Shown: piece by piece, positions 1 to 64,000 of the stretch | How the letters are laid out: each line of letters starts with the position of its first letter | Numbering within the stretch: position 1 is the stretch's first letter | NCBI GenBank assembly: GCA_040758135.1 | Contig: JBFLWA010000005.1 | Span: 73,102-137,101, forward strand | Length of the DNA: 64,000 nucleotides | Direction of reading: 5' to 3' | From: Bacillota bacterium | GTDB lineage: Bacteria; Bacillota; Sulfobacillia; JBFLWA01 | Notes under the pieces: generated by a model | What the model was told of the DNA's origin: nothing | Seen by the model: only the letters and a program-made list of their open reading frames with translations | Database searches by the model: none | Translations under genes and position numbers: made by a program

Positions 1-1300
1 TATTGGCGTTGGCAACCGCGATACCATCGCTATCAGCCAGGCTGGCGGTAACCACCACAACGCTGGAATTATCGGCCGCCACTGAACTGAAGTCACTGCT
101 GACCACCGCCTGACTGGCGGTAGGGGTCGAACTCATCACGTCGATGAAGGCACCAGCCAGATCAGGGGCGATGGCTGTTACCCTTATCAGACCAGGCACA
201 TGAGTTGAGGTCAGCTCAACGGTGGCCTGCCCGTTAACGGCATTTGCCTCGATGGTAGATAGAGTGCCCGGACCGATCACCGTGAAAGTAAGCTTGCCGG
301 AGTAAGTAGTATCCATTACGCCATTGGCGTCGGTAGTCTTTACGGTGATGATCGCCTTCGCCTGACCATTAGCATTGAGCGAGCTCCTGTCAGATATAAG
401 CGCGATCCGGCTCGCCCGACCGCCGACGGTAATATCCAGATGACCCGATAATGACCCCAGTTTGGCGGTGACTCGATAAGTCTTAGCCTCAGTCCCGGCG
501 AACTCACCGGACGAGTTGATGATCCCACCGCCATCAACCGACCAGTCCGGGGTGATTGCGATCTTGTTCCCATTGAGATCGTACCCGATGGCCGTCAGCT
601 TGATCTTCTGCCCTATCCCGACGGTCGGTTGCTCAGCCGTGACCAAGATAGCCGCTATCGCCTTAGCAACATGGATAGTCCCGGCCAGGGTCTTACCGTT
701 TACATCCTTGACGTCGAAAACAGCAACCCTGGTCATTAAGGCCAGATCGCCGCGGATGGCCGCGCGACCCTGTGTGAAGTCGGTGTTCGCGGTTAACCCA
801 AGGCTGGTGCCGACCATGATGTGGCCGATGGGCCAGGCCCCGGCAGCCTGTGCTTCCGAGTCCCTGCTAAGAGCCCGGACCAGCATAGTGATGGCTTCCT
901 CATACTTAACCGAATCCCCAGGCCCGAAGCGGCCGTCGGGATACCCCTTGATGATTCCCCGGTTTGAGGCAACATTGATGAAGCCCCAGGCCCAGCGCCA
1001 GGTATCTCCCACATCCGGGAATGAAGGTTTGATATTCTGTACGGTCTGAGCCTCGGCGGTCAACCCAAGAGCCTTAACAACCATAGTCGCGAATTCTGCT
1101 CGCGTAATAAAGCGGTTAGGCTCGAAATACCCTGACGGAGTGCCTGTGACCACCCCTATCCCAAATAAAGAGTCAACCGCATTCTCGTACTTGGTCCCAG
1201 CAACATCCTTCAGCCCGCTGGTAGCCGCCGCCACCGGGATGGTCCCAGCTAGCAGCATCAGGATCAGCGTTAACCCCAATGCGATACGCAATCTACTCAT
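1..1300 (-). CDS. SLH-domain cell-surface (S-layer type) protein with Ig-like (Big_2) repeats; partial, C-terminus runs off the window edge
   Basis: Hand translation of the minus strand from ATG at 1300 gives MSRLRIALGLTLILMLLAGTIPVAAATSG (signal peptide). This is followed by an SLH-like block GLKDVAGTKYENAVDSLFGIGVVTGTPSGYFEPNRFITRAEFATMVVKALGL and later Ig-like repeats (IKLTAIGYDLNGNKIAITPDWSVDGG). The frame stays open to position 1. It is absent from the ORF track because there is no stop codon inside the window; the plus-strand ORF 516..1049 is antisense to it. Confidence 0.6.
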   Translation of the reverse strand, partial: MSRLRIALGLTLILMLLAGTIPVAAATSGLKDVAGTKYENAVDSLFGIGVVTGTPSGYFEPNRFITRAEFATMVVKALGLTAEAQTVQNIKPSFPDVGDTWRWAWGFINVASNRGIIKGYPDGRFGPGDSVKYEEAITMLVRALSRDSEAQAAGAWPIGHIMVGTSLGLTANTDFTQGRAAIRGDLALMTRVAVFDVKDVNGKTLAGTIHVAKAIAAILVTAEQPTVGIGQKIKLTAIGYDLNGNKIAITPDWSVDGGGIINSSGEFAGTEAKTYRVTAKLGSLSGHLDITVGGRASRIALISDRSSLNANGQAKAIITVKTTDANGVMDTTYSGKLTFTVIGPGTLSTIEANAVNGQATVELTSTHVPGLIRVTAIAPDLAGAFIDVMSSTPTASQAVVSSDFSSVAADNSSVVVVTASLADSDGIAVANAN

Positions 1301-1330
1301 CTCTGGGCGTCCTCCTTCACAGGCCAAAAC

Positions 1331-1993
1331 CTACCGGGTGCGGGCATCCGGCCCAGGCATAGCACTACCCGTCTGGTCCTGGCAACTTATCCCTGATCCT
1401 AAAGATTCAATAGCTAACTCAATTCCCCTCTCGATCAACTCCTGGCTCATGCTAGCCAGCATTGGCTTCCCCACCGCCTGCTCCGGCAGGGCCGGCAGGT
1501 GGATGAAGGTCCCCCGCAGGTTAAGCCCCTGGATAGCAGCGGCATGCAGCACCCCATACATCAGGCAGTTACACAGGTAGGTACCCGCTGTGTTAGAGAT
1601 AGAGGCCGGAACCCCTCCCTCCTTCATCGCCCGGACCATCTCGACAATGGGGACAGTAGCCATATAGGCCGCGGGTCCGCCCTCGACTACCGGGTGCTCA
1701 TCCCGTTCAACCCCTAGGTTGTCCTTCCCGTTCTGGACATTGATGGCTACTCTCTCAACCGTGATCCCGGCCCGGCCGGCGGCCTGGCCGAGCATAAGTA
1801 TGATTTCAGGTTTGGCCTCATCAATGGCTTCCAGGCACTTGGGGACAGCTTCCTCCCAGGCCACGGGCAGGGTAACCCCCACCACGTCACAGCCACCGAT
1901 TTTGCGGCGGTGCAGGGCCTTAGCCGCCTCGCCGGAAGGGTTGATCTGCTCACCGCCAAAGGGTTCGAAACCGGTTACCAGTACCTTAACCAT
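1331..1993 (-). CDS. pcp: pyrrolidone-carboxylate (pyroglutamyl) peptidase I
   Basis: 220 aa. N-terminus MVKVLVTGFEPFGGEQINPSGEA is typical of Pcp; a catalytic Cys-containing motif (YLCNCLMY) is present. Confidence 0.85.
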   Translation of the reverse strand: MVKVLVTGFEPFGGEQINPSGEAAKALHRRKIGGCDVVGVTLPVAWEEAVPKCLEAIDEAKPEIILMLGQAAGRAGITVERVAINVQNGKDNLGVERDEHPVVEGGPAAYMATVPIVEMVRAMKEGGVPASISNTAGTYLCNCLMYGVLHAAAIQGLNLRGTFIHLPALPEQAVGKPMLASMSQELIERGIELAIESLGSGISCQDQTGSAMPGPDARTR

Positions 1994-2101
1994 GAGTGCA
2001 ACACCTCGCGCGCAGATGATAGACGTTGGCGGCCCGCGCCATGTTCCAGTCTTTCATAGTCCTTCGCAGCTGGAAACGGATTTGGTGAGGTCGCCCGGTC
2101 G

Positions 2102-3025
2102 TCAGATGATGGTTAGTTTGTTCTCCTCCACCACCACTGCCCGTCCCCCCGCCCTGACCGCGGTGATCTTTCCCGGGGCCCCGTCTACCTCCACCGTGAT
2201 CCGGCTGGGCCTGCCCATCGCATCACCCTGCTCGGAAACGAAACGGGTGGTAGGCGGGGTCGCCTTAATCAGCCGGTTCTCCACCAGGTAGGCGCCGAGA
2301 GCGCCATTGGCAGTGCCGGTGGCCGACTCCTCCGGGATCCCCACCGCCGGGGCAAAATCGCGACAGTTCACCGCGTGGCCCTTCTCCACCGGATCCAAGG
2401 CGAAAGCGTGGATGCTCACCAGGTTATGCCTGCGGCAGTATTCACCCAGGGCTTCCTGGTCGGGCCGCAGCGCGTAGAGCTTCGGGCGGTTTACCACCGG
2501 CAGCAGCAGGTCGGGCACGCCGGTGGAGACCGCCTGCACTGGCGCGCCAGGCACCTTGAACCAAAACGGTTCGGCGCCCAGGAGCCGGGCCAGCTCGGCC
2601 AGGCCGGCCGCACTGTCGAGAGTCCGGAGGAAGCGGGGCCTGGTCTGGACCATCATCACCCGATCGACTTGTTTGCCCTGCCAGTGGATAATTACCGGCA
2701 GCTTCCCGGCATTGGTCTCCTGTAACACCTGGGTCTTGAGGCCGGTGACCGGGACCATCCCCCGGGCAGCCATGGTAAAAAAGGTAGCTATGGTGGCATG
2801 GCCGCACAGGTCGATTTCGCAGACCGGGGTGAAAAAGCGCACCCGGTAGTCGGCGCCGCCCGGACTGCGGGTAACGAAGGCCGTCTCCGACATCCCCAGC
2901 TGCGCGGCAATCACCTGCATGGCAGCCGCGGGCAACCCCTCAGCCTCTAGTACAACCCCGGCCGGATTGCCTCCCCCGGGGCGGTCTGTGAAAGCATTGA
3001 CCCGGAAATAGGGAATCTCCCTCAT
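2102..3025 (-). CDS. PhzF-family (phenazine biosynthesis-like) isomerase
   Basis: 307 aa. N-terminus MREIPYFRVNAFTDRPGGGNPAGVVLEAEG matches the PhzF/DAP-epimerase-like fold family. Confidence 0.75.
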   Translation of the reverse strand: MREIPYFRVNAFTDRPGGGNPAGVVLEAEGLPAAAMQVIAAQLGMSETAFVTRSPGGADYRVRFFTPVCEIDLCGHATIATFFTMAARGMVPVTGLKTQVLQETNAGKLPVIIHWQGKQVDRVMMVQTRPRFLRTLDSAAGLAELARLLGAEPFWFKVPGAPVQAVSTGVPDLLLPVVNRPKLYALRPDQEALGEYCRRHNLVSIHAFALDPVEKGHAVNCRDFAPAVGIPEESATGTANGALGAYLVENRLIKATPPTTRFVSEQGDAMGRPSRITVEVDGAPGKITAVRAGGRAVVVEENKLTII

Positions 3026-3327
3026 CGAACTCCTCCTCCTCCTCGGGCGTGGGTTAATAGGTATGGTGCCTGGCCACTCCCTATGACAGGGGGCCTACGC
3101 CAGGAGAAAAGGGGAAATCCAGCCATTTTTCTTTCGCCCCGCTGGCCATTGCCTCCTTCCCCATAATGCCCCGCTACCGGGAGAATACTGTTAAGCATTC
3201 TGTTAAGGGGTTACTGGCCCAGGAAATAGCTGAGCCGCTGTTGGCACCACCAATCTCCTTGTGTCCGGACGGCGATGGGTGGGCAATACTATCTTCAGTT
3301 CTATCAAAAACATGGAGGTGTTCCAAC

Positions 3328-3525
3328 TTGAGTATTGGTGATCCATTTGTGGCCAACATCCCGCGCAAGATGACAACCGAAGAACTACTCAACGCGCTTC
3401 GGGTAGACATCCACGGCGGACTAGAGGCAATCGTGGTCTATGACGCTCATATCCTCGGCCCACAGGAGGAGCAGCACTTCCCAAAAGGGGTTCAGAATGT
3501 TCAGCAGGTCTTGGGGGGGCAATAG
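3328..3525 (+). CDS. small hypothetical protein (65 aa), TTG start
   Basis: GGAGGTG RBS lies 7 nt upstream of TTG at 3328. Translation MSIGDPFVANIPRKMTTEELLNALRVDIHGGLEAIVVYDAHILGPQEEQ... The stop abuts the next gene (TAG at 3523-3525, then ATG at 3526). Function not recognised. Confidence 0.3.
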   Translation: MSIGDPFVANIPRKMTTEELLNALRVDIHGGLEAIVVYDAHILGPQEEQHFPKGVQNVQQVLGGQ

Positions 3526-3765
3526 ATGAAGCAACTGGGAATCATGGGTATCCGGGTAAAGGGGCGTGACAAGCACGCTCCTGAAGTACAGGAGGTACTG
3601 ACCAGGCACGGGGAGATCATCACGACCCGCACCGGATTCCACGGCGACGGTGGCGACCAGGGTCTGATCAGCCTGACCCTTCAGGGTGATTTCCACGAGT
3701 TCATGCAGTTAGAGAAGGATCTGACCGGCATTAACGGGGTTGAGGTCCAGTATCTGAAGTTCTGA
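3526..3765 (+). CDS. small NikR-C-terminal/ACT-like regulatory protein (resembles the TM1266-type 'iron-only hydrogenase system regulator' family)
   Basis: 79 aa: MKQLGIMGIRVKGRDKHAPEVQEVLTRHGEIITTRTGFHGDGGDQGLISLTLQGDFHEFMQLEKDLTGINGVEVQYLKF. The pattern (LGIxGI..., GLISL, GV.V) matches small ACT/NikR-C-like proteins. The assignment is from memory, not from a search. Confidence 0.35.
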   Translation: MKQLGIMGIRVKGRDKHAPEVQEVLTRHGEIITTRTGFHGDGGDQGLISLTLQGDFHEFMQLEKDLTGINGVEVQYLKF

Positions 3766-3909
3766 AGCGCGGAAAAGGCGGGAGGGCATTGATGCTCTCT
3801 CGCCTTGCCTTGTCTCCGTACCTCAGCGGATCTGACGGCAGCTAGCCGCCAGTTTCGGATATCATGGGCAGCGGCCCCCTTCAGGGACCGCTGCCCGGAC
3901 TTCCTTCCC

Positions 3910-5316
3910 CTACTGCACTGGATAGCTCACTACGCCATCCCGCTTCCGGTTCTCGTCGACCATGGCCAAGTCGGTCTTAATCCTGCCGGCCATCCGCTCC
4001 TGCAGGAACTTCTCGGCCTGCTGCGGGAAGAGCGCGTAGGAGACCACATCCTCCTCAGTCTCCATGTACTCGGCAACGCCCCGCTTGGCCTCCTCCATCC
4101 CTGGCCCGATCAGGTCGGCCGGCCGGAAGGTGATCGGCTCCTCGTCGCCGATAATCTGCCGGCGGATCTCCTCATTGACCTTCCCCGGTGGGCGGCCGTA
4201 GTAGCCCTTGAGGTACTGCTTGATCTCGTTGGTGACCATCTTGTAGCGGCCTCCGGCCAGGACATTCAGCGAGGCCTGGGCGCCCACCATCTGGCTGGAC
4301 GGAGTGACCAGTGGCGGGAAGCCGAGGTCCTCACGCACCCGCGGCACTTCGGCCAACACGTCATCCAGTTTATCCAGCGCGTTCTGCTGCTTCAGCTGGG
4401 TGACGAAGTTGGAGAGCATGCCGCCGGGGATCTGGTAGATCAGGACGTTGGTATCAATGGTCGTACCGACATCAAACGGAGCGTACTTCTGCCGCACTCC
4501 CTTGAAGTACTGGGCGACCTCCGACAGCTGCTTAAGATCGAGCCGGGTATCGTACTCGGTGCCCTCCAGGGCGGCCACTATGGTCTCGGTGGGCGGCTGG
4601 GAAGTGCCCAGAGCCAGGGAGCTGATGGCAGTATCAACGATATCGGCCCCAGCTTCGATAGCCTTCAGGTAGGCCATGGAGGCTAGGCCGCTGGTGTAGT
4701 GGCAGTGTAGCTGCAGCGGTAGGTCAACGGCGGCCTTCATTTCGGAAATAATCTCGTAGGCGGCCCTGGGCGAAAGGATACCGGCCATATCCTTCAGGCA
4801 GAGCGAATCCGCCCCCAGACCGGCCAATATCTTCGCAGTCTCTACATAGTGCTTCACATCGTGCACCGGGCTGATGGTGTAGACCACGGTGGCCTGCACA
4901 TGCCCGCCCTCGCGCTTGGTGATCTCAATGGCCTTCTCCATGTTGCGGACATCGTTCAGTGCATCGAAGATGCGCATGATGTCAATACCGTTCTTAATGG
5001 CCAGGCGGACAAAGGCCTCGACCACATCATCAGCGTAGTGTTTGTAACCGACCAGGTTCTGTCCGCGCAGGAGCATTTGGAGCTTGGTGTTCTTGAAGGC
5101 CGCTCGCAGCTGGCGCAGCCGTTCCCACGGGTCTTCGTTGAGGAAACGCAGGCAGGTGTCGAAGGTCGCCCCGCCCCAGACCTCCAGTGAATGGAACCCG
5201 ACCTTGTCCATCTTCTCGGCGATGGGCAACATGTCTTCAGTTTTCATCCGGGTGGCCAGGAGTGATTGGTGGCTGTCGCGCAGGGTAGTGTCGGTGATCT
5301 TCACTTGCCTGTTCAA
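3910..5316 (-). CDS. carboxyltransferase subunit (oxaloacetate decarboxylase alpha / pyruvate carboxylase subunit B-like), lacking a C-terminal biotinyl domain
   Basis: 468 aa. N-terminus MNRQVKITDTTLRDSHQSLLATRMKTEDMLPIAEKMDKVGFHSLEVWGGATFD is the canonical TIM-barrel carboxyltransferase domain. No AMKM biotin-attachment motif at the C-terminus. Confidence 0.75.
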   Translation of the reverse strand: MNRQVKITDTTLRDSHQSLLATRMKTEDMLPIAEKMDKVGFHSLEVWGGATFDTCLRFLNEDPWERLRQLRAAFKNTKLQMLLRGQNLVGYKHYADDVVEAFVRLAIKNGIDIMRIFDALNDVRNMEKAIEITKREGGHVQATVVYTISPVHDVKHYVETAKILAGLGADSLCLKDMAGILSPRAAYEIISEMKAAVDLPLQLHCHYTSGLASMAYLKAIEAGADIVDTAISSLALGTSQPPTETIVAALEGTEYDTRLDLKQLSEVAQYFKGVRQKYAPFDVGTTIDTNVLIYQIPGGMLSNFVTQLKQQNALDKLDDVLAEVPRVREDLGFPPLVTPSSQMVGAQASLNVLAGGRYKMVTNEIKQYLKGYYGRPPGKVNEEIRRQIIGDEEPITFRPADLIGPGMEEAKRGVAEYMETEEDVVSYALFPQQAEKFLQERMAGRIKTDLAMVDENRKRDGVVSYPVQ

Positions 5317-5367
5317 TGTGACCTCATCTCCCTCTGTTTTGCCTTGGAATTCCTTATTGCTGCGACC

Positions 5368-5982
5368 TCAACCAATGAAGAGGTCGAGAAAAGCCAGAGT
5401 CCCCGAAACCCACATGATAAGCCCCAGAGCCAGGACCGCCGCTAACACCGGTAGGGCTACGGCCAGGGCAGCCCGCTGGGTTGGCAGCCCCTCGGCCTCG
5501 TGGACCGACAGGACCTGGAGCCCCAGAGTCCACAGAACCAGCAGCACCCGCACTCCCAGCCAGGCTGAGGCCAGGGGGGTCAGGTTAATAAAGGAAAGCG
5601 CCGGCCGCAGTAGCTGTGGCGCCGAAGCCAGGGCCAAACCACTGAGCAGGCTGCCCACGCTCCCGCGACCCCCTAAGAGGCCGGCTGTGGCATGCACCAC
5701 CGCCCCCCAGAGCAGCCAGCCGGCCAAGGCCAGCGCCAACCGGATAACTACCAGTGTCGACGGGTTGGCCAAGACAGGGCCGATCGGGGTCATCAGCCCG
5801 GCAATGGCCGCCGGAAGAGCCCCGGCTGCGGTACTGACAACCAGCACCGCCCCAGCCAGCCACAGTGGCCGCTCTGCAGCGGCCCTCCGGAGCGTCTCGC
5901 GCGGGGCACTAAGCGTGCCGCCGATGAGCTCCAGAATACCCATGGGCTGTGGCGGGATCTCTACGGTTTCAGGCCGTTCCAT
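5368..5982 (-). CDS. polytopic membrane protein (Yip1-like)
   Basis: 204 aa, highly hydrophobic with multiple predicted TM segments. Overlaps the sppA start by ~20 nt. Confidence 0.35.
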   Translation of the reverse strand: MERPETVEIPPQPMGILELIGGTLSAPRETLRRAAAERPLWLAGAVLVVSTAAGALPAAIAGLMTPIGPVLANPSTLVVIRLALALAGWLLWGAVVHATAGLLGGRGSVGSLLSGLALASAPQLLRPALSFINLTPLASAWLGVRVLLVLWTLGLQVLSVHEAEGLPTQRAALAVALPVLAAVLALGLIMWVSGTLAFLDLFIG

Positions 5983-6875
5983 ACCGCGCCACCCCCGAAG
6001 CTGCCCAAGAGAATGCGATCCAGCTTAGTAAACAGGCGGTAGAGCAAGATCTCCCAGTTGGAGAGCTCGCCATACCGTTGGGTGCGGTAGCGGTCCTGGA
6101 TCCCGGCCATCTGGGCAGCGATACCGATCGCGTCATAGATGCTGCCAAACTGGTCGATGAGCCCGGCCTCCAGCGCCTGGCGCCCGGTCATAATCCGGCC
6201 GTCGGCCACTGCCTCCACCTGGGCCCGGGTCAGGTTGCGGCCTTCCATGATGGCATCAATGAACTGGTTGTAGATATCGTTGACCATGGCCTGAAGGAGG
6301 TCACGCTCTGTATCCGTCATGGGCCGGTTGGGATTGCCGATATCCTTCAGGGGGCCGCTCTTGATCATCTCGAAGTCAATCCCCAGCTTGCCGTAGAGCC
6401 CCTGGAGGTTCTGGATCTCCATAAAGACCCCGATGGAGCCAGTCATGGTGGCTGGGTTGGCTACTATATAATCGGTGACGGCCGCCACCCAATACCCGCC
6501 CGAGGCGGCCATATCGCCCATGGAGGCCACCACTATTTTGCCGGCCGACCGCAGGCGCTTGATCTGGTTGCCGATCTCCTGGGCCGCGGCGGCGCTACCA
6601 CCGGGGCTGTTCAGCCGGATGACCACGGCGGCGATGTTATCATCCCAGAGTGCCTCTTCCAGATAGTGCAGGATAATGTCACTGCCCGAAGCCGAGTCAA
6701 ACAGCCCCGAGTAGCCTTGGCCACCGGCGATTACGCCCTCAATGTCGATAATGCCGATGGTCCGGCCCCGGGGACCGTTCTGCAGCTCAGGGAGAACCAG
6801 GCTGGCCGCGATGGCGGCAACGATGGCCACCAGCAGAACGATTCCCCCGAGAGTCTTCTTCCGCAAGGCATTCAC
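5961..6875 (-). CDS. sppA: signal peptide peptidase SppA (36K type)
   Basis: 304 aa. N-terminal TM segment, ClpP/crotonase-like S49 motifs (GGYWVAAVTDYIVANPATMTGSIGV). Confidence 0.8.
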   Translation of the reverse strand: MNALRKKTLGGIVLLVAIVAAIAASLVLPELQNGPRGRTIGIIDIEGVIAGGQGYSGLFDSASGSDIILHYLEEALWDDNIAAVVIRLNSPGGSAAAAQEIGNQIKRLRSAGKIVVASMGDMAASGGYWVAAVTDYIVANPATMTGSIGVFMEIQNLQGLYGKLGIDFEMIKSGPLKDIGNPNRPMTDTERDLLQAMVNDIYNQFIDAIMEGRNLTRAQVEAVADGRIMTGRQALEAGLIDQFGSIYDAIGIAAQMAGIQDRYRTQRYGELSNWEILLYRLFTKLDRILLGSFGGGAVWNGLKP

Positions 6876-6942
6876 CTCTCCGGTTTCTCTCTAATCGCCT
6901 TCAGCATATAGCATATAACTAACGGCGTCTAGAAAAAACGCG

Positions 6943-6976
6943 AAAAAAGAGGGCCGTTGCCAGCCCTTTTTCTTCC
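6943..6976. terminator. bidirectional stem-loop terminator between alr and sppA
   Basis: AGAGGGCCGTTGCCAGCCCT hairpin (6948..6967) flanked by an A-run on one side and TTTTTCTT on the other. Confidence 0.5.
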
Positions 6977-6987
6977 TATGTTGATCC

Positions 6988-8190
6988 TCACTCGGAGACC
7001 TGCACCGTCCCGTTCTCGCTGAGTTCCCGGGTGCCCTGACGGCTGACTACCCGGCCCTCGGCGACAAAAACCTTGGGCAACCGGGCACTGACCGCAATGC
7101 GCCGGGCCTCGATGGTCACCGGTGTCCCGGCCTCAACCTCCGGCAGGTAGGTCACATCTACCAGCGTCTGCTGCATGGTAATCCGGCCCACCACCGGCAG
7201 TTCGCCGTACTCCGACCAGATCAGTCCCCGGGTGGGGGAGAATCTGCCGGCCGGCATTCCCAGCCAGTTAGCCAGACAGGCCACCATTACCTTAACCATG
7301 TAAACGAAGCGCAGAGTCCGGCTAACCGGCTCCATCCCCACCCCATCACTGTAGCCGACCGGAAGGACCGCTATTCGCATGTCGCGCCTGGCCCGGAAAA
7401 TGGGTCCGTAAGAGACTCCCTCGCCCGCCTTCACTTCGGTGATGCTCACTACCTTGCTCTTCAGCTTCCACGGGTCGAGGAGCGGAAGCTTGGTTTCGAC
7501 TCCGGCCCGCCCGTAAAGCAGGTTCCCGATGCGCACCATATCTAGCCTCGACTCAGGAAGCAGGATCGCCGCTTCGCTGTTGGCCGCATGCTTGATAGGG
7601 ATAGCGATCCCCTCAGAAGCCAGTTCAGCCACGAGATCCATGAAGATGGTGAGTTGCCGCCTGGTCAGTTTCAGGTTGCCGGCAGTGGCCGCAGAAAAGT
7701 GGGTGAAAATCCCCTCCACCTCGATGCTATCCAGCTCACGCACGGTCTCCAGGAACTCGGGCACTGCCGTGGGGCGGAGGCCGAACCGGTTCAGCCCAGT
7801 GTTTACCTCAATATGAACCTTCACCTTGTCCCGAGAACGGCGGGCAGCCCAGTTCAGTGCCTGGACTACCTCCAGTTGCCAGACGGCTACAGTGACCCCG
7901 GCCTCTGCCGCCAGTTCGGCCTCCTCGGGCAGAATGCTCCCTAAGACCATGATCGGAGCCGTGATACCCGCGTTCCTCAGCTCAATGGCCTCCATCAGGT
8001 TGGTTACACCCAGGTCGGTGGCGCCATTGTCCAGAGCCACTCTGGCCACCAGCACAGCGCCATGGCCATAGGCATCACCCTTGACCACAGCCATGAAGCG
8101 CCGGTGCTCACCAATGAGCTTCCGTACTTCCCGCACATTATGGCCGATCGCGTCCAGGTTGATCTCAACGAAACTCGGGCCCAGATACAT
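6988..8190 (-). CDS. alr: alanine racemase
   Basis: N-terminus MYLGPSFVEINLDAIGHNVREV...AVVKGDAYGHG contains the PLP-lysine motif. C-terminal VGRITMQQTLVDVT matches the Alr C-domain. There is a ~30 aa insertion relative to typical Alr. Confidence 0.8.
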   Translation of the reverse strand: MYLGPSFVEINLDAIGHNVREVRKLIGEHRRFMAVVKGDAYGHGAVLVARVALDNGATDLGVTNLMEAIELRNAGITAPIMVLGSILPEEAELAAEAGVTVAVWQLEVVQALNWAARRSRDKVKVHIEVNTGLNRFGLRPTAVPEFLETVRELDSIEVEGIFTHFSAATAGNLKLTRRQLTIFMDLVAELASEGIAIPIKHAANSEAAILLPESRLDMVRIGNLLYGRAGVETKLPLLDPWKLKSKVVSITEVKAGEGVSYGPIFRARRDMRIAVLPVGYSDGVGMEPVSRTLRFVYMVKVMVACLANWLGMPAGRFSPTRGLIWSEYGELPVVGRITMQQTLVDVTYLPEVEAGTPVTIEARRIAVSARLPKVFVAEGRVVSRQGTRELSENGTVQVSE

Positions 8191-8221
8191 ACGCCACCTC
8201 CTCTGTGCGCGTCCGCTCCCC

Positions 8222-9880
<1,659 letters not shown>

Positions 9881-9924
9881 TTATCCTTTCCTTGAAGGGT
9901 TTCGGGGCAAACATTGGTGGTGAC

Positions 9925-10374
9925 TTACCGGGCCTCGGGCTCCCAGTCCTCGTCGCCCTCGTCGATCTCCGGGTCCGACTCGGCCGGCTCCTCAAGTTCG
10001 TCAATATCCACCTCTTCATCGTCATCGTCTTCGTCCTCATCCTGGCGTCCGGCGTCATATAGGAGATCCTCTTCCGGCTCCAGGACAGGCCGCAGCTTAA
10101 CCGGCTGTGGCCGGCGGGTTGGCGTCGTCTTGCGCGGCATCGTCCGGGGCGCCCAGTTGGCCAGGCCCCAGAAACCCCCGCCGCTATGGACAAAGCGTAC
10201 ATCGAGGTTCATCTCGGTGTAGATTGCCGCCAGTTCACCGGGGGGAAGCTCTCCGTCACCGGCTGGCGAAGCCGCCTGCAGCAGGAGCTCGCGATAGTGC
10301 AAAGGGGCGCCTCGCTGGAGGAGGATCTCATGAGCCCTATCCAGGATGGTTCGGCGCTGTGCGCTACCCGGCAT
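9925..10374 (-). CDS. rpoE: DNA-directed RNA polymerase delta subunit
   Basis: 149 aa. N-terminal HARE-HTH region with the AAIYTEMNLDVRFVHSGGGFWGLANWAP block (compare B. subtilis RpoE [29 protein letters not shown]). Poly-acidic D/E C-terminal tail. Conserved rpoE-pyrG synteny. Confidence 0.75.
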   Translation of the reverse strand: MPGSAQRRTILDRAHEILLQRGAPLHYRELLLQAASPAGDGELPPGELAAIYTEMNLDVRFVHSGGGFWGLANWAPRTMPRKTTPTRRPQPVKLRPVLEPEEDLLYDAGRQDEDEDDDDEEVDIDELEEPAESDPEIDEGDEDWEPEAR

Positions 10375-10489
10375 GGTATCAACCCTTTCTCGGAATTTGG
10401 AATAGTATATATTCGCTCACCTGCAAGATTTCCCTTCCGGAGCGAACCGCCAGCCGCGGGCGTTAGTATCGCGGCCGCCGGGGAGAGAA

Positions 10490-11390
10490 GTGACACTCCG
10501 CCGGGGATAAATCCCCCCGGCTTCTTCGGGCACCCGTGCGTAGTCGCTGCTCGTAGTATTTGCGGCGTGGCCGCTACTACGCTGAGGGCGTAATGGGCGA
10601 CGGATACCTCGGGCGGTGCCAGGCCCGGCCTGATTCCCGTTGCGGAGCGCCGGGCCGGTATCCCTTCGGGCTGTCCTTTTCACCATACCGGGCCACATCT
10701 CAACCGCAAACAGCGCATCTCCTACTGGTATCCCTCGGGTTGACCCGGCTGGCGATTAGGCCGTGCTCCCAGGCTTTGTATTTTGCATATCACGAAACCG
10801 GTATTCCAGGTTTTGTACTATAGTTTTGGTAGGCATTGTTACAGCCCCTTTTGAGCCTCGATGTATTTCTTGATGGTTCCGCCTGACACGTTGCCCGCCG
10901 TGGCGCTGAAATAGCTCCTTGTCCACATGGAAGGCAATTTGAGAAGGTGGGGGAATTCTTTACGCAAGTGGTGTGAAGTAATTCCCTTGATTTCCTTAAT
11001 CACGTCCGCCGCTGAATCGGACGGCCATACCCGTACAAATAAGTGAATATGGTCCGGTTGGATGGCTAACTCTAAAATCTCCCAGCCTTTCTCTTCGCAC
11101 TTGCCTTCGATGATTTCTCTGCACCGGGAGGCTACTTTGTCGGTTAATACCGGCTTGCGGCGTTTTGGCGTCCACACCAGATGGTATACAATCAGATGCA
11201 CTCTATGCTCGTCTCTTACGTAGTCCATGGTGTTATCACCCCGTTGATGTTGATGTCTACATCATAACATGGCTCAACACCTGCTGCAACACTTTGCCAG
11301 AAACGACCTCGGCTAAAGCCAATGATAAACCCGCCTATTTACCCGGGCTAAAGCCCGGTAACTTACGGTGGGTATAAGGTTTTGTCAGAT
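10490..11390 (-). mobile_element. IS200/IS605-family insertion sequence (tnpA only) inserted upstream of rpoE; boundaries approximate
   Basis: TnpA CDS plus subterminal hairpins: CCGGGC-TAAA-GCCCGG at ~11342..11357 (left end) and CCGGGGA-TAAA-TCCCC(CC)GG at ~10500..10520 (right end). The right-end segments GTGACACTCCGCCGGGGATAAATC and GGCTTTGTATTTTGCATA recur at 36724..36770. Confidence 0.7.
10839..11228 (-). CDS. tnpA: IS200/IS605 family transposase TnpA (Y1 HUH)
   Basis: 129 aa. HUH motif HIHLFV, catalytic Tyr region YFSATAG, VYHLVWTPKRRK N-terminus. Confidence 0.85.
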   Translation of the reverse strand: MDYVRDEHRVHLIVYHLVWTPKRRKPVLTDKVASRCREIIEGKCEEKGWEILELAIQPDHIHLFVRVWPSDSAADVIKEIKGITSHHLRKEFPHLLKLPSMWTRSYFSATAGNVSGGTIKKYIEAQKGL

Positions 11391-11516
11391 TATTCACCTC
11401 CTGGGGATTAGTCTTCCCCATCGAGGTACGCCTGTACCTATGGAGCCAGTCGTGCCGGGCGTATTATGTGAGCAGTGGAGCCCTTCCACGCATCACTAAC
11501 CCGGGAGGTGATACAC

Positions 11517-11597
11517 GTGGGAGTCACCCATTGCAATGATGCCTTCCAGGTGCTGATCCTCATCATCCTGCTGTTCTTCTTCCTCGGCGCTGAGTAA
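11517..11597 (+). CDS. YjcZ-like small hydrophobic (sporulation-type) peptide, 26 aa, GTG start
   Basis: GGGAGGTGA RBS 5 nt upstream of GTG. Translation (M)GVTHCNDAFQVLILIILLFFFLGAE, followed by a GC-rich hairpin. Resembles YjcZ-family micro-proteins (GGGFALIVVLFILLIIVG core) by pattern only. Confidence 0.35.
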   Translation: MGVTHCNDAFQVLILIILLFFFLGAE

Positions 11598-11614
11598 GGA
11601 GGCGGCAGACGGCA

Positions 11615-11642
11615 GACACCGGCCCCCGGCGGGGCCGGTGTC
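11615..11642. terminator. GC-rich hairpin (putative terminator) after the micro-ORF and at the 3' side of the kam operon
   Basis: GACACCGGCCCC-cggc-GGGGCCGGTGTC perfect 12-bp stem. No strong U-tract on either strand. Confidence 0.35.
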
Positions 11643-12064
11643 TAGCTGTCCGGCTGTTTACAAGCATTCTCCAACGCTCCGTGGTCTGGCACCCTGGCCG
11701 CATCCCCCTTGACGCTATAGCATATAGCTGGTAACTTCGTCTTCACAAAGGAAGTGTGTCTAGGGTTCCGTGCCTGATATGTGGGCAGCCTGGACCGAGC
11801 GGCACAGCCCGTAGAGGTACTCCGTGGGGATAAAAGACCCGAGCGGCAAGTTCCTGATCAGGAACCCCGCCGGCTTCTATCTGGCTTTCAGTGTTAAAGA
11901 AAGCCATCGCATCATCCTGTGACGTACGCGCCGGTAACTCTAGATGACTGTCGCCCACGGCATACCATCTATCTCCGCATTACCATACACCACTATGCCA
12001 ATTTGCCACCCATATTGTGCCTTTTATGCTTTCGCGTTTTTGATTCTAGGTCTTGGCCTAACCC

Positions 12065-12823
12065 TTACATCCCTCGCCTCACTATTTCCTGGGCAATAAA
12101 CGAGGCCACCTCCGGCGGCACTGTCCCCGGCCCGAAGCCGGCGTCGTAGCCCAGTTCTACCGCCAGTTCATGCGTTATGCGTGGTCCACCGCAGATGAGC
12201 ACCACCCGTTCGCGGATCCCCTCGGCCTCCAGCAGCTCCACCAGCTGGGACAGGTTGGGGATATGGACATTGCGCTGGGTGACCACCTGCGAGACCAGAA
12301 TGGCATCGGCGTTCTCCTCGATGGCCCTGGCCACCAGCACCTCATTGGGGATCTGGCTCCCCAGGTTGATGGCGACCAGCTCCGGGTATCGCTCCAGCCC
12401 GTAGCGGCCATTGTAGCCCTTCATGTTCATGATGGCATCCAAGCCGACGGTATGCGCATCAGTACCGGTACAGGCGCCGACCACTACCAGCTTGCGCCCG
12501 ATCCGCTCCCGAATGAAGGCATTGCACTCGTCGAAGTCCATCACATCTACCTCGGCCTTGGGCACCTCGATGGCAGTGTAGTCCACCGAGTGCAGGCACT
12601 TCCCGTATACAACGAAGAAGGTGAAACCAACGCCCAGGTCGTGCATGAAGGTGACATTGGGATGGTCAATCCCCATCTTCAGAGCCAGCTGCCGGGCCGC
12701 CTCCATGGCCTCTGGTCCGGCCGGCACTGGCAGGGTGAAGCTAAGCTGCACCGCCCCATCGTCCAGGTGATCACCGTAGGGCCTGATGCGGGTCAGGTCG
12801 ATCCGGTCCCGAGAGTCAGTCAT
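12065..12823 (-). CDS. kamE: D-lysine/L-beta-lysine 5,6-aminomutase beta subunit (B12-binding)
   Basis: 252 aa. Cobalamin-binding DxHxxG motif (GACTGTDAHTVGLD). Overlaps the kamD stop (ATGA coupling). Confidence 0.85.
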   Translation of the reverse strand: MTDSRDRIDLTRIRPYGDHLDDGAVQLSFTLPVPAGPEAMEAARQLALKMGIDHPNVTFMHDLGVGFTFFVVYGKCLHSVDYTAIEVPKAEVDVMDFDECNAFIRERIGRKLVVVGACTGTDAHTVGLDAIMNMKGYNGRYGLERYPELVAINLGSQIPNEVLVARAIEENADAILVSQVVTQRNVHIPNLSQLVELLEAEGIRERVVLICGGPRITHELAVELGYDAGFGPGTVPPEVASFIAQEIVRRGM

Positions 12824-14379
12824 GCCCCTTCACCTCCCAGCATCAATTCATAGAACGGGTTGAAGTAATCGTCCCCTCTGGCTATCACGCCCTCGCGCCC
12901 CTTGCCGCCATTGCGCGGCCGCTTGACCGAGGCGAAGAAGCCCTTCTCCAGGGCGGTCCACAGCCCGATCTCCCGGATCTTCTCCAGCGTCTCGGTGGCT
13001 TCCCGGAGCACGTGGTTAGCCCGGTGGTGGATCCTACCTCCCTCGCGGAAGATTACTTCATCCGCCAGGTGCCAGGCGTTGTTCATAATGTACTTGGAGT
13101 TATTAATGGATAGGAAGCGGTCGTGCATGTAGGGGGTGTGGATGGCCTCGGTCAGGATCCCCACCAGGTGGATCTCCTGCCCGGTCAGGATAGAGACCAG
13201 GCTGTGCATGGCCTCCATGGCGTGACCCTTGAAGATGTCTCCGGTCATGTACTTGGTGGGCGGCATGTACTTCAGCGGCGAGTGGGGGAAGATCTCCCTG
13301 GTCATCTGGGCCTGGGCGATCTCCAGGAGCAGCCCGTCCTCGTAGTCGGGGTTGATGGCAAAAACGTGGCCGAACCCGGTCTGCTCAAGCTTCAGCCCTG
13401 ACCGCAGCGCAAATTGCTCATTGATAAGCTGCGAGGTGAGGACGGTATGGGCGGCCGCCACCGGGTCAGCGGTGGTCATGTAGTTATCCTCGCCGGTGTT
13501 GATGATCACCCCGGCGTAGGCGTTGATCAGCCGGGAGAAGTACTGGTCGACGAAGGTGCGCTCCATGTTGATATCCCGGAAGAGGATACCGTACATAGCG
13601 TCATTGAGCATCATATCCAACCGCTCCAGCGCTCCCATGGCCGCGATCTCCGGCATGCAGAGGCCCGAGCAGTAGTTAACCTGCCTGATATAGCGCCCGA
13701 CCTCTTCGCTGACCTCGTCCAGGGCCTGCCGCATGATGCGGAAGTTGGCCTGGGTAGCCGGGGTACCGCCAAAGCCCTCTTCCACCCCGTAGGGGACGAA
13801 GTCCAGCAGACTCTGACCGGTGGTGCGGATGACGGCGATGATGTCGGCCCCGGCCTTTACCGCCGCCTTGGCCTGGACTACATCCTCGTAGATGTTGCCA
13901 CTGGCGACAATCACATAGAGCCACGGCTTATGGCCTTCGCCCAGGCGGGCCAAGCGGGCCTCGCGCTCCCGGCGGTTGTCGTCAATCCGCCGGCAGGCCT
14001 CCCGGGCCAGTGAATAGGCCTCCTGCCGCACCTCCTCCCGGTCACCGGGCGGCACCTGACACAGGTCGATGCGGCCGGCCGCTACCCCTTCAGCTACCTC
14101 CTGCGCGGTGAGGTTATGGGCCAGCATGGCATTGGCCAACCAGTAGGCGGCGCCGCGCGTCAGGCCGCCACCGGCCGCGATGTTCTCCACTACCACATTG
14201 GGCAGGGGAGCTCCCTCTTCATTGACACCATCGATGCCGAACAGGCGGAGGACGGTGCGCTCCACGCTGATGGTGGTGTGGCTTTCGATAAATTCCTGGA
14301 TAGGGGCGACGATCTCGGCCGCGGCCGCCCGCGCCCGGTTGATCAGGCCCTGATCCAGCTTTAGTACTCCGGTTTTCAT
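12820..14379 (-). CDS. kamD: D-lysine/L-beta-lysine 5,6-aminomutase alpha subunit
   Basis: 519 aa. Typical KamD N-terminus MKTGVLKLDQGLINRARAAAAEIVAPIQEFIESHTT; PLP/TIM-barrel subunit. Confidence 0.85.
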   Translation of the reverse strand: MKTGVLKLDQGLINRARAAAAEIVAPIQEFIESHTTISVERTVLRLFGIDGVNEEGAPLPNVVVENIAAGGGLTRGAAYWLANAMLAHNLTAQEVAEGVAAGRIDLCQVPPGDREEVRQEAYSLAREACRRIDDNRREREARLARLGEGHKPWLYVIVASGNIYEDVVQAKAAVKAGADIIAVIRTTGQSLLDFVPYGVEEGFGGTPATQANFRIMRQALDEVSEEVGRYIRQVNYCSGLCMPEIAAMGALERLDMMLNDAMYGILFRDINMERTFVDQYFSRLINAYAGVIINTGEDNYMTTADPVAAAHTVLTSQLINEQFALRSGLKLEQTGFGHVFAINPDYEDGLLLEIAQAQMTREIFPHSPLKYMPPTKYMTGDIFKGHAMEAMHSLVSILTGQEIHLVGILTEAIHTPYMHDRFLSINNSKYIMNNAWHLADEVIFREGGRIHHRANHVLREATETLEKIREIGLWTALEKGFFASVKRPRNGGKGREGVIARGDDYFNPFYELMLGGEGA

Positions 14380-15440
14380 ACACTTCCCCTCCTCCCTAGG
14401 GCCTGACGGCCCAGAACTACATCAAATACAGGAAGCGGATAGAGAAGCTCCCCCACCGCTTCCAGAAACTCTTCCGGTTGGTAAGATGGTCCCACCGGGG
14501 CCCAGGGGTTGGTGGTCACCGCCAGCAGGTTGATGTCTCGGGCCACCTTCAAGCCCAGACCCAGCCGAGCCATCTGGGTCCAGTGTTCACCGTCGATGAA
14601 GACCCGGGTGGGGTCGGCTACCATTAGGTCGAGCCCGGCCAGGTGCTCTCCGGCGGCCATCAGCCCATCCAGCATTCTGCCGGTGAGAGCGCCGCCGAAG
14701 ATGATGCCCCGGCCCCCCCGGGGCAATGCCCGGGAAATGGCCTCAGCCTGCTCCAGCCCGGTTCTGATCTCCAGGGCCCGGTAGTTGCCCTCACCGTCCA
14801 CCACCGCGACCTCCCGGCGCGCGCTGGCGGTGAGGATCATCTCCCTCAGTCCGGGGTCGGCCACGGCCGGCAGGCGGAAGGTCCGTACCACTTGGCGAGT
14901 ACGCTCCAGGGTCAGGCGCATCGATGGTCCCAGGGCGGCACCGGTAGCCAGGATGGTGGCCTCGGTTACCCCGGGGGCAGCCGAAGCCACCCGGTCGAAG
15001 GCGCCGTCGGCCAGAACGCGGCTGCAGCCCTGGTCGTGCAGGAGCCTCAGACATTCCCGCATCTGGCTGATGGTACTCGGGCCCACCAGCACTACCTCGC
15101 CCGCCTCCACCGCCCGGGCCAGGAGAACCCTTCCCAGGCGGGTCTCGTAGGGGGTCTCTCCGATGACCTCCAGTGGCGCCCGGCTCTCCCGAATGGCCTC
15201 AAGAGCGGTGGCCAGGAGCGCCCCGGCCGGAACCCGTACCGGCGGCTTGGGTAGCCGGGTGACGGTGTCCACCTTCTCCCCGTCACGGCCAATGGAGGTA
15301 AGGCCCAGGGAGTATCCTTCCGCCTGGGCCTCCTCGATAATGTGGTTCAGAGTTGTGGTTTTGCCTACGTTCTTGGCGATTCCCACCACCGCGATGGTGC
15401 GGGCACCGGCACGGGCGATCAGGTCGATCAACCGGCTCAC
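14376..15440 (-). CDS. P-loop NTPase of unknown function embedded between kamA and kamD (possible aminomutase accessory/reactivation factor)
   Basis: 354 aa. N-terminal Walker A IAVVGIAKNVGKTTTLNHI. Overlaps both neighbours by 4 nt (operon-coupled). Confidence 0.5.
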   Translation of the reverse strand: MSRLIDLIARAGARTIAVVGIAKNVGKTTTLNHIIEEAQAEGYSLGLTSIGRDGEKVDTVTRLPKPPVRVPAGALLATALEAIRESRAPLEVIGETPYETRLGRVLLARAVEAGEVVLVGPSTISQMRECLRLLHDQGCSRVLADGAFDRVASAAPGVTEATILATGAALGPSMRLTLERTRQVVRTFRLPAVADPGLREMILTASARREVAVVDGEGNYRALEIRTGLEQAEAISRALPRGGRGIIFGGALTGRMLDGLMAAGEHLAGLDLMVADPTRVFIDGEHWTQMARLGLGLKVARDINLLAVTTNPWAPVGPSYQPEEFLEAVGELLYPLPVFDVVLGRQALGRRGSV

Positions 15441-16684
15441 TTTCTCTTCTTCCTCTCCAGCCCTTTGGGTTCCAGGCTGGGGGCCTGGCCGGTGAGCAGT
15501 TTGCCCAGGCCAATGTTGAACCCTTCATGTCTGGTGCCACAGAGCTGGCAAACCTCAGGCTGGCCGGGGAGGTCGGTCGGCTCGTTGTAGACCGAGATGA
15601 CCCCCTCGTAGTTGCGGAGGACAATCTTCCCCTGCCCCTGCGAGACCAGGTACTGGGGGCCGACCGGAATCTTGCCGCCGCCACCCGGGGCATCCACCAC
15701 GAAGGTGGGGACTGCCAGACCGGTAGTGTGCCCCCGGAGCAGCTCGATAATCTCGATCCCCCGGGCAACCGGGGTACGGAAATGCTCGATACCCCGGGAG
15801 AGGTCGCACTGGTAGATATAGTAGGGGCGGACCCGGAAACGAAGCAGCCCGTGTACCAGCTCCCGCATGACATTGGGGCAATCGTTAATCCCCCGCAGGA
15901 GCACCGTCTGGTTGCCCAGCGGGATCCCGGCATCGGCCAGCTTGGCGCAGGCCGCCTCGGCCTCCGGGGTGAGCTCCTTGGGATGGTTGAAATGGGTGTT
16001 GAGCCACAGGGGGTGATACTTTCTCAATAGCCCCACCAGGTCATCGGTGATGCGCTGGGGCAGCACCACCGGGGTCCGGCTGCCGATACGGATGATCTCC
16101 ACATGGTCGATGCGGCGCAGGCGGCTGAGTACATATTCCAGGCGCTCCTCGCTGACAGTCAGCGGGTCGCCTCCTGAGAGCAAGACATCGCGCACCGAGG
16201 GCGTCTTGTCAATATACTCAATGGCTGTGTCCAGCTCGGCCGCGGGGCGGGCCCGGTCGGTCTGCCCGGCGAAGCGCCGGCGGGTACAGTGTCGGCAATA
16301 CATGGAGCATTGGTCGGTGATGAGGAAGAGCACCCGGTCGGGGTAGCGGTGGGTCAGCCCCGGGACCGGTGAATCCACATCCTCGTGCAAGGGATCGAGC
16401 ATATCGTTCCTGCCCACCGTCAGCTCGCGCGCGGTAGGTACCGCCTGCATCCGGACCGGGCAGTGCGGGTCGTCCGGATCCATCAGGGTCGCGTAGTAGG
16501 GGGTGACCGCCATCCGCAGTGCCGTCAGGCACTGGATAACTCCCTGCTCCTCTGCAGTGGTCAGGTTGATGACTTCCTTCAGTTGTTCGACAGTGGTCAA
16601 GCGGCTGGCAATCTGCCAATGCCAATCATTCCATTGCTCCTGGGTGATATCGTGCCAGAGCGGGATAGTCCAATAATCGCGCAT
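15437..16684 (-). CDS. kamA: L-lysine 2,3-aminomutase (radical SAM, PLP)
   Basis: 415 aa. CxxxCxxC motif CSMYCRHC; KamA-specific blocks (TPYYATLMDPDDPHCPVRMQAVP). Confidence 0.9.
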   Translation of the reverse strand: MRDYWTIPLWHDITQEQWNDWHWQIASRLTTVEQLKEVINLTTAEEQGVIQCLTALRMAVTPYYATLMDPDDPHCPVRMQAVPTARELTVGRNDMLDPLHEDVDSPVPGLTHRYPDRVLFLITDQCSMYCRHCTRRRFAGQTDRARPAAELDTAIEYIDKTPSVRDVLLSGGDPLTVSEERLEYVLSRLRRIDHVEIIRIGSRTPVVLPQRITDDLVGLLRKYHPLWLNTHFNHPKELTPEAEAACAKLADAGIPLGNQTVLLRGINDCPNVMRELVHGLLRFRVRPYYIYQCDLSRGIEHFRTPVARGIEIIELLRGHTTGLAVPTFVVDAPGGGGKIPVGPQYLVSQGQGKIVLRNYEGVISVYNEPTDLPGQPEVCQLCGTRHEGFNIGLGKLLTGQAPSLEPKGLERKKRK

Positions 16685-16706
16685 GGCCTCCTCCCCCTTC
16701 CCAATC

Positions 16707-17747
16707 TTACTTGACGTACAGCTCCTCGAACATCCGGCGCAGTTCCGGGCTCTCTCTCAGGCACTGCAGGGCGATCTCGGCGTGGCCCCGGGTGTACCCG
16801 TTGCCGATGATCATGGTGGTGTCCCGGCCGATGCCCTCGGCGCCCAGGGCCGCCGCGGTGAAGCTAGTGGCCATGCTGAAGAAGTAGATCAGGCCATCAT
16901 CTTTAGTGGCCAGGATAGTCCCCATCTCGGTGCCCGGAATGTTGACACAGTTAATGGTAATATCGGCCATCTGGCCATCGGTGACCTCTTTGACCTTTTC
17001 CATCAGGTCCAGCGGGTTACCGGCATCGCCCTGGATGACGATATCGGCAAAGCCGCTATCCTTGGCCCGCTGGACACTGCCGAGGCTGCGTCCGACCCCG
17101 ATAACCCGGCCGGTGACCCCGGCCCGCTTCTTGGCCTCGTAGAGGCAGAGGAGGCCCGACTTGCCGCCGGCACCGATGACCAGCACGGTGTCGCCCGGCT
17201 TGACCAGCTTGGCCGTTTGGGCCGGCGCGCCGGCCACATCGAGGACGGCCAGGGCCAGCTTATCATCCATATCGTCGGGAAGCTTAGCATAGATGCCGCT
17301 CTCGAAGAGAATGGCCTGCCCCTTGATGTCTACCTGGTCGGTGTCCTGGTGGATGGCGATGATCTCCTCGATGACCAGCGGGGTGAGGGAGAGGGAGACC
17401 AGGGTGGCGATGCGGTCGCCGACCTTGAGGTCGCGTTTGTCGGCCAGCGCCGGGCCGATCTGGGCAATGGTACCGATGAGCATGCCGCCCGAGCCGGTGA
17501 CCGGGTTGTGGTGCTTGCCGCGCTGGGCAACGATCCCCTTCATGATCTCTTTGATCTTATCATCATCGTGCCCGGCCTGGTCTTTGATCTGAGTGAAGCT
17601 GGCGGCATCCACATTCAGGGTCTGGACATTGATGAGGATCTCGTTGTCGTAAATCTCCATGGTATTGTCAATTCTCCAGGCTGGCTGCGGCAGCACCCCC
17701 TTGGGTTCGATCACTCGGTGAGAGCCGTACGGACAACCTCTCTTCAT
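16707..17747 (-). CDS. kdd: L-erythro-3,5-diaminohexanoate dehydrogenase
   Basis: 346 aa. MKRGCPYGSHRVIEPKGVLPQPAWRIDNTMEIYDNEILINV matches Kdd; Rossmann GxGxxG (VIGAGGKSG). Confidence 0.75.
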   Translation of the reverse strand: MKRGCPYGSHRVIEPKGVLPQPAWRIDNTMEIYDNEILINVQTLNVDAASFTQIKDQAGHDDDKIKEIMKGIVAQRGKHHNPVTGSGGMLIGTIAQIGPALADKRDLKVGDRIATLVSLSLTPLVIEEIIAIHQDTDQVDIKGQAILFESGIYAKLPDDMDDKLALAVLDVAGAPAQTAKLVKPGDTVLVIGAGGKSGLLCLYEAKKRAGVTGRVIGVGRSLGSVQRAKDSGFADIVIQGDAGNPLDLMEKVKEVTDGQMADITINCVNIPGTEMGTILATKDDGLIYFFSMATSFTAAALGAEGIGRDTTMIIGNGYTRGHAEIALQCLRESPELRRMFEELYVK

Positions 17748-17808
17748 CTTCAGTTCCTCCTCGCGTTTAGTGTCTGTTTATTCGCCCCGGCGACAGGGCG
17801 ATGGCTAC

Positions 17809-19491
17809 CTACATTCTCTCCGGCGCGCTGACCTTGAGGAGCCCCAGTACATTGGCCAGACAGATCTGGCTGGCCCGGACCAGGGCCAGGCGGGCCTGGG
17901 TCAGCCCGGGATCGTCGGTCAGGACCCGGCAGCGGTCGTAGAAGACATGGAAGGCAGCGGCCAGCTCCTGGGCGTAGCGGGGCAGGCGGTGGGGTTCCCG
18001 CCCTTCGGCGGCTGCCACAATTTCTCCCGGCAGGGCCGCCAGCTTCTTGATGAGGCTCTTCTCGGCCTCCTCGGTCAGGCGGCCCAGATCCACCCGATTT
18101 GGAGGCAGCAGTTGGAGCCCGCTCTCCGCCGCCTGCCGCAGGATCCCGCACATGCGGGCGTGGGCGTACTGCACGTAGTAGACCGGGTTCTCATTGGTGT
18201 TCAGCTTAGCCAGGTCGAGGTCGAAATCCATGTGGGTCTCCAAGGCCCGCATCAGGAAGAAAAAGCGGCAGGCGTCGACTCCGACCTCGTCAACCACCTC
18301 TTCCATGGTGACGAAGTCGCCGGCCCGCTTGGACATGCGCACCAGTTCGCCGCCGGAATAGACCCGCACCATCTGTGAGATAACAATTTCCAGCTTGCCC
18401 TGGAGCCCCAGCGCGCTCATGGCCGCCATCATCCGCTGGATGTGGCCGTGGTGGTCAGGTCCCCAAATGTCGATGAGGTGATCGAAACCGCGATCCATCT
18501 TGTTGAGATGGTAAGCAATATCGAGTAAAAAGTAGGAGGGCTCGCCATTGGACCGCACCAACACGCGGTCCTTGTCATCACCATAGGAGGTGGTGCGGAT
18601 CCACTTGGCCCCATCCTCCTCGAAGATAGCCCCGCGCTCCTCCAGCGCCCGCAGCGCCCGGTCAACATAGCCCGTCTCCACCAGTGATTTTTGGCTGAAC
18701 CAAACATCGAAGTGGACCCGGTAGCGGTCTAGCTGCTCCTTCTGCTGGGCCGCGATGATCCCCACTGCGTAATCGGCCAGTACCTGCTGCCGCTCGGCTT
18801 CGGGGCGCTCCAACAACTCCCGGCCGAACTCCTGGGTAGCCCGTTTGGCGATCTCAATGACATAGATGCCGGGGTAGGCCCCCTCCGGGAACGGGATATC
18901 TTCGCCCAGGGCCTGGCGGAGGCGAATCTCCACCGAGCGCCCCAGGGTCTCCACCTGGGTTCCCATATCGTCCAAGTAGTACTCGCTAACCACATCCCAG
19001 CCGGCCCAGGCAAGGCAACCGGCCAGGACATCGCCGACGGCACCAGCGCGGGCCTGGACCATTACCATCGGGCCGGTGGGGTTAGCGCTGACGAACTCCA
19101 AGTTGATCCGCCGTCCGGCCCCGTGCTGCGATCGTCCGTAATCTGGGCCAGCGGCCAGCACATCGGCAACTGCCTCGGCCAGCCAGGTATCGCTCAGCCG
19201 GAAGTTGATGAATCCCGGGCCGGCAATCTCCACCTTCTCCACGGCCGTCCCGGCCGGGTCGAAATGCTCCACGATGATCTCGGCCAGCTTCCGCGGAGCC
19301 ACCCGCGCCAAGCGTGCCCCGGCCATGGCCAGGTTGGTCGCCAGGTCGCCATGGCTGGGATCCTTGGGGGTCTCGAGGGTAATGGGCGGCCGCGCCTCCC
19401 AGGCCAGTAGTCCGGCGGCTTCTCCCCGCTCGACTGTTCGCTGTAGGGCGGAGATGATCTGTTCCGCGATGCGCTCCTGAATGGGCTTCAT
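17809..19491 (-). CDS. argS: arginine--tRNA ligase
   Basis: 560 aa. Class I HIGH-type motif (PNPTGPMVMVQARAG region); KMSKR-like MSKRAG; anticodon-binding C-domain. Confidence 0.95.
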   Translation of the reverse strand: MKPIQERIAEQIISALQRTVERGEAAGLLAWEARPPITLETPKDPSHGDLATNLAMAGARLARVAPRKLAEIIVEHFDPAGTAVEKVEIAGPGFINFRLSDTWLAEAVADVLAAGPDYGRSQHGAGRRINLEFVSANPTGPMVMVQARAGAVGDVLAGCLAWAGWDVVSEYYLDDMGTQVETLGRSVEIRLRQALGEDIPFPEGAYPGIYVIEIAKRATQEFGRELLERPEAERQQVLADYAVGIIAAQQKEQLDRYRVHFDVWFSQKSLVETGYVDRALRALEERGAIFEEDGAKWIRTTSYGDDKDRVLVRSNGEPSYFLLDIAYHLNKMDRGFDHLIDIWGPDHHGHIQRMMAAMSALGLQGKLEIVISQMVRVYSGGELVRMSKRAGDFVTMEEVVDEVGVDACRFFFLMRALETHMDFDLDLAKLNTNENPVYYVQYAHARMCGILRQAAESGLQLLPPNRVDLGRLTEEAEKSLIKKLAALPGEIVAAAEGREPHRLPRYAQELAAAFHVFYDRCRVLTDDPGLTQARLALVRASQICLANVLGLLKVSAPERM

Positions 19492-19514
19492 CCGATGACC
19501 TCTCTTCTGTAGGC

Positions 19515-19549
19515 GAAATAAAAAGGGCGTGCCTCAATACGGCACGCCC
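19515..19549 (-). terminator. rho-independent terminator after speB
   Basis: GGGCGTGCC-tcaatac-GGCACGCCC stem, followed on the minus strand by a TTTTTATTT run. Confidence 0.7.
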
Positions 19550-19564
19550 GCGCGCGTCTTTGGC

Positions 19565-20437
19565 TTAGGCGAAGGACAGGATTACTTCGCGCAGGATCTT
19601 GGCTGCCAAAATGCCGGTCCTTTCGGACAGATCGTGGGCCGGCAGCACCTCTACCAGGTCGAGACCGACCAGGTTCAGCCCGCTGCCCAACCGGCGCACC
19701 GCCTCCAGGATCTCCCCCGAAGTGCAGCCGCCCGGCTCCGGAGTGCCCGTTCCCGGGGCATAAGCCGGGTCAACTACATCCACATCGAGGGTAATGTAAA
19801 CCGGGCGCCCGGCCAGGAGGGACAACATCCTGTCAACCGCCTCCAGGATCGGGACCCGTAACAGATTGGTGTTCGCTACTGCATAATCGTATTCCTGCCG
19901 GGTACCTGAACGGATGCCGGCCTGGAAAATGTTCTTGGGGCCGAGAAGGCTGGCCACCCGCCGCATGACGGTGGCGTGGGAGAGCTCCTCGCCGTAGTAA
20001 TCTTCCCGCAGGTCGGCGTGGGCGTCGAAGTGGATCACCGCCAGGTCCGGGCAAGCCCGGTAGACCGGCTCGATCATAGCCAGGGAGACCAGGTGTTCGC
20101 CGCCCAGTCCGATGGGGATCTTGCCAGCGGCCACCAATTTCCCGGCGGCCTGCCGGATGGTCTCCAGCGAGCTCTGCACATTGCCGAAAGGCAAATCCAG
20201 GTCCCCGGCATCGTAAAAGGAGACCTCGAATAGCTCCCGGCCCGAGTTCCAGCTAAATGTTTCGATGCCATAGGAGGCCTCGCGGATGCGGGCTGGACCC
20301 AGGCGCGAGCCCGGACGATAGCTGGCCGTCCAATCCATGGGGGCTCCGTAGATCACGGCCCTGGCCGCGCCGAAGTCGTCGGTAGCGCCCATAAAGATCT
20401 GAGTGCGACGGCTATTCTCCAACGGTTGCTGGCTCAT
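19565..20437 (-). CDS. speB: agmatinase
   Basis: 290 aa. Arginase-fold Mn-binding motifs (DAHADL, SLDVDVVDPAYAPGTGTPEPGG). Confidence 0.85.
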   Translation of the reverse strand: MSQQPLENSRRTQIFMGATDDFGAARAVIYGAPMDWTASYRPGSRLGPARIREASYGIETFSWNSGRELFEVSFYDAGDLDLPFGNVQSSLETIRQAAGKLVAAGKIPIGLGGEHLVSLAMIEPVYRACPDLAVIHFDAHADLREDYYGEELSHATVMRRVASLLGPKNIFQAGIRSGTRQEYDYAVANTNLLRVPILEAVDRMLSLLAGRPVYITLDVDVVDPAYAPGTGTPEPGGCTSGEILEAVRRLGSGLNLVGLDLVEVLPAHDLSERTGILAAKILREVILSFA

Positions 20438-20438
20438 C

Positions 20439-21281
20439 TCATCTGCCCTGCTTGATCAGATCCTGCACAAAGCGGGGCAGGGCGAAGCAGGCCTTCCCCA
20501 TCTCAGGGGTGTAGTATTTGGTCTCAAAGTTCAGCTCCCGGTCACTCAAGACAGCCAGGGGGTCGTGTCGCTTGGAGCCCATGGTGAAGCTCCAGAGCCC
20601 ACTGGGGTAAGTCGGGATGCTGGCCAGGTAGAGCCGGGTAATAGGGAAGACCGAGGCGACGGCCTGGTAGGCATGGCTCAGCACGTTCTGGTTAACAAAG
20701 GGTGACTCGGTCTGGGCCACCAGGATTCCGTCATCCTTCAGGGCCTCAAAGACCGAACGGTAGAACTCCACGGCAAAGAGGCCCACGGCTGGCCCCACCG
20801 GGTCGGTGGAATCCACGATGATCACATCGTACTTCTCGTGCGCTTCGCGCACATATTTAACGCCGTCATCAATGATCACCCGGGCGCGGGCATCGTCCAG
20901 GGCACAGCTGATCTCCGGCAGATACTTACGGGAAGTCTCCACCACCGCGCCATCGATCTCCACCAGCTCGGCCTTTTCTACCGAGGGGTGTTTGAGGATC
21001 TCGCGGATAGCACCGCCGTCGCCGCCCCCCACTACCAGAACCCGTTTGGGCTCAGGGTGGGTGAAGAGCGCGACATGAGTCAGCATCTCGTGGTAGACAA
21101 ACTCGTCTCTTTCGGTGGTTTGGACAGTGCCGTCCAAGACCAGCATCCGGCCGAACTGAACCGTGTCCAGCAGGGCCAGGTCCTGGTAAGGAGTGCGCTC
21201 GGTGTGCAGACTCTCCTTGATCCTGAGGGTGATCCCCAGATCCGGGGTCTGCTTCTCAGTGAACCAGAGTTCCATTTCCAC
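20439..21281 (-). CDS. speE: spermidine synthase
   Basis: 280 aa. [18 protein letters not shown] aminopropyltransferase motif; 1-nt gap to speB. Confidence 0.9.
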
Positions 21282-21311
21282 GGGCTAGGCTCTCCTTTCC
21301 AGTGCCTGGGC

Positions 21312-21770
21312 TCAGTACCAGAGAGCAACGGCCGCGAAGGCGCAGCCTTTGTCAACCACTCGGTGCTCGGCGCCCTTGACCAGCAGGCGGGCGAGTTTCA
21401 TTCCTCTGACCCGGAAGGCCTCTTCGGCCATAGCAGCCACTGTCCGTTCCGCCTCGTCCTTGCTGCACTTGCCGGAAAACTCCATGATCACACCAAAATC
21501 GTTCTCGGAAATAGCTACCGAGACAGCGGCAGCGATGAGCTCGCCAGGGGTAGTGCTGGTGATGGAACCATAGGCTGTGGGAACCAGCGTCCCCGGCGCA
21601 ATCTGTAACTGCGGGACTTCCACGGCCCCGGGCGGCAGAATGCTGCTGATGCGGACAAGGTTTAGGTTCCCGATCCCTGCGCCCAGTAGGGCATTGTCGA
21701 AAGCATTGAGTGTGGTAGCGCCTTCGGCTCCGGAAGCCACCATGGTGAATTTGGTCGGCACGGGTAGCAT
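21312..21770 (-). CDS. pdaD: pyruvoyl-dependent arginine decarboxylase, paralog 1
   Basis: Start refined to ATG 21770 (MLPVPTKF...) with a GGGGGGAGGGG RBS. Strong match to the PdaD family (TLNAFDNALLGAGIGNLNLVRISSILPP...MEFSGKC...GCAFAAVALWY), including the Ser-Ser self-cleavage site. Confidence 0.75.
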   Translation of the reverse strand: MLPVPTKFTMVASGAEGATTLNAFDNALLGAGIGNLNLVRISSILPPGAVEVPQLQIAPGTLVPTAYGSITSTTPGELIAAAVSVAISENDFGVIMEFSGKCSKDEAERTVAAMAEEAFRVRGMKLARLLVKGAEHRVVDKGCAFAAVALWY

Positions 21771-21944
21771 TCGCGACCCCTCCCCCCTTCTGATTTGAGC
21801 CACACTCCGGTGGGGCCGGGGATCGCCTGTCTCCCATCCCATCCGGCGACTCTAGGTATGCATTATATCAGAAGGGGGTAGACAAATAAACCCCTTGTTA
21901 GCAGGTAAAGAAGCATTGGAAAGGGGGGTGGCCCGGTTCAGGGC

Positions 21945-22403
21945 TCAGTACCAGAGGGTGGCCGCCGCGAAACAGCAGGCGACGCCTCTTACCTGGGCCT
22001 CAATGGCCTTGGATTTTACCTCCCGGAGCGACATCCCGCGGCTGGCGAAGGCCTCCTCGACCATGGCCCGAACTGCCCGGTCGGCTTCCTCGCGGGTGCA
22101 CTTGCCCGAAAACTCCATAATCATCCCGAAGGAGTTCTCTGAGAACCCGACACCGATGGCCGCCGAGATAACCTCGCCCGGAGAGTCGCTGATGATCGCA
22201 CCATAGGCGGTGGGAGTCAGCGACCCCGGTGGGATCTCCAGCCTGTCCACATACTCGGCCCCGGGCGGCAAAATGCTGCTGACCTTGATCAGGTTGAGGC
22301 TGCCGACCCCGGCATCGAGCAGAGCGTGGTCGAAGGCGTTGAGGCGGCTCTTCCCTTCCCCGTATCCGACTACCAGAGCGAATTTCTTGGGTGTTGGCAG
22401 CAT
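21945..22403 (-). CDS. pdaD: pyruvoyl-dependent arginine decarboxylase, paralog 2
   Basis: Start refined to ATG 22403 (MLPTPKKF...) with a GGAGGG RBS. RLNAFDHALLDAGVGSLNLIKVSSILPP...MEFSGKC...ACCFAAATLWY. Confidence 0.75.
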   Translation of the reverse strand: MLPTPKKFALVVGYGEGKSRLNAFDHALLDAGVGSLNLIKVSSILPPGAEYVDRLEIPPGSLTPTAYGAIISDSPGEVISAAIGVGFSENSFGMIMEFSGKCTREEADRAVRAMVEEAFASRGMSLREVKSKAIEAQVRGVACCFAAATLWY

Positions 22404-22550
22404 GATGGCCCTCCTTATGGTTGCTGGCTTTCTTCCTATTATTCTCTGCACCCCGGCGCCCATATTACGATCCGGCATGGCGCAGAATAGTAGCCACCGT
22501 ACGGTCAAAGACTAACCAAGACGGCAGTTAGCTTCGCAGGAGGGACCTTA

Positions 22551-24521
22551 TTGACATCGGCGCAGATCATATACCTTATCGCCGTAGCCATTTACCTCGT
22601 TTTTTTCTTGCTCTTCTCCCGTTTCTTCATCTGGAAGCACTATGCCGACCGCGTCTACTGGCGGCCGCGCCCCCGGCTCTCCCTACCGGGCCTGGTTAGG
22701 CTCGCGGCCGAGCGGGGCGCGACCCTTCCTTTCATCTCAGTGATGGTGCCGGCCCGTAACGAAGCTGATGTCATTGAAAAGACCATTGAGCATATGGCCG
22801 CACTAGAGTATCCGGCCGACCGCTTCGAGATGGTGGTAGTCACCGACCAGAAGGAACTGCTGGAACGGGAGGAGCAGCGTAAGGCGGTAGTGGGGGGAGC
22901 TCTCGGCTTCTTCGTGGGCGGGGTCATTGCGCGCGGTGGCCGGGAGGAGCTAATCCAGTCGCTGGTGACGGCGGCCGTGGCCCGGCTGGGTCTGCGGTGC
23001 TGGGTGCGAGCCGATGCCCGCTACAGCCAGCTGGTTCCCGAGGACCCCCGACGCGACCTTTCTTGGGATCGCCTCGAGAGCCTGGTGGCCGAGATCGCCG
23101 ACGATCTGGTGACCGCCAAGGGGCGCCTCTCCCTGGAAAAGCTGTTCCGTCGGCTGCGCCGGGCCCTGCCCGGCCGGGATGATGGCCACATTGAGCGGGT
23201 ATTTCCCAATTATCTGGGACTGGCATTGCCCGTTGCCGCCACGGTCTTCGGGCTTAGCTGGCGTCATGGGGAGCGTTATACCGAGCAGCTTCTGGCGCGG
23301 GCCGCCTATGCCCACCACCGGGTTACACGCCAGATCCTTAAGACCCTGGTCCAGGGTCTATCGGAGCTGATGGCCGCTGAGATTGAGACACTGCTGGCCC
23401 GTGGCCAGATGCGCAAGTTTTTGGGAGAGGTCTTTGATAGCCGCTTCCCCACCACCCAGCAGCTGGTGAAAGCCAGCGCCGACCGGTTGGCCGCCGCGCC
23501 CGGCCGCCCCCGGCTGGTCCATCTGGATGTACCTTACGATTTTGATGGCCGGGTGGGCGGAGAGTGCCTGGGCCGCAGCATCCCCTCCACTAAGGGAAGA
23601 GCGCTGAACTTCGCCCTGACCTATCTGGGTGAGGCCACCGAGATTTGCGGCTTCTATGATGCCGAGAGCCGGCCCGACCCTAAGGTCTTATTATACGTGG
23701 CCTACCGCTGCCTGACTGAGCCAACCCGGCCCCGTATCTTTCAGGGGCCGGTCTTCCAGGTCCGCAACTTCTACGAGATGGGGCCGTTCTGCAAAATCGC
23801 CGCCCTCTACCAGGCCATTGCTCATGATTGGTATCTGCCGTCGCTCCTGCGGAAGCTGCCCTTCATCGGCGGCACTAATCTCTACATAGAACGGAGTCTT
23901 TTGATGCAGATCGGGGGGTATGACGACTCGTGCCTCACCGAAGACCTAGAGCTGGGGACCCGGGCCTACCTGCGGGCCGGGGTATGGCCCGAGTACCTCC
24001 CCTACAGCAGCAGTGAGCAGACACCGGCCACCCTGAAGGCTTTCTACCGGCAGCGGCTGCGCTGGGGCTACGGACACCTCCAGGTGATGGACCGGATCCG
24101 GGCCCACGAGCAGGCCCCGGCCGCGCAGGCCCATCTCATCTGGCGCCGCCTCTTCGTCAAAGGGAATGTAGAGTGGGTACTGTACCAGGCAGCTACCTTT
24201 GTGCCCCCGGCGGTTATCGTTCTCTACTGGCTGGGGGCAGTCGACCCCAAGATTCTCCCGGGCGAAGTGCGCCTGGGGCTGCATCTCTTCAGCCTTATCT
24301 ACTTCTTCTTTACCTTCTATGCTTACTACCGTTACGGGCCGTACCTGGACCATACCGCCCGTCCGGCGGGCCGGGCGGGGCAGCTGCGTACCCTGGCCCA
24401 GCTGTTCCTCCTGCCACTGGCCACCTTTTTCTTCCCGGTCCCCTACAGCAGTGCCCTGGTGCTGAAGCATCTGAATCGGGGTCCTCTGGATTGGGTCAAG
24501 ACACCCAGAACCAAGGAGTGA
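22551..24521 (+). CDS. membrane-bound family-2 glycosyltransferase (processive synthase type) with a large internal insertion
   Basis: 656 aa, TTG start after GGAGGGA. GT-A block VMVPARNEADVIEKTIEHMAALEYP..VVVTDQ; later DxD-like YDAES, TEDLELG and the processive-synthase QRLRWGYG (QxxRW) motif; N- and C-terminal TM segments. Confidence 0.65.
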   Translation: MTSAQIIYLIAVAIYLVFFLLFSRFFIWKHYADRVYWRPRPRLSLPGLVRLAAERGATLPFISVMVPARNEADVIEKTIEHMAALEYPADRFEMVVVTDQKELLEREEQRKAVVGGALGFFVGGVIARGGREELIQSLVTAAVARLGLRCWVRADARYSQLVPEDPRRDLSWDRLESLVAEIADDLVTAKGRLSLEKLFRRLRRALPGRDDGHIERVFPNYLGLALPVAATVFGLSWRHGERYTEQLLARAAYAHHRVTRQILKTLVQGLSELMAAEIETLLARGQMRKFLGEVFDSRFPTTQQLVKASADRLAAAPGRPRLVHLDVPYDFDGRVGGECLGRSIPSTKGRALNFALTYLGEATEICGFYDAESRPDPKVLLYVAYRCLTEPTRPRIFQGPVFQVRNFYEMGPFCKIAALYQAIAHDWYLPSLLRKLPFIGGTNLYIERSLLMQIGGYDDSCLTEDLELGTRAYLRAGVWPEYLPYSSSEQTPATLKAFYRQRLRWGYGHLQVMDRIRAHEQAPAAQAHLIWRRLFVKGNVEWVLYQAATFVPPAVIVLYWLGAVDPKILPGEVRLGLHLFSLIYFFFTFYAYYRYGPYLDHTARPAGRAGQLRTLAQLFLLPLATFFFPVPYSSALVLKHLNRGPLDWVKTPRTKE

Positions 24522-24525
24522 TGGG

Positions 24526-26571
24526 TTGAGCCTTGTGCGCCGCATACCGTGGAAGGCGCTGGCGCTGACCGCAGTCAGCCTAGCCCTCATTGGCGGTCTC
24601 CTCTTCATTGGGGCCGTCATGAGCATTGGCATACCCGAAAAGGTCATCCCTCAGGCCACCCGGGTGCTGGACGCCAACGGGCATCTAGTGGCTAAGCTCT
24701 TCGTGGAAAACCGCCAGTCGGTCCCGCTCAGCCGTATCTCCGTGGATTTTCTCAATGCTGTGGTGGCCATTGAAGATGAGCGCTTCTACCAGCATCTCGG
24801 CCTCGACTTCCGGGCGTTGGTGCGGGCCTTTATCTCCAACCTACGGGCCCGGCGGGTGGTGGAAGGCGGCAGTACCATCACCCAGCAGCTGGCCAAGAAC
24901 CTTTACACAACCGCCGAGCGCACCCTGGGGCGCAAGCTATACGAGGCCATCCTCACCGTGCGCCTGGAAACCCAGTACACCAAGGAAGAGCTCCTGCAGA
25001 TGTACGTTAACACCATCTATCTGGGGCACGGCGCGTTCGGCGTGGAGACTGCCTCCCAGATCTACTTCGGTAAGCACGCCTCCGAACTGACTCTGGGCGA
25101 GTCGGCGCTGCTGGCCGGCCTGATCCGCCTGCCCGAGTACTACACTCCCTACAAAAACGCCGAGCGGGCCGCGGAGCGGAGGTCCACGGTGCTCAGGCAC
25201 ATGCTGGAGCAGGGGTATATCATTGAGGAACAGCGACGGCAGGCAGACTCGGAAGAGGTGCGGCTGGTGGGGCTGAAGCCTCTGAACAACCTGGCCCCCT
25301 ATTTTGTCCAGTATGTCATCGAGCAGCTGACCGAACGCCACCCGGAGATTGCCAGTGATCTCTATACTGGCGGCTATACCATTATCACCGCCCTGGATGT
25401 GGAGATGCAGAAAGCGGCCAACTCCGCCTTCGCGGCTAATCTCCAGGGTGAAAACACCGACGAAAAGGGGGTCTTGCAGCCACAAGGGGCACTGGTCGCG
25501 ATCGACCCGACCAGCGGCTATATTAAGGCACTAATCGGTGGCCGCAGCTACTCTAACAGCCAGTTCAACCGGGCAGTCCAGGCCAAACGCCAGCCGGGGT
25601 CGGCCTTCAAGCCCTTTATGTATACCGCCGTCCTGGACTCGGGCTATACCATCATTGATCAGCAGGTCTGCGAGCATGTATCCTACCCAGACGGGCAAGG
25701 CGGCCGCTATGAGCCCACCGACTACAAGCGCGGCCAGCCGTACCACAACCGGCCCATGGATATCCGGGAGGCAGTAGCCATCTCCGACAATGTCGTGGCG
25801 GTCCGCTGGAACGAAACCATTGCCCCAAGAAGGACGGTGGAGTATGCCCGCCGGATGGGCATCACCAGCCGACTGGAGGCTAGTCTGCCCCTCGTGCTGG
25901 GCGCCTCGGAAGTCACCCCGCTGGAGCTGGTCAATGCCTATGCTCCTCTGGCCAACAACGGGTTGGCGGTGACCCCCATTTCCATCCTGCGGGTTATTAA
26001 CCAGGCTGGCCAGATCGTTGAGGAAAACCGGCCCCGTATCGTCCGGGTCCTCGACGAGCGCACCGCCTACCTAATGACTGATGTACTGAAAAGCGTCCTG
26101 CGGCCCGGAGGTACCGGGGCCCATCTCCGCTGGACCTTTGACCGTCCCGCCGCTGGGAAGACGGGAACCACCGAAAACCAGCGGGACGCCTGGTTCATTG
26201 GCTATACCCCGCAGTTAGTCTGCGGGGTGTATGTTGGCTATGATGACCCCACCAAGTCACTACCGGGCTACGGAGGCACACTGGCCGGACCCATCTGGGC
26301 AGCCTTCATGCATGATGCCCACAAGAACCTGCCCGTCACCGATTTTCCCCGTCCGGCCGGGGTTATCGAGGTAACCCTCTGCACCGAGACCAACCTGCCG
26401 GCCAACCCCACCTGCCCCACCAAAACCGAGCTGTTCAAGGCTGGGACTGAACCAACCGCCCCGTGCCCCGCCATTCACTTTGCCCCTCCCGACCCTGACG
26501 AGGACGAGCCGATTAGCGATGGCGAGGGGAACCGAAGGCGGAGCCTCTTCGACATTATCTTCGGTCCCTGA
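24526..26571 (+). CDS. class A penicillin-binding protein (PBP1A; transglycosylase + transpeptidase)
   Basis: 681 aa. GT51 motifs (EDERFYQHLG, GGSTITQQLAKN); transpeptidase SxxK (SAFKPF) and KTGTT. Confidence 0.9.
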   Translation: MSLVRRIPWKALALTAVSLALIGGLLFIGAVMSIGIPEKVIPQATRVLDANGHLVAKLFVENRQSVPLSRISVDFLNAVVAIEDERFYQHLGLDFRALVRAFISNLRARRVVEGGSTITQQLAKNLYTTAERTLGRKLYEAILTVRLETQYTKEELLQMYVNTIYLGHGAFGVETASQIYFGKHASELTLGESALLAGLIRLPEYYTPYKNAERAAERRSTVLRHMLEQGYIIEEQRRQADSEEVRLVGLKPLNNLAPYFVQYVIEQLTERHPEIASDLYTGGYTIITALDVEMQKAANSAFAANLQGENTDEKGVLQPQGALVAIDPTSGYIKALIGGRSYSNSQFNRAVQAKRQPGSAFKPFMYTAVLDSGYTIIDQQVCEHVSYPDGQGGRYEPTDYKRGQPYHNRPMDIREAVAISDNVVAVRWNETIAPRRTVEYARRMGITSRLEASLPLVLGASEVTPLELVNAYAPLANNGLAVTPISILRVINQAGQIVEENRPRIVRVLDERTAYLMTDVLKSVLRPGGTGAHLRWTFDRPAAGKTGTTENQRDAWFIGYTPQLVCGVYVGYDDPTKSLPGYGGTLAGPIWAAFMHDAHKNLPVTDFPRPAGVIEVTLCTETNLPANPTCPTKTELFKAGTEPTAPCPAIHFAPPDPDEDEPISDGEGNRRRSLFDIIFGP

Positions 26572-26600
26572 TCCTGCCAGGTTTGTGCTGGAATCCACCA

Positions 26601-26629
26601 TTGACACCCGGCGCGGACCGGCATATAAC
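26601..26629 (+). promoter_or_regulatory. sigma-A-like promoter for the cation:proton antiporter gene
   Basis: TTGACA (26601..26606), 17-nt spacer, TATAAC (26624..26629). GGGGGAG RBS 6 nt before ATG 26673. Confidence 0.5.
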
Positions 26630-26672
26630 AGATGATGCGGGCTTCGAGTACCGCAGTCTGGGGGAGATGAGT

Positions 26673-27914
26673 ATGCACGGAGCGGAAGGGTTTGTAGTCA
26701 ATACCCTGCTGGCCCTGGGGACGCTGATCCTGGTGGGGTTGTTAGGCGGCAAGGCCGCGGCAGCTGCCAGGTTCCCGGCGGTCACCGGTTATCTCATCTT
26801 TGGGCTTATCATCGGCCCATCGCTACTGGGAATTCTGGGCGATGGCATGGTCCAATCGCTAGGACTGGTTAGCACCGTGGCCTTGGCTTTCATTGCCTTC
26901 TCCATCGGCAGTGAGTTTGAGGTGAGGCACCTGAAGGAGCTGGGCGGCCGGGTGGGATGGATTACCCTGGCCGAAGCCAGTGGGGCTTTCCTGCTAGTGT
27001 CGGCCGTAACTTACTTCATCTTCCACCAGCCTCTCTATGTCGCACTCATCCTCGGTTCCATCGCCAGCGCCACCGCGCCGGCCGCCACCGTCCTGATCAT
27101 TCGCGAGTACCGGGCCAAAGGCCCACTCACCGACACCCTTATCGCCGTTGTTGCCCTGGATGACGCCATCGGCATCACCTTCTACGGCATCTCGGTGGCC
27201 TTGGCCAGGCTGCTTACCGGCCGGGTGGCCGGAGGCGCCAATGCCTGGAGCCTGGTGGCCGCCCCGGTCTGGGAGATCGTTGGCTCCTTTTTGGTGGGGC
27301 TGGTCGGTACTATCGCATTGGGAACCATTGCTGCCCGCATCCGCCGGCCGGAAGACCGCCTCGCTCTGGTGCTAGGGGTGGTCCTGGCTACCTCGGGAAT
27401 GGCCCAGCTCCTGCATACCTCGCTACTGCTGACCAACATGGCCCTGGGGATGTTCACCGTCAACCTCGTGCCCACCAGCCGGCGCCTGTTCGGAGCCCTG
27501 GCCGGGATCGACCAGCCCATTTACATTGCCTTCTTCGTCTTGGCCGGCGCCGGGCTCCATCTCCGGCTCTTGACTCAGGTGGGATTGCTGGGGATCGGGT
27601 ACATCGTGGCCCGGGGCATCGGAAAGATACTGGGTGCGGGACTGGGAGCCCGCTGGACCGGGGCGGCGCCCCAGGTCCAGAGGTACCTGGGCCTGGCCCT
27701 GATCCCACAGGCCGGTGTGGCCATCGGTCTGACCCTGCTGGCGGCTCAGGCCTTCCCGGAGATCGCCCCGATGCTGACCACTCTGATCCTGGGGGCAGTG
27801 GTGGTGCACGAGATGATCGGCCCCTTCACCGCCAAGATTGCCATCGTCGGTGCCGGCGAAGTGGGCAAAGCCGCGGTCAGTCCGTCAAGCCCGGCTCCCG
27901 AGTTGCCCGAATGA
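26673..27914 (+). CDS. cation:proton antiporter (Na+/H+ exchanger family, CPA-type)
   Basis: Start refined to ATG 26673 (MHGAEGFVVNTLLALG...). 12-13 TM helices; Na_H_Exchanger-like blocks (GYLIFGLIIGPSLLGIL, ATAPAATVLIIREY). Confidence 0.8.
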   Translation: MHGAEGFVVNTLLALGTLILVGLLGGKAAAAARFPAVTGYLIFGLIIGPSLLGILGDGMVQSLGLVSTVALAFIAFSIGSEFEVRHLKELGGRVGWITLAEASGAFLLVSAVTYFIFHQPLYVALILGSIASATAPAATVLIIREYRAKGPLTDTLIAVVALDDAIGITFYGISVALARLLTGRVAGGANAWSLVAAPVWEIVGSFLVGLVGTIALGTIAARIRRPEDRLALVLGVVLATSGMAQLLHTSLLLTNMALGMFTVNLVPTSRRLFGALAGIDQPIYIAFFVLAGAGLHLRLLTQVGLLGIGYIVARGIGKILGAGLGARWTGAAPQVQRYLGLALIPQAGVAIGLTLLAAQAFPEIAPMLTTLILGAVVVHEMIGPFTAKIAIVGAGEVGKAAVSPSSPAPELPE

Positions 27915-28195
27915 CCATCGCGATAGAGACTAAAGCCAGTGAACCGCCAACCACCAGGTTGGCGGTGATTTTTCCACCGAAGATCAGGACAGCCAGAAGA
28001 ACTCTGCCGGTTACCTCCTGGGTGGCGATGAGATTGCTCACAAAGGCGCGGCCGGAGCGGAGGGAAGCGTTATACAGCGTGTGGCCCAAAAAGGTAGGGA
28101 AGACGGCCAGAGCTGGGCACCGGCCAGACCGGCCAGGCTGAACCCGGAGCCGGCCAGCAACAAAAGGGCGGCGGATAGAGATCCTTTCACCGGTC
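27915..28195 (-). pseudogene. frameshifted N-terminal remnant of a polytopic membrane transporter
   Basis: Two minus-strand frames give ...LLLAGSGFSLAGLAGAQLW... and ...ASLRSGRAFVSNLIATQEVTGRVLLAVLIFGG... Only ~90 codons, split by a frameshift. No complete ORF. Confidence 0.25.
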
Positions 28196-29683
28196 TCACC
28201 TCGGGAGGGCGCACCCAGCGCTCAGAGGGCGCCCGGTGGCCTTGGCCAGTCGCTCGGGCCATGGAAGGCTTCGCCCCGGTCGGTAGAAGCTCTCAACCAG
28301 GTATTCACCGGTGGCCGGCCGAAACAGGCTGCCGCCTTCGTCCCGCAGATGGCTCAGAATCTGCGCCGAAATCAAGTTGGCCAGGAAGCTGCCGGCCAGG
28401 TGACCGGGGTGGCTCACCATCAGCACCGGCAGGGCCCAGCGGTGGACATCGTGCCAGGGAAGGAGACTGTACTTCTCCCAAGCGCTGCGGTAGAGGCAGT
28501 CCAGATCGCCGCTGGGGGAGCGGTAGGCTTCCATTTCGAACGCCACCCGCACCAGATTCTGCCGTCGGTCAAAGATGGCGAGCTTCTGGTAGGCGGCAAA
28601 GCGGGCGATCTGGCCCGGAGTAAGGTCGGTATACCGTTCCAGCCATTCCGGTTCATTGATCAGTCCAGCAATGACCTCAGCCAGCCCTTCGGCGAAATAG
28701 ATGCCATCCAGACGGTGGATTAGCTCCTGCCGTTCGTTAAAGACCAGGTAAAGGGCATGGCCGAACTCGTGGTACAGATCGTGGTAGAAATCGCGTCCCG
28801 GCAGGGGGTTGACGCTGATCCGCACATCATGCGGTGACTTAACAGCGAAGAAGAAGGCCCCCTGGACTTTATCTTCGCGGGGCTCGGCATCGACCCGGAC
28901 CGGCAGTTGGTCAACGTGAAAGCCCACCGAACCGAGGGTCTCGACCAGCGACGGGTAGGCCCGCTCGGCCAAGTAGTACTGATCAACCTCGCCCAGGACG
29001 GCATCGCGCAGATAGTACCAATCCCAGGGTTCGGGGGCCGTCTCCAGGAGAGCCTCCAGTATCTCGTAGACCTCCCGGGCGCTCTCGTCGCTTCCGTTCC
29101 GGTATTCCTCTAGCCGGGCCGCCAGGAAGTCACTGTCGCTATCGTTCTCCGACAGGATGAAATCGTAGTAGGTGGGATAGCCCCATTCGGCAGCTGCCGC
29201 GTTCAGGGCGGCCAGATAGGCCTTGAGGTCGGCGCTGGCTGCCTCCGAAATCTGCCCCAGAGCCTCCCAGGCGGCGCGCCGGGCATCGCGGTCAGGATTG
29301 GACCGGACCGTACGGTAGAGCGAACCGGCCGAGACCGACTGGCCGTGGACAACCGGCCGTGTATTGGCATGGACACTGAGCAGGCGGTCGTGGAGCCAGG
29401 CTACTTCCGGACGCACGGTGATGGCATTGGCCACTAAGTGCTGCTTAACCAGCGCCACCAGGCGTCGCTCTGCCTCGGACTCGGGGGCAGCGAGGCAATC
29501 CTCTACCGCCTGCCAGAGATGGCTGTCGGAGAGGATTCTCTGTACCTGCTGGTCGAGATCGGAGTAAGAAACGGTGGCCTTGCGGGTATATAGAAGCCAG
29601 GCCCGCTCAGCTCGTTGGTTATATAGGTTTCTCAACTCAGACAGCTTCTGTTTGATATAGGCACGGCTGTCCAACTCCATCAT
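28196..29683 (-). CDS. zinc metallopeptidase (M3/M32 carboxypeptidase-Taq-like, HExxH)
   Basis: Start likely ATG 29683/29680 (MMELDSRAYIKQK...). HEFGHALY zinc-binding motif. Confidence 0.55.
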   Translation of the reverse strand: MMELDSRAYIKQKLSELRNLYNQRAERAWLLYTRKATVSYSDLDQQVQRILSDSHLWQAVEDCLAAPESEAERRLVALVKQHLVANAITVRPEVAWLHDRLLSVHANTRPVVHGQSVSAGSLYRTVRSNPDRDARRAAWEALGQISEAASADLKAYLAALNAAAAEWGYPTYYDFILSENDSDSDFLAARLEEYRNGSDESAREVYEILEALLETAPEPWDWYYLRDAVLGEVDQYYLAERAYPSLVETLGSVGFHVDQLPVRVDAEPREDKVQGAFFFAVKSPHDVRISVNPLPGRDFYHDLYHEFGHALYLVFNERQELIHRLDGIYFAEGLAEVIAGLINEPEWLERYTDLTPGQIARFAAYQKLAIFDRRQNLVRVAFEMEAYRSPSGDLDCLYRSAWEKYSLLPWHDVHRWALPVLMVSHPGHLAGSFLANLISAQILSHLRDEGGSLFRPATGEYLVESFYRPGRSLPWPERLAKATGRPLSAGCALPR

Positions 29684-30081
29684 CCTTCCGCGTTTGTGCA
29701 ATACCCGAAATGTTTCGTCGGCATTCGGATTTTTCCTGCGACCACCGGGTCTGTCCGGTGAGGCAAAATAAGGAGCTGGACGCACCGCCGCCGAGGCCTA
29801 TCAGGAGGCCAAGCGCACTCTGGTAGTCGGGTACGCCAGTCTGCCTCCTTTCAAACGGGCAAGCCGTCAGCCCTTTACCAGCTTCCCCTGGTCACCAGCC
29901 GATAATCTTCTACCCCGGCCGGCAACGAAAGTATGAAGAGCTGCTGGCAGAGCTGCGGCGGTCGCTGCATATTGCCCAGCCGACCAGCCTCACTTTTGAG
30001 CTTATCACCCACCGCTTCAAGAGCCAAGAACCTGATAAGAGAAATGGGCACCTCCGCAGAGGTGCCCGAGTGGGGGATTTC

Positions 30082-31350
30082 CTACAACGCCTCTCCGAGG
30101 CGCCGGAGGAAACTGGTAGCTTCAGGAGCCAGTTGGTGCCCGGGGTAGCGGGCTACGAACTCGCGAAACCCCCGGGCCGCTTCGCCCTTACGGTTCATCA
30201 GCATCAGGGCCAGAGCGGCATAGAACCGGGCGGCCGTCCCCTCCTCTGACTCGGGGGCCGCAGCCACCGCGGCATCGAAGTGGTGCAGAGCCTGCTCCAG
30301 TAGATCCCGGTTGCCCATCAGTCCACTGATGATCCCGCTGAGGGTCCCCTGGGCCTGCTGCAGAGCCTTCAGCCCTGCCTCCAGGGCCTCCCGGGCCTTC
30401 TTCGGCCGCCATTCGCCGTCCGGGGCCAGCGCGGTCTCGGCGATACCCGAGAGGATCCGGGCGTAGTCAGCCGACCGTGAGTAGGCCTGGAGCTCGTTGA
30501 CGCGGTTGAGGGTCAGCGGGTGGTCGTGCAGGGCCTCCACCACCCTGCCCCAATGGTCTCCCCTGAGCGCTTCGCCCTGGCGCAGATACTCCTGGACATT
30601 CAGGCGCTCGAACAGATCGCGCGAGCCGACGGCCATCTTGATAAGGGCGCTGATAGCCGATGGCGAGCTCTGGCAGCAGATGAGGCCGGCCCGGTCGGCC
30701 GAGAACTCGGCCTTGCGCTGCCAGCCCAGGAGGGCTTGCCGCGCCGGGGCAATGATCAGCTGCGGCGGCGCCTTCAGCAGCGCACCGAGACGACCGGCCT
30801 GCTGAAGCAGGAGGTAGATGGTGCTGAGAAAGAGCACGTGCTGGCTCTTGATGTGCCCCATCTCGTGACCAATAACATAATACAGCTCGTCGGGGTCCAT
30901 GGCGTCCACCAGCGATGAGTGGAGGATAATGAATGGCCGATCGACTCCGACCGATAGCGCATTGAAGAACGGATTGTGCTTGATGAAGACCTCGGGGGTC
31001 TCCATGTCCAGAATGGCAGCCGATTCCCGCACCATAGCATGGATATCGGCGAACTGGTTGGGACCGATCCTGACACTTTGGCCCAGGACCGTGCTCCTGA
31101 ATAGTGGCTCATCCCAGGCTTTGACCAGGTTCCTGGTGAGAGTCACCGGCCGAAAGCGACGTAGTTGCTCCAGGGCCTTTTCATCATCAGGGTGAGCGTA
31201 ATCAGCAGCCTTGAGGTGATAAGGAATCTTTCTCTCCACCTGGCTGCTGCCCCTGGCCAGCCGGTACAGTTCGGCCGAGACCTCTGCCCCACACTGGTGG
31301 CAGAAGCGGGCCTCCTCCGGCAGTTTGGCTCCGCACTGAGGACAATACAT
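30082..31350 (-). CDS. M48-family metallopeptidase with N-terminal zinc-ribbon and C-terminal TPR-like region
   Basis: 422 aa. MYCPQCGAKLPEEARFCHQCGAEV zinc ribbon; HEMGHIKSQH (HExxH) M48 motif; C-terminal helical repeat region. Confidence 0.7.
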   Translation of the reverse strand: MYCPQCGAKLPEEARFCHQCGAEVSAELYRLARGSSQVERKIPYHLKAADYAHPDDEKALEQLRRFRPVTLTRNLVKAWDEPLFRSTVLGQSVRIGPNQFADIHAMVRESAAILDMETPEVFIKHNPFFNALSVGVDRPFIILHSSLVDAMDPDELYYVIGHEMGHIKSQHVLFLSTIYLLLQQAGRLGALLKAPPQLIIAPARQALLGWQRKAEFSADRAGLICCQSSPSAISALIKMAVGSRDLFERLNVQEYLRQGEALRGDHWGRVVEALHDHPLTLNRVNELQAYSRSADYARILSGIAETALAPDGEWRPKKAREALEAGLKALQQAQGTLSGIISGLMGNRDLLEQALHHFDAAVAAAPESEEGTAARFYAALALMLMNRKGEAARGFREFVARYPGHQLAPEATSFLRRLGEAL

Positions 31351-31450
31351 CCCGGCATCCCTCCGGATTTTCCTCTCTGGCCGATATTACGGCTGTCCGG
31401 GGTAGTTTGTTCCACTAAAGGGTTACCAACATATCAGGGCGGGGCCGGCC

Positions 31451-31999
31451 TTGTCCTGGATGGCGGCAGGTACGAGTAAGGGGGATACCGAAAGAATAAC
31501 CGGGGAGGTGATTGCACTGCGACCAGCCAACCTGGTAGGATTGCTGATCTTCTGGCTCTTGCTGGCCGCCTCTTGGCGGCCGGATGTCCTCCTGTTGGGG
31601 CTGGCGGTCTCAGTCGTCGCGCTGGCCGTTACCCGGCCATTGCTGCCACAAAAGGCCGGGCCCACCCGTCCTCTGACCATCGGCCGGCTGGTGCTGATAG
31701 TCCGGTTCCTCCTGTATTACCTGCGTGAGGTCTGGATCTCAGCGTGGCATGTAGCCCTCTATGTCCTTAATCCCCGAATAAGGGTAGAATCAACCCTGGT
31801 TCGCTATCACACTACACTCCGGGGCCAGCTGGCCATAGCCGTCTACTCGGTCCTGATCACCCTGACCCCGGGGACCATGACCCTGCATTTCGATGAATCA
31901 TCCAGGCGGATCACCGTCCATTGGCTCCGCTTTCAAGGCCGCGAGGACGCCAGCCAACTGATTGTCCTTGAGTCCTGGGTAAGGGAGTTGTTCTCGTGA
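31451..31999 (+). CDS. mrpE: Mrp/Mnh antiporter subunit E
   Basis: 182 aa; MnhE-like TM N-terminus and conserved C-terminal block. Confidence 0.65.
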   Translation: MSWMAAGTSKGDTERITGEVIALRPANLVGLLIFWLLLAASWRPDVLLLGLAVSVVALAVTRPLLPQKAGPTRPLTIGRLVLIVRFLLYYLREVWISAWHVALYVLNPRIRVESTLVRYHTTLRGQLAIAVYSVLITLTPGTMTLHFDESSRRITVHWLRFQGREDASQLIVLESWVRELFS

Positions 32000-32253
32000 C
32001 TGAGCTGGCCTTCACCATGGTAGTTGTCGCAGCGGCCCTCTGCCTGATCCGGGTGGTCCAGGGTCCGGGGCTGGTCGACCGGCTGGCCGCCGCCGATGCC
32101 CTCGGTGTCATGCTCGCCGCGGCCATCGTCTTATTCGGGGTCATGGAGGGACTCCACTATCTGCTGGATGTAGGCTTTGCCTATGCCGTACTGCTATTCG
32201 TGGATGTCTTGCTCATCGGCAAGTACCTTGAAAAGGGGGACCTCCACCGTTGA
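31996..32253 (+). CDS. mrpF: Mrp/Mnh antiporter subunit F
   Basis: 85 aa; three TM helices; 4-nt overlap with mrpE. Confidence 0.65.
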   Translation: MTELAFTMVVVAAALCLIRVVQGPGLVDRLAAADALGVMLAAAIVLFGVMEGLHYLLDVGFAYAVLLFVDVLLIGKYLEKGDLHR

Positions 32254-32537
32254 GAGAGTTCGCCTCGGGGCTGCTGCTCTTGACCGGTGCTTTGTTCTGT
32301 CTCATCACCGGTATTGGCATGTTGCGCACCAAAGACACCTATGCAAAGCTGCATATTGGCACCAAGTGCCTCACCGTTGGCGCCAGCCTGGTCTTGCTGG
32401 GGGCCGGTCTTCGGCTGCCAACTGGCCTGGGCACCCTTAAGGTGGTGCTCATGGTCATCCTACTCTGGATCACCAACCCCCTGGCCACCAACGCCCTGGC
32501 CAGGGGGCACTTCCTCAACTCCCGGCTGGAGGAGTGA
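32250..32537 (+). CDS. mrpG: Mrp/Mnh antiporter subunit G
   Basis: 95 aa; MnhG-like (LFCLITGIGMLRTKDTYAKLH). Confidence 0.7.
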   Translation: MREFASGLLLLTGALFCLITGIGMLRTKDTYAKLHIGTKCLTVGASLVLLGAGLRLPTGLGTLKVVLMVILLWITNPLATNALARGHFLNSRLEE

Positions 32538-32543
32538 TACCAC

Positions 32544-32783
32544 ATGACGCTGGCCATTATCCTCCTATACGGGATGGCGCTGGCTGCTGCCCTGGGTGCT
32601 GTACTGGCCAGCCAGCGGCTCACTGCGGTGGTGCTGCTGTCAGTGCTCAGTATTACCCTGGCTCTCCTTTACTCGGTCTTTCACGCCCCGGATGTCGCCA
32701 TCACCGAAGCGGTGATCGGAGCCGGAGTGGTGACAGCAGTCTACCTTATCACCATTGCCCGAACCGGGGGTGACACCGGATGA
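32544..32783 (+). CDS. small MnhB/MrpA-C-terminal-like membrane subunit (MbhD-like)
   Basis: 79 aa, three TM helices; ...DVAITEAVIGAGV... block as in the MnhB domain. Confidence 0.5.
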   Translation: MTLAIILLYGMALAAALGAVLASQRLTAVVLLSVLSITLALLYSVFHAPDVAITEAVIGAGVVTAVYLITIARTGGDTG

Positions 32784-33481
32784 TGAGGTCGTTCCCCCTG
32801 CTGCTCATCGCCGCCCTTGGCCTCCTCCTGGTCTTTGCCCTGGGCGACTCGCTGCTTACAGGGACCGAGATCGGACCAGTGGCCCAGCATTACCTGGATA
32901 ACGGTGTCGCCGAGACTGGTGTCTACAACTTGGTCACCGCGGTCCTCCTGGACTACCGGGCCCTGGACACCCTTCTGGAGTCAGCGGTGATCTTCGCCGC
33001 CGCGGCAGCGGTCTGGAGTCTGATGCAGCAGCGGCGCCTGCCTGATGCTGAGGGCGGGCTTTCAGTGGCGGTCCGGACCCTCATCCCTCGCCTGCTCCCG
33101 CTGCTTCTCGTCTACAGCGTCCACCTGGCGCTCTTTGGTCACCTGACCCCGGGCGGCGGCTTCCAGGGCGGGGTTGTGCTGTCGGTGGTCTCTGTTCTGC
33201 TAATCGCTGCCTTTGGCACCGGATATGAGTATCGCCTGATCTCGCCGAACACCAAGTCCCGGCTGGAGCTGTTGGGAGGGGGCATCTTGGTCGTCATCGC
33301 CCTGGCCCCGTTGGTGGTGGGCGCTGCCCTGCTGACCAACGGCGGGGCCGGCTTTCCACTGGGGCAGCCGGGAAGCCTGTTCAGCGGTGGCACCATTCCC
33401 GTTCTTAGTCTGGCCATTTTTGTAAAAGTGGCGGCGGCCTTTTCTCTAATCCTGTACAGTTTGCTCAAGAAGGGGAGTTGA
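32780..33481 (+). CDS. mrpB: Mrp/Mnh antiporter subunit B
   Basis: 233 aa polytopic; MnhB-like. Confidence 0.6.
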   Translation: MMRSFPLLLIAALGLLLVFALGDSLLTGTEIGPVAQHYLDNGVAETGVYNLVTAVLLDYRALDTLLESAVIFAAAAAVWSLMQQRRLPDAEGGLSVAVRTLIPRLLPLLLVYSVHLALFGHLTPGGGFQGGVVLSVVSVLLIAAFGTGYEYRLISPNTKSRLELLGGGILVVIALAPLVVGAALLTNGGAGFPLGQPGSLFSGGTIPVLSLAIFVKVAAAFSLILYSLLKKGS

Positions 33482-33485
33482 GTCA

Positions 33486-33818
33486 TTGGATGTCCTGAGC
33501 CTGGGGCCGTGGGTAGGGCTGGCTCTCTTCCTGATTGGCCTATATGGCCTCCTCACATCCAGGGAGATGACCAGGATCGTTATGAACCTGACGGTAGCGG
33601 AGTCGGGGGTAATCTTCGCGCTGGTGGCACGGGCCGGCAGTGGTGGCCAAGGTGCGCCCATTGTCGGCAACGCCGCCGGCAGCATGGTCGCCCCGCTGCC
33701 CCACGCCCTGGTTCTGACGGCCATTGTCATTGGTGCCTCCCTGACTGCGCTTGGGCTCAGCCTGGCTCAGGGCACCCATGAACTGGAGCGCAACGCCGGC
33801 TCCGGGGAGGAGCAGTGA
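33486..33818 (+). CDS. mrpC: Mrp/Mnh antiporter subunit C (NuoK-like)
   Basis: 110 aa, three TM helices; NuoK/MnhC-like. Confidence 0.7.
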   Translation: MDVLSLGPWVGLALFLIGLYGLLTSREMTRIVMNLTVAESGVIFALVARAGSGGQGAPIVGNAAGSMVAPLPHALVLTAIVIGASLTALGLSLAQGTHELERNAGSGEEQ

Positions 33819-33819
33819 C

Positions 33820-35190
33820 ATGCCCGGACTGGCTTTCATGATCTTCGGAGCGCTGCTGGCAGCCTTCGCGGCCGGTGTTCTGGAAGACTACCGGGCCAAG
33901 CGCATCTTGATGGGAGTCACCCTGTTCGGGTATGCGGCAGCCTGGCTCTCTCTGGTCTGGGGCAGCAGCCCGACCGGCCAGAGTCTGACCGCGGGCGGCT
34001 GGCCCCGCCATCTCGGGATTGAGCTGGTGGTTGATGCCCCCTTTCTGGCGGTCACCGGTCTGTTTGCCGCCATCCTCGCCGCTAGCTGGGCAGCGGATCA
34101 GGATGGACTTCTGCTGAAAGGCAAGAGATCATCGCTCTTTCTGGCTATTCTCGCCGGTCTGACTGTGTGGGCAGCCAACCGGGATATCTTCACCACCTTT
34201 GTCGCGGTGGAGCTAACTGGTGCCTCCGCATATTCGCTGGTAGCGCGCCCCGGGCATCTAGCCAGCTACCGGGCGGCTTTCCGCTACCTTATCTTCGGTT
34301 CAGTGGGCGGACTCATTATGTTGCTGGGCATCGGCAGCCTTTACTACCAGTCGGGCTACCTCAACATCGTCCACCTGGGTCTGGCTGGGGCCGGAGGACT
34401 GGGCCTGGCTCTGGTGGCTGCCGGGCTCCTGACCAAGAGCGCCCTGGTTCCTTTCCACACCTGGCTTCCCGAGGCCCACTCCCATGCGCCGGCTACCATC
34501 AGTGCCATTCTCTCGGGGGCCCTTCTGCCCATGGGGATCTTCACCCTGGCCAGACTGGTCCAAAACGGCATTTCGCTGGCCAGTGGCCGTCTCGACCTGC
34601 TCCTGGTCGGTATTGGTGCCCTTACGGTACTGACCGGTCATGCCTGGGCCGGCCGCCAGACGGAGACCAAGCGGCTACTGGCTTACTCGTCAGTGGCCCA
34701 CATGGGCTACATCCTATGCGGGGTCGGGTGCCAGACCCCGGCTGGTCTGTCAGCCGCCCTCCTGCACCTGGTCGTCCATGGGTTCAGCAAAGCCTGTGCC
34801 TTCCTCTCGGTCGGCCAGCTGAACCTGGGCGGCCCGCGCCCGACCGGCCGCCCCGGAGCGGGACATCACCAGCCGGTGGCGGGAGCTGCCTTTACCTACG
34901 CGGTGGCTAATCTCATTGGGCTTCCCCTGACGCCCGGGTTCCTCACCAAATACCTCTTGACCCGGACCCTGGTAGAGCGCGGTTGGCTGGTGCCGGCCAT
35001 CGTGCTTCAGGTGGGGACAGTCCTCGCCTTTCTTTACTACTGGCCCCTGGTCAGGTACCTGTGGTCACCCAACAAGTCCATCACCAGCTGGGCCTGTCCT
35101 CCCGGCGGACCCTGGCTGGCGGCCGGATTGGCCCTGGCCAGCCTGTGGCTGCCCCGGCTGTTCTCGGTCCTCATAGCATCCATCCCCTGA
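33820..35190 (+). CDS. mrpD: Mrp/Mnh antiporter subunit D (NuoM/N-like proton-pumping subunit)
   Basis: Start refined to ATG 33820 (MPGLAFMIFG...), 1 nt after the mrpC stop. Antiporter-like core blocks (FHTWLPEAHS, AYSSVAHMGY). Confidence 0.75.
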   Translation: MPGLAFMIFGALLAAFAAGVLEDYRAKRILMGVTLFGYAAAWLSLVWGSSPTGQSLTAGGWPRHLGIELVVDAPFLAVTGLFAAILAASWAADQDGLLLKGKRSSLFLAILAGLTVWAANRDIFTTFVAVELTGASAYSLVARPGHLASYRAAFRYLIFGSVGGLIMLLGIGSLYYQSGYLNIVHLGLAGAGGLGLALVAAGLLTKSALVPFHTWLPEAHSHAPATISAILSGALLPMGIFTLARLVQNGISLASGRLDLLLVGIGALTVLTGHAWAGRQTETKRLLAYSSVAHMGYILCGVGCQTPAGLSAALLHLVVHGFSKACAFLSVGQLNLGGPRPTGRPGAGHHQPVAGAAFTYAVANLIGLPLTPGFLTKYLLTRTLVERGWLVPAIVLQVGTVLAFLYYWPLVRYLWSPNKSITSWACPPGGPWLAAGLALASLWLPRLFSVLIASIP

Positions 35191-35202
35191 CAGGAGGATC
35201 TC

Positions 35203-36612
35203 ATGAGTATCAGTCTCTATCTGGGCGGCCTGGTCGGGCTGGCCCTGGCCAATACCGTGCATCCCCGCAGAGCCCTGGTCTGGGCGTCTGCCCTATGGGC
35301 CGCCGTTCTCAGCCTGTTCGCCTCTGGAGCCTGTCGGGTGGGTCCGGGGCTCATCCCCTTCGGCGTTGAGGTTGCCCTGCCGTTCCCCGGCCACCCTCTC
35401 TTGGCAGCGCTGATGGCCGCCCTGGCCTATGCTGAAACACTAGTTTCAGCGCCCGGCAAGCCGGCTCAGCCGGCCGTTATCCGGCTGTTGGGCTGGTATC
35501 CCCTATTGCTGGCCGGTTTCCTGTCTGCCTCTACACTTCTCTCGGCTTTCATCTTCCTCGAACTGGCGACTCTGCTCACGGTAATCTTGATTGCCCAAAG
35601 CAAGCCCTACTGGGCGCGCGTCTACGCCGTGTTCCAGCTACTGGGCGGTGGATTGCTGCTGGTTGCTCTACTGGCGCCGGTCGGTCCGGTCCGGCCGCTG
35701 GCCGTGATGGCGCTGGCCCTTAAGGGCGGTTTCCTGGGACTTCACTGGTGGCTTCCCGGCACCCACGCCGAGGTCGGAACCCCCACCAGTATTGTGCTAT
35801 CGGCAGTCATGGTCAACCTGGCCCCCCTGACGCTGGTCCGTCTCGGTTTGCCCGCCAGCCAGCCACTGGTGGTCTGGGGTGGCCTCCAGGTCGCTCTGGC
35901 TGCATTGAGTGCCGTCAGGCAGCCCACGGCAAAGCGCCTGTTGGCTTTCAGCACCATCAGCCAGATGGGGTATGCCCTGATTCTGCCCGGTGCCGGTGCC
36001 CCACCGGAACTGCTGTTCCTCCACCTGGCCGTCCACACGCTGGCCAAGGCTCTCCTTTTTGGCCTGGCCGGCAAGGAGCGATTGACCGCCGGCTGGACGC
36101 TGGGCCTATGGGTTGTCTCCGCCCTGTGGCTGGCTGGGGCTATCCCTTCCCCCGCCCTGCACATCAAAGGTTGGTTGAGCGGGGCGGCGGTCATCTGGCC
36201 CGGCCGCTGGCTCGAGGCTCTAGCTCTCCTCACCGCCCTTTATCTGGGGTCAGGATACAGGCGGCTGGCCGAGAGGCGCACAACGCCACCCGGGCCGAGC
36301 CTGGCCGACCTGATCCCCGTAGCGGGAATGGCTATCATGACCATCCTCTGGCCGTACACCAAAGGGCCCGGCCTGGCCTGGAGCCTGGCGCTGGTGGGCC
36401 TGGGCTGGCTGGCGGCCAGTGGCTGGCTCCGGCTGCCCCCGGCTAGCGTCCATCTCACCGATACAATCCTCGGGCGCCTGGGGGCCGGAGCTAATGCGGC
36501 CGCGGGACTGCTGCCCGATACGGCCGCCTGGTCGACCAGAGATGGCCTGCGCCTGTTGGTGGTAGGTCTCATCTGTCTGCTGGCCGTGGTCATACTGGCC
36601 TCGAGCAGCTAG
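35203..36612 (+). CDS. second NuoL/M-like antiporter subunit (MrpA/MrpD-type core without a fused MrpB domain)
   Basis: 469 aa. WWLPGTHAEVGTPTS, KRLLAFSTISQMGY blocks. Confidence 0.65.
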   Translation: MSISLYLGGLVGLALANTVHPRRALVWASALWAAVLSLFASGACRVGPGLIPFGVEVALPFPGHPLLAALMAALAYAETLVSAPGKPAQPAVIRLLGWYPLLLAGFLSASTLLSAFIFLELATLLTVILIAQSKPYWARVYAVFQLLGGGLLLVALLAPVGPVRPLAVMALALKGGFLGLHWWLPGTHAEVGTPTSIVLSAVMVNLAPLTLVRLGLPASQPLVVWGGLQVALAALSAVRQPTAKRLLAFSTISQMGYALILPGAGAPPELLFLHLAVHTLAKALLFGLAGKERLTAGWTLGLWVVSALWLAGAIPSPALHIKGWLSGAAVIWPGRWLEALALLTALYLGSGYRRLAERRTTPPGPSLADLIPVAGMAIMTILWPYTKGPGLAWSLALVGLGWLAASGWLRLPPASVHLTDTILGRLGAGANAAAGLLPDTAAWSTRDGLRLLVVGLICLLAVVILASSS

Positions 36613-36717
36613 GTCTCGAAGGCCGTGAATAGTGGTTCTCGCTCAGACGTTTGCAGAAGTCGCCAAGCTGATCGGTAATGTACTTGCGTTCATTAGGTCC
36701 TAGATGGTGCAAAGGTG

Positions 36718-37074
36718 TTACCGTGACACTCCGCCGGGGATAAATCTCCCCGGCTTTGTATTTTGCATAGTGAAATATCCTGCCTCGGAGCCAATATGCC
36801 CGCTTCGAATTAGCCCGCTTACTGTACCTGCCTTTTCCGGTTTAAACCTGCCCTGGTGCTCAAACTCTATGACGCTTGCACCATATTCCTGGGCAAATTT
36901 CACTGTCCGCCGGGACACCCGGTGGGCTTCGTAGTCGTCGATGTTCCGGAGTTTGTTCCACAAGGTTTTGTTGTCCTGCTCGTCTTTATTCAGGGAACCG
37001 GTGAGGCTGCGCCTGGCGGTACCGAGCCAGCTCATGGCTGCCGACAGCCGCCACCAGGCGCCCCAGTCCCCCAA
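36718..37074 (-). pseudogene. tnpB: truncated tnpB (IS605 OrfB) fragment
   Basis: 118-aa ORF carries only a central TnpB-like stretch. No zinc-finger/RuvC-III C-terminus. The 3' part reads through the IS end repeat. Confidence 0.4.
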
Positions 37075-37260
37075 CCGGCTGCACGTGGAGAGTCCGAGTG
37101 ACCGATATCAGCGTGGAAGCGGTTGAAGCCCCCAACCGGCTGCACGTGGAGAGTCCCCCTAAGCGTCCAGGTCTTGGCCAGGTGCTGCCGGGCCAGGCTG
37201 ACCGCCCTCCTCTGTTCCAGAGTAATCTCAGCTGCCGGTCTCACTGTTTCACCTCCCATC
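36720..37260 (-). mobile_element. remnant of an IS605-family element: right-end hairpin region plus truncated tnpB; boundaries approximate
   Basis: 36724..36770 repeats the right-end sequence of the IS at 10490..10840 (GTGACACTCCGCCGGGGATAAATC + GGCTTTGTATTTTGCATA). The adjacent minus-strand ORF 36718..37074 has a TnpB-like segment (WNKLRNIDDYEAHRVSRRTVKFAQEYGASVIEFEH). Confidence 0.5.
37068..37156. repeat. two perfect 28-bp direct repeats (CCCCCAACCGGCTGCACGTGGAGAGTCC) separated by a 33-bp unique spacer
   Basis: Copies at 37068..37095 and 37129..37156, period 61 bp. The repeat contains the near-palindrome CTGCACGTGGAG. Lies inside the IS605 remnant; no cas genes nearby. Confidence 0.6.
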
Positions 37261-37344
37261 AGTTACTGGCTATTCTAGCCTACGCCATGCCCGCCCCTGC
37301 ACCTGCCAAACGCTAGCGACCCAACTTCATCGGGTTTAACACCG

Positions 37345-37373
37345 TTGCACAGTATATAACCTCATGGTAATAT
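37345..37373 (+). promoter_or_regulatory. promoter with overlapping imperfect inverted-repeat operator upstream of arsR
   Basis: TTGCAC (37345..37350), 17-nt spacer, TAATAT (37368..37373). Inverted repeat ATATAACC-tcat-GGTAATAT (37354..37373) overlaps the -10. AAAGGAG RBS before ATG 37397. Confidence 0.5.
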
Positions 37374-37396
37374 AGTTGGTGAAAGGAGCCGTGACT

Positions 37397-37702
37397 ATGA
37401 TTGATCTCGAAAGAAAAGCGAAGGTGTTCAAAGCCCTCGCCCACCCCACTCGCCTGCAGATTGTCTTGCTGCTGGCAGCGGCTGAGGAGAAATGCGTTTG
37501 TGAAATCATCCCGTTGGTTGGCGCCAGTCAGCCAATGGTCTCCCGGCACCTGGCGGTCCTCAGGGAGGCCGGGATCGTAGCCAGCCGCAAGAAGGGACTT
37601 GAGGTGCACTACCGGCTTACTCTCCCCTGCGTGGCGAAGCTCCTGGACTGCCTTGATCACGCGTGCACCCGTGATAGCTGTTGCGCAAGGGAGGAGCTAT
37701 GA
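37397..37702 (+). CDS. arsR: ArsR/SmtB-family metalloregulator
   Basis: 101 aa. HTH block HPTRLQIVLLLAAAEEKCVCEIIPLVGASQPMVSRHLAVLREAGIV; C-terminal Cys cluster CLDHACTRDSCC. Confidence 0.8.
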   Translation: MIDLERKAKVFKALAHPTRLQIVLLLAAAEEKCVCEIIPLVGASQPMVSRHLAVLREAGIVASRKKGLEVHYRLTLPCVAKLLDCLDHACTRDSCCAREEL

Positions 37703-38871
37703 TGGACTGGCGTAAACTCATCACCATCATCGCCGTTTTTCTCGCCGCCTACTTCCTTCCCCTCGGTCACCCGAGGGTAGAAGAGGCTATTCTCGAGGCC
37801 TTCCACATGCTTCAGGAGTACGCCCGTGAGCATGTCCTCTTCTGTCTGGTGCCGGCCTTCTTCATCGCCGGGGCCATCACCAATTTCGTTTCGTCCGGAG
37901 CGGTCCTACGTTACCTGAGCGGCGGCGCCAAGCGCTGGGTGGCCTACCTGGTGGCATCGGTATCCGGGGCGGTCCTGGCTGTCTGCTCCTGCACTGTACT
38001 ACCGCTTTTTTCCGGCATCTATAAGCGGGGGGCCGGGCTCGGACCCGCAGTGTCATTCCTCTACGCCGGACCGGCCATCAATGTGCTGGCGATCATCCTC
38101 ACCGCCCGCATCCTCGGCTGGCAGCTCGGGGTCGCCAGAGCCGTGATGTCGGTCATTTTTGCCATTCTCATCGGTATAATCATGGCGTCTCTGTTCCGCC
38201 TGGAAGAGGCAGAGCGAGTCCGCAAGATCCAGGCTGTCGATGATAACCCCGGCACCGGCCGCTCTTCCGGGCAGCTCCTCTCTTACCTGGTGACCCTGGT
38301 ACTGATCCTGATCTTCGCCGCCTGGGGGCGCTCGGCCGAGCCGGTCGGATTTTGGAACACCGTCTACTCAGTCAAGTGGCACCTGGTCGCCGTCTTGCTA
38401 GCTGTTCTCGCCTATCAGCTGGTCAGATGGTTCACGGCTGACGAGAGGAAGAGGTGGGTCGCGGCCACCTGGGATTTCGCCCAGCAGATTCTGCCCCTGC
38501 TCTTTGCCGGGGTGCTGGTGGCCGGGGCTCTGATGGGCCGACCGGGGACTGATTCGGGACTGATCCCGTCGGGGATCGTCTCCTCGCTGGTGGGCGGCAA
38601 CTCACTGACCGCCAACTTCCTGGCCTCAGTGGTGGGTGCCTTCATGTACTTCGCCACTTTAACTGAAGTCCCTATAGTCCAGGGCCTTTTGGGTTCGGGG
38701 ATGGGGCAGGGACCGGCCCTAGCCTTGCTACTTGCCGGGCCGGCACTGAGTCTTCCCAACATGCTGGTTATCAAGAGTGTACTGGGCAACAAGAAGACTG
38801 CGGTCTTTGTTTCATTGGTAGTGATCATGGCCACTCTGTCGGGCTGGCTGTTCGGCTCGCTGGTCGGCTGA
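37702..38871 (+). CDS. COG0701-type permease (ArsP-like putative organoarsenical/metalloid permease)
   Basis: Start at ATG 37702, overlapping the arsR stop. ~390 aa polytopic. Conserved Cys pair in a TM helix (AVCSCTVLPLF), similar to the ArsP TPFcSCS motif. Confidence 0.6.
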   Translation: MDWRKLITIIAVFLAAYFLPLGHPRVEEAILEAFHMLQEYAREHVLFCLVPAFFIAGAITNFVSSGAVLRYLSGGAKRWVAYLVASVSGAVLAVCSCTVLPLFSGIYKRGAGLGPAVSFLYAGPAINVLAIILTARILGWQLGVARAVMSVIFAILIGIIMASLFRLEEAERVRKIQAVDDNPGTGRSSGQLLSYLVTLVLILIFAAWGRSAEPVGFWNTVYSVKWHLVAVLLAVLAYQLVRWFTADERKRWVAATWDFAQQILPLLFAGVLVAGALMGRPGTDSGLIPSGIVSSLVGGNSLTANFLASVVGAFMYFATLTEVPIVQGLLGSGMGQGPALALLLAGPALSLPNMLVIKSVLGNKKTAVFVSLVVIMATLSGWLFGSLVG

Positions 38872-38911
38872 CCAAGCTGTCGGAGTGAGTTCACTGTGGA
38901 GGTATACAGCA

Positions 38912-39145
38912 ATGAAGATTGAGGTTTTTGGCACCGGTTGCCCCAAGTGCCGGAAGACCGAGGAGACCATCGCCCAGACCATCCGCTCCCTCGGCATCGA
39001 GGCCGAAATCGTCCATATAGACAAATTGGACGATATCATCAACCGGGGGGTGATGATGACCCCGGCTGTGGCCATCGACGGCGTGATCAAGCTCGAGGGC
39101 AAGGTTCCCACCGAGCAACAGATCAGGGCCTGGTTTAGCCGGTAG
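38912..39145 (+). CDS. thioredoxin-fold redox-active disulfide protein 2 family
   Basis: 77 aa, start refined to ATG 38912 with a GGAGGT RBS. MKIEVFGTGCPKCRKTEE...AVAIDGVIKLEGKVPTEQQIRAWF; CPKC redox motif. Confidence 0.75.
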   Translation: MKIEVFGTGCPKCRKTEETIAQTIRSLGIEAEIVHIDKLDDIINRGVMMTPAVAIDGVIKLEGKVPTEQQIRAWFSR

Positions 39146-39157
39146 AGGAGGGAGATA

Positions 39158-39289
39158 ATGAAGTTCAATGTGCCGCGCGAGCAGATTCCTTGGCATCCTA
39201 CAGTCGACGCTGAGGCGTGCATTTGCCCGGTGGAAGCGGTTAAATTCCCGCCGCTGACCATATTGAAGGACTATATCACGAGGGAATGA
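39158..39289 (+). CDS. 43-aa micro-ORF resembling a degenerate mini-ferredoxin/zinc-ribbon partner of the thioredoxin-like gene
   Basis: GGAGGAGGGAGATA RBS then ATG. MKFNVPREQIPWHPTVDAEACICPVEAVKFPPLTILKDYITRE. The expected CxxCxxC pattern is degraded (CICP only), so it may be a decayed gene. Confidence 0.25.
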   Translation: MKFNVPREQIPWHPTVDAEACICPVEAVKFPPLTILKDYITRE

Positions 39290-39418
39290 AGGCAAGGAGC
39301 TGCCCCGACGAAGCGGGCGGCTCTTTTCGCGCCGGTAAAGGAACCGGCAGGCACCAGAGAAAATTGGCTCAATGCCCCTTGTTCCACAGTCTGTTACTTC
39401 AAAGGAAGGTGTTGAAAA

Positions 39419-39652
39419 ATGCTGTTCCGTCGGACCGGCTGGTGGCGCTGGCTGACCATCCCGTTGATTGGCCTCTATCTGGCCGTCCCTCCGACCGCAA
39501 TGGCTGGGACCCGGCTGACCCGGCGGGTGCTACTGGTGGTCGTTGATGGGCTGCGTTCACCCGGTAGTCACCCGCCAGTCGTCCACCTTCTCCAGATAGA
39601 TGGTCCAGGGCAGCGTGCTGCTGACCAGCGCTGGATGTATTCCTTCAGGTAG
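39419..39652 (+). pseudogene. N-terminal fragment of an alkaline-phosphatase-superfamily (phosphodiesterase/sulfatase-like) secreted enzyme
   Basis: Signal-peptide-like MLFRRTGWWRWLTIPLIGLYLAVPPTAMA followed by RRVLLVVVDGLRSPG (typical metal-ligand Asp block), then an early stop. No remainder of the enzyme. Confidence 0.3.
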
Positions 39653-39823
39653 GGCAGGGAGGCCGCGTGAAGGCGCTCGAGGCACAACTGCAAATCCGGC
39701 GAAATGAGGCCCCGGCGTACCGCTTAGGCCGCCGGTGCTTTGGACGCCTATCTGGAGGAATTGGAGAGAAACGCGTAAAGGATGTGCCGGCCACCGGGGC
39801 TGGCGGTGGGCACCAGGCGTGGC

Positions 39824-40225
39824 TTAGTGCTGTGGCTGAACTTGCGGTGATGATGCCCTGGCGATGGAAGGCTGGACACCGCGGCTCAGTTCCATAGTGG
39901 TGATCCCCCTGGCCGCAACGTCCTTTTCAATTACTCTTACAGCCACCATGGGATCCACCTGGTCTCCGCAGGTAAAGGAATCAACCGCCGCGTAGCCTAG
40001 CTCCGGCCAAGTGTGGATGGCCAGGTGGGATTCGGCCAGAATGGCCACCCCAGAGAGGCCGTGAGGATCAAAGCGGTGGACATAGACACTGATGAGTTGT
40101 GCCCCGGCCTCCTGCGCGGCGCGGCGGAGCATGCTCTCCAGGCACTCGGCGTTGTCTAGCGCCCGCTCACTGCAGAAAGTCAGTTCCGCCAGAACCTGCG
40201 AACCCAACTGGTGCTTCATGCGCAT
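39824..40225 (-). CDS. speH: S-adenosylmethionine decarboxylase proenzyme (pyruvoyl-dependent, class 1B)
   Basis: 133 aa. Processing-site region VAILAESHLAIHTWPELGYAAVDSFTCG. Confidence 0.85.
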   Translation of the reverse strand: MRMKHQLGSQVLAELTFCSERALDNAECLESMLRRAAQEAGAQLISVYVHRFDPHGLSGVAILAESHLAIHTWPELGYAAVDSFTCGDQVDPMVAVRVIEKDVAARGITTMELSRGVQPSIARASSPQVQPQH

Positions 40226-40499
40226 CCCTCCTTGTATGCCACCGGTAACGAGCTGCCAGTATTGAAACTATACCGCTGTCCTTTCTGGCTGATATTGTTC
40301 CCTACAGGCGGCCCACTCACCCGGTGTCTGTCTTCAGACGCAGGCGTTGGCTGCCACCTCACCGTATAGACAGAAGCCGGCGCCACCGATCGGCAACGTG
40401 CTTTCCTATTAGTTTTTGCGCTGACTTCTGATTGCTTCGCAGCCTATACTTGATAGAGAAAAGAGAGGTGTCAGCCAAGTCTGAAAGGCAGGTCATCTT

Positions 40500-40952
40500 G
40501 TGCAGCAGAACGCTTCCCGTGTCTACCTCTTCCTCCGCGCCATCTTTGCTCTCTCTGGGTCGATCATGTTTACAACCGACACTCTCTATTATGTATCCAT
40601 GCTCGGCCTGAACCCTCTGCAGCTGGTCCTGGCGGGGACCTTCTGCGAGCTTGCAGTAGTCCTCTCCGAGGTACCCACCGGCGTGGTCGCTGACTCGTTC
40701 AGCCGCCGCACATCGACGGTTATCGGCACCGGGATCACGGCTGCCGCTTTCCGGCTAGAGGGCAGCGTCCCCTGGCTGGGTGGGCTTCTACCCTTTTTCG
40801 TCGGAGTGGTGCTGGCCGAGGTTATCCGTGGCATCGGCCTGACTTTCATCAGCGGAGCCGACAAAGCTTGGGTAACTAAGGAAGGCGGCGGAACCGGGAC
40901 TGTGCAGAGGCTGGATATTCTGGTCTGGAATATGGGGAAACGGCCCGCCTGA
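40500..40952 (+). pseudogene. truncated MFS-type transporter (N-terminal ~150 aa only)
   Basis: Hydrophobic N-terminus with an MFS-like loop (PTGVVADSFSRRTSTVIG). The ORF ends after ~4 TM helices. Confidence 0.35.
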
Positions 40953-41184
40953 GGGGTTGGCCGCTTTCGACGCTTCAACAGACTGAGGTTGAGAGAAAAC
41001 CGCGGGCTTCTCCGCCTCTCTTTTTACCGGTGAACCAAAAGAGTTTGCTTTTGCCCCAGATCGTAGTATTATAGGTTTAACCCGTAAATAAGCATAGTGA
41101 GTTTTCATCCGTCCTCCGGTTAGGAGAGTCCGGTGAGCAATTCTCTAGCTCTGTTCGGGTAATCTCTTGGGGAGGTCGAATTGA

Positions 41185-41487
41185 TTGTATCAGGATAAGG
41201 TCATCACCTGCCGCGACTGCAACACCGAGTTTGTCTTCACCGCATCTGAACAAGAGTTCTACGCGGAAAAAGGTTTTACCAACGCACCGAGCCGGTGCCC
41301 AGATTGCCGGGCAGCGCGTAAGCAGCAGAACCGGGGAGGCGGAAACAGAGACGGCGGTCAGCGAAAGGAGATGTACGAAGTCACCTGCGCTGCCTGCGGA
41401 GTCCGCACCCAGGTGCCCTTCCGCCCGAGCAATGACCGGCCGGTATACTGCCGGGACTGCTTCAGCAAGAATAATCGGCGCTACTAG
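41185..41487 (+). CDS. small protein with two tandem CxxC...CxxC zinc-ribbon modules
   Basis: 100 aa, TTG start after GGGGAGG. VITCRDCNTEFVFTASEQEFYAEKGFTNAPSRCPDCRAARK and VTCAACGVRTQVPFRPSNDRPVYCRDCF, separated by a basic/Gly-rich linker. Confidence 0.5.
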   Translation: MYQDKVITCRDCNTEFVFTASEQEFYAEKGFTNAPSRCPDCRAARKQQNRGGGNRDGGQRKEMYEVTCAACGVRTQVPFRPSNDRPVYCRDCFSKNNRRY

Positions 41488-41737
41488 AGACCAACGAAAG
41501 TTCCCTTGCCTCGGCAGGGGATCTTTTGTTTCGCCGCAGCAGGCGGCTAAATGAAGCCGGCCTGAGACAGCCTTAAGCTCCAGTGGTTATCGCTAACTCC
41601 CGCCACAATTCCTGATGGATATTGCCACCGGACCTCGCATATGGAGACTCCCTGGGATAACAGGGAGTCTGGGCTTGACCCGCTTTCGCGGACAACACTG
41701 CACTTGGGGTGTAAAGTCCAGAAAGGGTGGGGCCAAT

Positions 41738-41850
41738 GCCGAAGAGTCATCCTCCGCATCCCGCTGAGTTCCGAGCCCGAGCCGTTGAGCTGGTACGAAC
41801 GAGCGGCAAGTCGATTCCCGAGATCGCGAGGGAACTGGCGAGGACGGCCC
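41738..41850 (+). pseudogene. N-terminal remnant of an IS3-family transposase OrfA
   Basis: ATG at 41738: MPKSHPPHPAEFRARAVELVRTSGKSIPEIARELA, then stops. Classic IS3/IS911 OrfA HTH N-terminus. Surrounding ~700 bp (41500..42290) otherwise lacks coherent ORFs. Confidence 0.5.
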
Positions 41851-42289
41851 CTGCTTTGCCATAGGTGGACCATCGGCCGCTTTTTCCGCATAGAGTCGGC
41901 CCACATCGGGATGGGCCTAGGGGGCAGGCCTCGGAGCGGAACAAATGCCCCCGAGGGCTACAGGCTCTTGGGAGCCCCGAGCAGTCCGATGGACTCCCAC
42001 TCAGCGGTAGCGCCTCAGGAATGGTATGGGCCAGAGGGACCATATAACGGACCCATGGTTTTGAACAACAACGGGTGGTATGCCACGCAAAGCAGCCTCG
42101 GCTGGGCCAATGATGGGATGGGCTTCGCTGTCGCAGTGCACATAGTGTTCACCACCATGGACCTTGGCCGTGGACCGCTGGCCTTTCCTATAGGCAATCA
42201 GACCTGGGACGTAACGGGAGTGGGTGAGACAGGCCACGCGGTTCATTGATCAGATCCGGGAGTTTCTGGACGGACGCGAGGGAAACAGC

Positions 42290-42532
42290 TAGGCGGAGAG
42301 AGCAGAGCGCAGGGAGGGGGCAGCTGGTCCGGCCTCCCGCACTGGGCAGCGCACCGGCCTCGGCCGGCAGATGGTGGAATGGCTGGTTGCCCACTGCCGG
42401 CAGAACGGGCTGAAGCGAATCTGGCTGGAGACCAACCGCAACTGGACAGGGGTAGTCGCCTTCTACCTGAACTGGTGCTTCAGCGTCTTCCGGGAGGTCC
42501 CGGATGATGTCTACCTGGAGAAAGCGATATAG
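42290..42532 (+). pseudogene. C-terminal fragment of a GNAT acetyltransferase
   Basis: In-frame translation ...TGLGRQMVEWLVAHCRQNGLKRIWLETNRNWTGVVAFYLNWCFSVFREVPDDVYLEKAI* has the GNAT motif A/B region. No N-terminal half or start codon. Confidence 0.45.
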
Positions 42533-42859
42533 AGCAAAGAGGTGCGAGAATGCTCGCACCTCTTTCTTCAGCCAGACCACTCTCCCGCGGGCAGGGATTC
42601 GATCCGGCAGTGCAGCTCAACCACTGACGGCAGCGGTTCGGGTGCTGCAACCAGGTTGGTGGAGTCATAGATGGTTCAGGCAAGCAGGATGATGACCGGA
42701 TAGATGAAGGGCGAGGGCCTTCTGTCGCTCGACATGGTTGACCTCCTCTCTCGTAAGAGTGCAGTACGGCCGCGCGGTCGGTTTATTCCGTGCCTGCTGC
42801 CGGTCGGAGGAAAGCGGCGCTGCCTGTTGAACTCTCTACCTGCGGAAGGAGGAGGCGAC

Positions 42860-43354
42860 ATGACCAAGCTCATTCTGATCGGCGGAGCCCCGGGGATCGG
42901 CAAATCCACGGTGGCCCGCCTGCTGATGAACCAACTGCCCAACAGTGCCTGGTTGGATGGGGACGATGTCTGGCGGATGAACCCGTTCCGGGTGGATGCG
43001 GTGACCACCGCCATGGTCCAGCACAATATCGCGTACGTCCTGCGTGGCTTCATCGAGGCCGGTTTCAACTACGCCATTCTCTCCTGGGTCATGCACCGCC
43101 AGATCATCATCGACCAACTGCTCGACTCCTTGCAGGGCTTTTCCTTCCAGGCCCTGGTCTGTACCCTGGTCTGCAGTCCCGCTGCTCTGGCCGAGCGGCA
43201 CCGGGGCGACCCGGCACGCAGCGATATCTCGCAACTGGCCCTGGACCGGTTGGAGCAATCGCGCCAGCTGAAGACCTTGCAGATTGATACCGATGGACTG
43301 TCAGCCGGGGAGGTGGCGGCTCGCATCAGGGCAGCGATCGCCGCCGAGTCCTGA
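42860..43354 (+). CDS. P-loop NTPase/small-molecule kinase-like protein (AAA_33/shikimate-kinase-like fold)
   Basis: Start refined to ATG 42860 with a GGAAGGAGGAGG RBS. MTKLILIGGAPGIGKSTVARLL Walker A, DGDDVWRM Walker-B-like, ~165 aa. Confidence 0.6.
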   Translation: MTKLILIGGAPGIGKSTVARLLMNQLPNSAWLDGDDVWRMNPFRVDAVTTAMVQHNIAYVLRGFIEAGFNYAILSWVMHRQIIIDQLLDSLQGFSFQALVCTLVCSPAALAERHRGDPARSDISQLALDRLEQSRQLKTLQIDTDGLSAGEVAARIRAAIAAES

Positions 43355-44067
43355 TGGCCCAGACGACGATCAGGGAGACCGACCTCTACAAACCGATACG
43401 CGACTACCTGGTGAACCAGGGCTACCTGGTGCACAGCGAGGTGCGGGGTTGTGACATCACCGCCGTGCGTGGCGACGAGCTGGTGGTGATAGAGCTGAAG
43501 CGCAACCTCTCCGTATCCCTGCTGGTGCAGGCAGTGGAGCGGCAGCGCCTCAGCGATTCGGTCTATGTGGCTGTTCCGCGGCCATCGGGCAAGGTGAAGC
43601 GCAGTCACTGGCAGGGCGTGCAGCGGCTTCTGCGCCGCCTGGAACTGGGGCTGATTACGGTCGCCTTCAGCACCCGGCGTCCCCATGTGGAGGTACTCTT
43701 CCATCCCCTGCCCTATGAGCGGAAGCGGAACTCCCGGGCTAGGCGGGCGCTGTTGCGGGAGATCGCCGGCCGCTCTCACGAATACAATCAGGGCGGCAGC
43801 ACCCGTCAGCGTATCCGCACTGCATATTGGGAAAACGTCTTTCTGGTCGCCTGCGCCCTGGCCCGGACCGGGCCTAGTTCGCCCAGCAGTCTAAAGACCA
43901 TGGGAACCGGCGAGAAGACCCAGTCCATCCTCCATTTCAACCACTACGGCTGGTTCGAGCGGGTGGAGCGGGGGATCTATGATCTGACCGCTGAGGGCCG
44001 CCGGGCAGTTCAGGCCGAGCCGGAGCTGGCGGCCGAGTTCGCGGAGCGCCTGGTCGATCCGGAATGA
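43354..44067 (+). CDS. uncharacterised protein with N-terminal PD-(D/E)xK nuclease-like fold and C-terminal winged-helix-like region
   Basis: ATG overlaps the upstream TGA (TGATG). N-terminus ...YLVHSEVRGCDITAVRGDELVVIELKRNL shows the D...(E)xK pattern of restriction-endonuclease-like folds. C-terminus ...HFNHYGWFERVERGIYDLTAEGRRAV looks wHTH-like. Confidence 0.5.
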   Translation: MAQTTIRETDLYKPIRDYLVNQGYLVHSEVRGCDITAVRGDELVVIELKRNLSVSLLVQAVERQRLSDSVYVAVPRPSGKVKRSHWQGVQRLLRRLELGLITVAFSTRRPHVEVLFHPLPYERKRNSRARRALLREIAGRSHEYNQGGSTRQRIRTAYWENVFLVACALARTGPSSPSSLKTMGTGEKTQSILHFNHYGWFERVERGIYDLTAEGRRAVQAEPELAAEFAERLVDPE

Positions 44068-44099
44068 TCTCTGCTCGAGCCAGGAGGTAATCTGGTCCA

Positions 44100-44359
44100 G
44101 TGGCTTGCGGGGTCGGACGTCCCTCGGCCGCGTAGCCGATAGACACCGCAGCGATCAGCTCATCCTTGCGCCCCAGCCACTCGGCGATCAGCAGTTCGGC
44201 CACAAAGATATCGCAGATCCAGAGCGTCTCCAGCCCCATTTCCGGGCTGGAATCGGGGTTGTGGGTCAGGATGCAGACCGGAGCCTGCTCGATGAAGTTC
44301 ACTGACCACTCGGCACAGCGCTGAAGGCCATGATGCCGTGGGGGTACTAAAGGGCTCAC
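44100..44359 (-). pseudogene. nitroreductase-family C-terminal-like fragment
   Basis: Minus-strand ORF starting 9 nt after the rlmH stop: ...EQAPVCILTHNPDSSPEMGLETLWICDIFVAELLIAEWLGRKDELIAAVSIGYAAEGRP (IGY..E is the typical nitroreductase C-terminal block). It lacks an N-terminal half and runs into the convergent gene 43354..44067. Confidence 0.25.
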
Positions 44360-44367
44360 GTTCGCCG

Positions 44368-44844
44368 CTAGCGATGATACGGCTCCCCCCGCCGTATCCG
44401 TATCGCCCTATATACCTGCTCCAGCAGAATCACCCGCACCAGCTGGTGCGGAAACGTCATCCTCCCCAGCGATAGCCTCAGGTCCGCCCGCTTCCGTACA
44501 TTGTCCCCCAGCCCCGTCGCGCCGCCGATGACGAAGGCCACCTTGCTCCGCCCGGTCACCGCTAGCCGGTCTAGGTAGGCCGCGAACTCCTCCGATCCCA
44601 TCTCCTCACCGCCCAAATCCAGGGCGATGACGAAGGTTCCCTCCCCGACCTTCCGCAGGATGCTCTCTCCCTCCGCCTCGCGCACTGCCGCCTCCTCGGC
44701 CGGGCTGTATGCGGGCACCGGCAAGTCCGGCACCTCGGTGACCTGCACCCGGGCATAGGGGGCCAGACGCTTCAGATACTCGTCACAAGCCGCCTTCAGG
44801 TACTTCTCCTTCAATCTCCCGGTGGCAATGATCTCGATCTGCAT
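44368..44844 (-). CDS. rlmH: 23S rRNA (pseudouridine1915-N3)-methyltransferase RlmH
   Basis: Start refined to ATG 44844 (MQIEIIATGRLKEKYLKAACDEYLKRL...), 159 aa SPOUT fold. Confidence 0.85.
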   Translation of the reverse strand: MQIEIIATGRLKEKYLKAACDEYLKRLAPYARVQVTEVPDLPVPAYSPAEEAAVREAEGESILRKVGEGTFVIALDLGGEEMGSEEFAAYLDRLAVTGRSKVAFVIGGATGLGDNVRKRADLRLSLGRMTFPHQLVRVILLEQVYRAIRIRRGEPYHR

Positions 44845-45099
44845 ATCCCTCTTCCTCTCCCTGGTCGCGTAAAAGCACCGGCTGAGCCGGTGCCCTGCCC
44901 CTACACTACCAGATACTTGGGTGGCTTGTCGCAAAACTCGCAGGTGCACGGTGCCGTCCACTCACTGAAGTAGAGGTCAGCCAGGAGGTAGATATCGGGC
45001 GCCTGGTCCTCGTAGACTTCGAGGAAGGCATCGATCGCCTCCTCTAGATGTTCCTTGCAGACCACATACACGCCCTCTCCCCCCTTTGCGTCGACTTGG

Positions 45100-45906
45100 C
45101 TAGATGGGCAGCATCCGGCGCTGCCGCCGGTCGAACCCGACGACTTCAGTATATCCGGCCGCGCGAGCTAGTTCAACTGCCCGGTCGAGATCACGGCCAG
45201 CATCTGCCGGCTCGTGAGCGTCGGAACCCAGAGTAATGGGGATACCGAGATGCCGCGCCCGGGACAGGAGCGCAGGTGCGGGGTAGATCTCTCCCACTGG
45301 CTTCCGTATCCCGGCCGTATTGATCTCCAGGGCTATACCGGCTGTAGCTACCGCCTGCAGCGCTTCCTCTACTGCCTCCTCCACCGGCTCGGTTGGCCGG
45401 TAACCATAGATCTTGATCAGGTCCGGGTGGGCCAGGCTGTCGAAGAGACCGCTCCGGGCCGCCTGGGCCAGCAACTGGTAATACTCGCGGTAGCTGGCCT
45501 CGACATCGCGCCCGTCCCACTCGAAAATGTTGCGGGGATCATCGAACCCCCAGTCCCCCAGCCAGTGGACGGAGCCCAGGATATAGTCAAAGGGGTAGGC
45601 CGACAGAAACTCTCTGGTCGTCTCACACCATGGGGCCACGAAGTCGACTTCGATGCCGATGCGGATGGGGTAGCCCTCGTCCCGCAACCCCTGCAGAAGG
45701 GCGAAGTAACCGTCGATATCCTCCAGGTCCCGCTCCTTCCAGTGGTTGCAGCGCAGGTGTCCGGCCTCCCGGAAACGGTCGAAGTGCTCTGAGAAGCCAA
45801 ACTCCTGTACGCCCCGTGCCCCGCCCTGGTCGATGAAGCGCAGCGCCCACTCCGGGGTTAGTGGTCCCCGTTCCAGGTGCTGGTGGTAGTCTATGGGAAT
45901 TTTCAT
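45100..45906 (-). CDS. PHP-family metal-dependent phosphoesterase (histidinol-phosphatase HisJ-like)
   Basis: 268 aa. MKIPIDYHQHLERG...; conserved His/Asp clusters of the PHP domain (GSVHWLGDWGFD, LGSDAHEPAD). Confidence 0.7.
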   Translation of the reverse strand: MKIPIDYHQHLERGPLTPEWALRFIDQGGARGVQEFGFSEHFDRFREAGHLRCNHWKERDLEDIDGYFALLQGLRDEGYPIRIGIEVDFVAPWCETTREFLSAYPFDYILGSVHWLGDWGFDDPRNIFEWDGRDVEASYREYYQLLAQAARSGLFDSLAHPDLIKIYGYRPTEPVEEAVEEALQAVATAGIALEINTAGIRKPVGEIYPAPALLSRARHLGIPITLGSDAHEPADAGRDLDRAVELARAAGYTEVVGFDRRQRRMLPI

Positions 45907-47069
45907 CGGTTCAGACTTTCAGGGATCTCGGAGAGGGTAGCCTGGAATGTGCGTTCCCGGCCGCTGCGCACGATGACTACGCTCACCCGGTCGCCCGGCT
46001 TCTTTGTATCCAGCACGGCCCGGAGCTCTTCCACCGTGTTCACTGCCTGACCGTCAATGGTCAAGATGATATCCCCCGGGCGGACCCCTGCTGCCGCCGC
46101 CGGGCTACCGGTGATGACCTCACCCACATAGAGGCCTTTGGCAATCTGGATATTGTACCGGGCCGCGGTCGCTTTGTCCATCACCGCTACACCCAGCCAC
46201 GGGCGAATCACCCGACCGTACTGGACTAGTTGGTTGACGATGGTGCGGACTGTATTAATGGGAATGGCGAAACCCAGCCCTTCCCGATCGGCCCCCTGCA
46301 GCTTCAGGGTATTGATGCCAATAACTTCTCCCCGGGCGTTGCAGAGGGGGCCTCCGCTATTACCTGGATTAATGGCGGCATCGGTCTGGATCAGGTTGAA
46401 GGTGCGCTCACCGTAACTTAGCTTGCGGTTGAGGCCGCTGATGATCCCAGCAGTTACTGTCCGCTGGAACTCCACAATGTCAATGGGGTTGCCAATGGCC
46501 ACCGCCAACTCGCCGACCCGGACGGCATCAGAGTTGCCGAAGGTCGCCACCGGCAGGTTAGCCGCGTTAACCTTGATAACCGCGAGGTCGGTAGCCTTGT
46601 CAGCCCCTACTACCTGGGCGGGCAGGCGCTGTCCGTCGGCCAGCAGGACAATTAGCTCTGAGGCGCCCTCGATGACATGGTTATTGGTGACTATATAACC
46701 ATTGGAGTCGAAGATAACGCCGGTGCCGCCGGAAATCCGCTCATAGGTTCGGCCGAGGAGATCCCGGGCGTAGCTTTTGTTGATGATCCCCACCACCGCC
46801 GGGGCCACCCGTTCCGAGACATAGGCGGCTGCGGTCTCAGCGGAGCCCGGTGCGGTCGGAGTCCCGACCCCTTGACCTGACGGTGGCTCATAGAGGTAGG
46901 GGCGCCGACCCTGAAAGATAGGCATATAGGTGAACATCGCGCCCACCAGCAATCCACCGATGATAGCACTGACCAGCGCGACAAGAGCATACGAAGGGTA
47001 GCTGCGGTTACGACGGGTATCCCGGTGTCCCCGGAAAACCTCGTAGTCTGGCCGAAAGAACTCGTCCAT
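45903..47069 (-). CDS. htrA: HtrA/DegP-family serine protease with C-terminal PDZ domain
   Basis: Start refined to ATG 47069 (MDEFFRPDYE...) with an AAGGAGAGGAG RBS. N-terminal TM segment; trypsin-like catalytic GNSGGPL; PDZ domain. Confidence 0.85.
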   Translation of the reverse strand: MDEFFRPDYEVFRGHRDTRRNRSYPSYALVALVSAIIGGLLVGAMFTYMPIFQGRRPYLYEPPSGQGVGTPTAPGSAETAAAYVSERVAPAVVGIINKSYARDLLGRTYERISGGTGVIFDSNGYIVTNNHVIEGASELIVLLADGQRLPAQVVGADKATDLAVIKVNAANLPVATFGNSDAVRVGELAVAIGNPIDIVEFQRTVTAGIISGLNRKLSYGERTFNLIQTDAAINPGNSGGPLCNARGEVIGINTLKLQGADREGLGFAIPINTVRTIVNQLVQYGRVIRPWLGVAVMDKATAARYNIQIAKGLYVGEVITGSPAAAAGVRPGDIILTIDGQAVNTVEELRAVLDTKKPGDRVSVVIVRSGRERTFQATLSEIPESLNR

Positions 47070-47221
47070 GGTCTCCTCTCCTTTTCTCAGTATTCGATAG
47101 TCTTCCCTAACTGCAATTATAGCCAACGGCCAGACCAAAGCTCAATAGATACTGCAGGCTTCTCGGAGGACGAGACCGCGCCGAGGGGGCCCGCCTACGG
47201 CGATGCCCCCTCTTCATTGGC

Positions 47222-47632
47222 TTAACCAATGTAGATGTCGTCTTCGTTTACCGCATCATCGCTGGCCAGCACCAGTCCTACGGGCCCGCTGAATTCCGGC
47301 GAGTCAACCACCTTGAAGCGAAGCTTCCGCTCGGCGGCCTGGCGCATGTACTTGGCGCCCTCTTCGATCAGGTCTCCCCTGAGGAAGACGATCTTGGCCC
47401 GGTGGTCATCCATGGCTCGCAAGAATACGGGGGAAATTACCTTGTCCCGCACCTGGTCCCGACTGAGGACCTTGACCACCCGTTCCCGGAACTGGCCCAG
47501 GAAGGCACTGCGCTCGCCTCGCCGCAGCTCCGGCACCTGCCCCAGACTGGCCTGGGTCGTCTTCTCCAGTTCGGTCTGGCGGTTGAACTTCTGGATGACT
47601 CCCTGCTCTAGGTCTCTCTGCTCCTCGCCCAT
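47222..47632 (-). CDS. hypothetical protein (possibly DUF1934-like)
   Basis: 136 aa soluble protein immediately downstream of atpC. Family assignment from memory only. Confidence 0.3.
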   Translation of the reverse strand: MGEEQRDLEQGVIQKFNRQTELEKTTQASLGQVPELRRGERSAFLGQFRERVVKVLSRDQVRDKVISPVFLRAMDDHRAKIVFLRGDLIEEGAKYMRQAAERKLRFKVVDSPEFSGPVGLVLASDDAVNEDDIYIG

Positions 47633-47644
47633 ACTGCCACCTCG

Positions 47645-48055
47645 TTACTCGATGCCGACAGCCCGCAGCCGGGCCATGGCCCGTCGGAGAGCCGCCTCGG
47701 CCCGGATCTGGTCGGTTTCCTCGTCATCGAGCCCTTCACCGGCCAGTCGAGCCTCCGCCCGCTGCCTGGCCGACTTGGCCCGCTCCACATCGATCTCGGA
47801 CGCCAACTCGGCGGTTTCGGCCAGGATAGTAATCTTCTCAGGCGTGACCTCCATGAAGCCACCGCTGACCGCCATGCGCTCCTCGTTCTCCTCGATACGG
47901 GCCCTGAGCACCCAAGGCTGCAGAGCAGTGACCAGAGGAGTATGGCCGCGCAGGACACCGATGTCGCCATCGATGGCCCGGGCGATGACCATCTCCACTT
48001 CCCGGCTGTAGACCTTGCGCTCCGGGGTCACTACTTCCAAGAGGATTCCCTTCAT
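47645..48055 (-). CDS. atpC: F0F1 ATP synthase epsilon subunit
   Basis: 136 aa; the typical epsilon N-terminal beta-sandwich sequence. Confidence 0.9.
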   Translation of the reverse strand: MKGILLEVVTPERKVYSREVEMVIARAIDGDIGVLRGHTPLVTALQPWVLRARIEENEERMAVSGGFMEVTPEKITILAETAELASEIDVERAKSARQRAEARLAGEGLDDEETDQIRAEAALRRAMARLRAVGIE

Positions 48056-48058
48056 GCG

Positions 48059-50340
<2,282 letters not shown>

Positions 50341-50351
50341 GCGGCTTCACC

Positions 50352-51859
<1,508 letters not shown>

Positions 51860-51863
<4 letters not shown>

Positions 51864-52423
51864 TCTTTCACCCCTAGCTCTGATACGTGGATTTCCTGCA
51901 GTCTATCTTTGAGGCGGGCCAGACGCCCGGCGATGCTGCCATCGTAGACCCGGTCGCCGATGCGGACCACCAGCCCACCGATGATTTTCGCATCCACTTC
52001 TCTGGTCAGGCTCACTGACCGCCCAGTCTGAGCGGTCAACTTGCTGACCAGGTTATTCTCTTCTTCGGCGGTGAGGTCCACGGCCGAGGTGACGGTGACG
52101 GCAATAGCCTCGGTATCACCGAGGGCTAGAGTCTGATAGCGCTGGATGATTGCCCTGAGGTAGTCAATGCGACCCTTGACGATGAGCAGCCGGAGAAAGG
52201 CTAGCGTCACGCGGCTCTCCAGAATTGGGGCTTCATTGAGGATGTCGCTCTTGTCAGCGGCCGAAAGGCGCGGGTCGTGCCAGAGGTCCTCCAGCTCCGG
52301 ACTGGCGTCGAGAGCAGCCTGAAGCCGCTCCAAAGCCTGGCTGACCTCAGCCTGAGCCTGGCGCTCGACCGCCAAGTCATACAGGGCCCGCGCGTAGCGG
52401 TCAGCTATTTGGTCAGTCCGCAT
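51860..52423 (-). CDS. atpH: F0F1 ATP synthase delta subunit (OSCP)
   Basis: Start refined to ATG 52423 ([17 protein letters not shown]...); 4-nt overlap with atpA. Confidence 0.85.
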
Positions 52424-52901
52424 GTCCGCCCATCCCTTCGATGACCTCACTCACCAACTGGTGATGGGTGGCGGCATCGAGCTCGCGGCCAATGACCTTC
52501 CCGCTGGCCAAGACTACCAGGGCACTGATCTCGTCGCGCAGTGCGGCCAGGGCCTTGTCCCGCTCGAGGCTGATCTCGGCCCGGGCCCGCTCCACTGTCC
52601 TGGCGGCCAGATCCCGGGCTTCAGCCAGAATATCCTCGCTAGCCGCCTGGGCCTGCTTCTTGCCGGCCTCGATGATCTGGCGGGCTTCCTGACGCGCCTC
52701 TTCGAGGAGCTTTTTCTGCTCCTCCACCAGGCGGGCTGCGTCGGCCCGGTCGCGCTCGGCCTCCTCAATCTGGCGGGCCACGCTCTCCGCCCGCTGGTTC
52801 AGGAACTGGGTGACCGGGCGGAAGAGAATCTTCCGCAAGATCAGGAACAGGATCAGGAAATTGATGAGCTGAAGCAAAAGTGTTAAGTTGAATTCCAGCA
52901 T
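52413..52901 (-). CDS. atpF: F0F1 ATP synthase subunit b
   Basis: Start refined to ATG 52901 (MLEFNLTLLLQLINFLILFLIL...) after GGAGGA. Single TM segment plus a long charged helix. Confidence 0.85.
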   Translation of the reverse strand: MLEFNLTLLLQLINFLILFLILRKILFRPVTQFLNQRAESVARQIEEAERDRADAARLVEEQKKLLEEARQEARQIIEAGKKQAQAASEDILAEARDLAARTVERARAEISLERDKALAALRDEISALVVLASGKVIGRELDAATHHQLVSEVIEGMGGHAD

Positions 52902-52990
52902 CCTGGATCCTCCCTTTCTGGGGGGATGAGCAATGCAGCAATACGACGGGGCCCGGCCCCGGGCCCCGCCCATAGCCCTTCCGGGCTGGC

Positions 52991-53961
<971 letters not shown>

Positions 53962-54365
53962 CGGTCAAATTACCCCGCCGGCGGCTCAGCCAGCTGCCAG
54001 CGGCCGTCATCCATATCGCGATACGCAAGCTAAATAACCCGGCGATAACACCCCAGAAATTCAGGCTGGAGTTAAGGTAGGCCACAGCCAGAATCCCTGC
54101 CACCAGGGCATAGCGCACTGCATAGTTGCCGAAGGTGTGCAGTTGGGCCTGTCTCTTGCTCATGCCTAGCGAGCGGTGAGCCACCAGGGCTATAACGCGC
54201 AAGTGGAGAACGGCCACACAGCCCCCCGTAAGAACCCCAAGGGCTGCCGGCCAGTCTCCAAAGGCCAGGGAAGTCGCAACGAGCAGTGCCATCACCAGCA
54301 AGGTCCGCCCAGCCAAGGCGCGGTAGACGGCGGCTACATTATCCCACTGGTCTGGCATCTGTCCC

Positions 54366-54596
54366 TCACTTCTCGACTCTCTCGATCAGTCTCATTGCGA
54401 CACGGTAAGCCCCCCAGAAACCAGAGGCAACACCGACAGTCAGACCCACAACAGTTAAAACATAACCTGTGTTTAGCTTGGCGTCAAGCCTGTGCCCCAC
54501 AAAAAAACCAATATAGATGGAGGCACTGATGATCAGCCCGATGTAGGTCACCAGGCTGATCGTGGCCAGGGCCTTCGTCCATTCACTCCATTTCAT
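54366..54596 (-). CDS. atpZ: AtpZ/AtpI-family small membrane protein
   Basis: Likely start ATG 54596 (MKWSEWTKALATISLVTYIGLIISASIYIGFFVGHRLD...), ~76 aa, two TM helices, first gene of the atp cluster. Confidence 0.5.
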   Translation of the reverse strand: MKWSEWTKALATISLVTYIGLIISASIYIGFFVGHRLDAKLNTGYVLTVVGLTVGVASGFWGAYRVAMRLIERVEK

Positions 54597-54764
54597 CGCC
54601 GCCACCCAAAACCTCGCCGGAATCGCGGAACTCCTGCTTCGCCCGGGAGGTGATCTCCCATCCAATTATGCCCATACCCAGGCATGGAAAACCCGTCGGC
54701 CATCATGTGCGCCTCCTTACGCCTATCGTTGGCGCGAGAAACCGGGTGGCCAGCCACCCGTCTG

Positions 54765-56033
54765 CTAGTCGTCGCCCCGCAAGTCAACCCGGGAAACATC
54801 GGCTCCCAGCTCTCTGAGTTTTTCAGCCATACGCTCATAGCCACGGTCTACATGCTCAATGTTGCTGATGACCGTCTCACCATCGGCCGATAGGCCAGCC
54901 ACAATGAGGGCAGCCCCGGCCCGCAGGTCGGTAGCCTGGACCGGCGCCCCGCTCAGCCGGGGGATGCCCTCGATGATCGCCGTGCGGCCCTCCACGCGGA
55001 TATTGGCCCCCATACGGTTGAGCTCGTTCACAAACCTAAACCGGTCTTCCCAGATAGTCTCGGTGACCAGGCTGGTACCCTCGGCTGTAGTCAGGAAAGC
55101 CGTCATTGGCTGCTGGGCATCGGTGGGGAACCCAGGGTAAGGAAGTGTTTTGATATTCACCGCCCGGGGACGGCCGTTGCCGACCACTCTGATGCTGTCG
55201 CCATTCTCCATCACCTGGACACCCGACTCCGCCAGCTTGGCTGTGACCGGGTCGAGGTGCTTGGGAATCACATTCTCAACCACTACCTCACCACCGGTGG
55301 TAGCTGCCGCAATCATATAGGTGGCCGCCTCAATCTCATCGGGGATTACCGAATGCTGGACCCCGGATAGTGATTCCACTCCCCTGATCTTGATGACTTC
55401 GGTACCGGCCCCCTGAATACGGGCTCCGGCTGCATTGAGGTAGTTGGCCAGATCCACAATATGTGATTCTTTAGCTGCGTTCTCGATAACCGTAGTTCCC
55501 TCAGCCAGTGATGCAGCGAGCATAATATTGATGGTGGCACCAACACTGACCACATCGAGGTAAATGGTAGTCCCCACTAGCCGGTCGGCCCAAGCCTTGA
55601 TAACCCCGTGCTCGAGGCTAACCTCGGCGCCCAGGGCCCTAAATCCCTTGAGATGCTGGTCGATGGGGCGGGGACCAATGTCGCAGCCTCCGGGCATCCC
55701 CACCTCAGCCCGGCCGTAGCGCGCCAGAAAGACACCCAGTAGGTAGTAGGAGGCTCGCATCCGCTTACACAGATCGTACGGTCCGGCTGTATCGATCGAG
55801 CCCGCGCCGGGGTTGACCCGGAGGGTGCCATTGACCAGCGTGGCATCGGCACCGACCGCCCGAAGGATATCAGTATAGACCCGCACATCCTCTATGTGCG
55901 GGAGGTTCTCAATTACGCTCTCTCCCTCAGCCAGCAGGGTGGCGGGAATTACTGCTAGCGCTGAATTCTTGCGCCCACCGGCCCGTACGCGTCCCCTGAG
56001 CTGTTTATTCCCTCTGATAACCAGCTGTCCCAA
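54765..56033 (-). CDS. murA: UDP-N-acetylglucosamine 1-carboxyvinyltransferase
   Basis: Start refined to TTG 56033 (MGQLVIRGNKQLRGRVRAGGRKNSALAVIPATLLAEG...) with GGAGGT 7 nt upstream. Strong MurA/EPSP-synthase-fold similarity throughout. Confidence 0.9.
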   Translation of the reverse strand: MGQLVIRGNKQLRGRVRAGGRKNSALAVIPATLLAEGESVIENLPHIEDVRVYTDILRAVGADATLVNGTLRVNPGAGSIDTAGPYDLCKRMRASYYLLGVFLARYGRAEVGMPGGCDIGPRPIDQHLKGFRALGAEVSLEHGVIKAWADRLVGTTIYLDVVSVGATINIMLAASLAEGTTVIENAAKESHIVDLANYLNAAGARIQGAGTEVIKIRGVESLSGVQHSVIPDEIEAATYMIAAATTGGEVVVENVIPKHLDPVTAKLAESGVQVMENGDSIRVVGNGRPRAVNIKTLPYPGFPTDAQQPMTAFLTTAEGTSLVTETIWEDRFRFVNELNRMGANIRVEGRTAIIEGIPRLSGAPVQATDLRAGAALIVAGLSADGETVISNIEHVDRGYERMAEKLRELGADVSRVDLRGDD

Positions 56034-56083
56034 AGCCCTAACCTCCGACAATGGTCTATTCGCTCTGTGTCTATTCGGCAAGC

Positions 56084-56938
56084 TCACCCGGTTTCCTCCA
56101 GAAGCCACCGGGTCCAGGCTTCCTCCAGCGACTGGCCGCTTAAGCCGATCTCCTCAGCCAGTACCTGTTGAAAGGGGTGCCCCTGACCCAGGCGGGCCAG
56201 GATGCGGGCCAGTCCCTCTTCACCGATACGATCCACCATGAGGGTGACCAGGGATAGCGACTGGCGGTAGGCCAGCGCTTGATCGGTGAGACGGTCAAAC
56301 GCGGTAGTCAGTTCCCGGAGGCTATACCGCTCCAGGGTGAGGTCAACCCGCGGCGAGATCCACTCATAGCCGGTGAGCTCCCGCTCGACATATTGCGCCA
56401 CTCCCTCAGTGAACCACCGCGGGTAGTTGCCCGCTGAATAGTAATCCATGATCAGGTGGGTCAGTTCGTGCACCATGGGACCCTGTCGTTCAAAGGTCCT
56501 TCGGCCGCCCAGGCTGAGGGGATCGGCGATGTAGGCCTTGGGTGATAATACCCGGATCAGTCCGGCCCAGTAGACTCCGACCGCGTTGCGCTCGTGCTCC
56601 CAGCCGAGGGCTTTAGCCAGCGATGCCTGATCAGGATGGATCACTACCGTTACTTCCGGTAGCTGAGCCCGGAGCATCTCGCTGAGGCGACCCCGATACT
56701 TCTCAATGGTCTGCGCCACCAGCCCGACCACCTCTTCGTCTGCGGGCTCGAAGTAGATGCGGTAGCCGGTACCCTCGTATACCAAGTTGTCGCGCAGGCT
56801 GCGGTAGGCCCAGAAACGGGCCGCCTCCCGCGCCGTGCTGTAGAGGGCAGTCTGTCCGAGGGCTGCCAGGCGGGCCGGGCCAAGAATTGCAGCAGCCAAA
56901 ACGACTGTCAGCAAAAGCAATAGCGATAGGCGTTTCAC
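56084..56938 (-). CDS. putative secreted/membrane-anchored zinc metallopeptidase (HExxH, peptidase MA-like)
   Basis: Likely GTG start at 56938 after GGAGGAG (MKRLSLLLLLTVVLAAAILG signal/anchor). HELTHLIMDYY...E motif. Confidence 0.45.
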   Translation of the reverse strand: MKRLSLLLLLTVVLAAAILGPARLAALGQTALYSTAREAARFWAYRSLRDNLVYEGTGYRIYFEPADEEVVGLVAQTIEKYRGRLSEMLRAQLPEVTVVIHPDQASLAKALGWEHERNAVGVYWAGLIRVLSPKAYIADPLSLGGRRTFERQGPMVHELTHLIMDYYSAGNYPRWFTEGVAQYVERELTGYEWISPRVDLTLERYSLRELTTAFDRLTDQALAYRQSLSLVTLMVDRIGEEGLARILARLGQGHPFQQVLAEEIGLSGQSLEEAWTRWLLEETG

Positions 56939-57023
56939 CGGCCAATCTCCTCCCAGCACAGTACTTAACATAATTATACCAGCTGGGAGGTGATAAGCTC
57001 ATTGATTCTTACTGGAACAGATG

Positions 57024-58931
57024 CTAACGGATGGTAAGATAGTTGTCAATTATAATCCAATCTGTATCCAGTGCCCGAGACCAAGATTGCATCTTCCTGA
57101 GCAGCGGCTGGGCTGCTGCTCCGGTCAACACCGTGGGCTGGTCCTCGATGATCTCCCCTACATAGATGCGAGGGTTGCGGATCCCTTCCCGCGTGACATC
57201 CATCCGGAGGACCATCGTATCACGAAAGCGGGTACTGTCCTGGTCGTACAGGAAATTGCCCATGCTGTAGGCGATAATCGCGCCGCGGTAGATCTCGACC
57301 CCCTGCAACACATGGGGATGCTGGCCAAGGATAGACGCAGCACCGGCATCGATGAGGCGGTATGCCAGCTGCCGCTGGTCGTAACCGGTATGCGGGTCGA
57401 CAGATACCTCGTGACTACCCTCGACTCCCCAGTGGAGGGAGACGAAGATATGGTCGCCCCGGGGTACCGCCAGGCTGAGGTCGTGGAGGATGTCTCGCTC
57501 CCGGAGCATGGGGTTGCCGGGAAGAGTCTCGGTGGCCTCGAAGCTCCGCCGGTAGTCCCAGTCCCAAAAGATTTCGGCCATGGCATTATAGGCTAGGAAA
57601 CCCAGTTTGAGCCCCTTAATCTCTACCCAGGCTGGGGCCCGGGCGGTGGTGATGTTCTCCCCGGCACCGCAGTAGTTGATACCATGCTCAGCCAGCACAT
57701 CAAAGGTCTGGAGAAGCGAGGGGGAGTCGTAGTCGAGGATGTGGTTGTTGGCCAGGGACACCACATCAATTCCGGCCCTGGTGAGGACACCCACCGATTC
57801 CGGTGTCCCCCGGAGCCAAATCCCCTTCTTGGGCGGCAGTCGGGTGCCACTGGTGGACAGGGCCGCTTCCAGGTTGGCAAAGGTCAGGTCGGCACTGGCC
57901 ATCAGCTGGTTGACCTTGGCCAGAGGGTAATCCAAGCCGTGTTCAGCAATGCGCCGCTGGATCCGCCGGCCGGTCATCACATCGCCTACAGCCAGGAAGT
58001 CGACAGTCCCCGTCCCCCCAGCGGCTGGCTTGGACTCGGGGTTGACCCAGGTAGGCCGGGTAATCCACTCGGGCACATCAAAGGGTGGTCTGTTTCCAAT
58101 GGGCGAGCCGTTGACCGTGATCCTCACCCGCTCCACCCCAGGCAGCTCGGTAATGGTCATAACCAGCAGGTCAACCAGGAGTCTGGCTCCAGCCTCATTT
58201 CCTCGGAAATTGTCCACAAACTCCCGGGAGAGATCCAGGGTAAAATCCCGGCCACTGACCCGGCAATCCACAATCTTGGTCCCTGGCGGAAAGGTGGCAG
58301 CCATCAGCTGGGCCCCGGGTCCGCTGACGAAGATCGCCCGGAAGAGGGCCACCGCATCGCCGGCCGCGGCCGAGGTGGCTGAGTCGGACAATGGCTGCAT
58401 GGCCAGGTAGGTTCGCTGACCAATGGTGGCCGGACGCCACAGGTGGATGCGGGAACGCCAGGTATCGAGATCCACCGCCATGGCCAGGTCAGCCGGGACG
58501 GCCGCACCGCCTTCGGGGCTAACCCGAAAGCTCCGAAGCTCGGTGAACTGGGCCAGGGTAGCGGTCAGCAGGTCTTTCCACGTTCCCGACGGCGGGTTGG
58601 CTGCCGTCGGCAGGGCAATATCGAGAAAGGCGACGCCATTCCGGTACATCACCTTGCGCAATTCGTACGGACTGGGCCGACTGAGCCCGGAACCGCTCTC
58701 CGGGCCGCGGTTCAGCCCGTCGAGAGCCGCCCAGACCAGAGCCTTAGTAGCCGGGACAGTGCGGGTCACCGGCACTAGCCAACCCTCGGGCGACAGGAAG
58801 TAGAGGAGGAAGGTCGACCCTTCGCCCACCACTCCCGGCGGACGGTAATCAACGGTCAGGCTGTACCCGGCTAGACGGCAGCCGGCCGTGAGGAAGATAA
58901 CCAGAGTCCACAGGATGGCTCGCTTCAGCAT
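57024..58931 (-). CDS. lipoprotein with two GerMN (germination/sporulation) domains fused to a CapA/PGA-type metallophosphatase domain
   Basis: 635 aa. Lipobox MLKRAILWTLVIFLTAGC. N-terminal ~300 aa has GerM-like repeats. C-terminal ~340 aa has CapA-family blocks (FLAVGDVMTGRRI, VVSLANNHILDYD, GQHPHVLQG). Confidence 0.6.
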   Translation of the reverse strand: MLKRAILWTLVIFLTAGCRLAGYSLTVDYRPPGVVGEGSTFLLYFLSPEGWLVPVTRTVPATKALVWAALDGLNRGPESGSGLSRPSPYELRKVMYRNGVAFLDIALPTAANPPSGTWKDLLTATLAQFTELRSFRVSPEGGAAVPADLAMAVDLDTWRSRIHLWRPATIGQRTYLAMQPLSDSATSAAAGDAVALFRAIFVSGPGAQLMAATFPPGTKIVDCRVSGRDFTLDLSREFVDNFRGNEAGARLLVDLLVMTITELPGVERVRITVNGSPIGNRPPFDVPEWITRPTWVNPESKPAAGGTGTVDFLAVGDVMTGRRIQRRIAEHGLDYPLAKVNQLMASADLTFANLEAALSTSGTRLPPKKGIWLRGTPESVGVLTRAGIDVVSLANNHILDYDSPSLLQTFDVLAEHGINYCGAGENITTARAPAWVEIKGLKLGFLAYNAMAEIFWDWDYRRSFEATETLPGNPMLRERDILHDLSLAVPRGDHIFVSLHWGVEGSHEVSVDPHTGYDQRQLAYRLIDAGAASILGQHPHVLQGVEIYRGAIIAYSMGNFLYDQDSTRFRDTMVLRMDVTREGIRNPRIYVGEIIEDQPTVLTGAAAQPLLRKMQSWSRALDTDWIIIDNYLTIR

Positions 58932-59011
58932 GTCTTATCCCTTCCTTCCTCACCATGGAAAAGAAGCAGGGCGCCCCGGCGCCCCACTTCGGTGGCTGCA
59001 TGTTGGTGAGC

Positions 59012-60418
59012 TCATTTCGGGTAGTAAGTTATGGGATCGACGGCGGTACCATCGACCCGTACCTCAAAGTGCAGGTGCGATCCTGTGCTGCGTCCGCCCA
59101 ACCTAACGTCATAGCTATTGCCGACCAGAGCGATCTCCTGCTGCTTGGTAACGATGTCGCCCACCTTCACCAGGAGCTTAGAGCAGTGGCCGTAAACAGT
59201 AACCAGGTGACCCCGGCCGTGGTCGATCTTAACTGTCCACCCCAGGGCGGTCCAGCCGGCCTCGACTACGGTGCCGCTATCCGCGGCCTTGATGGGAGTG
59301 CCGGTTGGGGCGGCAATGTCGATACCGTAGTGAAAACCGCTTCTCCGCCACCCGAACCCGGAGGTGATAGTCCCCACCACCGGCCAGATGAACTGTCCGG
59401 TTCCCCGGTCGGGAATCTGCTTGGTGCCGACCAGCACCACCTGGGTAACCGGCTGGCGCAATGTGCGCGAACTCAAAACAGTGCGGCTTACTTCCCGGCC
59501 GTTCCGCCGGGCAATGGAGACAGTCTTCTCCCGCAAGCCGTTCTGCCCATAGGTCTGGATGACCCGCTCCCAGGGCCACTTGGTGGGGTCTTCGACGGTC
59601 CCTGTGCTAAAACCGATGGCTTCGGTATAGGTCCGTTCCTCAGTGGTGACAACCGTCAGGTAGGGTTGGGGTTTTACCAGTTTAATGGTCTGCCCGGGAC
59701 GGATGAGGTTAGGCTTGATCTCGGGGTTGGCAGCCGACAGGTCACTGACGGTCAGACCATTGGCTGCCGCAATGCTCCACAGCGTCTCGCCTCGTTGAAC
59801 CGTGCGCTCCTGGATGACCTCATAACCCTGCTCCAGAATGTTCCGGGCCTGCTCCGGGGTTTTGATGAGAGATACCCGGACCCCGCTCTCCAGGATTTTG
59901 TACGATTCCTCAAACCTGGCCGAGGTCAGTATGCTCCCATTGCTGCTTGCTAGCTGCTTGTAGTGCTCCATGATGTCGGAGAGGATCTGCTCGGCCTCGG
60001 CGGCACTGGCCAGCGCGACCACATTGCGGCCACCGACCAGTATGTAGGCACCCTTAGTTAGCAGTGGCAGTGCATCAGCGAGCTTCTGTCTGAGAACCTC
60101 ACCAGTGTCAATTGGGGTATCGGCCGGCAGACGGTCTCGGCGGAAGCGAACCTCGCCGGAGACCCAGACCTCGTCCCCGTAGATAGCCTGGGCTTCTGCG
60201 GTGAGCTGGGCGATGATGGTTCGTACTTCACGGCTGGTCTTGACCCAGGCTACCGTACTGCCATCAAAGGTAACCGCGTAGGTGGCGGTCGTGTTGACAA
60301 CGAACAGGGTAAGGGCCAGCAGAGCGATGCCCAGAGCGGCCAGCTTGACGCGGTTCACCCGGTACTTCGGTTTTGGTAGTACGGAGTGCGGTTGGGGCGT
60401 AGCCAACGGGTTACTCAA
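59012..60418 (-). CDS. membrane-anchored LysM + M23 (LytM-type) peptidoglycan metalloendopeptidase
   Basis: 468 aa, TTG start after GGAAGGAGGG. TM anchor; LysM (RGETLWSIAAANGLTVSDLSAANPEIKPNLIRPGQTIKL); M23 block (GFHYGIDIAAPTGTPIKAADSGTVVEAGW...GHLVTVYGHCSKLLVKVGD). Confidence 0.75.
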   Translation of the reverse strand: MSNPLATPQPHSVLPKPKYRVNRVKLAALGIALLALTLFVVNTTATYAVTFDGSTVAWVKTSREVRTIIAQLTAEAQAIYGDEVWVSGEVRFRRDRLPADTPIDTGEVLRQKLADALPLLTKGAYILVGGRNVVALASAAEAEQILSDIMEHYKQLASSNGSILTSARFEESYKILESGVRVSLIKTPEQARNILEQGYEVIQERTVQRGETLWSIAAANGLTVSDLSAANPEIKPNLIRPGQTIKLVKPQPYLTVVTTEERTYTEAIGFSTGTVEDPTKWPWERVIQTYGQNGLREKTVSIARRNGREVSRTVLSSRTLRQPVTQVVLVGTKQIPDRGTGQFIWPVVGTITSGFGWRRSGFHYGIDIAAPTGTPIKAADSGTVVEAGWTALGWTVKIDHGRGHLVTVYGHCSKLLVKVGDIVTKQQEIALVGNSYDVRLGGRSTGSHLHFEVRVDGTAVDPITYYPK

Positions 60419-60525
60419 CTTGGCCCTCCTTCCATCGCCAGAAGCCTGGAAAGACTGGTTTCTCCCAATCGGCAGCTAAATCCTGCTGCTGCTGGCCAGT
60501 ATCGTTGGGCAAAGATATTATTGCC

Positions 60526-61881
60526 TTAACTCTCGGCGACCAATTCCCCCCTTCTGGCTTGCAGGTAAAGGGCCAGTTCGATGCGCCTCTTCTGCATCTC
60601 ACAGCCCAGGGCATAAGGCTCTGATACTGTGCCATTGAACAGATCGGCATTCGCATGACACCCACCGCCGCAGTAGAACTGGGCCCAGCATTCACGGCAG
60701 GTTGGCTTACTGCGGGCGTGGGTCAGCCGGAGCTGTTCGGTGAGGTCCGGCCGCTCAATCCCGGTTTCCAGGGTGCCCAGGCGATACTTGCTCCGGCCCA
60801 CGAACTGGTGGCAGGGAAACAACTCGCCGGCGGGCGTGACCACCAGGTACTCCCAGCCCGCCCCGCAACCGGTAATCCGCTTGGTGACACACGGGCCCGC
60901 GGCCGGCTCCAGGGCAAAGTGGAAAAAGGTGAACGGCGCCCCGGCTTCGGCTCGCTCGGCGCAGAACTCGGCCAGCCGATCATATTCGGCCAGGATCGCC
61001 GGCAGTTCCGCGTCTTGCAGGGCATGGCGGAAGTGCCCCTCGGCTACCACCGGTTCCAGAGAGATGATGTTAAACCCCTGTTCCACCAGGTACCTGGCGT
61101 CATTGGTGAAATCCAGATTGTGGCGGGTAAAGGTTCCCCTTACATAATAGTTCTGGCCTTGACGGCTCTTGACCATGGACCGGGAATTCTCCAGGATGAC
61201 CTGGTGGGTGGACTGGCCGCTCCGGGTCTTGCGCAGTCGGTTGTGGACTTCGGGACGGCCATCCAGGCTCAGCACTACGGCGATGCCCTTGTCGTTGAGG
61301 TATTCCTGCATTTCGCGGGTAAGGCCAAAGGCATTGGTCGTGACGGTAAAGCGGAAGGTTGCGCCCTTCTGGGTGCCGCACTCTTCGGCGTAGGCCACAG
61401 TCCGGCGCAGCACCTCGAAGTTCAGGGTGGGTTCTCCGCCGAAGAAATCGACATCAAAATGCCGGCGGTCGCTCCCGTGCTCCAGCAGGAAGTCGATGGC
61501 ACGCCGGGCGGTCTGCTCTGACATGAGGCCGCGGTCACTGCCAAAGGGCCCGCCCTCGGCGAAGCAGTAGCCACAGGCCAAATCACAATCGTGGGCCAGA
61601 TGCAGACACATGGCCTTGAAGCCACCGGGCTCGGGCTCGAACCCGTCAGGCACCGGACAGGGCGCGTCGACCAGACCCTGTTCACGCAGGGCCGTCAGCT
61701 CAGCCAGGACGGACGCCACCGCTGGTGGATCATGACTCGCCGATGCCCGGGCGAGCGCGGCTTCATCCCCAGCGCAGAAAGGCTCAACCAGCTCCCAGGC
61801 GAGGTCATCGACTTCGTGGAGGGATCCGGAGAAAACATCTAGTACGAATCGACGCCCAGCGACTGTAAAACGGTGGATCAT
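60526..61881 (-). CDS. scfB: radical SAM/SPASM thioether-crosslink-forming SCIFF peptide maturase
   Basis: Start refined to ATG 61881 (MIHRFTVAGRRFVLDVFSGSLHEVDD...) after GGAGGTGG. CxxxCxxC CLHLAHDCDLACGYC; C-terminal Cys-rich SPASM region; lies immediately downstream of a SCIFF precursor gene. Confidence 0.85.
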   Translation of the reverse strand: MIHRFTVAGRRFVLDVFSGSLHEVDDLAWELVEPFCAGDEAALARASASHDPPAVASVLAELTALREQGLVDAPCPVPDGFEPEPGGFKAMCLHLAHDCDLACGYCFAEGGPFGSDRGLMSEQTARRAIDFLLEHGSDRRHFDVDFFGGEPTLNFEVLRRTVAYAEECGTQKGATFRFTVTTNAFGLTREMQEYLNDKGIAVVLSLDGRPEVHNRLRKTRSGQSTHQVILENSRSMVKSRQGQNYYVRGTFTRHNLDFTNDARYLVEQGFNIISLEPVVAEGHFRHALQDAELPAILAEYDRLAEFCAERAEAGAPFTFFHFALEPAAGPCVTKRITGCGAGWEYLVVTPAGELFPCHQFVGRSKYRLGTLETGIERPDLTEQLRLTHARSKPTCRECWAQFYCGGGCHANADLFNGTVSEPYALGCEMQKRRIELALYLQARRGELVAES

Positions 61882-61912
61882 GGGGCCACCTCCGCTAGCA
61901 GCGATAAAGCAA

Positions 61913-61942
61913 CTCCCGTCAGGCGTCAGCCGCCAACGGGAG
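61913..61942 (-). terminator. intergenic stem-loop between scfA and scfB (candidate partial terminator/attenuator)
   Basis: CTCCCGT...ACGGGAG 7-bp stem with an internal GGCG/CGCC extension; weak U-tract downstream on the minus strand. Confidence 0.4.
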
Positions 61943-61973
61943 TACATTTCCGCGTTTTTGGGTAAAGTAAGAG

Positions 61974-62117
61974 TTAGCGCGGACAGACCTGATTGCCGAC
62001 GGTGCAGGATGTCTTACAGGCCGACTGGCATGAACTCTGGCAGGCGGCACAACGCTCGTCGACCTGAATATGCTTGATGGGAGCCTTGAGGACTGTCTTG
62101 ACATGCGTCTTTTTCAT
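61974..62117 (-). CDS. scfA: SCIFF (six-cysteines-in-forty-five) ranthipeptide precursor peptide
   Basis: Hand translation from ATG 62117 (AGGAGGG RBS 10 nt upstream): MKKTHVKTVLKAPIKHIQVDERCAACQSSCQSACKTSCTVGNQVCPR*. Six Cys and the CQSACKTSCTVGNQ core typical of the SCIFF family. Not in the ORF track (47 aa). Confidence 0.85.
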   Translation of the reverse strand: MKKTHVKTVLKAPIKHIQVDERCAACQSSCQSACKTSCTVGNQVCPR

Positions 62118-62142
62118 GGTCAGGATGTCCCTCCTGTTAGAT

Positions 62143-62171
62143 GGCTAGGAGCATTATACCACAAGGGGTGA
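62143..62171 (-). promoter_or_regulatory. extended -10 sigma-A-type promoter for scfA
   Basis: On the minus strand: TTTACC, 17 nt spacer, TGG-TATAAT, ~20 nt upstream of the RBS. Confidence 0.5.
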
Positions 62172-62275
62172 TGGTGGTAAAGGCAGCGATGCCTGGCAGG
62201 GATTGGCAGGTGACCGCCCTTTACATAAGGTGGTATAATTGATGTACCTAGCCAAGTAACAGATAAAGAGGTGAT

Positions 62276-63289
62276 GTGATGCCGAAGCCGGAGCCGAATC
62301 CCCGGCATTCCCGGCCGTGGCTGCTTTTCGCGGCCCTGGTAGTGCTGGTGGGTTTAGGCCTTGGCGGTTTCTGGGCGGCAGCAGCTATGGAGCCGAGCGG
62401 CTCGCCCAGTATGGCAGGGTATGATCAACTTGACGATCTGGGCCCCAGCCCGGGGGCGGCAGCCCTGAGCCAAGGCGACGAAGCATCCGATGCGACTACT
62501 GATGCAGTAGCTTCCGAACAGGAGTGTGAAGCGGGGGAAGAAACGAGCACTCCCCTGGTAGTTACCTATGTCGTGAAGAGTGGTGATACGCTGTGGGATA
62601 TTGCCATTGCCCACCAGACGACTATCACCTCCGTCAAGTACAATAACGGTCTTTCCAGCAATACCTTGCGCCCGGGCCAAGAGCTTAAGATCCTTACCAT
62701 CGACGGACTGCTCTACAAGGTTAAGTCGGGCGATACCCTATCCGGCATTGCCAGTCGATTTGACACCTCAATTAGCAAGATCGAGGAAGCCAACGGCATT
62801 GACCGCACCTCGCTGCTAGCTATCGGGACACAGCTCATCCTGCCTGATGCCACTCCTCCCCGCCAGGTAACCGTTAAGACCGCCAGCACTGGAGCGGGCA
62901 GGGGACAGACCGCCACCGTCACCGGCAATTACATCTGGCCGGTGCGGGGCCGCATCACATCTCCCTATGGCTGGCGGTGGGGGACGATCCATACCGGTAT
63001 CGACATTGCGGCACCTACCGGAACATCGGTTAAAGCCGCCCGGGCCGGCCAGGTGACTCATTCCGGATGGCTCGGCAATTACGGTTATACGGTAGTCATC
63101 GACCACGGCGGCGGTATGTCCACCGTCTATGCCCATAACTCGGCCCTGTTGGTCAGTGCCGGCCAATGGGTTGAGCAGGGAACAGTAGTCGCCCGCGTGG
63201 GAAGCACCGGTCGCAGTACCGGGCCCCATCTCCATTTTGAGATCAGGGTCAGTGGGCGGCCCATCGATCCCAGACCTCACCTTCCGTAG
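62276..63289 (+). CDS. secreted protein with two LysM domains and a C-terminal M23 peptidase domain
   Basis: 337 aa. LysM repeats (YVVKSGDTLWDIAIAH..., YKVKSGDTLSGIASRF...); M23 block (GIDIAAPTGTSVKAARAGQVTHSGW...GYTVVIDHGGGMSTVYAHNS...GSTGRSTGPHLHFEIR). Confidence 0.8.
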   Translation: MMPKPEPNPRHSRPWLLFAALVVLVGLGLGGFWAAAAMEPSGSPSMAGYDQLDDLGPSPGAAALSQGDEASDATTDAVASEQECEAGEETSTPLVVTYVVKSGDTLWDIAIAHQTTITSVKYNNGLSSNTLRPGQELKILTIDGLLYKVKSGDTLSGIASRFDTSISKIEEANGIDRTSLLAIGTQLILPDATPPRQVTVKTASTGAGRGQTATVTGNYIWPVRGRITSPYGWRWGTIHTGIDIAAPTGTSVKAARAGQVTHSGWLGNYGYTVVIDHGGGMSTVYAHNSALLVSAGQWVEQGTVVARVGSTGRSTGPHLHFEIRVSGRPIDPRPHLP

Positions 63290-63357
63290 GAGAATCGGCT
63301 ACTGAAATACCTAACCCGGGGACTTTTTGTTCCCGGGTTCTGCGCGCCCTGAAGACA

Positions 63358-63390
63358 GAAAAAGAGGCCGGCAGTAGGGCTGCCGGTCTC
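63358..63390 (-). terminator. terminator of the minus-strand ABC permease gene
   Basis: GCCGGCAG-taggg-CTGCCGGT hairpin followed on the minus strand by CTTTTTCT. Confidence 0.45.
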
Positions 63391-63409
63391 TGGACAGGCT
63401 CGGGTTTCG

Positions 63410-64000
63410 CTATTTCTCGCCCCGCTCGTAGGGCTGGCCAGCTGCCGCCGGCGGAGTCGCCTTGCGCACCACTCCGGCCAGGACGGCGATGGTCAGGGCG
63501 TAGGGGAGCATCTGAATGAACTGGTACGGAATCCCCGGAATCTGCACCCGGATGGTAATGGCACCGGCCAGACCGAACAGCAGTGAGGCGACTAACGCCC
63601 CGGTAGGTGTCCAGTTACCGAAGATCATGGCCGCCAGGGCGATGAAGCCCCGCCCGCCGGTCATTCCCTCGAGGTACATACCGGTGTGCTCCATGGCCAT
63701 ATAGACCCCGCCCATACCGGCCAGAGCCCCGCTGATTAGCACGCCAGCGTAGCGCATGGCGGTAACATTGACCCCGAGGGTGTCTGCGGCCAGCGGGTTC
63801 TCGCCGACGGAACGGAGGCGCAATCCGAAAACGGTCCGGTTCAGGACAAAAGCACTGACCGGGACTAGGACCAGAGCTACCACAATCAGGGGAGAAAGAT
63901 TGGTCACCATTGGCTTGAGCCAGGGAATCCGGCTCAGCAGCGGCAGGTTCCAGGTGGTGAAGCCCTTGACGGTCGGCGAAGTAGTGGCCATCGTGAAGAT
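63410..64000 (-). CDS. ABC transporter permease (sugar/nucleoside BMP-family type), C-terminal part; N-terminus beyond window
   Basis: Polytopic. RLRSVGENPLAADTLGVNV...; the frame is open to the window end. Confidence 0.55.
   Translation of the reverse strand: MFTMATTSPTVKGFTTWNLPLLSRIPWLKPMVTNLSPLIVVALVLVPVSAFVLNRTVFGLRLRSVGENPLAADTLGVNVTAMRYAGVLISGALAGMGGVYMAMEHTGMYLEGMTGGRGFIALAAMIFGNWTPTGALVASLLFGLAGAITIRVQIPGIPYQFIQMLPYALTIAVLAGVVRKATPPAAAGQPYERGEK

Follow-up and report, generated by a model that had tools for sequence, protein, structure and literature searches.

The window analyzed here, by which we mean the whole 64,000-nucleotide stretch of DNA, exactly matches a segment of contig JBMOND010000001.1, which belongs to a Bacillota MAG (GCA_049323415.1). 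The locus under study consists of two genes arranged head-to-tail on the forward strand. The upstream gene (42860..43354, +), which begins MTKLILIGGAPGIGKST, encodes a P-loop protein with a small-kinase fold; its GAPGIGKST motif and its coordinates agree with the original prediction, and its length is corrected from 165 to 164 amino acids. A strong Shine-Dalgarno-like sequence, AGGAGGAGG, can be read at 42847..42855 (+), 4 nt 5' of the ATG. The downstream gene (43354..44067, +) encodes a DUF2161 (COG5482-type) protein of 237 amino acids, a putative PD-(D/E)XK nuclease composed of an N-terminal nuclease domain (residues about 1 to 125; 43354..43728, +) and a C-terminal winged helix-turn-helix (wHTH) domain (residues about 155 to 237; 43816..44064, +). 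As had been noted previously and can be read directly from the sequence, the two genes overlap in a TGATG (43352..43356, +), in which the TGA of the P-loop gene (43352 to 43354) and the ATG of the DUF2161 gene (43354 to 43356) have one base in common. On reading the sequence we saw no Shine-Dalgarno-like element before the DUF2161 ATG, which fits translational coupling to the P-loop gene. A simple scan for sigma-70-like promoters gave none between 41400 and 44500. We infer that both genes belong to one transcription unit, and because the DUF2161 gene has no Shine-Dalgarno sequence of its own and starts on the P-loop stop, its translation probably depends on ribosomes that terminate the P-loop gene and reinitiate at the TGATG. 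Overlaps of 1 or 4 bases between stop and start codons are frequent between neighboring bacterial genes, and taken alone this one is not remarkable.

The two genes lie between a zinc-ribbon gene and rlmH, in a stretch that is decaying, and the NCBI record calls no gene over the 1.4 kb that precede the P-loop gene. Within that interval, a GNAT acetyltransferase survives as a C-terminal fragment (42293..42532, +; uncalled by NCBI) that matches Acetyltransf_1 with an E value of 2.7e-6 over profile positions 72 to 111 of 116 only, in keeping with the pseudogene that had been proposed there. The nitroreductase-like fragment proposed for the other side is also present, within 300 bp downstream of DUF2161 on the opposite strand (44123..44317, -). 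This remnant has no Pfam match on its own. In BLASTP (E 1e-18) it shares 36% identity with the C-terminal portion of a nitroreductase that is full-length (PF00881 E 4e-33) and is encoded at positions 902-1513(-) of L040, a locus from another Bacillota MAG; compared with that protein, the remnant has lost the N-terminal half and 31 internal residues. In L040 the full-length nitroreductase gene occupies the same position, convergent after DUF2161. Among the loci compared, no other has this downstream synteny, and the L040 contig ends 105 bp upstream of DUF2161. The accessory-like, decaying character that had been claimed for the region is real. The accompanying claim of IS remnants held up less well: a possible N-terminal remnant of an IS3-type transposase OrfA (41715..42044, +) gave weak matches to HTH_Tnp_1 (E 0.07) and HTH_23 (E 0.03). 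At window position 41798 there is a break in two independent metagenome contigs, as expected at a repeat. The one-base overlap, the missing DUF2161 Shine-Dalgarno sequence, and the intactness of both genes amid pseudogenes are also what one would expect of a functional pair, and in that sense they speak against independence of the two genes.

We found the pair only in four contigs (L001 to L004), all from this one Bacillota MAG species. Differences from the window are few in L004: the P-loop gene has three non-synonymous substitutions and no synonymous ones, and DUF2161 is unchanged, which is too little variation for any inference on selection. An inverted upstream segment in L002 was considered as a strain variant and discarded; its junction reuses positions 42029 to 42144 in both orientations, which we read as a fold-back assembly artifact. 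The lineage is without a close relative in the databases, with nothing above about 60% identity in a search with RlmH. The window DUF2161 protein is 57 to 61% identical to homologues from non-Bacillota phyla, compared with 46 to 51% for those of Bacilli or Clostridia, whereas the neighboring RlmH is closest to Bacilli (nearest RlmH, 58 to 60% identical). This discrepancy hints that the DUF2161 gene may have been acquired horizontally.

The P-loop protein is a small-molecule-kinase-fold protein, and the kinase-like fold originally proposed for it is upheld by Pfam, PDB profile, Foldseek, and AlphaFold results that agree with one another. Its Walker A motif reads G9-APGIGKST-17, and it scores above the Pfam cut-offs for AAA_18 (39.7 bits; cut-off 29.4) and AAA_33 (29.1 bits; cut-off 27). 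PDB profile matches included 2bdt (BH3686; E 8e-12) and 2vli (TmrD; E 9e-11). When the AlphaFold model (pLDDT 94.6) was compared by Foldseek, 2bdt again ranked first (TM 0.81), TmrD (2vli) reached TM 0.72, and further neighbors comprised gluconokinases, APS kinase, chloramphenicol phosphotransferase, the kinase domain of T4 polynucleotide kinase (PNK; 1ly1, TM 0.74 to 0.79), and Clostridium thermocellum PNK. The presence of T4 and Clostridium polynucleotide kinases among these structural neighbors leaves room for a nucleic-acid substrate. Across the family alignment G14-K15, D33, D35, W38, P42, and W76 are invariant and R113 nearly so; D33-G-D35 falls within the segment WLDGDDVW, and R113 maps to the part of the alignment that corresponds to kinase lids. 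The family is small, with 38 matches in the same search that returned more than 1,500 for DUF2161. Scores fell below the cut-off for the Gar/GrdA gentamicin-resistance ATP-binding protein (NF038208; 41.6 bits, cut-off 170) and for CPT (19, cut-off 22), and just exceeded it for Pfam Zeta_toxin (23.0 versus 22.3 bits) over residues 3 to 64, corresponding to profile positions 17 to 80 of 199.

The second protein, which had been considered impossible to place in a family from sequence, is a clear member of DUF2161. Its PF09929 score is 126.5 bits (cut-off 27; E 7.2e-37), and the full profile (1 to 118) aligns at residues 101 to 218, so that this model covers the C-terminal portion and not the catalytic core. 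NCBI names an identical protein "DUF2161 family putative PD-(D/E)XK-type phosphodiesterase." Homologues in the search that yielded more than 1,500 (counted as clusters) come from many phyla, most of them near 55% identity, and the window protein shares 50 to 66% identity with many family members. The D...ExK signature of restriction endonuclease-like proteins, recognized earlier, is present as CDITAV (residues 33 to 38) and ELVVIELK (residues 42 to 49). When 32 homologues drawn from many phyla were aligned (mean column identity 57%), six N-terminal positions did not vary, namely E8, C33, D34, E47, K49, and Q59, among them the canonical catalytic residues E8, D34, E47, and K49; at least 90% of the sequences have L48. 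In the C-terminal half of the same alignment, conservation is strong in a GRSxxYNxGGS loop and also extends to a WF-R...Y...G element.

The AlphaFold model of the DUF2161 protein (pLDDT 84.6) has a canonical alpha-beta-beta-beta-alpha-beta nuclease core in which D34 opens strand 2 and E47-x-K49 closes strand 3. The model thus has both the acidic residue of strand 2 and the (D/E)xK of strand 3 that define a PD-(D/E)XK core. The core is followed by a second small beta unit, a poorly modeled loop (141 to 153), and a three-helix-plus-hairpin winged helix, which confirms the C-terminal winged helix suspected at the outset and resembles regulators of the MarR/PadR type. A search of the PDB with the sequence returned nothing, even at E <= 10, and Foldseek gave weak matches only, among them archaeal Hjc resolvases at an E value of about 0.02.

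A full-text literature search for "DUF2161" retrieved no paper, and we found only two fold-prediction surveys that bear on the family. Feder and Bujnicki (2005; PMC1189080) described COG5482 as proteins of about 230 amino acids in which an E-CD-ELK motif is combined with a C-terminal wHTH, predicted them to be Holliday-junction-resolvase-like (AHJR-like) PD-(D/E)XK nucleases, proposed archaeal resolvases as the best templates, and left their role undetermined. Steczkiewicz et al. (2012; PMC3424549) placed COG5482 in group 90 with its function given as "unknown" and suggested a role in transcription regulation for PD-(D/E)XK families fused to HTH domains. The window protein has the E - CD - ELK catalytic consensus, the size of about 230 amino acids, and the C-terminal wHTH of about 100 amino acids. 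We equate COG5482 with DUF2161 on this common motif and architecture rather than by direct mapping, and the two are probably the same family.

If the two genes formed a system, they would be expected to travel together. DUF2161 is encoded by at least 552 stretches in one-genome-per-species contigs, from which we kept 80 loci spanning Armatimonadota, Hydrogenedentota, Nitrospirota, Chloroflexota, Spirochaetota, Proteobacteria, Bacilli, Clostridia, and others; against these we ran tblastn, using as queries the P-loop protein together with 37 homologues. A P-loop homologue adjoined DUF2161 in 0 of the 80 loci from other species; a single weak match lay about 5 kb from DUF2161 (L072). The reciprocal comparison gave the same answer, with DUF2161 absent from the vicinity of P-loop homologues in all 33 metagenome loci. 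The nearest P-loop homologues (about 50% identity) are found beside HAD hydrolases and GH9 or overlapping a methyltransferase, the most similar DUF2161 homologue, at 66% identity, neighbors a FAD oxidoreductase gene and a HicB-like gene, and in a Bacillota relative (L124) the gene upstream of DUF2161 encodes DUF4363. Lack of conserved adjacency in other genomes had been named beforehand as one of two outcomes that would count against a functional module, and outside its own species the pair is not conserved as neighbors.

Nor does DUF2161 keep any other fixed partner. When flanking open reading frames were clustered, no neighbor cluster occurred in more than 9 of the 80 loci, and among 132 immediate neighbors no Pfam family recurred more than 4 times. 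Most of these neighbors are metabolic or housekeeping genes, such as PTS components, TIM-barrel isomerases, squalene cyclase, DEAD helicases, and RNase D-like proteins. DUF2161 genes in other genomes often overlap, or very closely follow, varied upstream genes on the same strand, so tight spacing is usual whatever the partner. We also considered the pair as a mobile cassette and found no evidence for it in plasmid and phage matches of the two proteins: plasmid matches to DUF2161 are mostly to large alphaproteobacterial replicons of 0.3 to 2 Mb, which we read as chromids, phage matches cover its N-terminal domain only, and the P-loop protein has a single plasmid match.

These contexts weigh heavily against the original prediction of an NTPase-plus-nuclease defense or toxin-antitoxin-like module. 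In such a module, specific to the lineage, the DUF2161 nuclease would be an effector or toxin controlled by the P-loop NTPase/kinase. It would suit the TGATG coupling of a DUF2161 gene without a separate Shine-Dalgarno sequence, the survival of both genes intact among GNAT, nitroreductase, and possible IS remnants, the score just over the Zeta_toxin cut-off, and the very weak matches of the DUF2161 C terminus to Mrr_N (E 0.04) and the AbiEi wHTH (E 0.01). However, the Zeta_toxin match takes in the generic P-loop region only, and the P-loop gene has no epsilon- or PezA-like neighbor, which argues against Zeta/PezT membership. PADLOC-DB 2.0 returned no significant match for either protein, the best being mad8 (E 3.6e-4, confined to the P-loop region) and AbiEi (E 0.012), and applied to the 132 DUF2161 neighbors PADLOC gave generic helicase matches only; the neighbors are not defense genes. 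DUF2161 moreover greatly exceeds the P-loop family in spread and in conservation, and it evidently works without that family. With no co-occurrence in the 80 plus 33 independent loci, nor near the closest homologues, the absent conserved adjacency largely refutes the module, which we rejected as very unlikely. A younger arrangement can be imagined for this deep-branching Bacillota lineage, in which a small P-loop kinase has only recently gained control of DUF2161 and the two make up a kinase-gated nuclease module peculiar to the lineage, such as a nascent defense or addiction cassette. It would fit the strictly coupled translation and the persistence of both genes in decaying surroundings; we judge it even less likely.

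Two other readings concern what the proteins do. Pairing of a polynucleotide 5'-kinase with the DUF2161 nuclease in a nucleic-acid end-processing unit for DNA or RNA repair could be proposed from the T4 PNK kinase domain and Clostridium thermocellum PNK among the Foldseek matches, but gluconokinases and chloramphenicol phosphotransferase equal PNK in Foldseek score, the sequence relatives of the P-loop protein are small-molecule kinases and resistance proteins (2bdt and 2vli) rather than PNKs, and the pairing is not conserved; we consider this the least probable of the readings weighed here. The remaining proposal touches the downstream gene only and could hold for two unrelated genes: DUF2161 might act mainly as a DNA-binding regulator and not as an active nuclease, as its MarR/PadR-like C-terminal domain would allow. 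Inactivated PD-(D/E)XK domains usually lose their catalytic residues, whereas E8, D34, E47, and K49 are invariant over the 32 diverse homologues, and we found no conserved neighboring target operon among the loci compared. A mainly regulatory role is unlikely.

Because the pair occurred in only one species among the loci compared, the two genes are probably evolutionarily independent accessory genes that have become neighbors in one lineage, and not a conserved two-component system. The TGATG coupling is an arrangement for expression and not evidence for a common function. As independent proteins, the two would act as follows. The P-loop kinase would bind ATP at K15 of its Walker A motif and phosphorylate a hydroxyl of a small molecule, with D33 and D35 of the LDGDD segment as the likely catalytic and Mg-binding residues and R113 contributing from the lid. 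In DUF2161, which would have a minimal Hjc/MmcB-like PD-(D/E)XK core, E8, D34, E47, and K49 are predicted to coordinate Mg2+ and cut phosphodiester bonds, while the wHTH would position the nuclease core on DNA. The protein would act alone, probably as a dimer by analogy with other minimal resolvase-type nucleases, and its target may be a conserved DNA structure or lesion. Identity of 50 to 60% across phyla, extending through the wHTH and the GRSxxYNxGGS loop, suggests a conserved substrate. Taken with the stand-alone, non-defense contexts and the MmcB-like/Hjc-like core, this cross-phylum conservation of both domains supports such a mode of action, and a target of that kind points to a role in repair or recombination rather than in sequence-specific restriction.

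Both genes are ordinary members of known, uncharacterized families. A candidate NTPase-plus-nuclease defense module is thereby removed, and its two genes can be filed under existing families. What is of general interest is DUF2161 itself, which is very widespread (over 1,500 clusters in one search and over 550 species matches in another) and unusually well conserved, at 50 to 60% identity across phyla, and in which a putative nuclease with its active-site motif intact is joined to a wHTH in a stand-alone protein. The window gives no special handle on its function.

The P-loop protein has the same fold as BH3686 (2bdt) and the Deinococcus tunicamycin-resistance protein TmrD (2vli) at only 20 to 24% identity, and the small-molecule-kinase fold is likewise common to gluconokinase, chloramphenicol phosphotransferase, and Gar/GrdA; its family signature, WLDGDDVWRMNPF, matches none of the characterized kinases compared. 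With Zeta/PezT toxin kinases it has the P-loop kinase fold in common, but its match to them is confined to the Walker A region. Unlike NTPase-plus-nuclease defense pairs, the pairing in the window is not conserved, and its PADLOC matches are not significant. For the DUF2161 protein, MmcB-like proteins (DUF1052; PF06319) offer one point of reference. MmcB has a role in the repair of mitomycin C damage. Identity to the structure 3dnx (SPO1766) is 16%, MmcB-like proteins lack the C-terminal wHTH, and PF06319 was not detected in the full protein at E <= 0.1 or in its N-terminal 106 amino acids at E <= 1; phage gp1.5 was the only sub-threshold match in this membership test (17.2 versus 22 bits). 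Archaeal Hjc/Hje resolvases (1gef, 1hh1, 2eo0, and 4tkd) have the minimal alpha-beta-beta-beta-alpha-beta core and the E...D...ExK motif in common with the DUF2161 protein, although sequence similarity is not significant and Hjc lacks the wHTH that the DUF2161 protein carries. Set against DUF2161/COG5482, the window protein is an ordinary member of the family, from which it differs in no substantive way.

The DUF2161 gene (43354-44067, + strand), which overlaps the P-loop gene (42860-43354, + strand) at TGATG, may have a different ancestry from its surroundings. Among DUF2161 loci of other species (L005-L084), the window protein shares 57-61% identity with its counterparts in a deltaproteobacterium and in members of Armatimonadota, Anaerolineae, and Nitrospirota, with lower values of 46-51% for Bacilli or Clostridia homologues. 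DUF2161 is thus nearer to these non-Bacillota homologues, while the neighbouring gene product, RlmH, has its best matches in Bacilli (58-60% identity), a discrepancy that suggests horizontal acquisition of the window DUF2161. By these comparisons, the window MAG is shown to have no close sequenced relatives. The window MAG and another Bacillota MAG, L040, both have a nitroreductase gene downstream of DUF2161 in convergent orientation; only a remnant of it persists in the window MAG (44060-44368, - strand), and it is intact in L040 (L040:899-1513, - strand). A close relative of the latter, L124, carries another gene at the nitroreductase position.

In one metagenome contig of the same MAG species from ENA (L002, matching window positions 39901-42144 and 42029-47189), the upstream segment is inverted, and the junction contains positions 42029-42144 twice, once in each orientation. 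A fold-back assembly artifact is the probable cause, a real inversion a possible one. Contigs L003 and L004 both start at window position 41798, as expected for a repeat boundary. The window and L004 represent two strains with about 99% identical DNA. Within 42860-44067, DUF2161 is without differences, and the P-loop gene has three nonsynonymous (N70S, F94L, and I160M) and no synonymous differences; most differences from L004, including indels, fall at 42500-42750, within and just 3' of the GNAT fragment. Farther upstream, a 150-amino-acid ORF (40500-40952, + strand), called as a gene in the NCBI record without a recorded Pfam domain, matches only MFS_1, weakly and partially (E value of 0.0011, profile positions 212-310 of 347), and is possibly another truncated gene.

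The P-loop family is likewise packed tightly, with varying partners. The closest homologue, P0122 (about 52% identity; L120:4001-4543), has a 4-base overlap with a downstream class I SAM methyltransferase (L120:4540-5340), and the homologue P0125 is preceded by two HAD hydrolases.

Within DUF2161, the loop S141-R153 (43774-43812; consensus SGDYNxGGS) includes S141, N145, G147, and G148, all of which are invariant or almost so. Despite this conservation, no other part of the AlphaFold model has a pLDDT under 50, and the loop may become ordered only when bound to a substrate. The Pfam model PF09929 aligns only to residues 101-218 (43654-44007), which comprise the second beta unit and wHTH, whereas the catalytic E...CD...ELK core (residues 1-100; 43354-43653) matched no Pfam model at E values of ≤1. 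The family is named as a PD-(D/E)XK phosphodiesterase, yet this core lies outside its Pfam model.

The N-terminal nuclease domain (residues about 5-105; 43354-43671) is homologous to the N terminus of 240-amino-acid proteins of SPO1-like Bacillus phages, including SPO1 gp1.5 (L123:2504-3226), which aligned to DUF2161 in hhalign with a probability of 97.7 and an E value of 1.5e-12. A homologue from phage D6E covers the same query residues as gp1.5, and the DUF2161 protein also matches phrog_12193 (E value of 4.5e-11). Since gp1.5 itself has a weak MmcB-like match (E value of 0.004), it connects DUF2161 to the MmcB-like family.

Follow-up and report, generated by a model that had tools for sequence, protein, structure and literature searches.

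SCIFF peptides and their maturase ScfB have been a curated family since 2011, with both a crystal structure and in-vitro chemistry. Tte1186a of Caldanaerobacter subterraneus, with its enzyme Tte1186, was reportedly the first SCIFF to be reconstituted in vitro. In the CteA/CteB system (thermocellin) of Clostridium thermocellum, CteB binds the CteA leader through an N-terminal RRE fold, and in the CteB crystal the first Cys of CteA ligates Aux I (PMC6231123). The reported donor in CteA and Tte1186a is Cys32 and the acceptor Thr37/Thr34; the position of the CteA cross-link is disputed, having been placed at Thr37 in vitro versus Thr34 in E. coli, and a single Cys32-Thr37-type ring is reported for Tte1186a (PMC8326336). 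Outside the SCIFFs, freyrasin carries six Cys-Asp C-beta thioethers, and QhpD too forms non-alpha thioethers (PMC8326336).

A role of SCIFFs as endogenous signals comes from a single study of solvent-producing clostridia (Chen et al. 2020, as cited in PMC8326336 and PMC8102284), and disruption of the SCIFF genes of C. beijerinckii led to down-regulation of sporulation genes (PMC8102284). That their small size makes SCIFFs easily overlooked has already been remarked in print (PMC5300114). The window analyzed here, a 64,000-nucleotide stretch of a single contig, comes from an uncultured, sparsely sampled Bacillota lineage with 61% GC.

Results

The scfA-scfB locus and its expression signals

Two adjacent genes in the window form a real but ordinary member of the SCIFF family, and one that is already known:

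61974..62117, minus strand: scfA, a 47-aa SCIFF precursor (TIGR03973 and PF13165; SCIFF name in GCA_049323415.1; core under purifying selection)
60526..61881, minus strand: scfB, a 451-aa SCIFF maturase with radical SAM and SPASM domains after a predicted RRE-like peptide-binding N-terminal domain (TIGR03974, CteB alignment, NCBI name)

On the same strand, scfA runs to the end of its stop codon at 61974 and scfB begins with an ATG at 61881, which confirms the 92-nt spacer described in the first-pass annotation; across 75 loci the median scfA-scfB spacer is ~87-89 nt. With scfB this close downstream, the precursor gene lies inside the 500-bp distance from a same-strand radical-SAM/SPASM maturase by which SCIFFs have been recognized (PMC5300114). 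The order of scfA followed by scfB, also proposed at the outset, is common to essentially every related locus having upstream DNA, and a regex search places scfA directly upstream in 74 of the 80 ScfB-encoding genome loci listed. Among the six regex-negative loci, L002 and L060 have an scfA in which one cysteine is substituted, L003 shows just part of the core reading frame, and in L023 and L071 the upstream DNA (~110-150 nt) is too short to judge the presence of scfA. Across these loci the core is near-invariant. Most SCIFFs possess a Gly-Gly before the first Cys, but ScfA does not; it falls in a five-cluster subclade in which D-E-R-C-x-x-C replaces GGCGEC and the C-terminal end is VCPR, known so far only from high-GC uncultured Bacillota.

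Three candidate or evident expression signals accompany the pair:

62153..62181, minus strand: predicted sigma-70-type promoter of scfA, TTTACC, 17-nt spacer, TATAAT, with extended -10 TGgTATAAT (consensus scan, 10/12 with TG)
62129..62135, minus strand: Shine-Dalgarno AGGAGGG of scfA, 11 nt before the ATG (read from the sequence)
61903..61945, minus strand: scfA-scfB intercistronic stem-loop (fold and inverted repeat; perfect 8-bp arms at 61943..61936 and 61919..61912)

The -35 (CTTTAC/CTTTGC) and TGTG(G/A)TATAAT are kept upstream in three loci of the subclade despite a ScfB identity of only ~50%, and GGAGG occurs at the place corresponding to the Shine-Dalgarno sequence in subclade loci. The scfB gene has its own GGAGG at 61893..61889, 7 nt before its start at 61881. 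The arms of the stem-loop extend to ~12 bp and are followed by TTGCTTTAT. By itself the hairpin in the window is weak and not significant (z -1.4 to -1.9). Whole-spacer MFE z-scores for the 75 scfA-scfB spacers have a median of -3.39, with a hairpin followed by a T-run in 41 of them; the spacer hairpin is a family-wide feature, and may be a leaky terminator or an mRNA-stabilizing hairpin. At gathering thresholds, Rfam models gave no match anywhere in the window; no riboswitch or leader RNA of a known kind precedes scfA. A tRNA scan found none, and a scan of the 158-nt divergent promoter region for inverted or direct repeats of the kind seen in operators yielded the spacer hairpin as its sole result.

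Genomic neighborhood

The pair is flanked by two genes which we list as context, neither being established as part of the system:

62276..63289, plus strand: two LysM domains and an M23 peptidase, divergent from scfA (Pfam; HxxxD and HxH motifs intact)
59012..60418, minus strand: LysM, G5, and M23 peptidase, 107 nt downstream of scfB (Pfam)

LysM and Peptidase_M23 domains are present in both, as the first-pass annotation had stated. Its description of the neighborhood as sporulation-flavored holds up poorly: among ~50 window ORFs searched with Pfam and NCBIfam, sporulation-linked matches are limited to one Germane (GerM-like) domain and sub-threshold SpoIIQ/SafA similarities, and the region is otherwise of a cell-envelope and housekeeping character (the two M23 genes, PGA_cap, a MurA-type EPSP-synthase family gene, and the ATP synthase operon).

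The SCIFF pair could be functionally coupled to the flanking LysM-M23 endopeptidases and the downstream envelope genes (PGA_cap/Germane, Peptidase_MA, MurA-type), for example if the peptide regulates cell-wall remodeling or sporulation, or if the M23 and envelope enzymes process the peptide. We consider this unlikely. The M23 neighbors are kept within the subclade despite identities of ~50% for ScfB and 41-49% for the M23 proteins: L085 has the layout seen here, L087/L088 have the same divergent M23 gene, and in L090-L092 both M23 genes are downstream of scfB. Homologs of the 59012..60418 gene are found downstream of scfB in L085, L090-L092, L001, L054, and L002, and the order scfB, M23, Peptidase_MA, murA is shared with L054 (a Desulforudis MAG) and L002. 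Yet shared synteny of related genomes may be inheritance alone, and M23 neighbors appear in only 3 of the 80 wider loci. M23 adjacency does not extend beyond the subclade and a handful of deep-branching relatives, and M23/PGA_cap/MurA adjacency as a general SCIFF feature was rejected because it occurs in just 3-4 of 80 loci. The position of scfAB also shifts, lying between the two M23 genes here but ahead of both in L001 and L090, which fits an independent unit situated beside a conserved chromosomal block, and scfA has a conserved promoter of its own. The down-regulation of sporulation genes after SCIFF disruption in C. beijerinckii would favor such coupling, but neither M23 protein matches a sporulation equivalog above cut-off.

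The maturase ScfB

The two cofactor-binding regions of ScfB are as follows:

61564..61587, minus strand: radical-SAM cluster motif C99-x3-C103-x-Y-C106, here C99-DLA-C103-G-Y-C106 (regex on translation; aligns to CNLRCKYC of CteB)
60601..60891, minus strand: SPASM region with auxiliary-cluster cysteines C331, C339, C357, C395, C398, C404, C408, and C427 (regex; 8/8 match CteB cysteines)

These are the CxxxCxxC motif and C-terminal cluster cysteines noted on first inspection, the latter arranged as C331, C339-x12-G-x4-C357, C395-x2-C398-x5-C404-x3-C408, and C427. The assignment as a radical-SAM/SPASM SCIFF maturase was borne out by a score of 499.2 bits against TIGR03974 (cut-off 425) over model positions 1-450 of 451. 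SPASM models also match (TIGR04085, 63.8 bits, cut-off 27; PF13186, 22.1 bits, GA 21.5), the Pfam matches across the gene pair are SCIFF, Radical_SAM, and SPASM, and NCBI names the scfB product "thioether cross-link-forming SCIFF peptide maturase". ScfB residues 1-443 align with CteB (5WGG/5WHY, E = 6.9e-122) with all radical-SAM and SPASM cysteines aligned, and the alignment reaches back to residue 1 and matches strongly over residues 1-35. The 473-aa ORF listed at 60526..61947 is scfB over-extended by 22 codons under a longest-ORF rule; the 451-aa start agrees with the public gene call and aligns to the MIHKF start region of CteB. The nearest ScfB in 5.8 billion protein clusters is ~52% identical, and in a search of genome contigs with ScfB the best identity among the matches listed is 50%.

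Sub-threshold matches to other models, together with the name "anaerobic sulfatase-maturating enzyme" borne by certain database homologs, might indicate that the enzyme is of another SPASM type (anSME, QhpD, PapB-type, or the "not_ScfB" orphan class) and the small ORF incidental. This is very improbable, as ScfB exceeds the TIGR03974 cut-off but scores 426.5 bits on the exception model NF040492 not_ScfB (cut-off 855), 241.4 bits on the PapB model NF047865 (cut-off 340), 238.3 bits on the QhpD model TIGR03906 (cut-off 453), and 85.4 bits on the anSME model TIGR03942 (cut-off 349). In addition, CteB is its sole PDB match at E <= 1e-10, and a bona fide SCIFF peptide is encoded 92 nt upstream.

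The precursor ScfA

The 47-aa peptide with an AGGAGGG ribosome-binding site, claimed by the first-pass annotation on the minus strand, is present in the sequence: translation of 61974..62117 and the ORF list give MKKTHVKTVLKAPIKHIQVDERCAACQSSCQSACKTSCTVGNQVCPR. Its predicted leader spans approximately residues 1-20 and includes an HVKTVL motif; the core, CQSSCQSACKTSCTVGNQVC, contains the six cysteines C23, C26, C30, C34, C38, and C45 along with Thr36 and Thr39. ScfA conforms to the SCIFF pattern of ~45 residues with C-x2-C-x3-C-x3-C-x3-C-x6-C and core CQ(T/S)SCQSACKTSC(T/G)V(G/A)NQxC, the core shared by the related loci described above. The proposal of a six-Cys SCIFF precursor is upheld by TIGR03973 (60.9 bits, cut-off 50, a margin of only ~11 bits; E = 8.2e-17, model positions 2-42 of 43) and by PF13165 (62.3 bits, GA 27, E = 4e-17).

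The same peptide occurs, identical, on five contigs from independent assemblies (two NCBI accessions and Logan SRR10029121), which rules out the sequencing error that had been raised as a possible source of the ORF. A database search returned 791 ScfA homologs at E <= 1e-3, and the core codons differ from those of the nearest relative, L001, by 11 synonymous and 3 non-synonymous changes. Although the frame is short, spurious ORFs are common in GC-rich DNA, and longer wrong-frame ORFs overlap it (61919..62104, minus strand, 61 aa; 61880..62077, plus strand, 65 aa), the reading of the 47 codons as a chance frame or assembly artifact has next to no probability and is already refuted by HMM E-values near 1e-17, the homologs, the synonymous excess, the independent assemblies, and the conserved ribosome-binding site and promoter.

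The gene had been called unannotated. This is correct for the ORF track because of its 60-aa cut-off, which, as predicted, hides the 47-aa gene and shows the spurious overlapping 61- and 65-aa ORFs instead; it is incorrect for the public MAG record GCA_049323415.1, where scfA is among the gene calls, under the name "six-cysteine ranthipeptide SCIFF".

Discussion

The best overall explanation of the locus, and one in which we have high confidence, is that scfA and scfB encode a SCIFF precursor and its maturase. The gene pair is real, it belongs to the SCIFF family in sequence and in gene order, and its cofactor-binding residues and conserved donor and acceptor residues are in place. Transcription of scfA would proceed from the conserved vegetative-type promoter with its extended -10, and translation from the strong Shine-Dalgarno sequence. 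Between the genes, the spacer stem-loop probably acts to limit or stabilize transcription, such that precursor mRNA would exceed maturase mRNA.

By homology to CteB/CteA and Tte1186/Tte1186a, the predicted RRE-like N-terminal domain of ScfB would bind the ScfA leader near H5-V-K-T-V-L. The [4Fe-4S] cluster at C99/C103/C106 would then cleave S-adenosylmethionine to generate the 5'-deoxyadenosyl radical, which may abstract a side-chain hydrogen from core Thr39 or Thr36 (CteA Thr37/Thr34). The thiol of Cys34 (CteA Cys32) would close a non-alpha (C-gamma) thioether ring with the assistance of the two SPASM auxiliary clusters. Homology thus predicts a mature ScfA bearing a ScfB-formed thioether cross-link as the product of the pair.

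The core barely varies even between hosts in which the maturase shares just 40-50% identity with ScfB, and no immunity, exporter, or leader-protease genes were found at the locus. Both observations hint that ScfA may be a conserved endogenous peptide with a regulatory or signaling function rather than an antibiotic.

The discovery value of the locus is small, as the family is curated, its structure and chemistry exist, and these very two genes already carry SCIFF names from NCBI. With an uncultured MAG as host, the locus does not make the role of SCIFFs more testable. Its practical lessons concern annotation: a 60-aa ORF cut-off conceals scfA, and a longest-ORF rule adds 22 codons to scfB. The only new angle is the GG-less, VCPR-ending subclade with its persistent LysM-M23 neighbors. 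We think it improbable that SCIFF peptides here act on cell-wall remodeling enzymes or share regulation with them; if true, such a link would give genomics its first hold on what these peptides do physiologically.

Comparison with known systems

A comparison of the pair with CteA/CteB (PDB 5WGG, 5WHY) shows a shared two-gene layout, and the alignment of ScfB to CteB covers the N-terminus, which is RRE-like in CteB, the CX3CXYC motif, and all SPASM cysteines. The first Cys of CteA is retained in ScfA, CteA C32 corresponds to ScfA C34, and CteA T34 and T37 correspond to ScfA T36 and T39. The peptides differ at the leader-core junction, which reads D-E-R-C-A-A-C in ScfA and G-G-C-G-E-C in CteA, and at the C-terminus, where ScfA ends in V-C-P-R-stop in place of C-E-N/K extensions. 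ScfB is ~40-50% identical to the other members compared, and its host is a 61% GC uncultured Bacillota whereas that of CteA/CteB is a low-GC Clostridium. Tte1186a/Tte1186 belongs to the same family, and the residues for a Cys32-Thr37-type ring are present in ScfA; the junction and C-terminal differences are as for CteA.

QhpD and anSME have the SPASM-type radical-SAM architecture in common with ScfB, but scfB has neither a QhpC gene nor one for a sulfatase substrate beside it. Freyrasin, encoded by PapA/PapB in Paenibacillus polymyxa, likewise depends on a related radical-SAM/SPASM ranthipeptide maturase. As ScfB falls below the NF047865 cut-off, and as ScfA has no repeated C-x3-D motif, a single Thr C-gamma link would be expected in ScfA rather than six Asp C-beta links (PMC8326336).

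Identification of the scfA-scfB pair

The first-pass annotation proposed a 47-aa reverse-strand gene with an AGGAGGG ribosome-binding site, encoding a precursor of SCIFF, a small six-Cys ranthipeptide family; the gene is confirmed and its family assignment is supported. The features at the locus are as follows.

62181..62153, minus strand: predicted sigma-70-like scfA promoter (TTTACC, 17-nt spacer, TATAAT, TG extension)
62135..62129, minus strand: scfA Shine-Dalgarno sequence AGGAGGG, 11 nt 5' of the ATG
61974..62117, minus strand: scfA, SCIFF precursor gene
61919..62104, minus strand: spurious 61-aa ORF overlapping scfA in another frame
61880..62077, plus strand: spurious 65-aa ORF overlapping scfA in another frame
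60526..61881, minus strand: scfB, radical-SAM/SPASM maturase gene
60526..61947, minus strand: over-extended scfB ORF of 473 aa in the mechanical ORF list

Read from 62117 to 61974 (ATG...TAA), the sequence and the ORF list give the translation MKKTHVKTVLKAPIKHIQVDERCAACQSSCQSACKTSCTVGNQVCPR, which keeps the H-[IV]-K-T-[IVL] leader motif common to nearly all family members. In NCBIfam and Pfam profile searches it scored 60.9 bits (E = 8e-17) against TIGR03973 (equivalog cut-off 50 bits) and 62.3 bits against PF13165 (GA 27). At E <= 1e-3, 791 homologues were found across 5.8 billion protein clusters; among the matches listed, PF13165 is present in 120/120, and all names are SCIFF labels, bar two of “hypothetical protein”. 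Over the 28 C-terminal codons, comparison with the nearest genomic relative (locus L001) found 14 identical codons, 11 synonymous differences and three non-synonymous ones, a pattern that, at the codon level, marks a gene as translated and under constraint. Exactly this peptide and maturase are carried by five contigs of independent assemblies, with two NCBI protein accessions per protein and a Logan assembly of SRR10029121 among them, and a frameshift or assembly artefact as the origin of the ORF, the objection raised at first pass, is therefore excluded.

As foreseen, a 60-aa ORF filter would skip scfA, reporting the two wrong-frame ORFs instead, and a longest-ORF rule lengthens scfB by 22 codons, running across the spacer hairpin. 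The ATG at 61881, with GGAGG 7 nt 5', gives a 451-aa protein, in agreement with the public gene call and the MIHKF start region of the solved homologue, and makes the scfA-scfB spacer exactly the 92 nt claimed. The description “unannotated” does not stand: in the public counterpart of this DNA (contig JBMOND010000001.1 of MAG GCA_049323415.1, “Bacillota bacterium”) there is already a call for the 47-aa gene, with a precomputed PF13165 match and the name “six-cysteine ranthipeptide SCIFF”, and the enzyme bears the name “thioether cross-link-forming SCIFF peptide maturase”. The pair is of an already known kind and already annotated.

ScfB likewise bears out its assignment as a SCIFF maturase, scoring 499.2 bits against TIGR03974 (cut-off 425). 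Sibling models were rejected as its identity, every one being under its own cut-off: the not_ScfB exception (426.5 vs 855), PapB (241 vs 340), QhpD (238 vs 453) and anSME (85 vs 349). At E <= 1e-10 the protein matches nothing in the PDB but CteB of Clostridium thermocellum (5WGG/5WHY), with which residues 1-443 align at E = 6.9e-122. The translation contains the expected radical-SAM motif (C99-x3-C103-x-Y-C106) and eight C-terminal SPASM cysteines (C331, C339-x12-G-x4-C357, C395-x2-C398-x5-C404-x3-C408, C427), every one of them opposite a cysteine of CteB.

Relatives and the VCPR subclade

The best ScfB identity is 50% among the matches listed, 80 loci from GTDB species representatives, and the best non-self match in the 5.8 billion protein clusters is 52% identical; the host lineage is poorly sampled. 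A regular expression found scfA directly upstream in 74/80 of these listed loci, so the layout is indeed canonical. The six others include two scfA variants with one cysteine replaced (L002, L060), a partial core frame only (L003), and two loci with upstream DNA too short to judge (L023, L071). L002 (around 5855..6000) has Ile in place of the fifth Cys, CKTSITVGNQSC; L060 of Sporolactobacillus inulinus (around 2183..2360) has His in place of the first Cys (GGHGECQ), and it is this Cys that serves as the Aux I ligand in the crystal of CteB. In three Clostridia MAGs the gene upstream of a single scfB encodes an 87-aa fused precursor, with two complete units (leader plus six-Cys core) in one frame (L034 5676..5939, L058 5678..5941, L066 5677..5940). 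Five matches (P0020, P0045, P0047, P0156, L002) carry MAG labels well outside Bacillota (Chitinophagales, Methylocystaceae, Saccharibacteria, Betaproteobacteria, Deltaproteobacteria), and thus are probably bin contamination or mislabelling, else rare transfer.

The majority of SCIFFs have a G-G-C-G-E/A-C leader-core junction and a C-E-N/K end; the window peptide and four clusters (P0003-P0006) have a D-[ED]-[RK]-C-x-x-C junction and a V-C-P-R end, and every member of this subclade derives from a metagenomic contig of 61-67% GC.

Expression and neighborhood

The -35 and TGTG(G/A)TATAAT elements of the predicted promoter are conserved upstream in subclade loci L085, L087 and L089 (proteins ~50% identical), as is the -10 of the divergent M23 gene; a search of the scfA promoter region for operator-like repeats found none. 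The spacer holds an 8-bp perfect inverted repeat extending to ~12 bp, then TTGCTTTAT. Judged by itself, the hairpin does not reach significance (z = -1.44 against dinucleotide shuffles, -1.88 against mononucleotide shuffles). The 75 scfA-scfB spacers compared have a median z of -3.39; z <= -2 is reached in 56/75, and 41/75 combine a hairpin with a T-run behind it (at least 5 T within 9 nt), so that a terminator-like hairpin 3' of scfA is a trait of the family as a whole. Most plausibly, it would keep precursor transcripts well in excess of enzyme transcripts.

The window covers a housekeeping region of a chromosome with 61% GC, and around scfAB it reads as follows.

Upstream of scfA, divergent: 2xLysM-M23 peptidase, then ABC permeases
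First downstream of scfB, same strand: LysM-G5-M23 peptidase (Pfam)
Second downstream, same strand: Germane + PGA_cap protein (Pfam)
Third downstream, same strand: Peptidase_MA_2 protein
Fourth downstream, same strand: MurA-type EPSP-synthase family enzyme
Thereafter, same strand: atpI and the F1Fo ATP synthase operon

Pfam domains identify both flanking genes as the LysM-M23 hydrolases reported, while “sporulation-flavoured” was an overstatement, since the Germane domain alone points to sporulation. The genes adjoining scfAB include no exporter, no leader peptidase and no immunity gene. Among the 80 listed loci, M23 neighbors occur in only three (L001, L054 of a Desulforudis MAG, and L002). 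They persist within the subclade, as a functional link to scfAB would have it: L085 has the window layout, L087/L088 have the divergent M23 gene, and in L090-L092 (and L001) scfB is followed by both M23 genes and PGA_cap. However, scfAB is placed differently relative to the M23 block among these members and has a predicted promoter of its own, so that we consider such a link very improbable and take the genes to be neighbors through inherited chromosomal order, not as an operon.

Elsewhere the window holds lysine-fermentation genes, argS, polyamine genes, a class A PBP and an Mrp antiporter. The lysine-fermentation-type cluster (12065..17747, minus strand) encodes lysine 2,3-aminomutase (radical SAM + LAM_C), D-lysine 5,6-aminomutase alpha and B12-binding beta subunits, a zinc-dehydrogenase-like protein and a 354-aa protein without Pfam match (14376..15440). 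Between it and rpoE-like/pyrG genes sits a 129-aa IS200-type Y1 transposase (10839..11228, minus strand; PF01797, 129.9 bits), where GC drops to 0.565 (lower-GC segment 10001..12000); the ~800 nt to its right (11230..12060) contain no ORF >= 150 aa and hence no obvious TnpB partner. Two pyruvoyl-dependent arginine decarboxylase paralogues in tandem (PF01862; 21312..21842 and 21945..22508, minus strand) adjoin spermidine synthase and an agmatinase/arginase-family gene, with AdoMet decarboxylase more distant (39824..40225). In a 400-aa alanine racemase homologue (6988..8190, minus strand) the match to the C-terminal domain model spans just positions 3-47 of 127, which suggests that this domain is divergent or interrupted.

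Role and comparison with characterized SCIFF systems

In solventogenic clostridia, one study, as cited in PMC8326336 and PMC8102284, ties SCIFF to quorum sensing and to the expression of sporulation genes. The present locus, whose host is uncultured, makes the question of a physiological role no easier to approach, and it offers modest curiosities only, namely the GG-less/VCPR subclade and its persistent M23 neighbors.

CteB comprises RRE, radical-SAM and SPASM domains with two auxiliary [4Fe-4S] clusters; its substrate CteA lengthens the RRE beta-sheet with the leader and ligates Aux I through the first Cys (PMC6231123). By homology, the predicted RRE-like domain of ScfB would bind the leader, SAM cleavage would yield a 5'-deoxyadenosyl radical, the radical would take a hydrogen from a Thr side chain, and a C-S bond to Cys34 would follow. 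In vitro, Tte1186 and CteB each form a single thioether from the fourth Cys (Cys32) to Thr37, and the CteA link in E. coli is to Thr34, shown as C-gamma (PMC8326336), whence the name ranthipeptides. Cys32, Thr37 and Thr34 of CteA/Tte1186a correspond to Cys34, Thr39 and Thr36 of the window peptide, all of which are present, and by this analogy the thioether chemistry of ScfA-ScfB is most likely that of CteA/Tte1186a.
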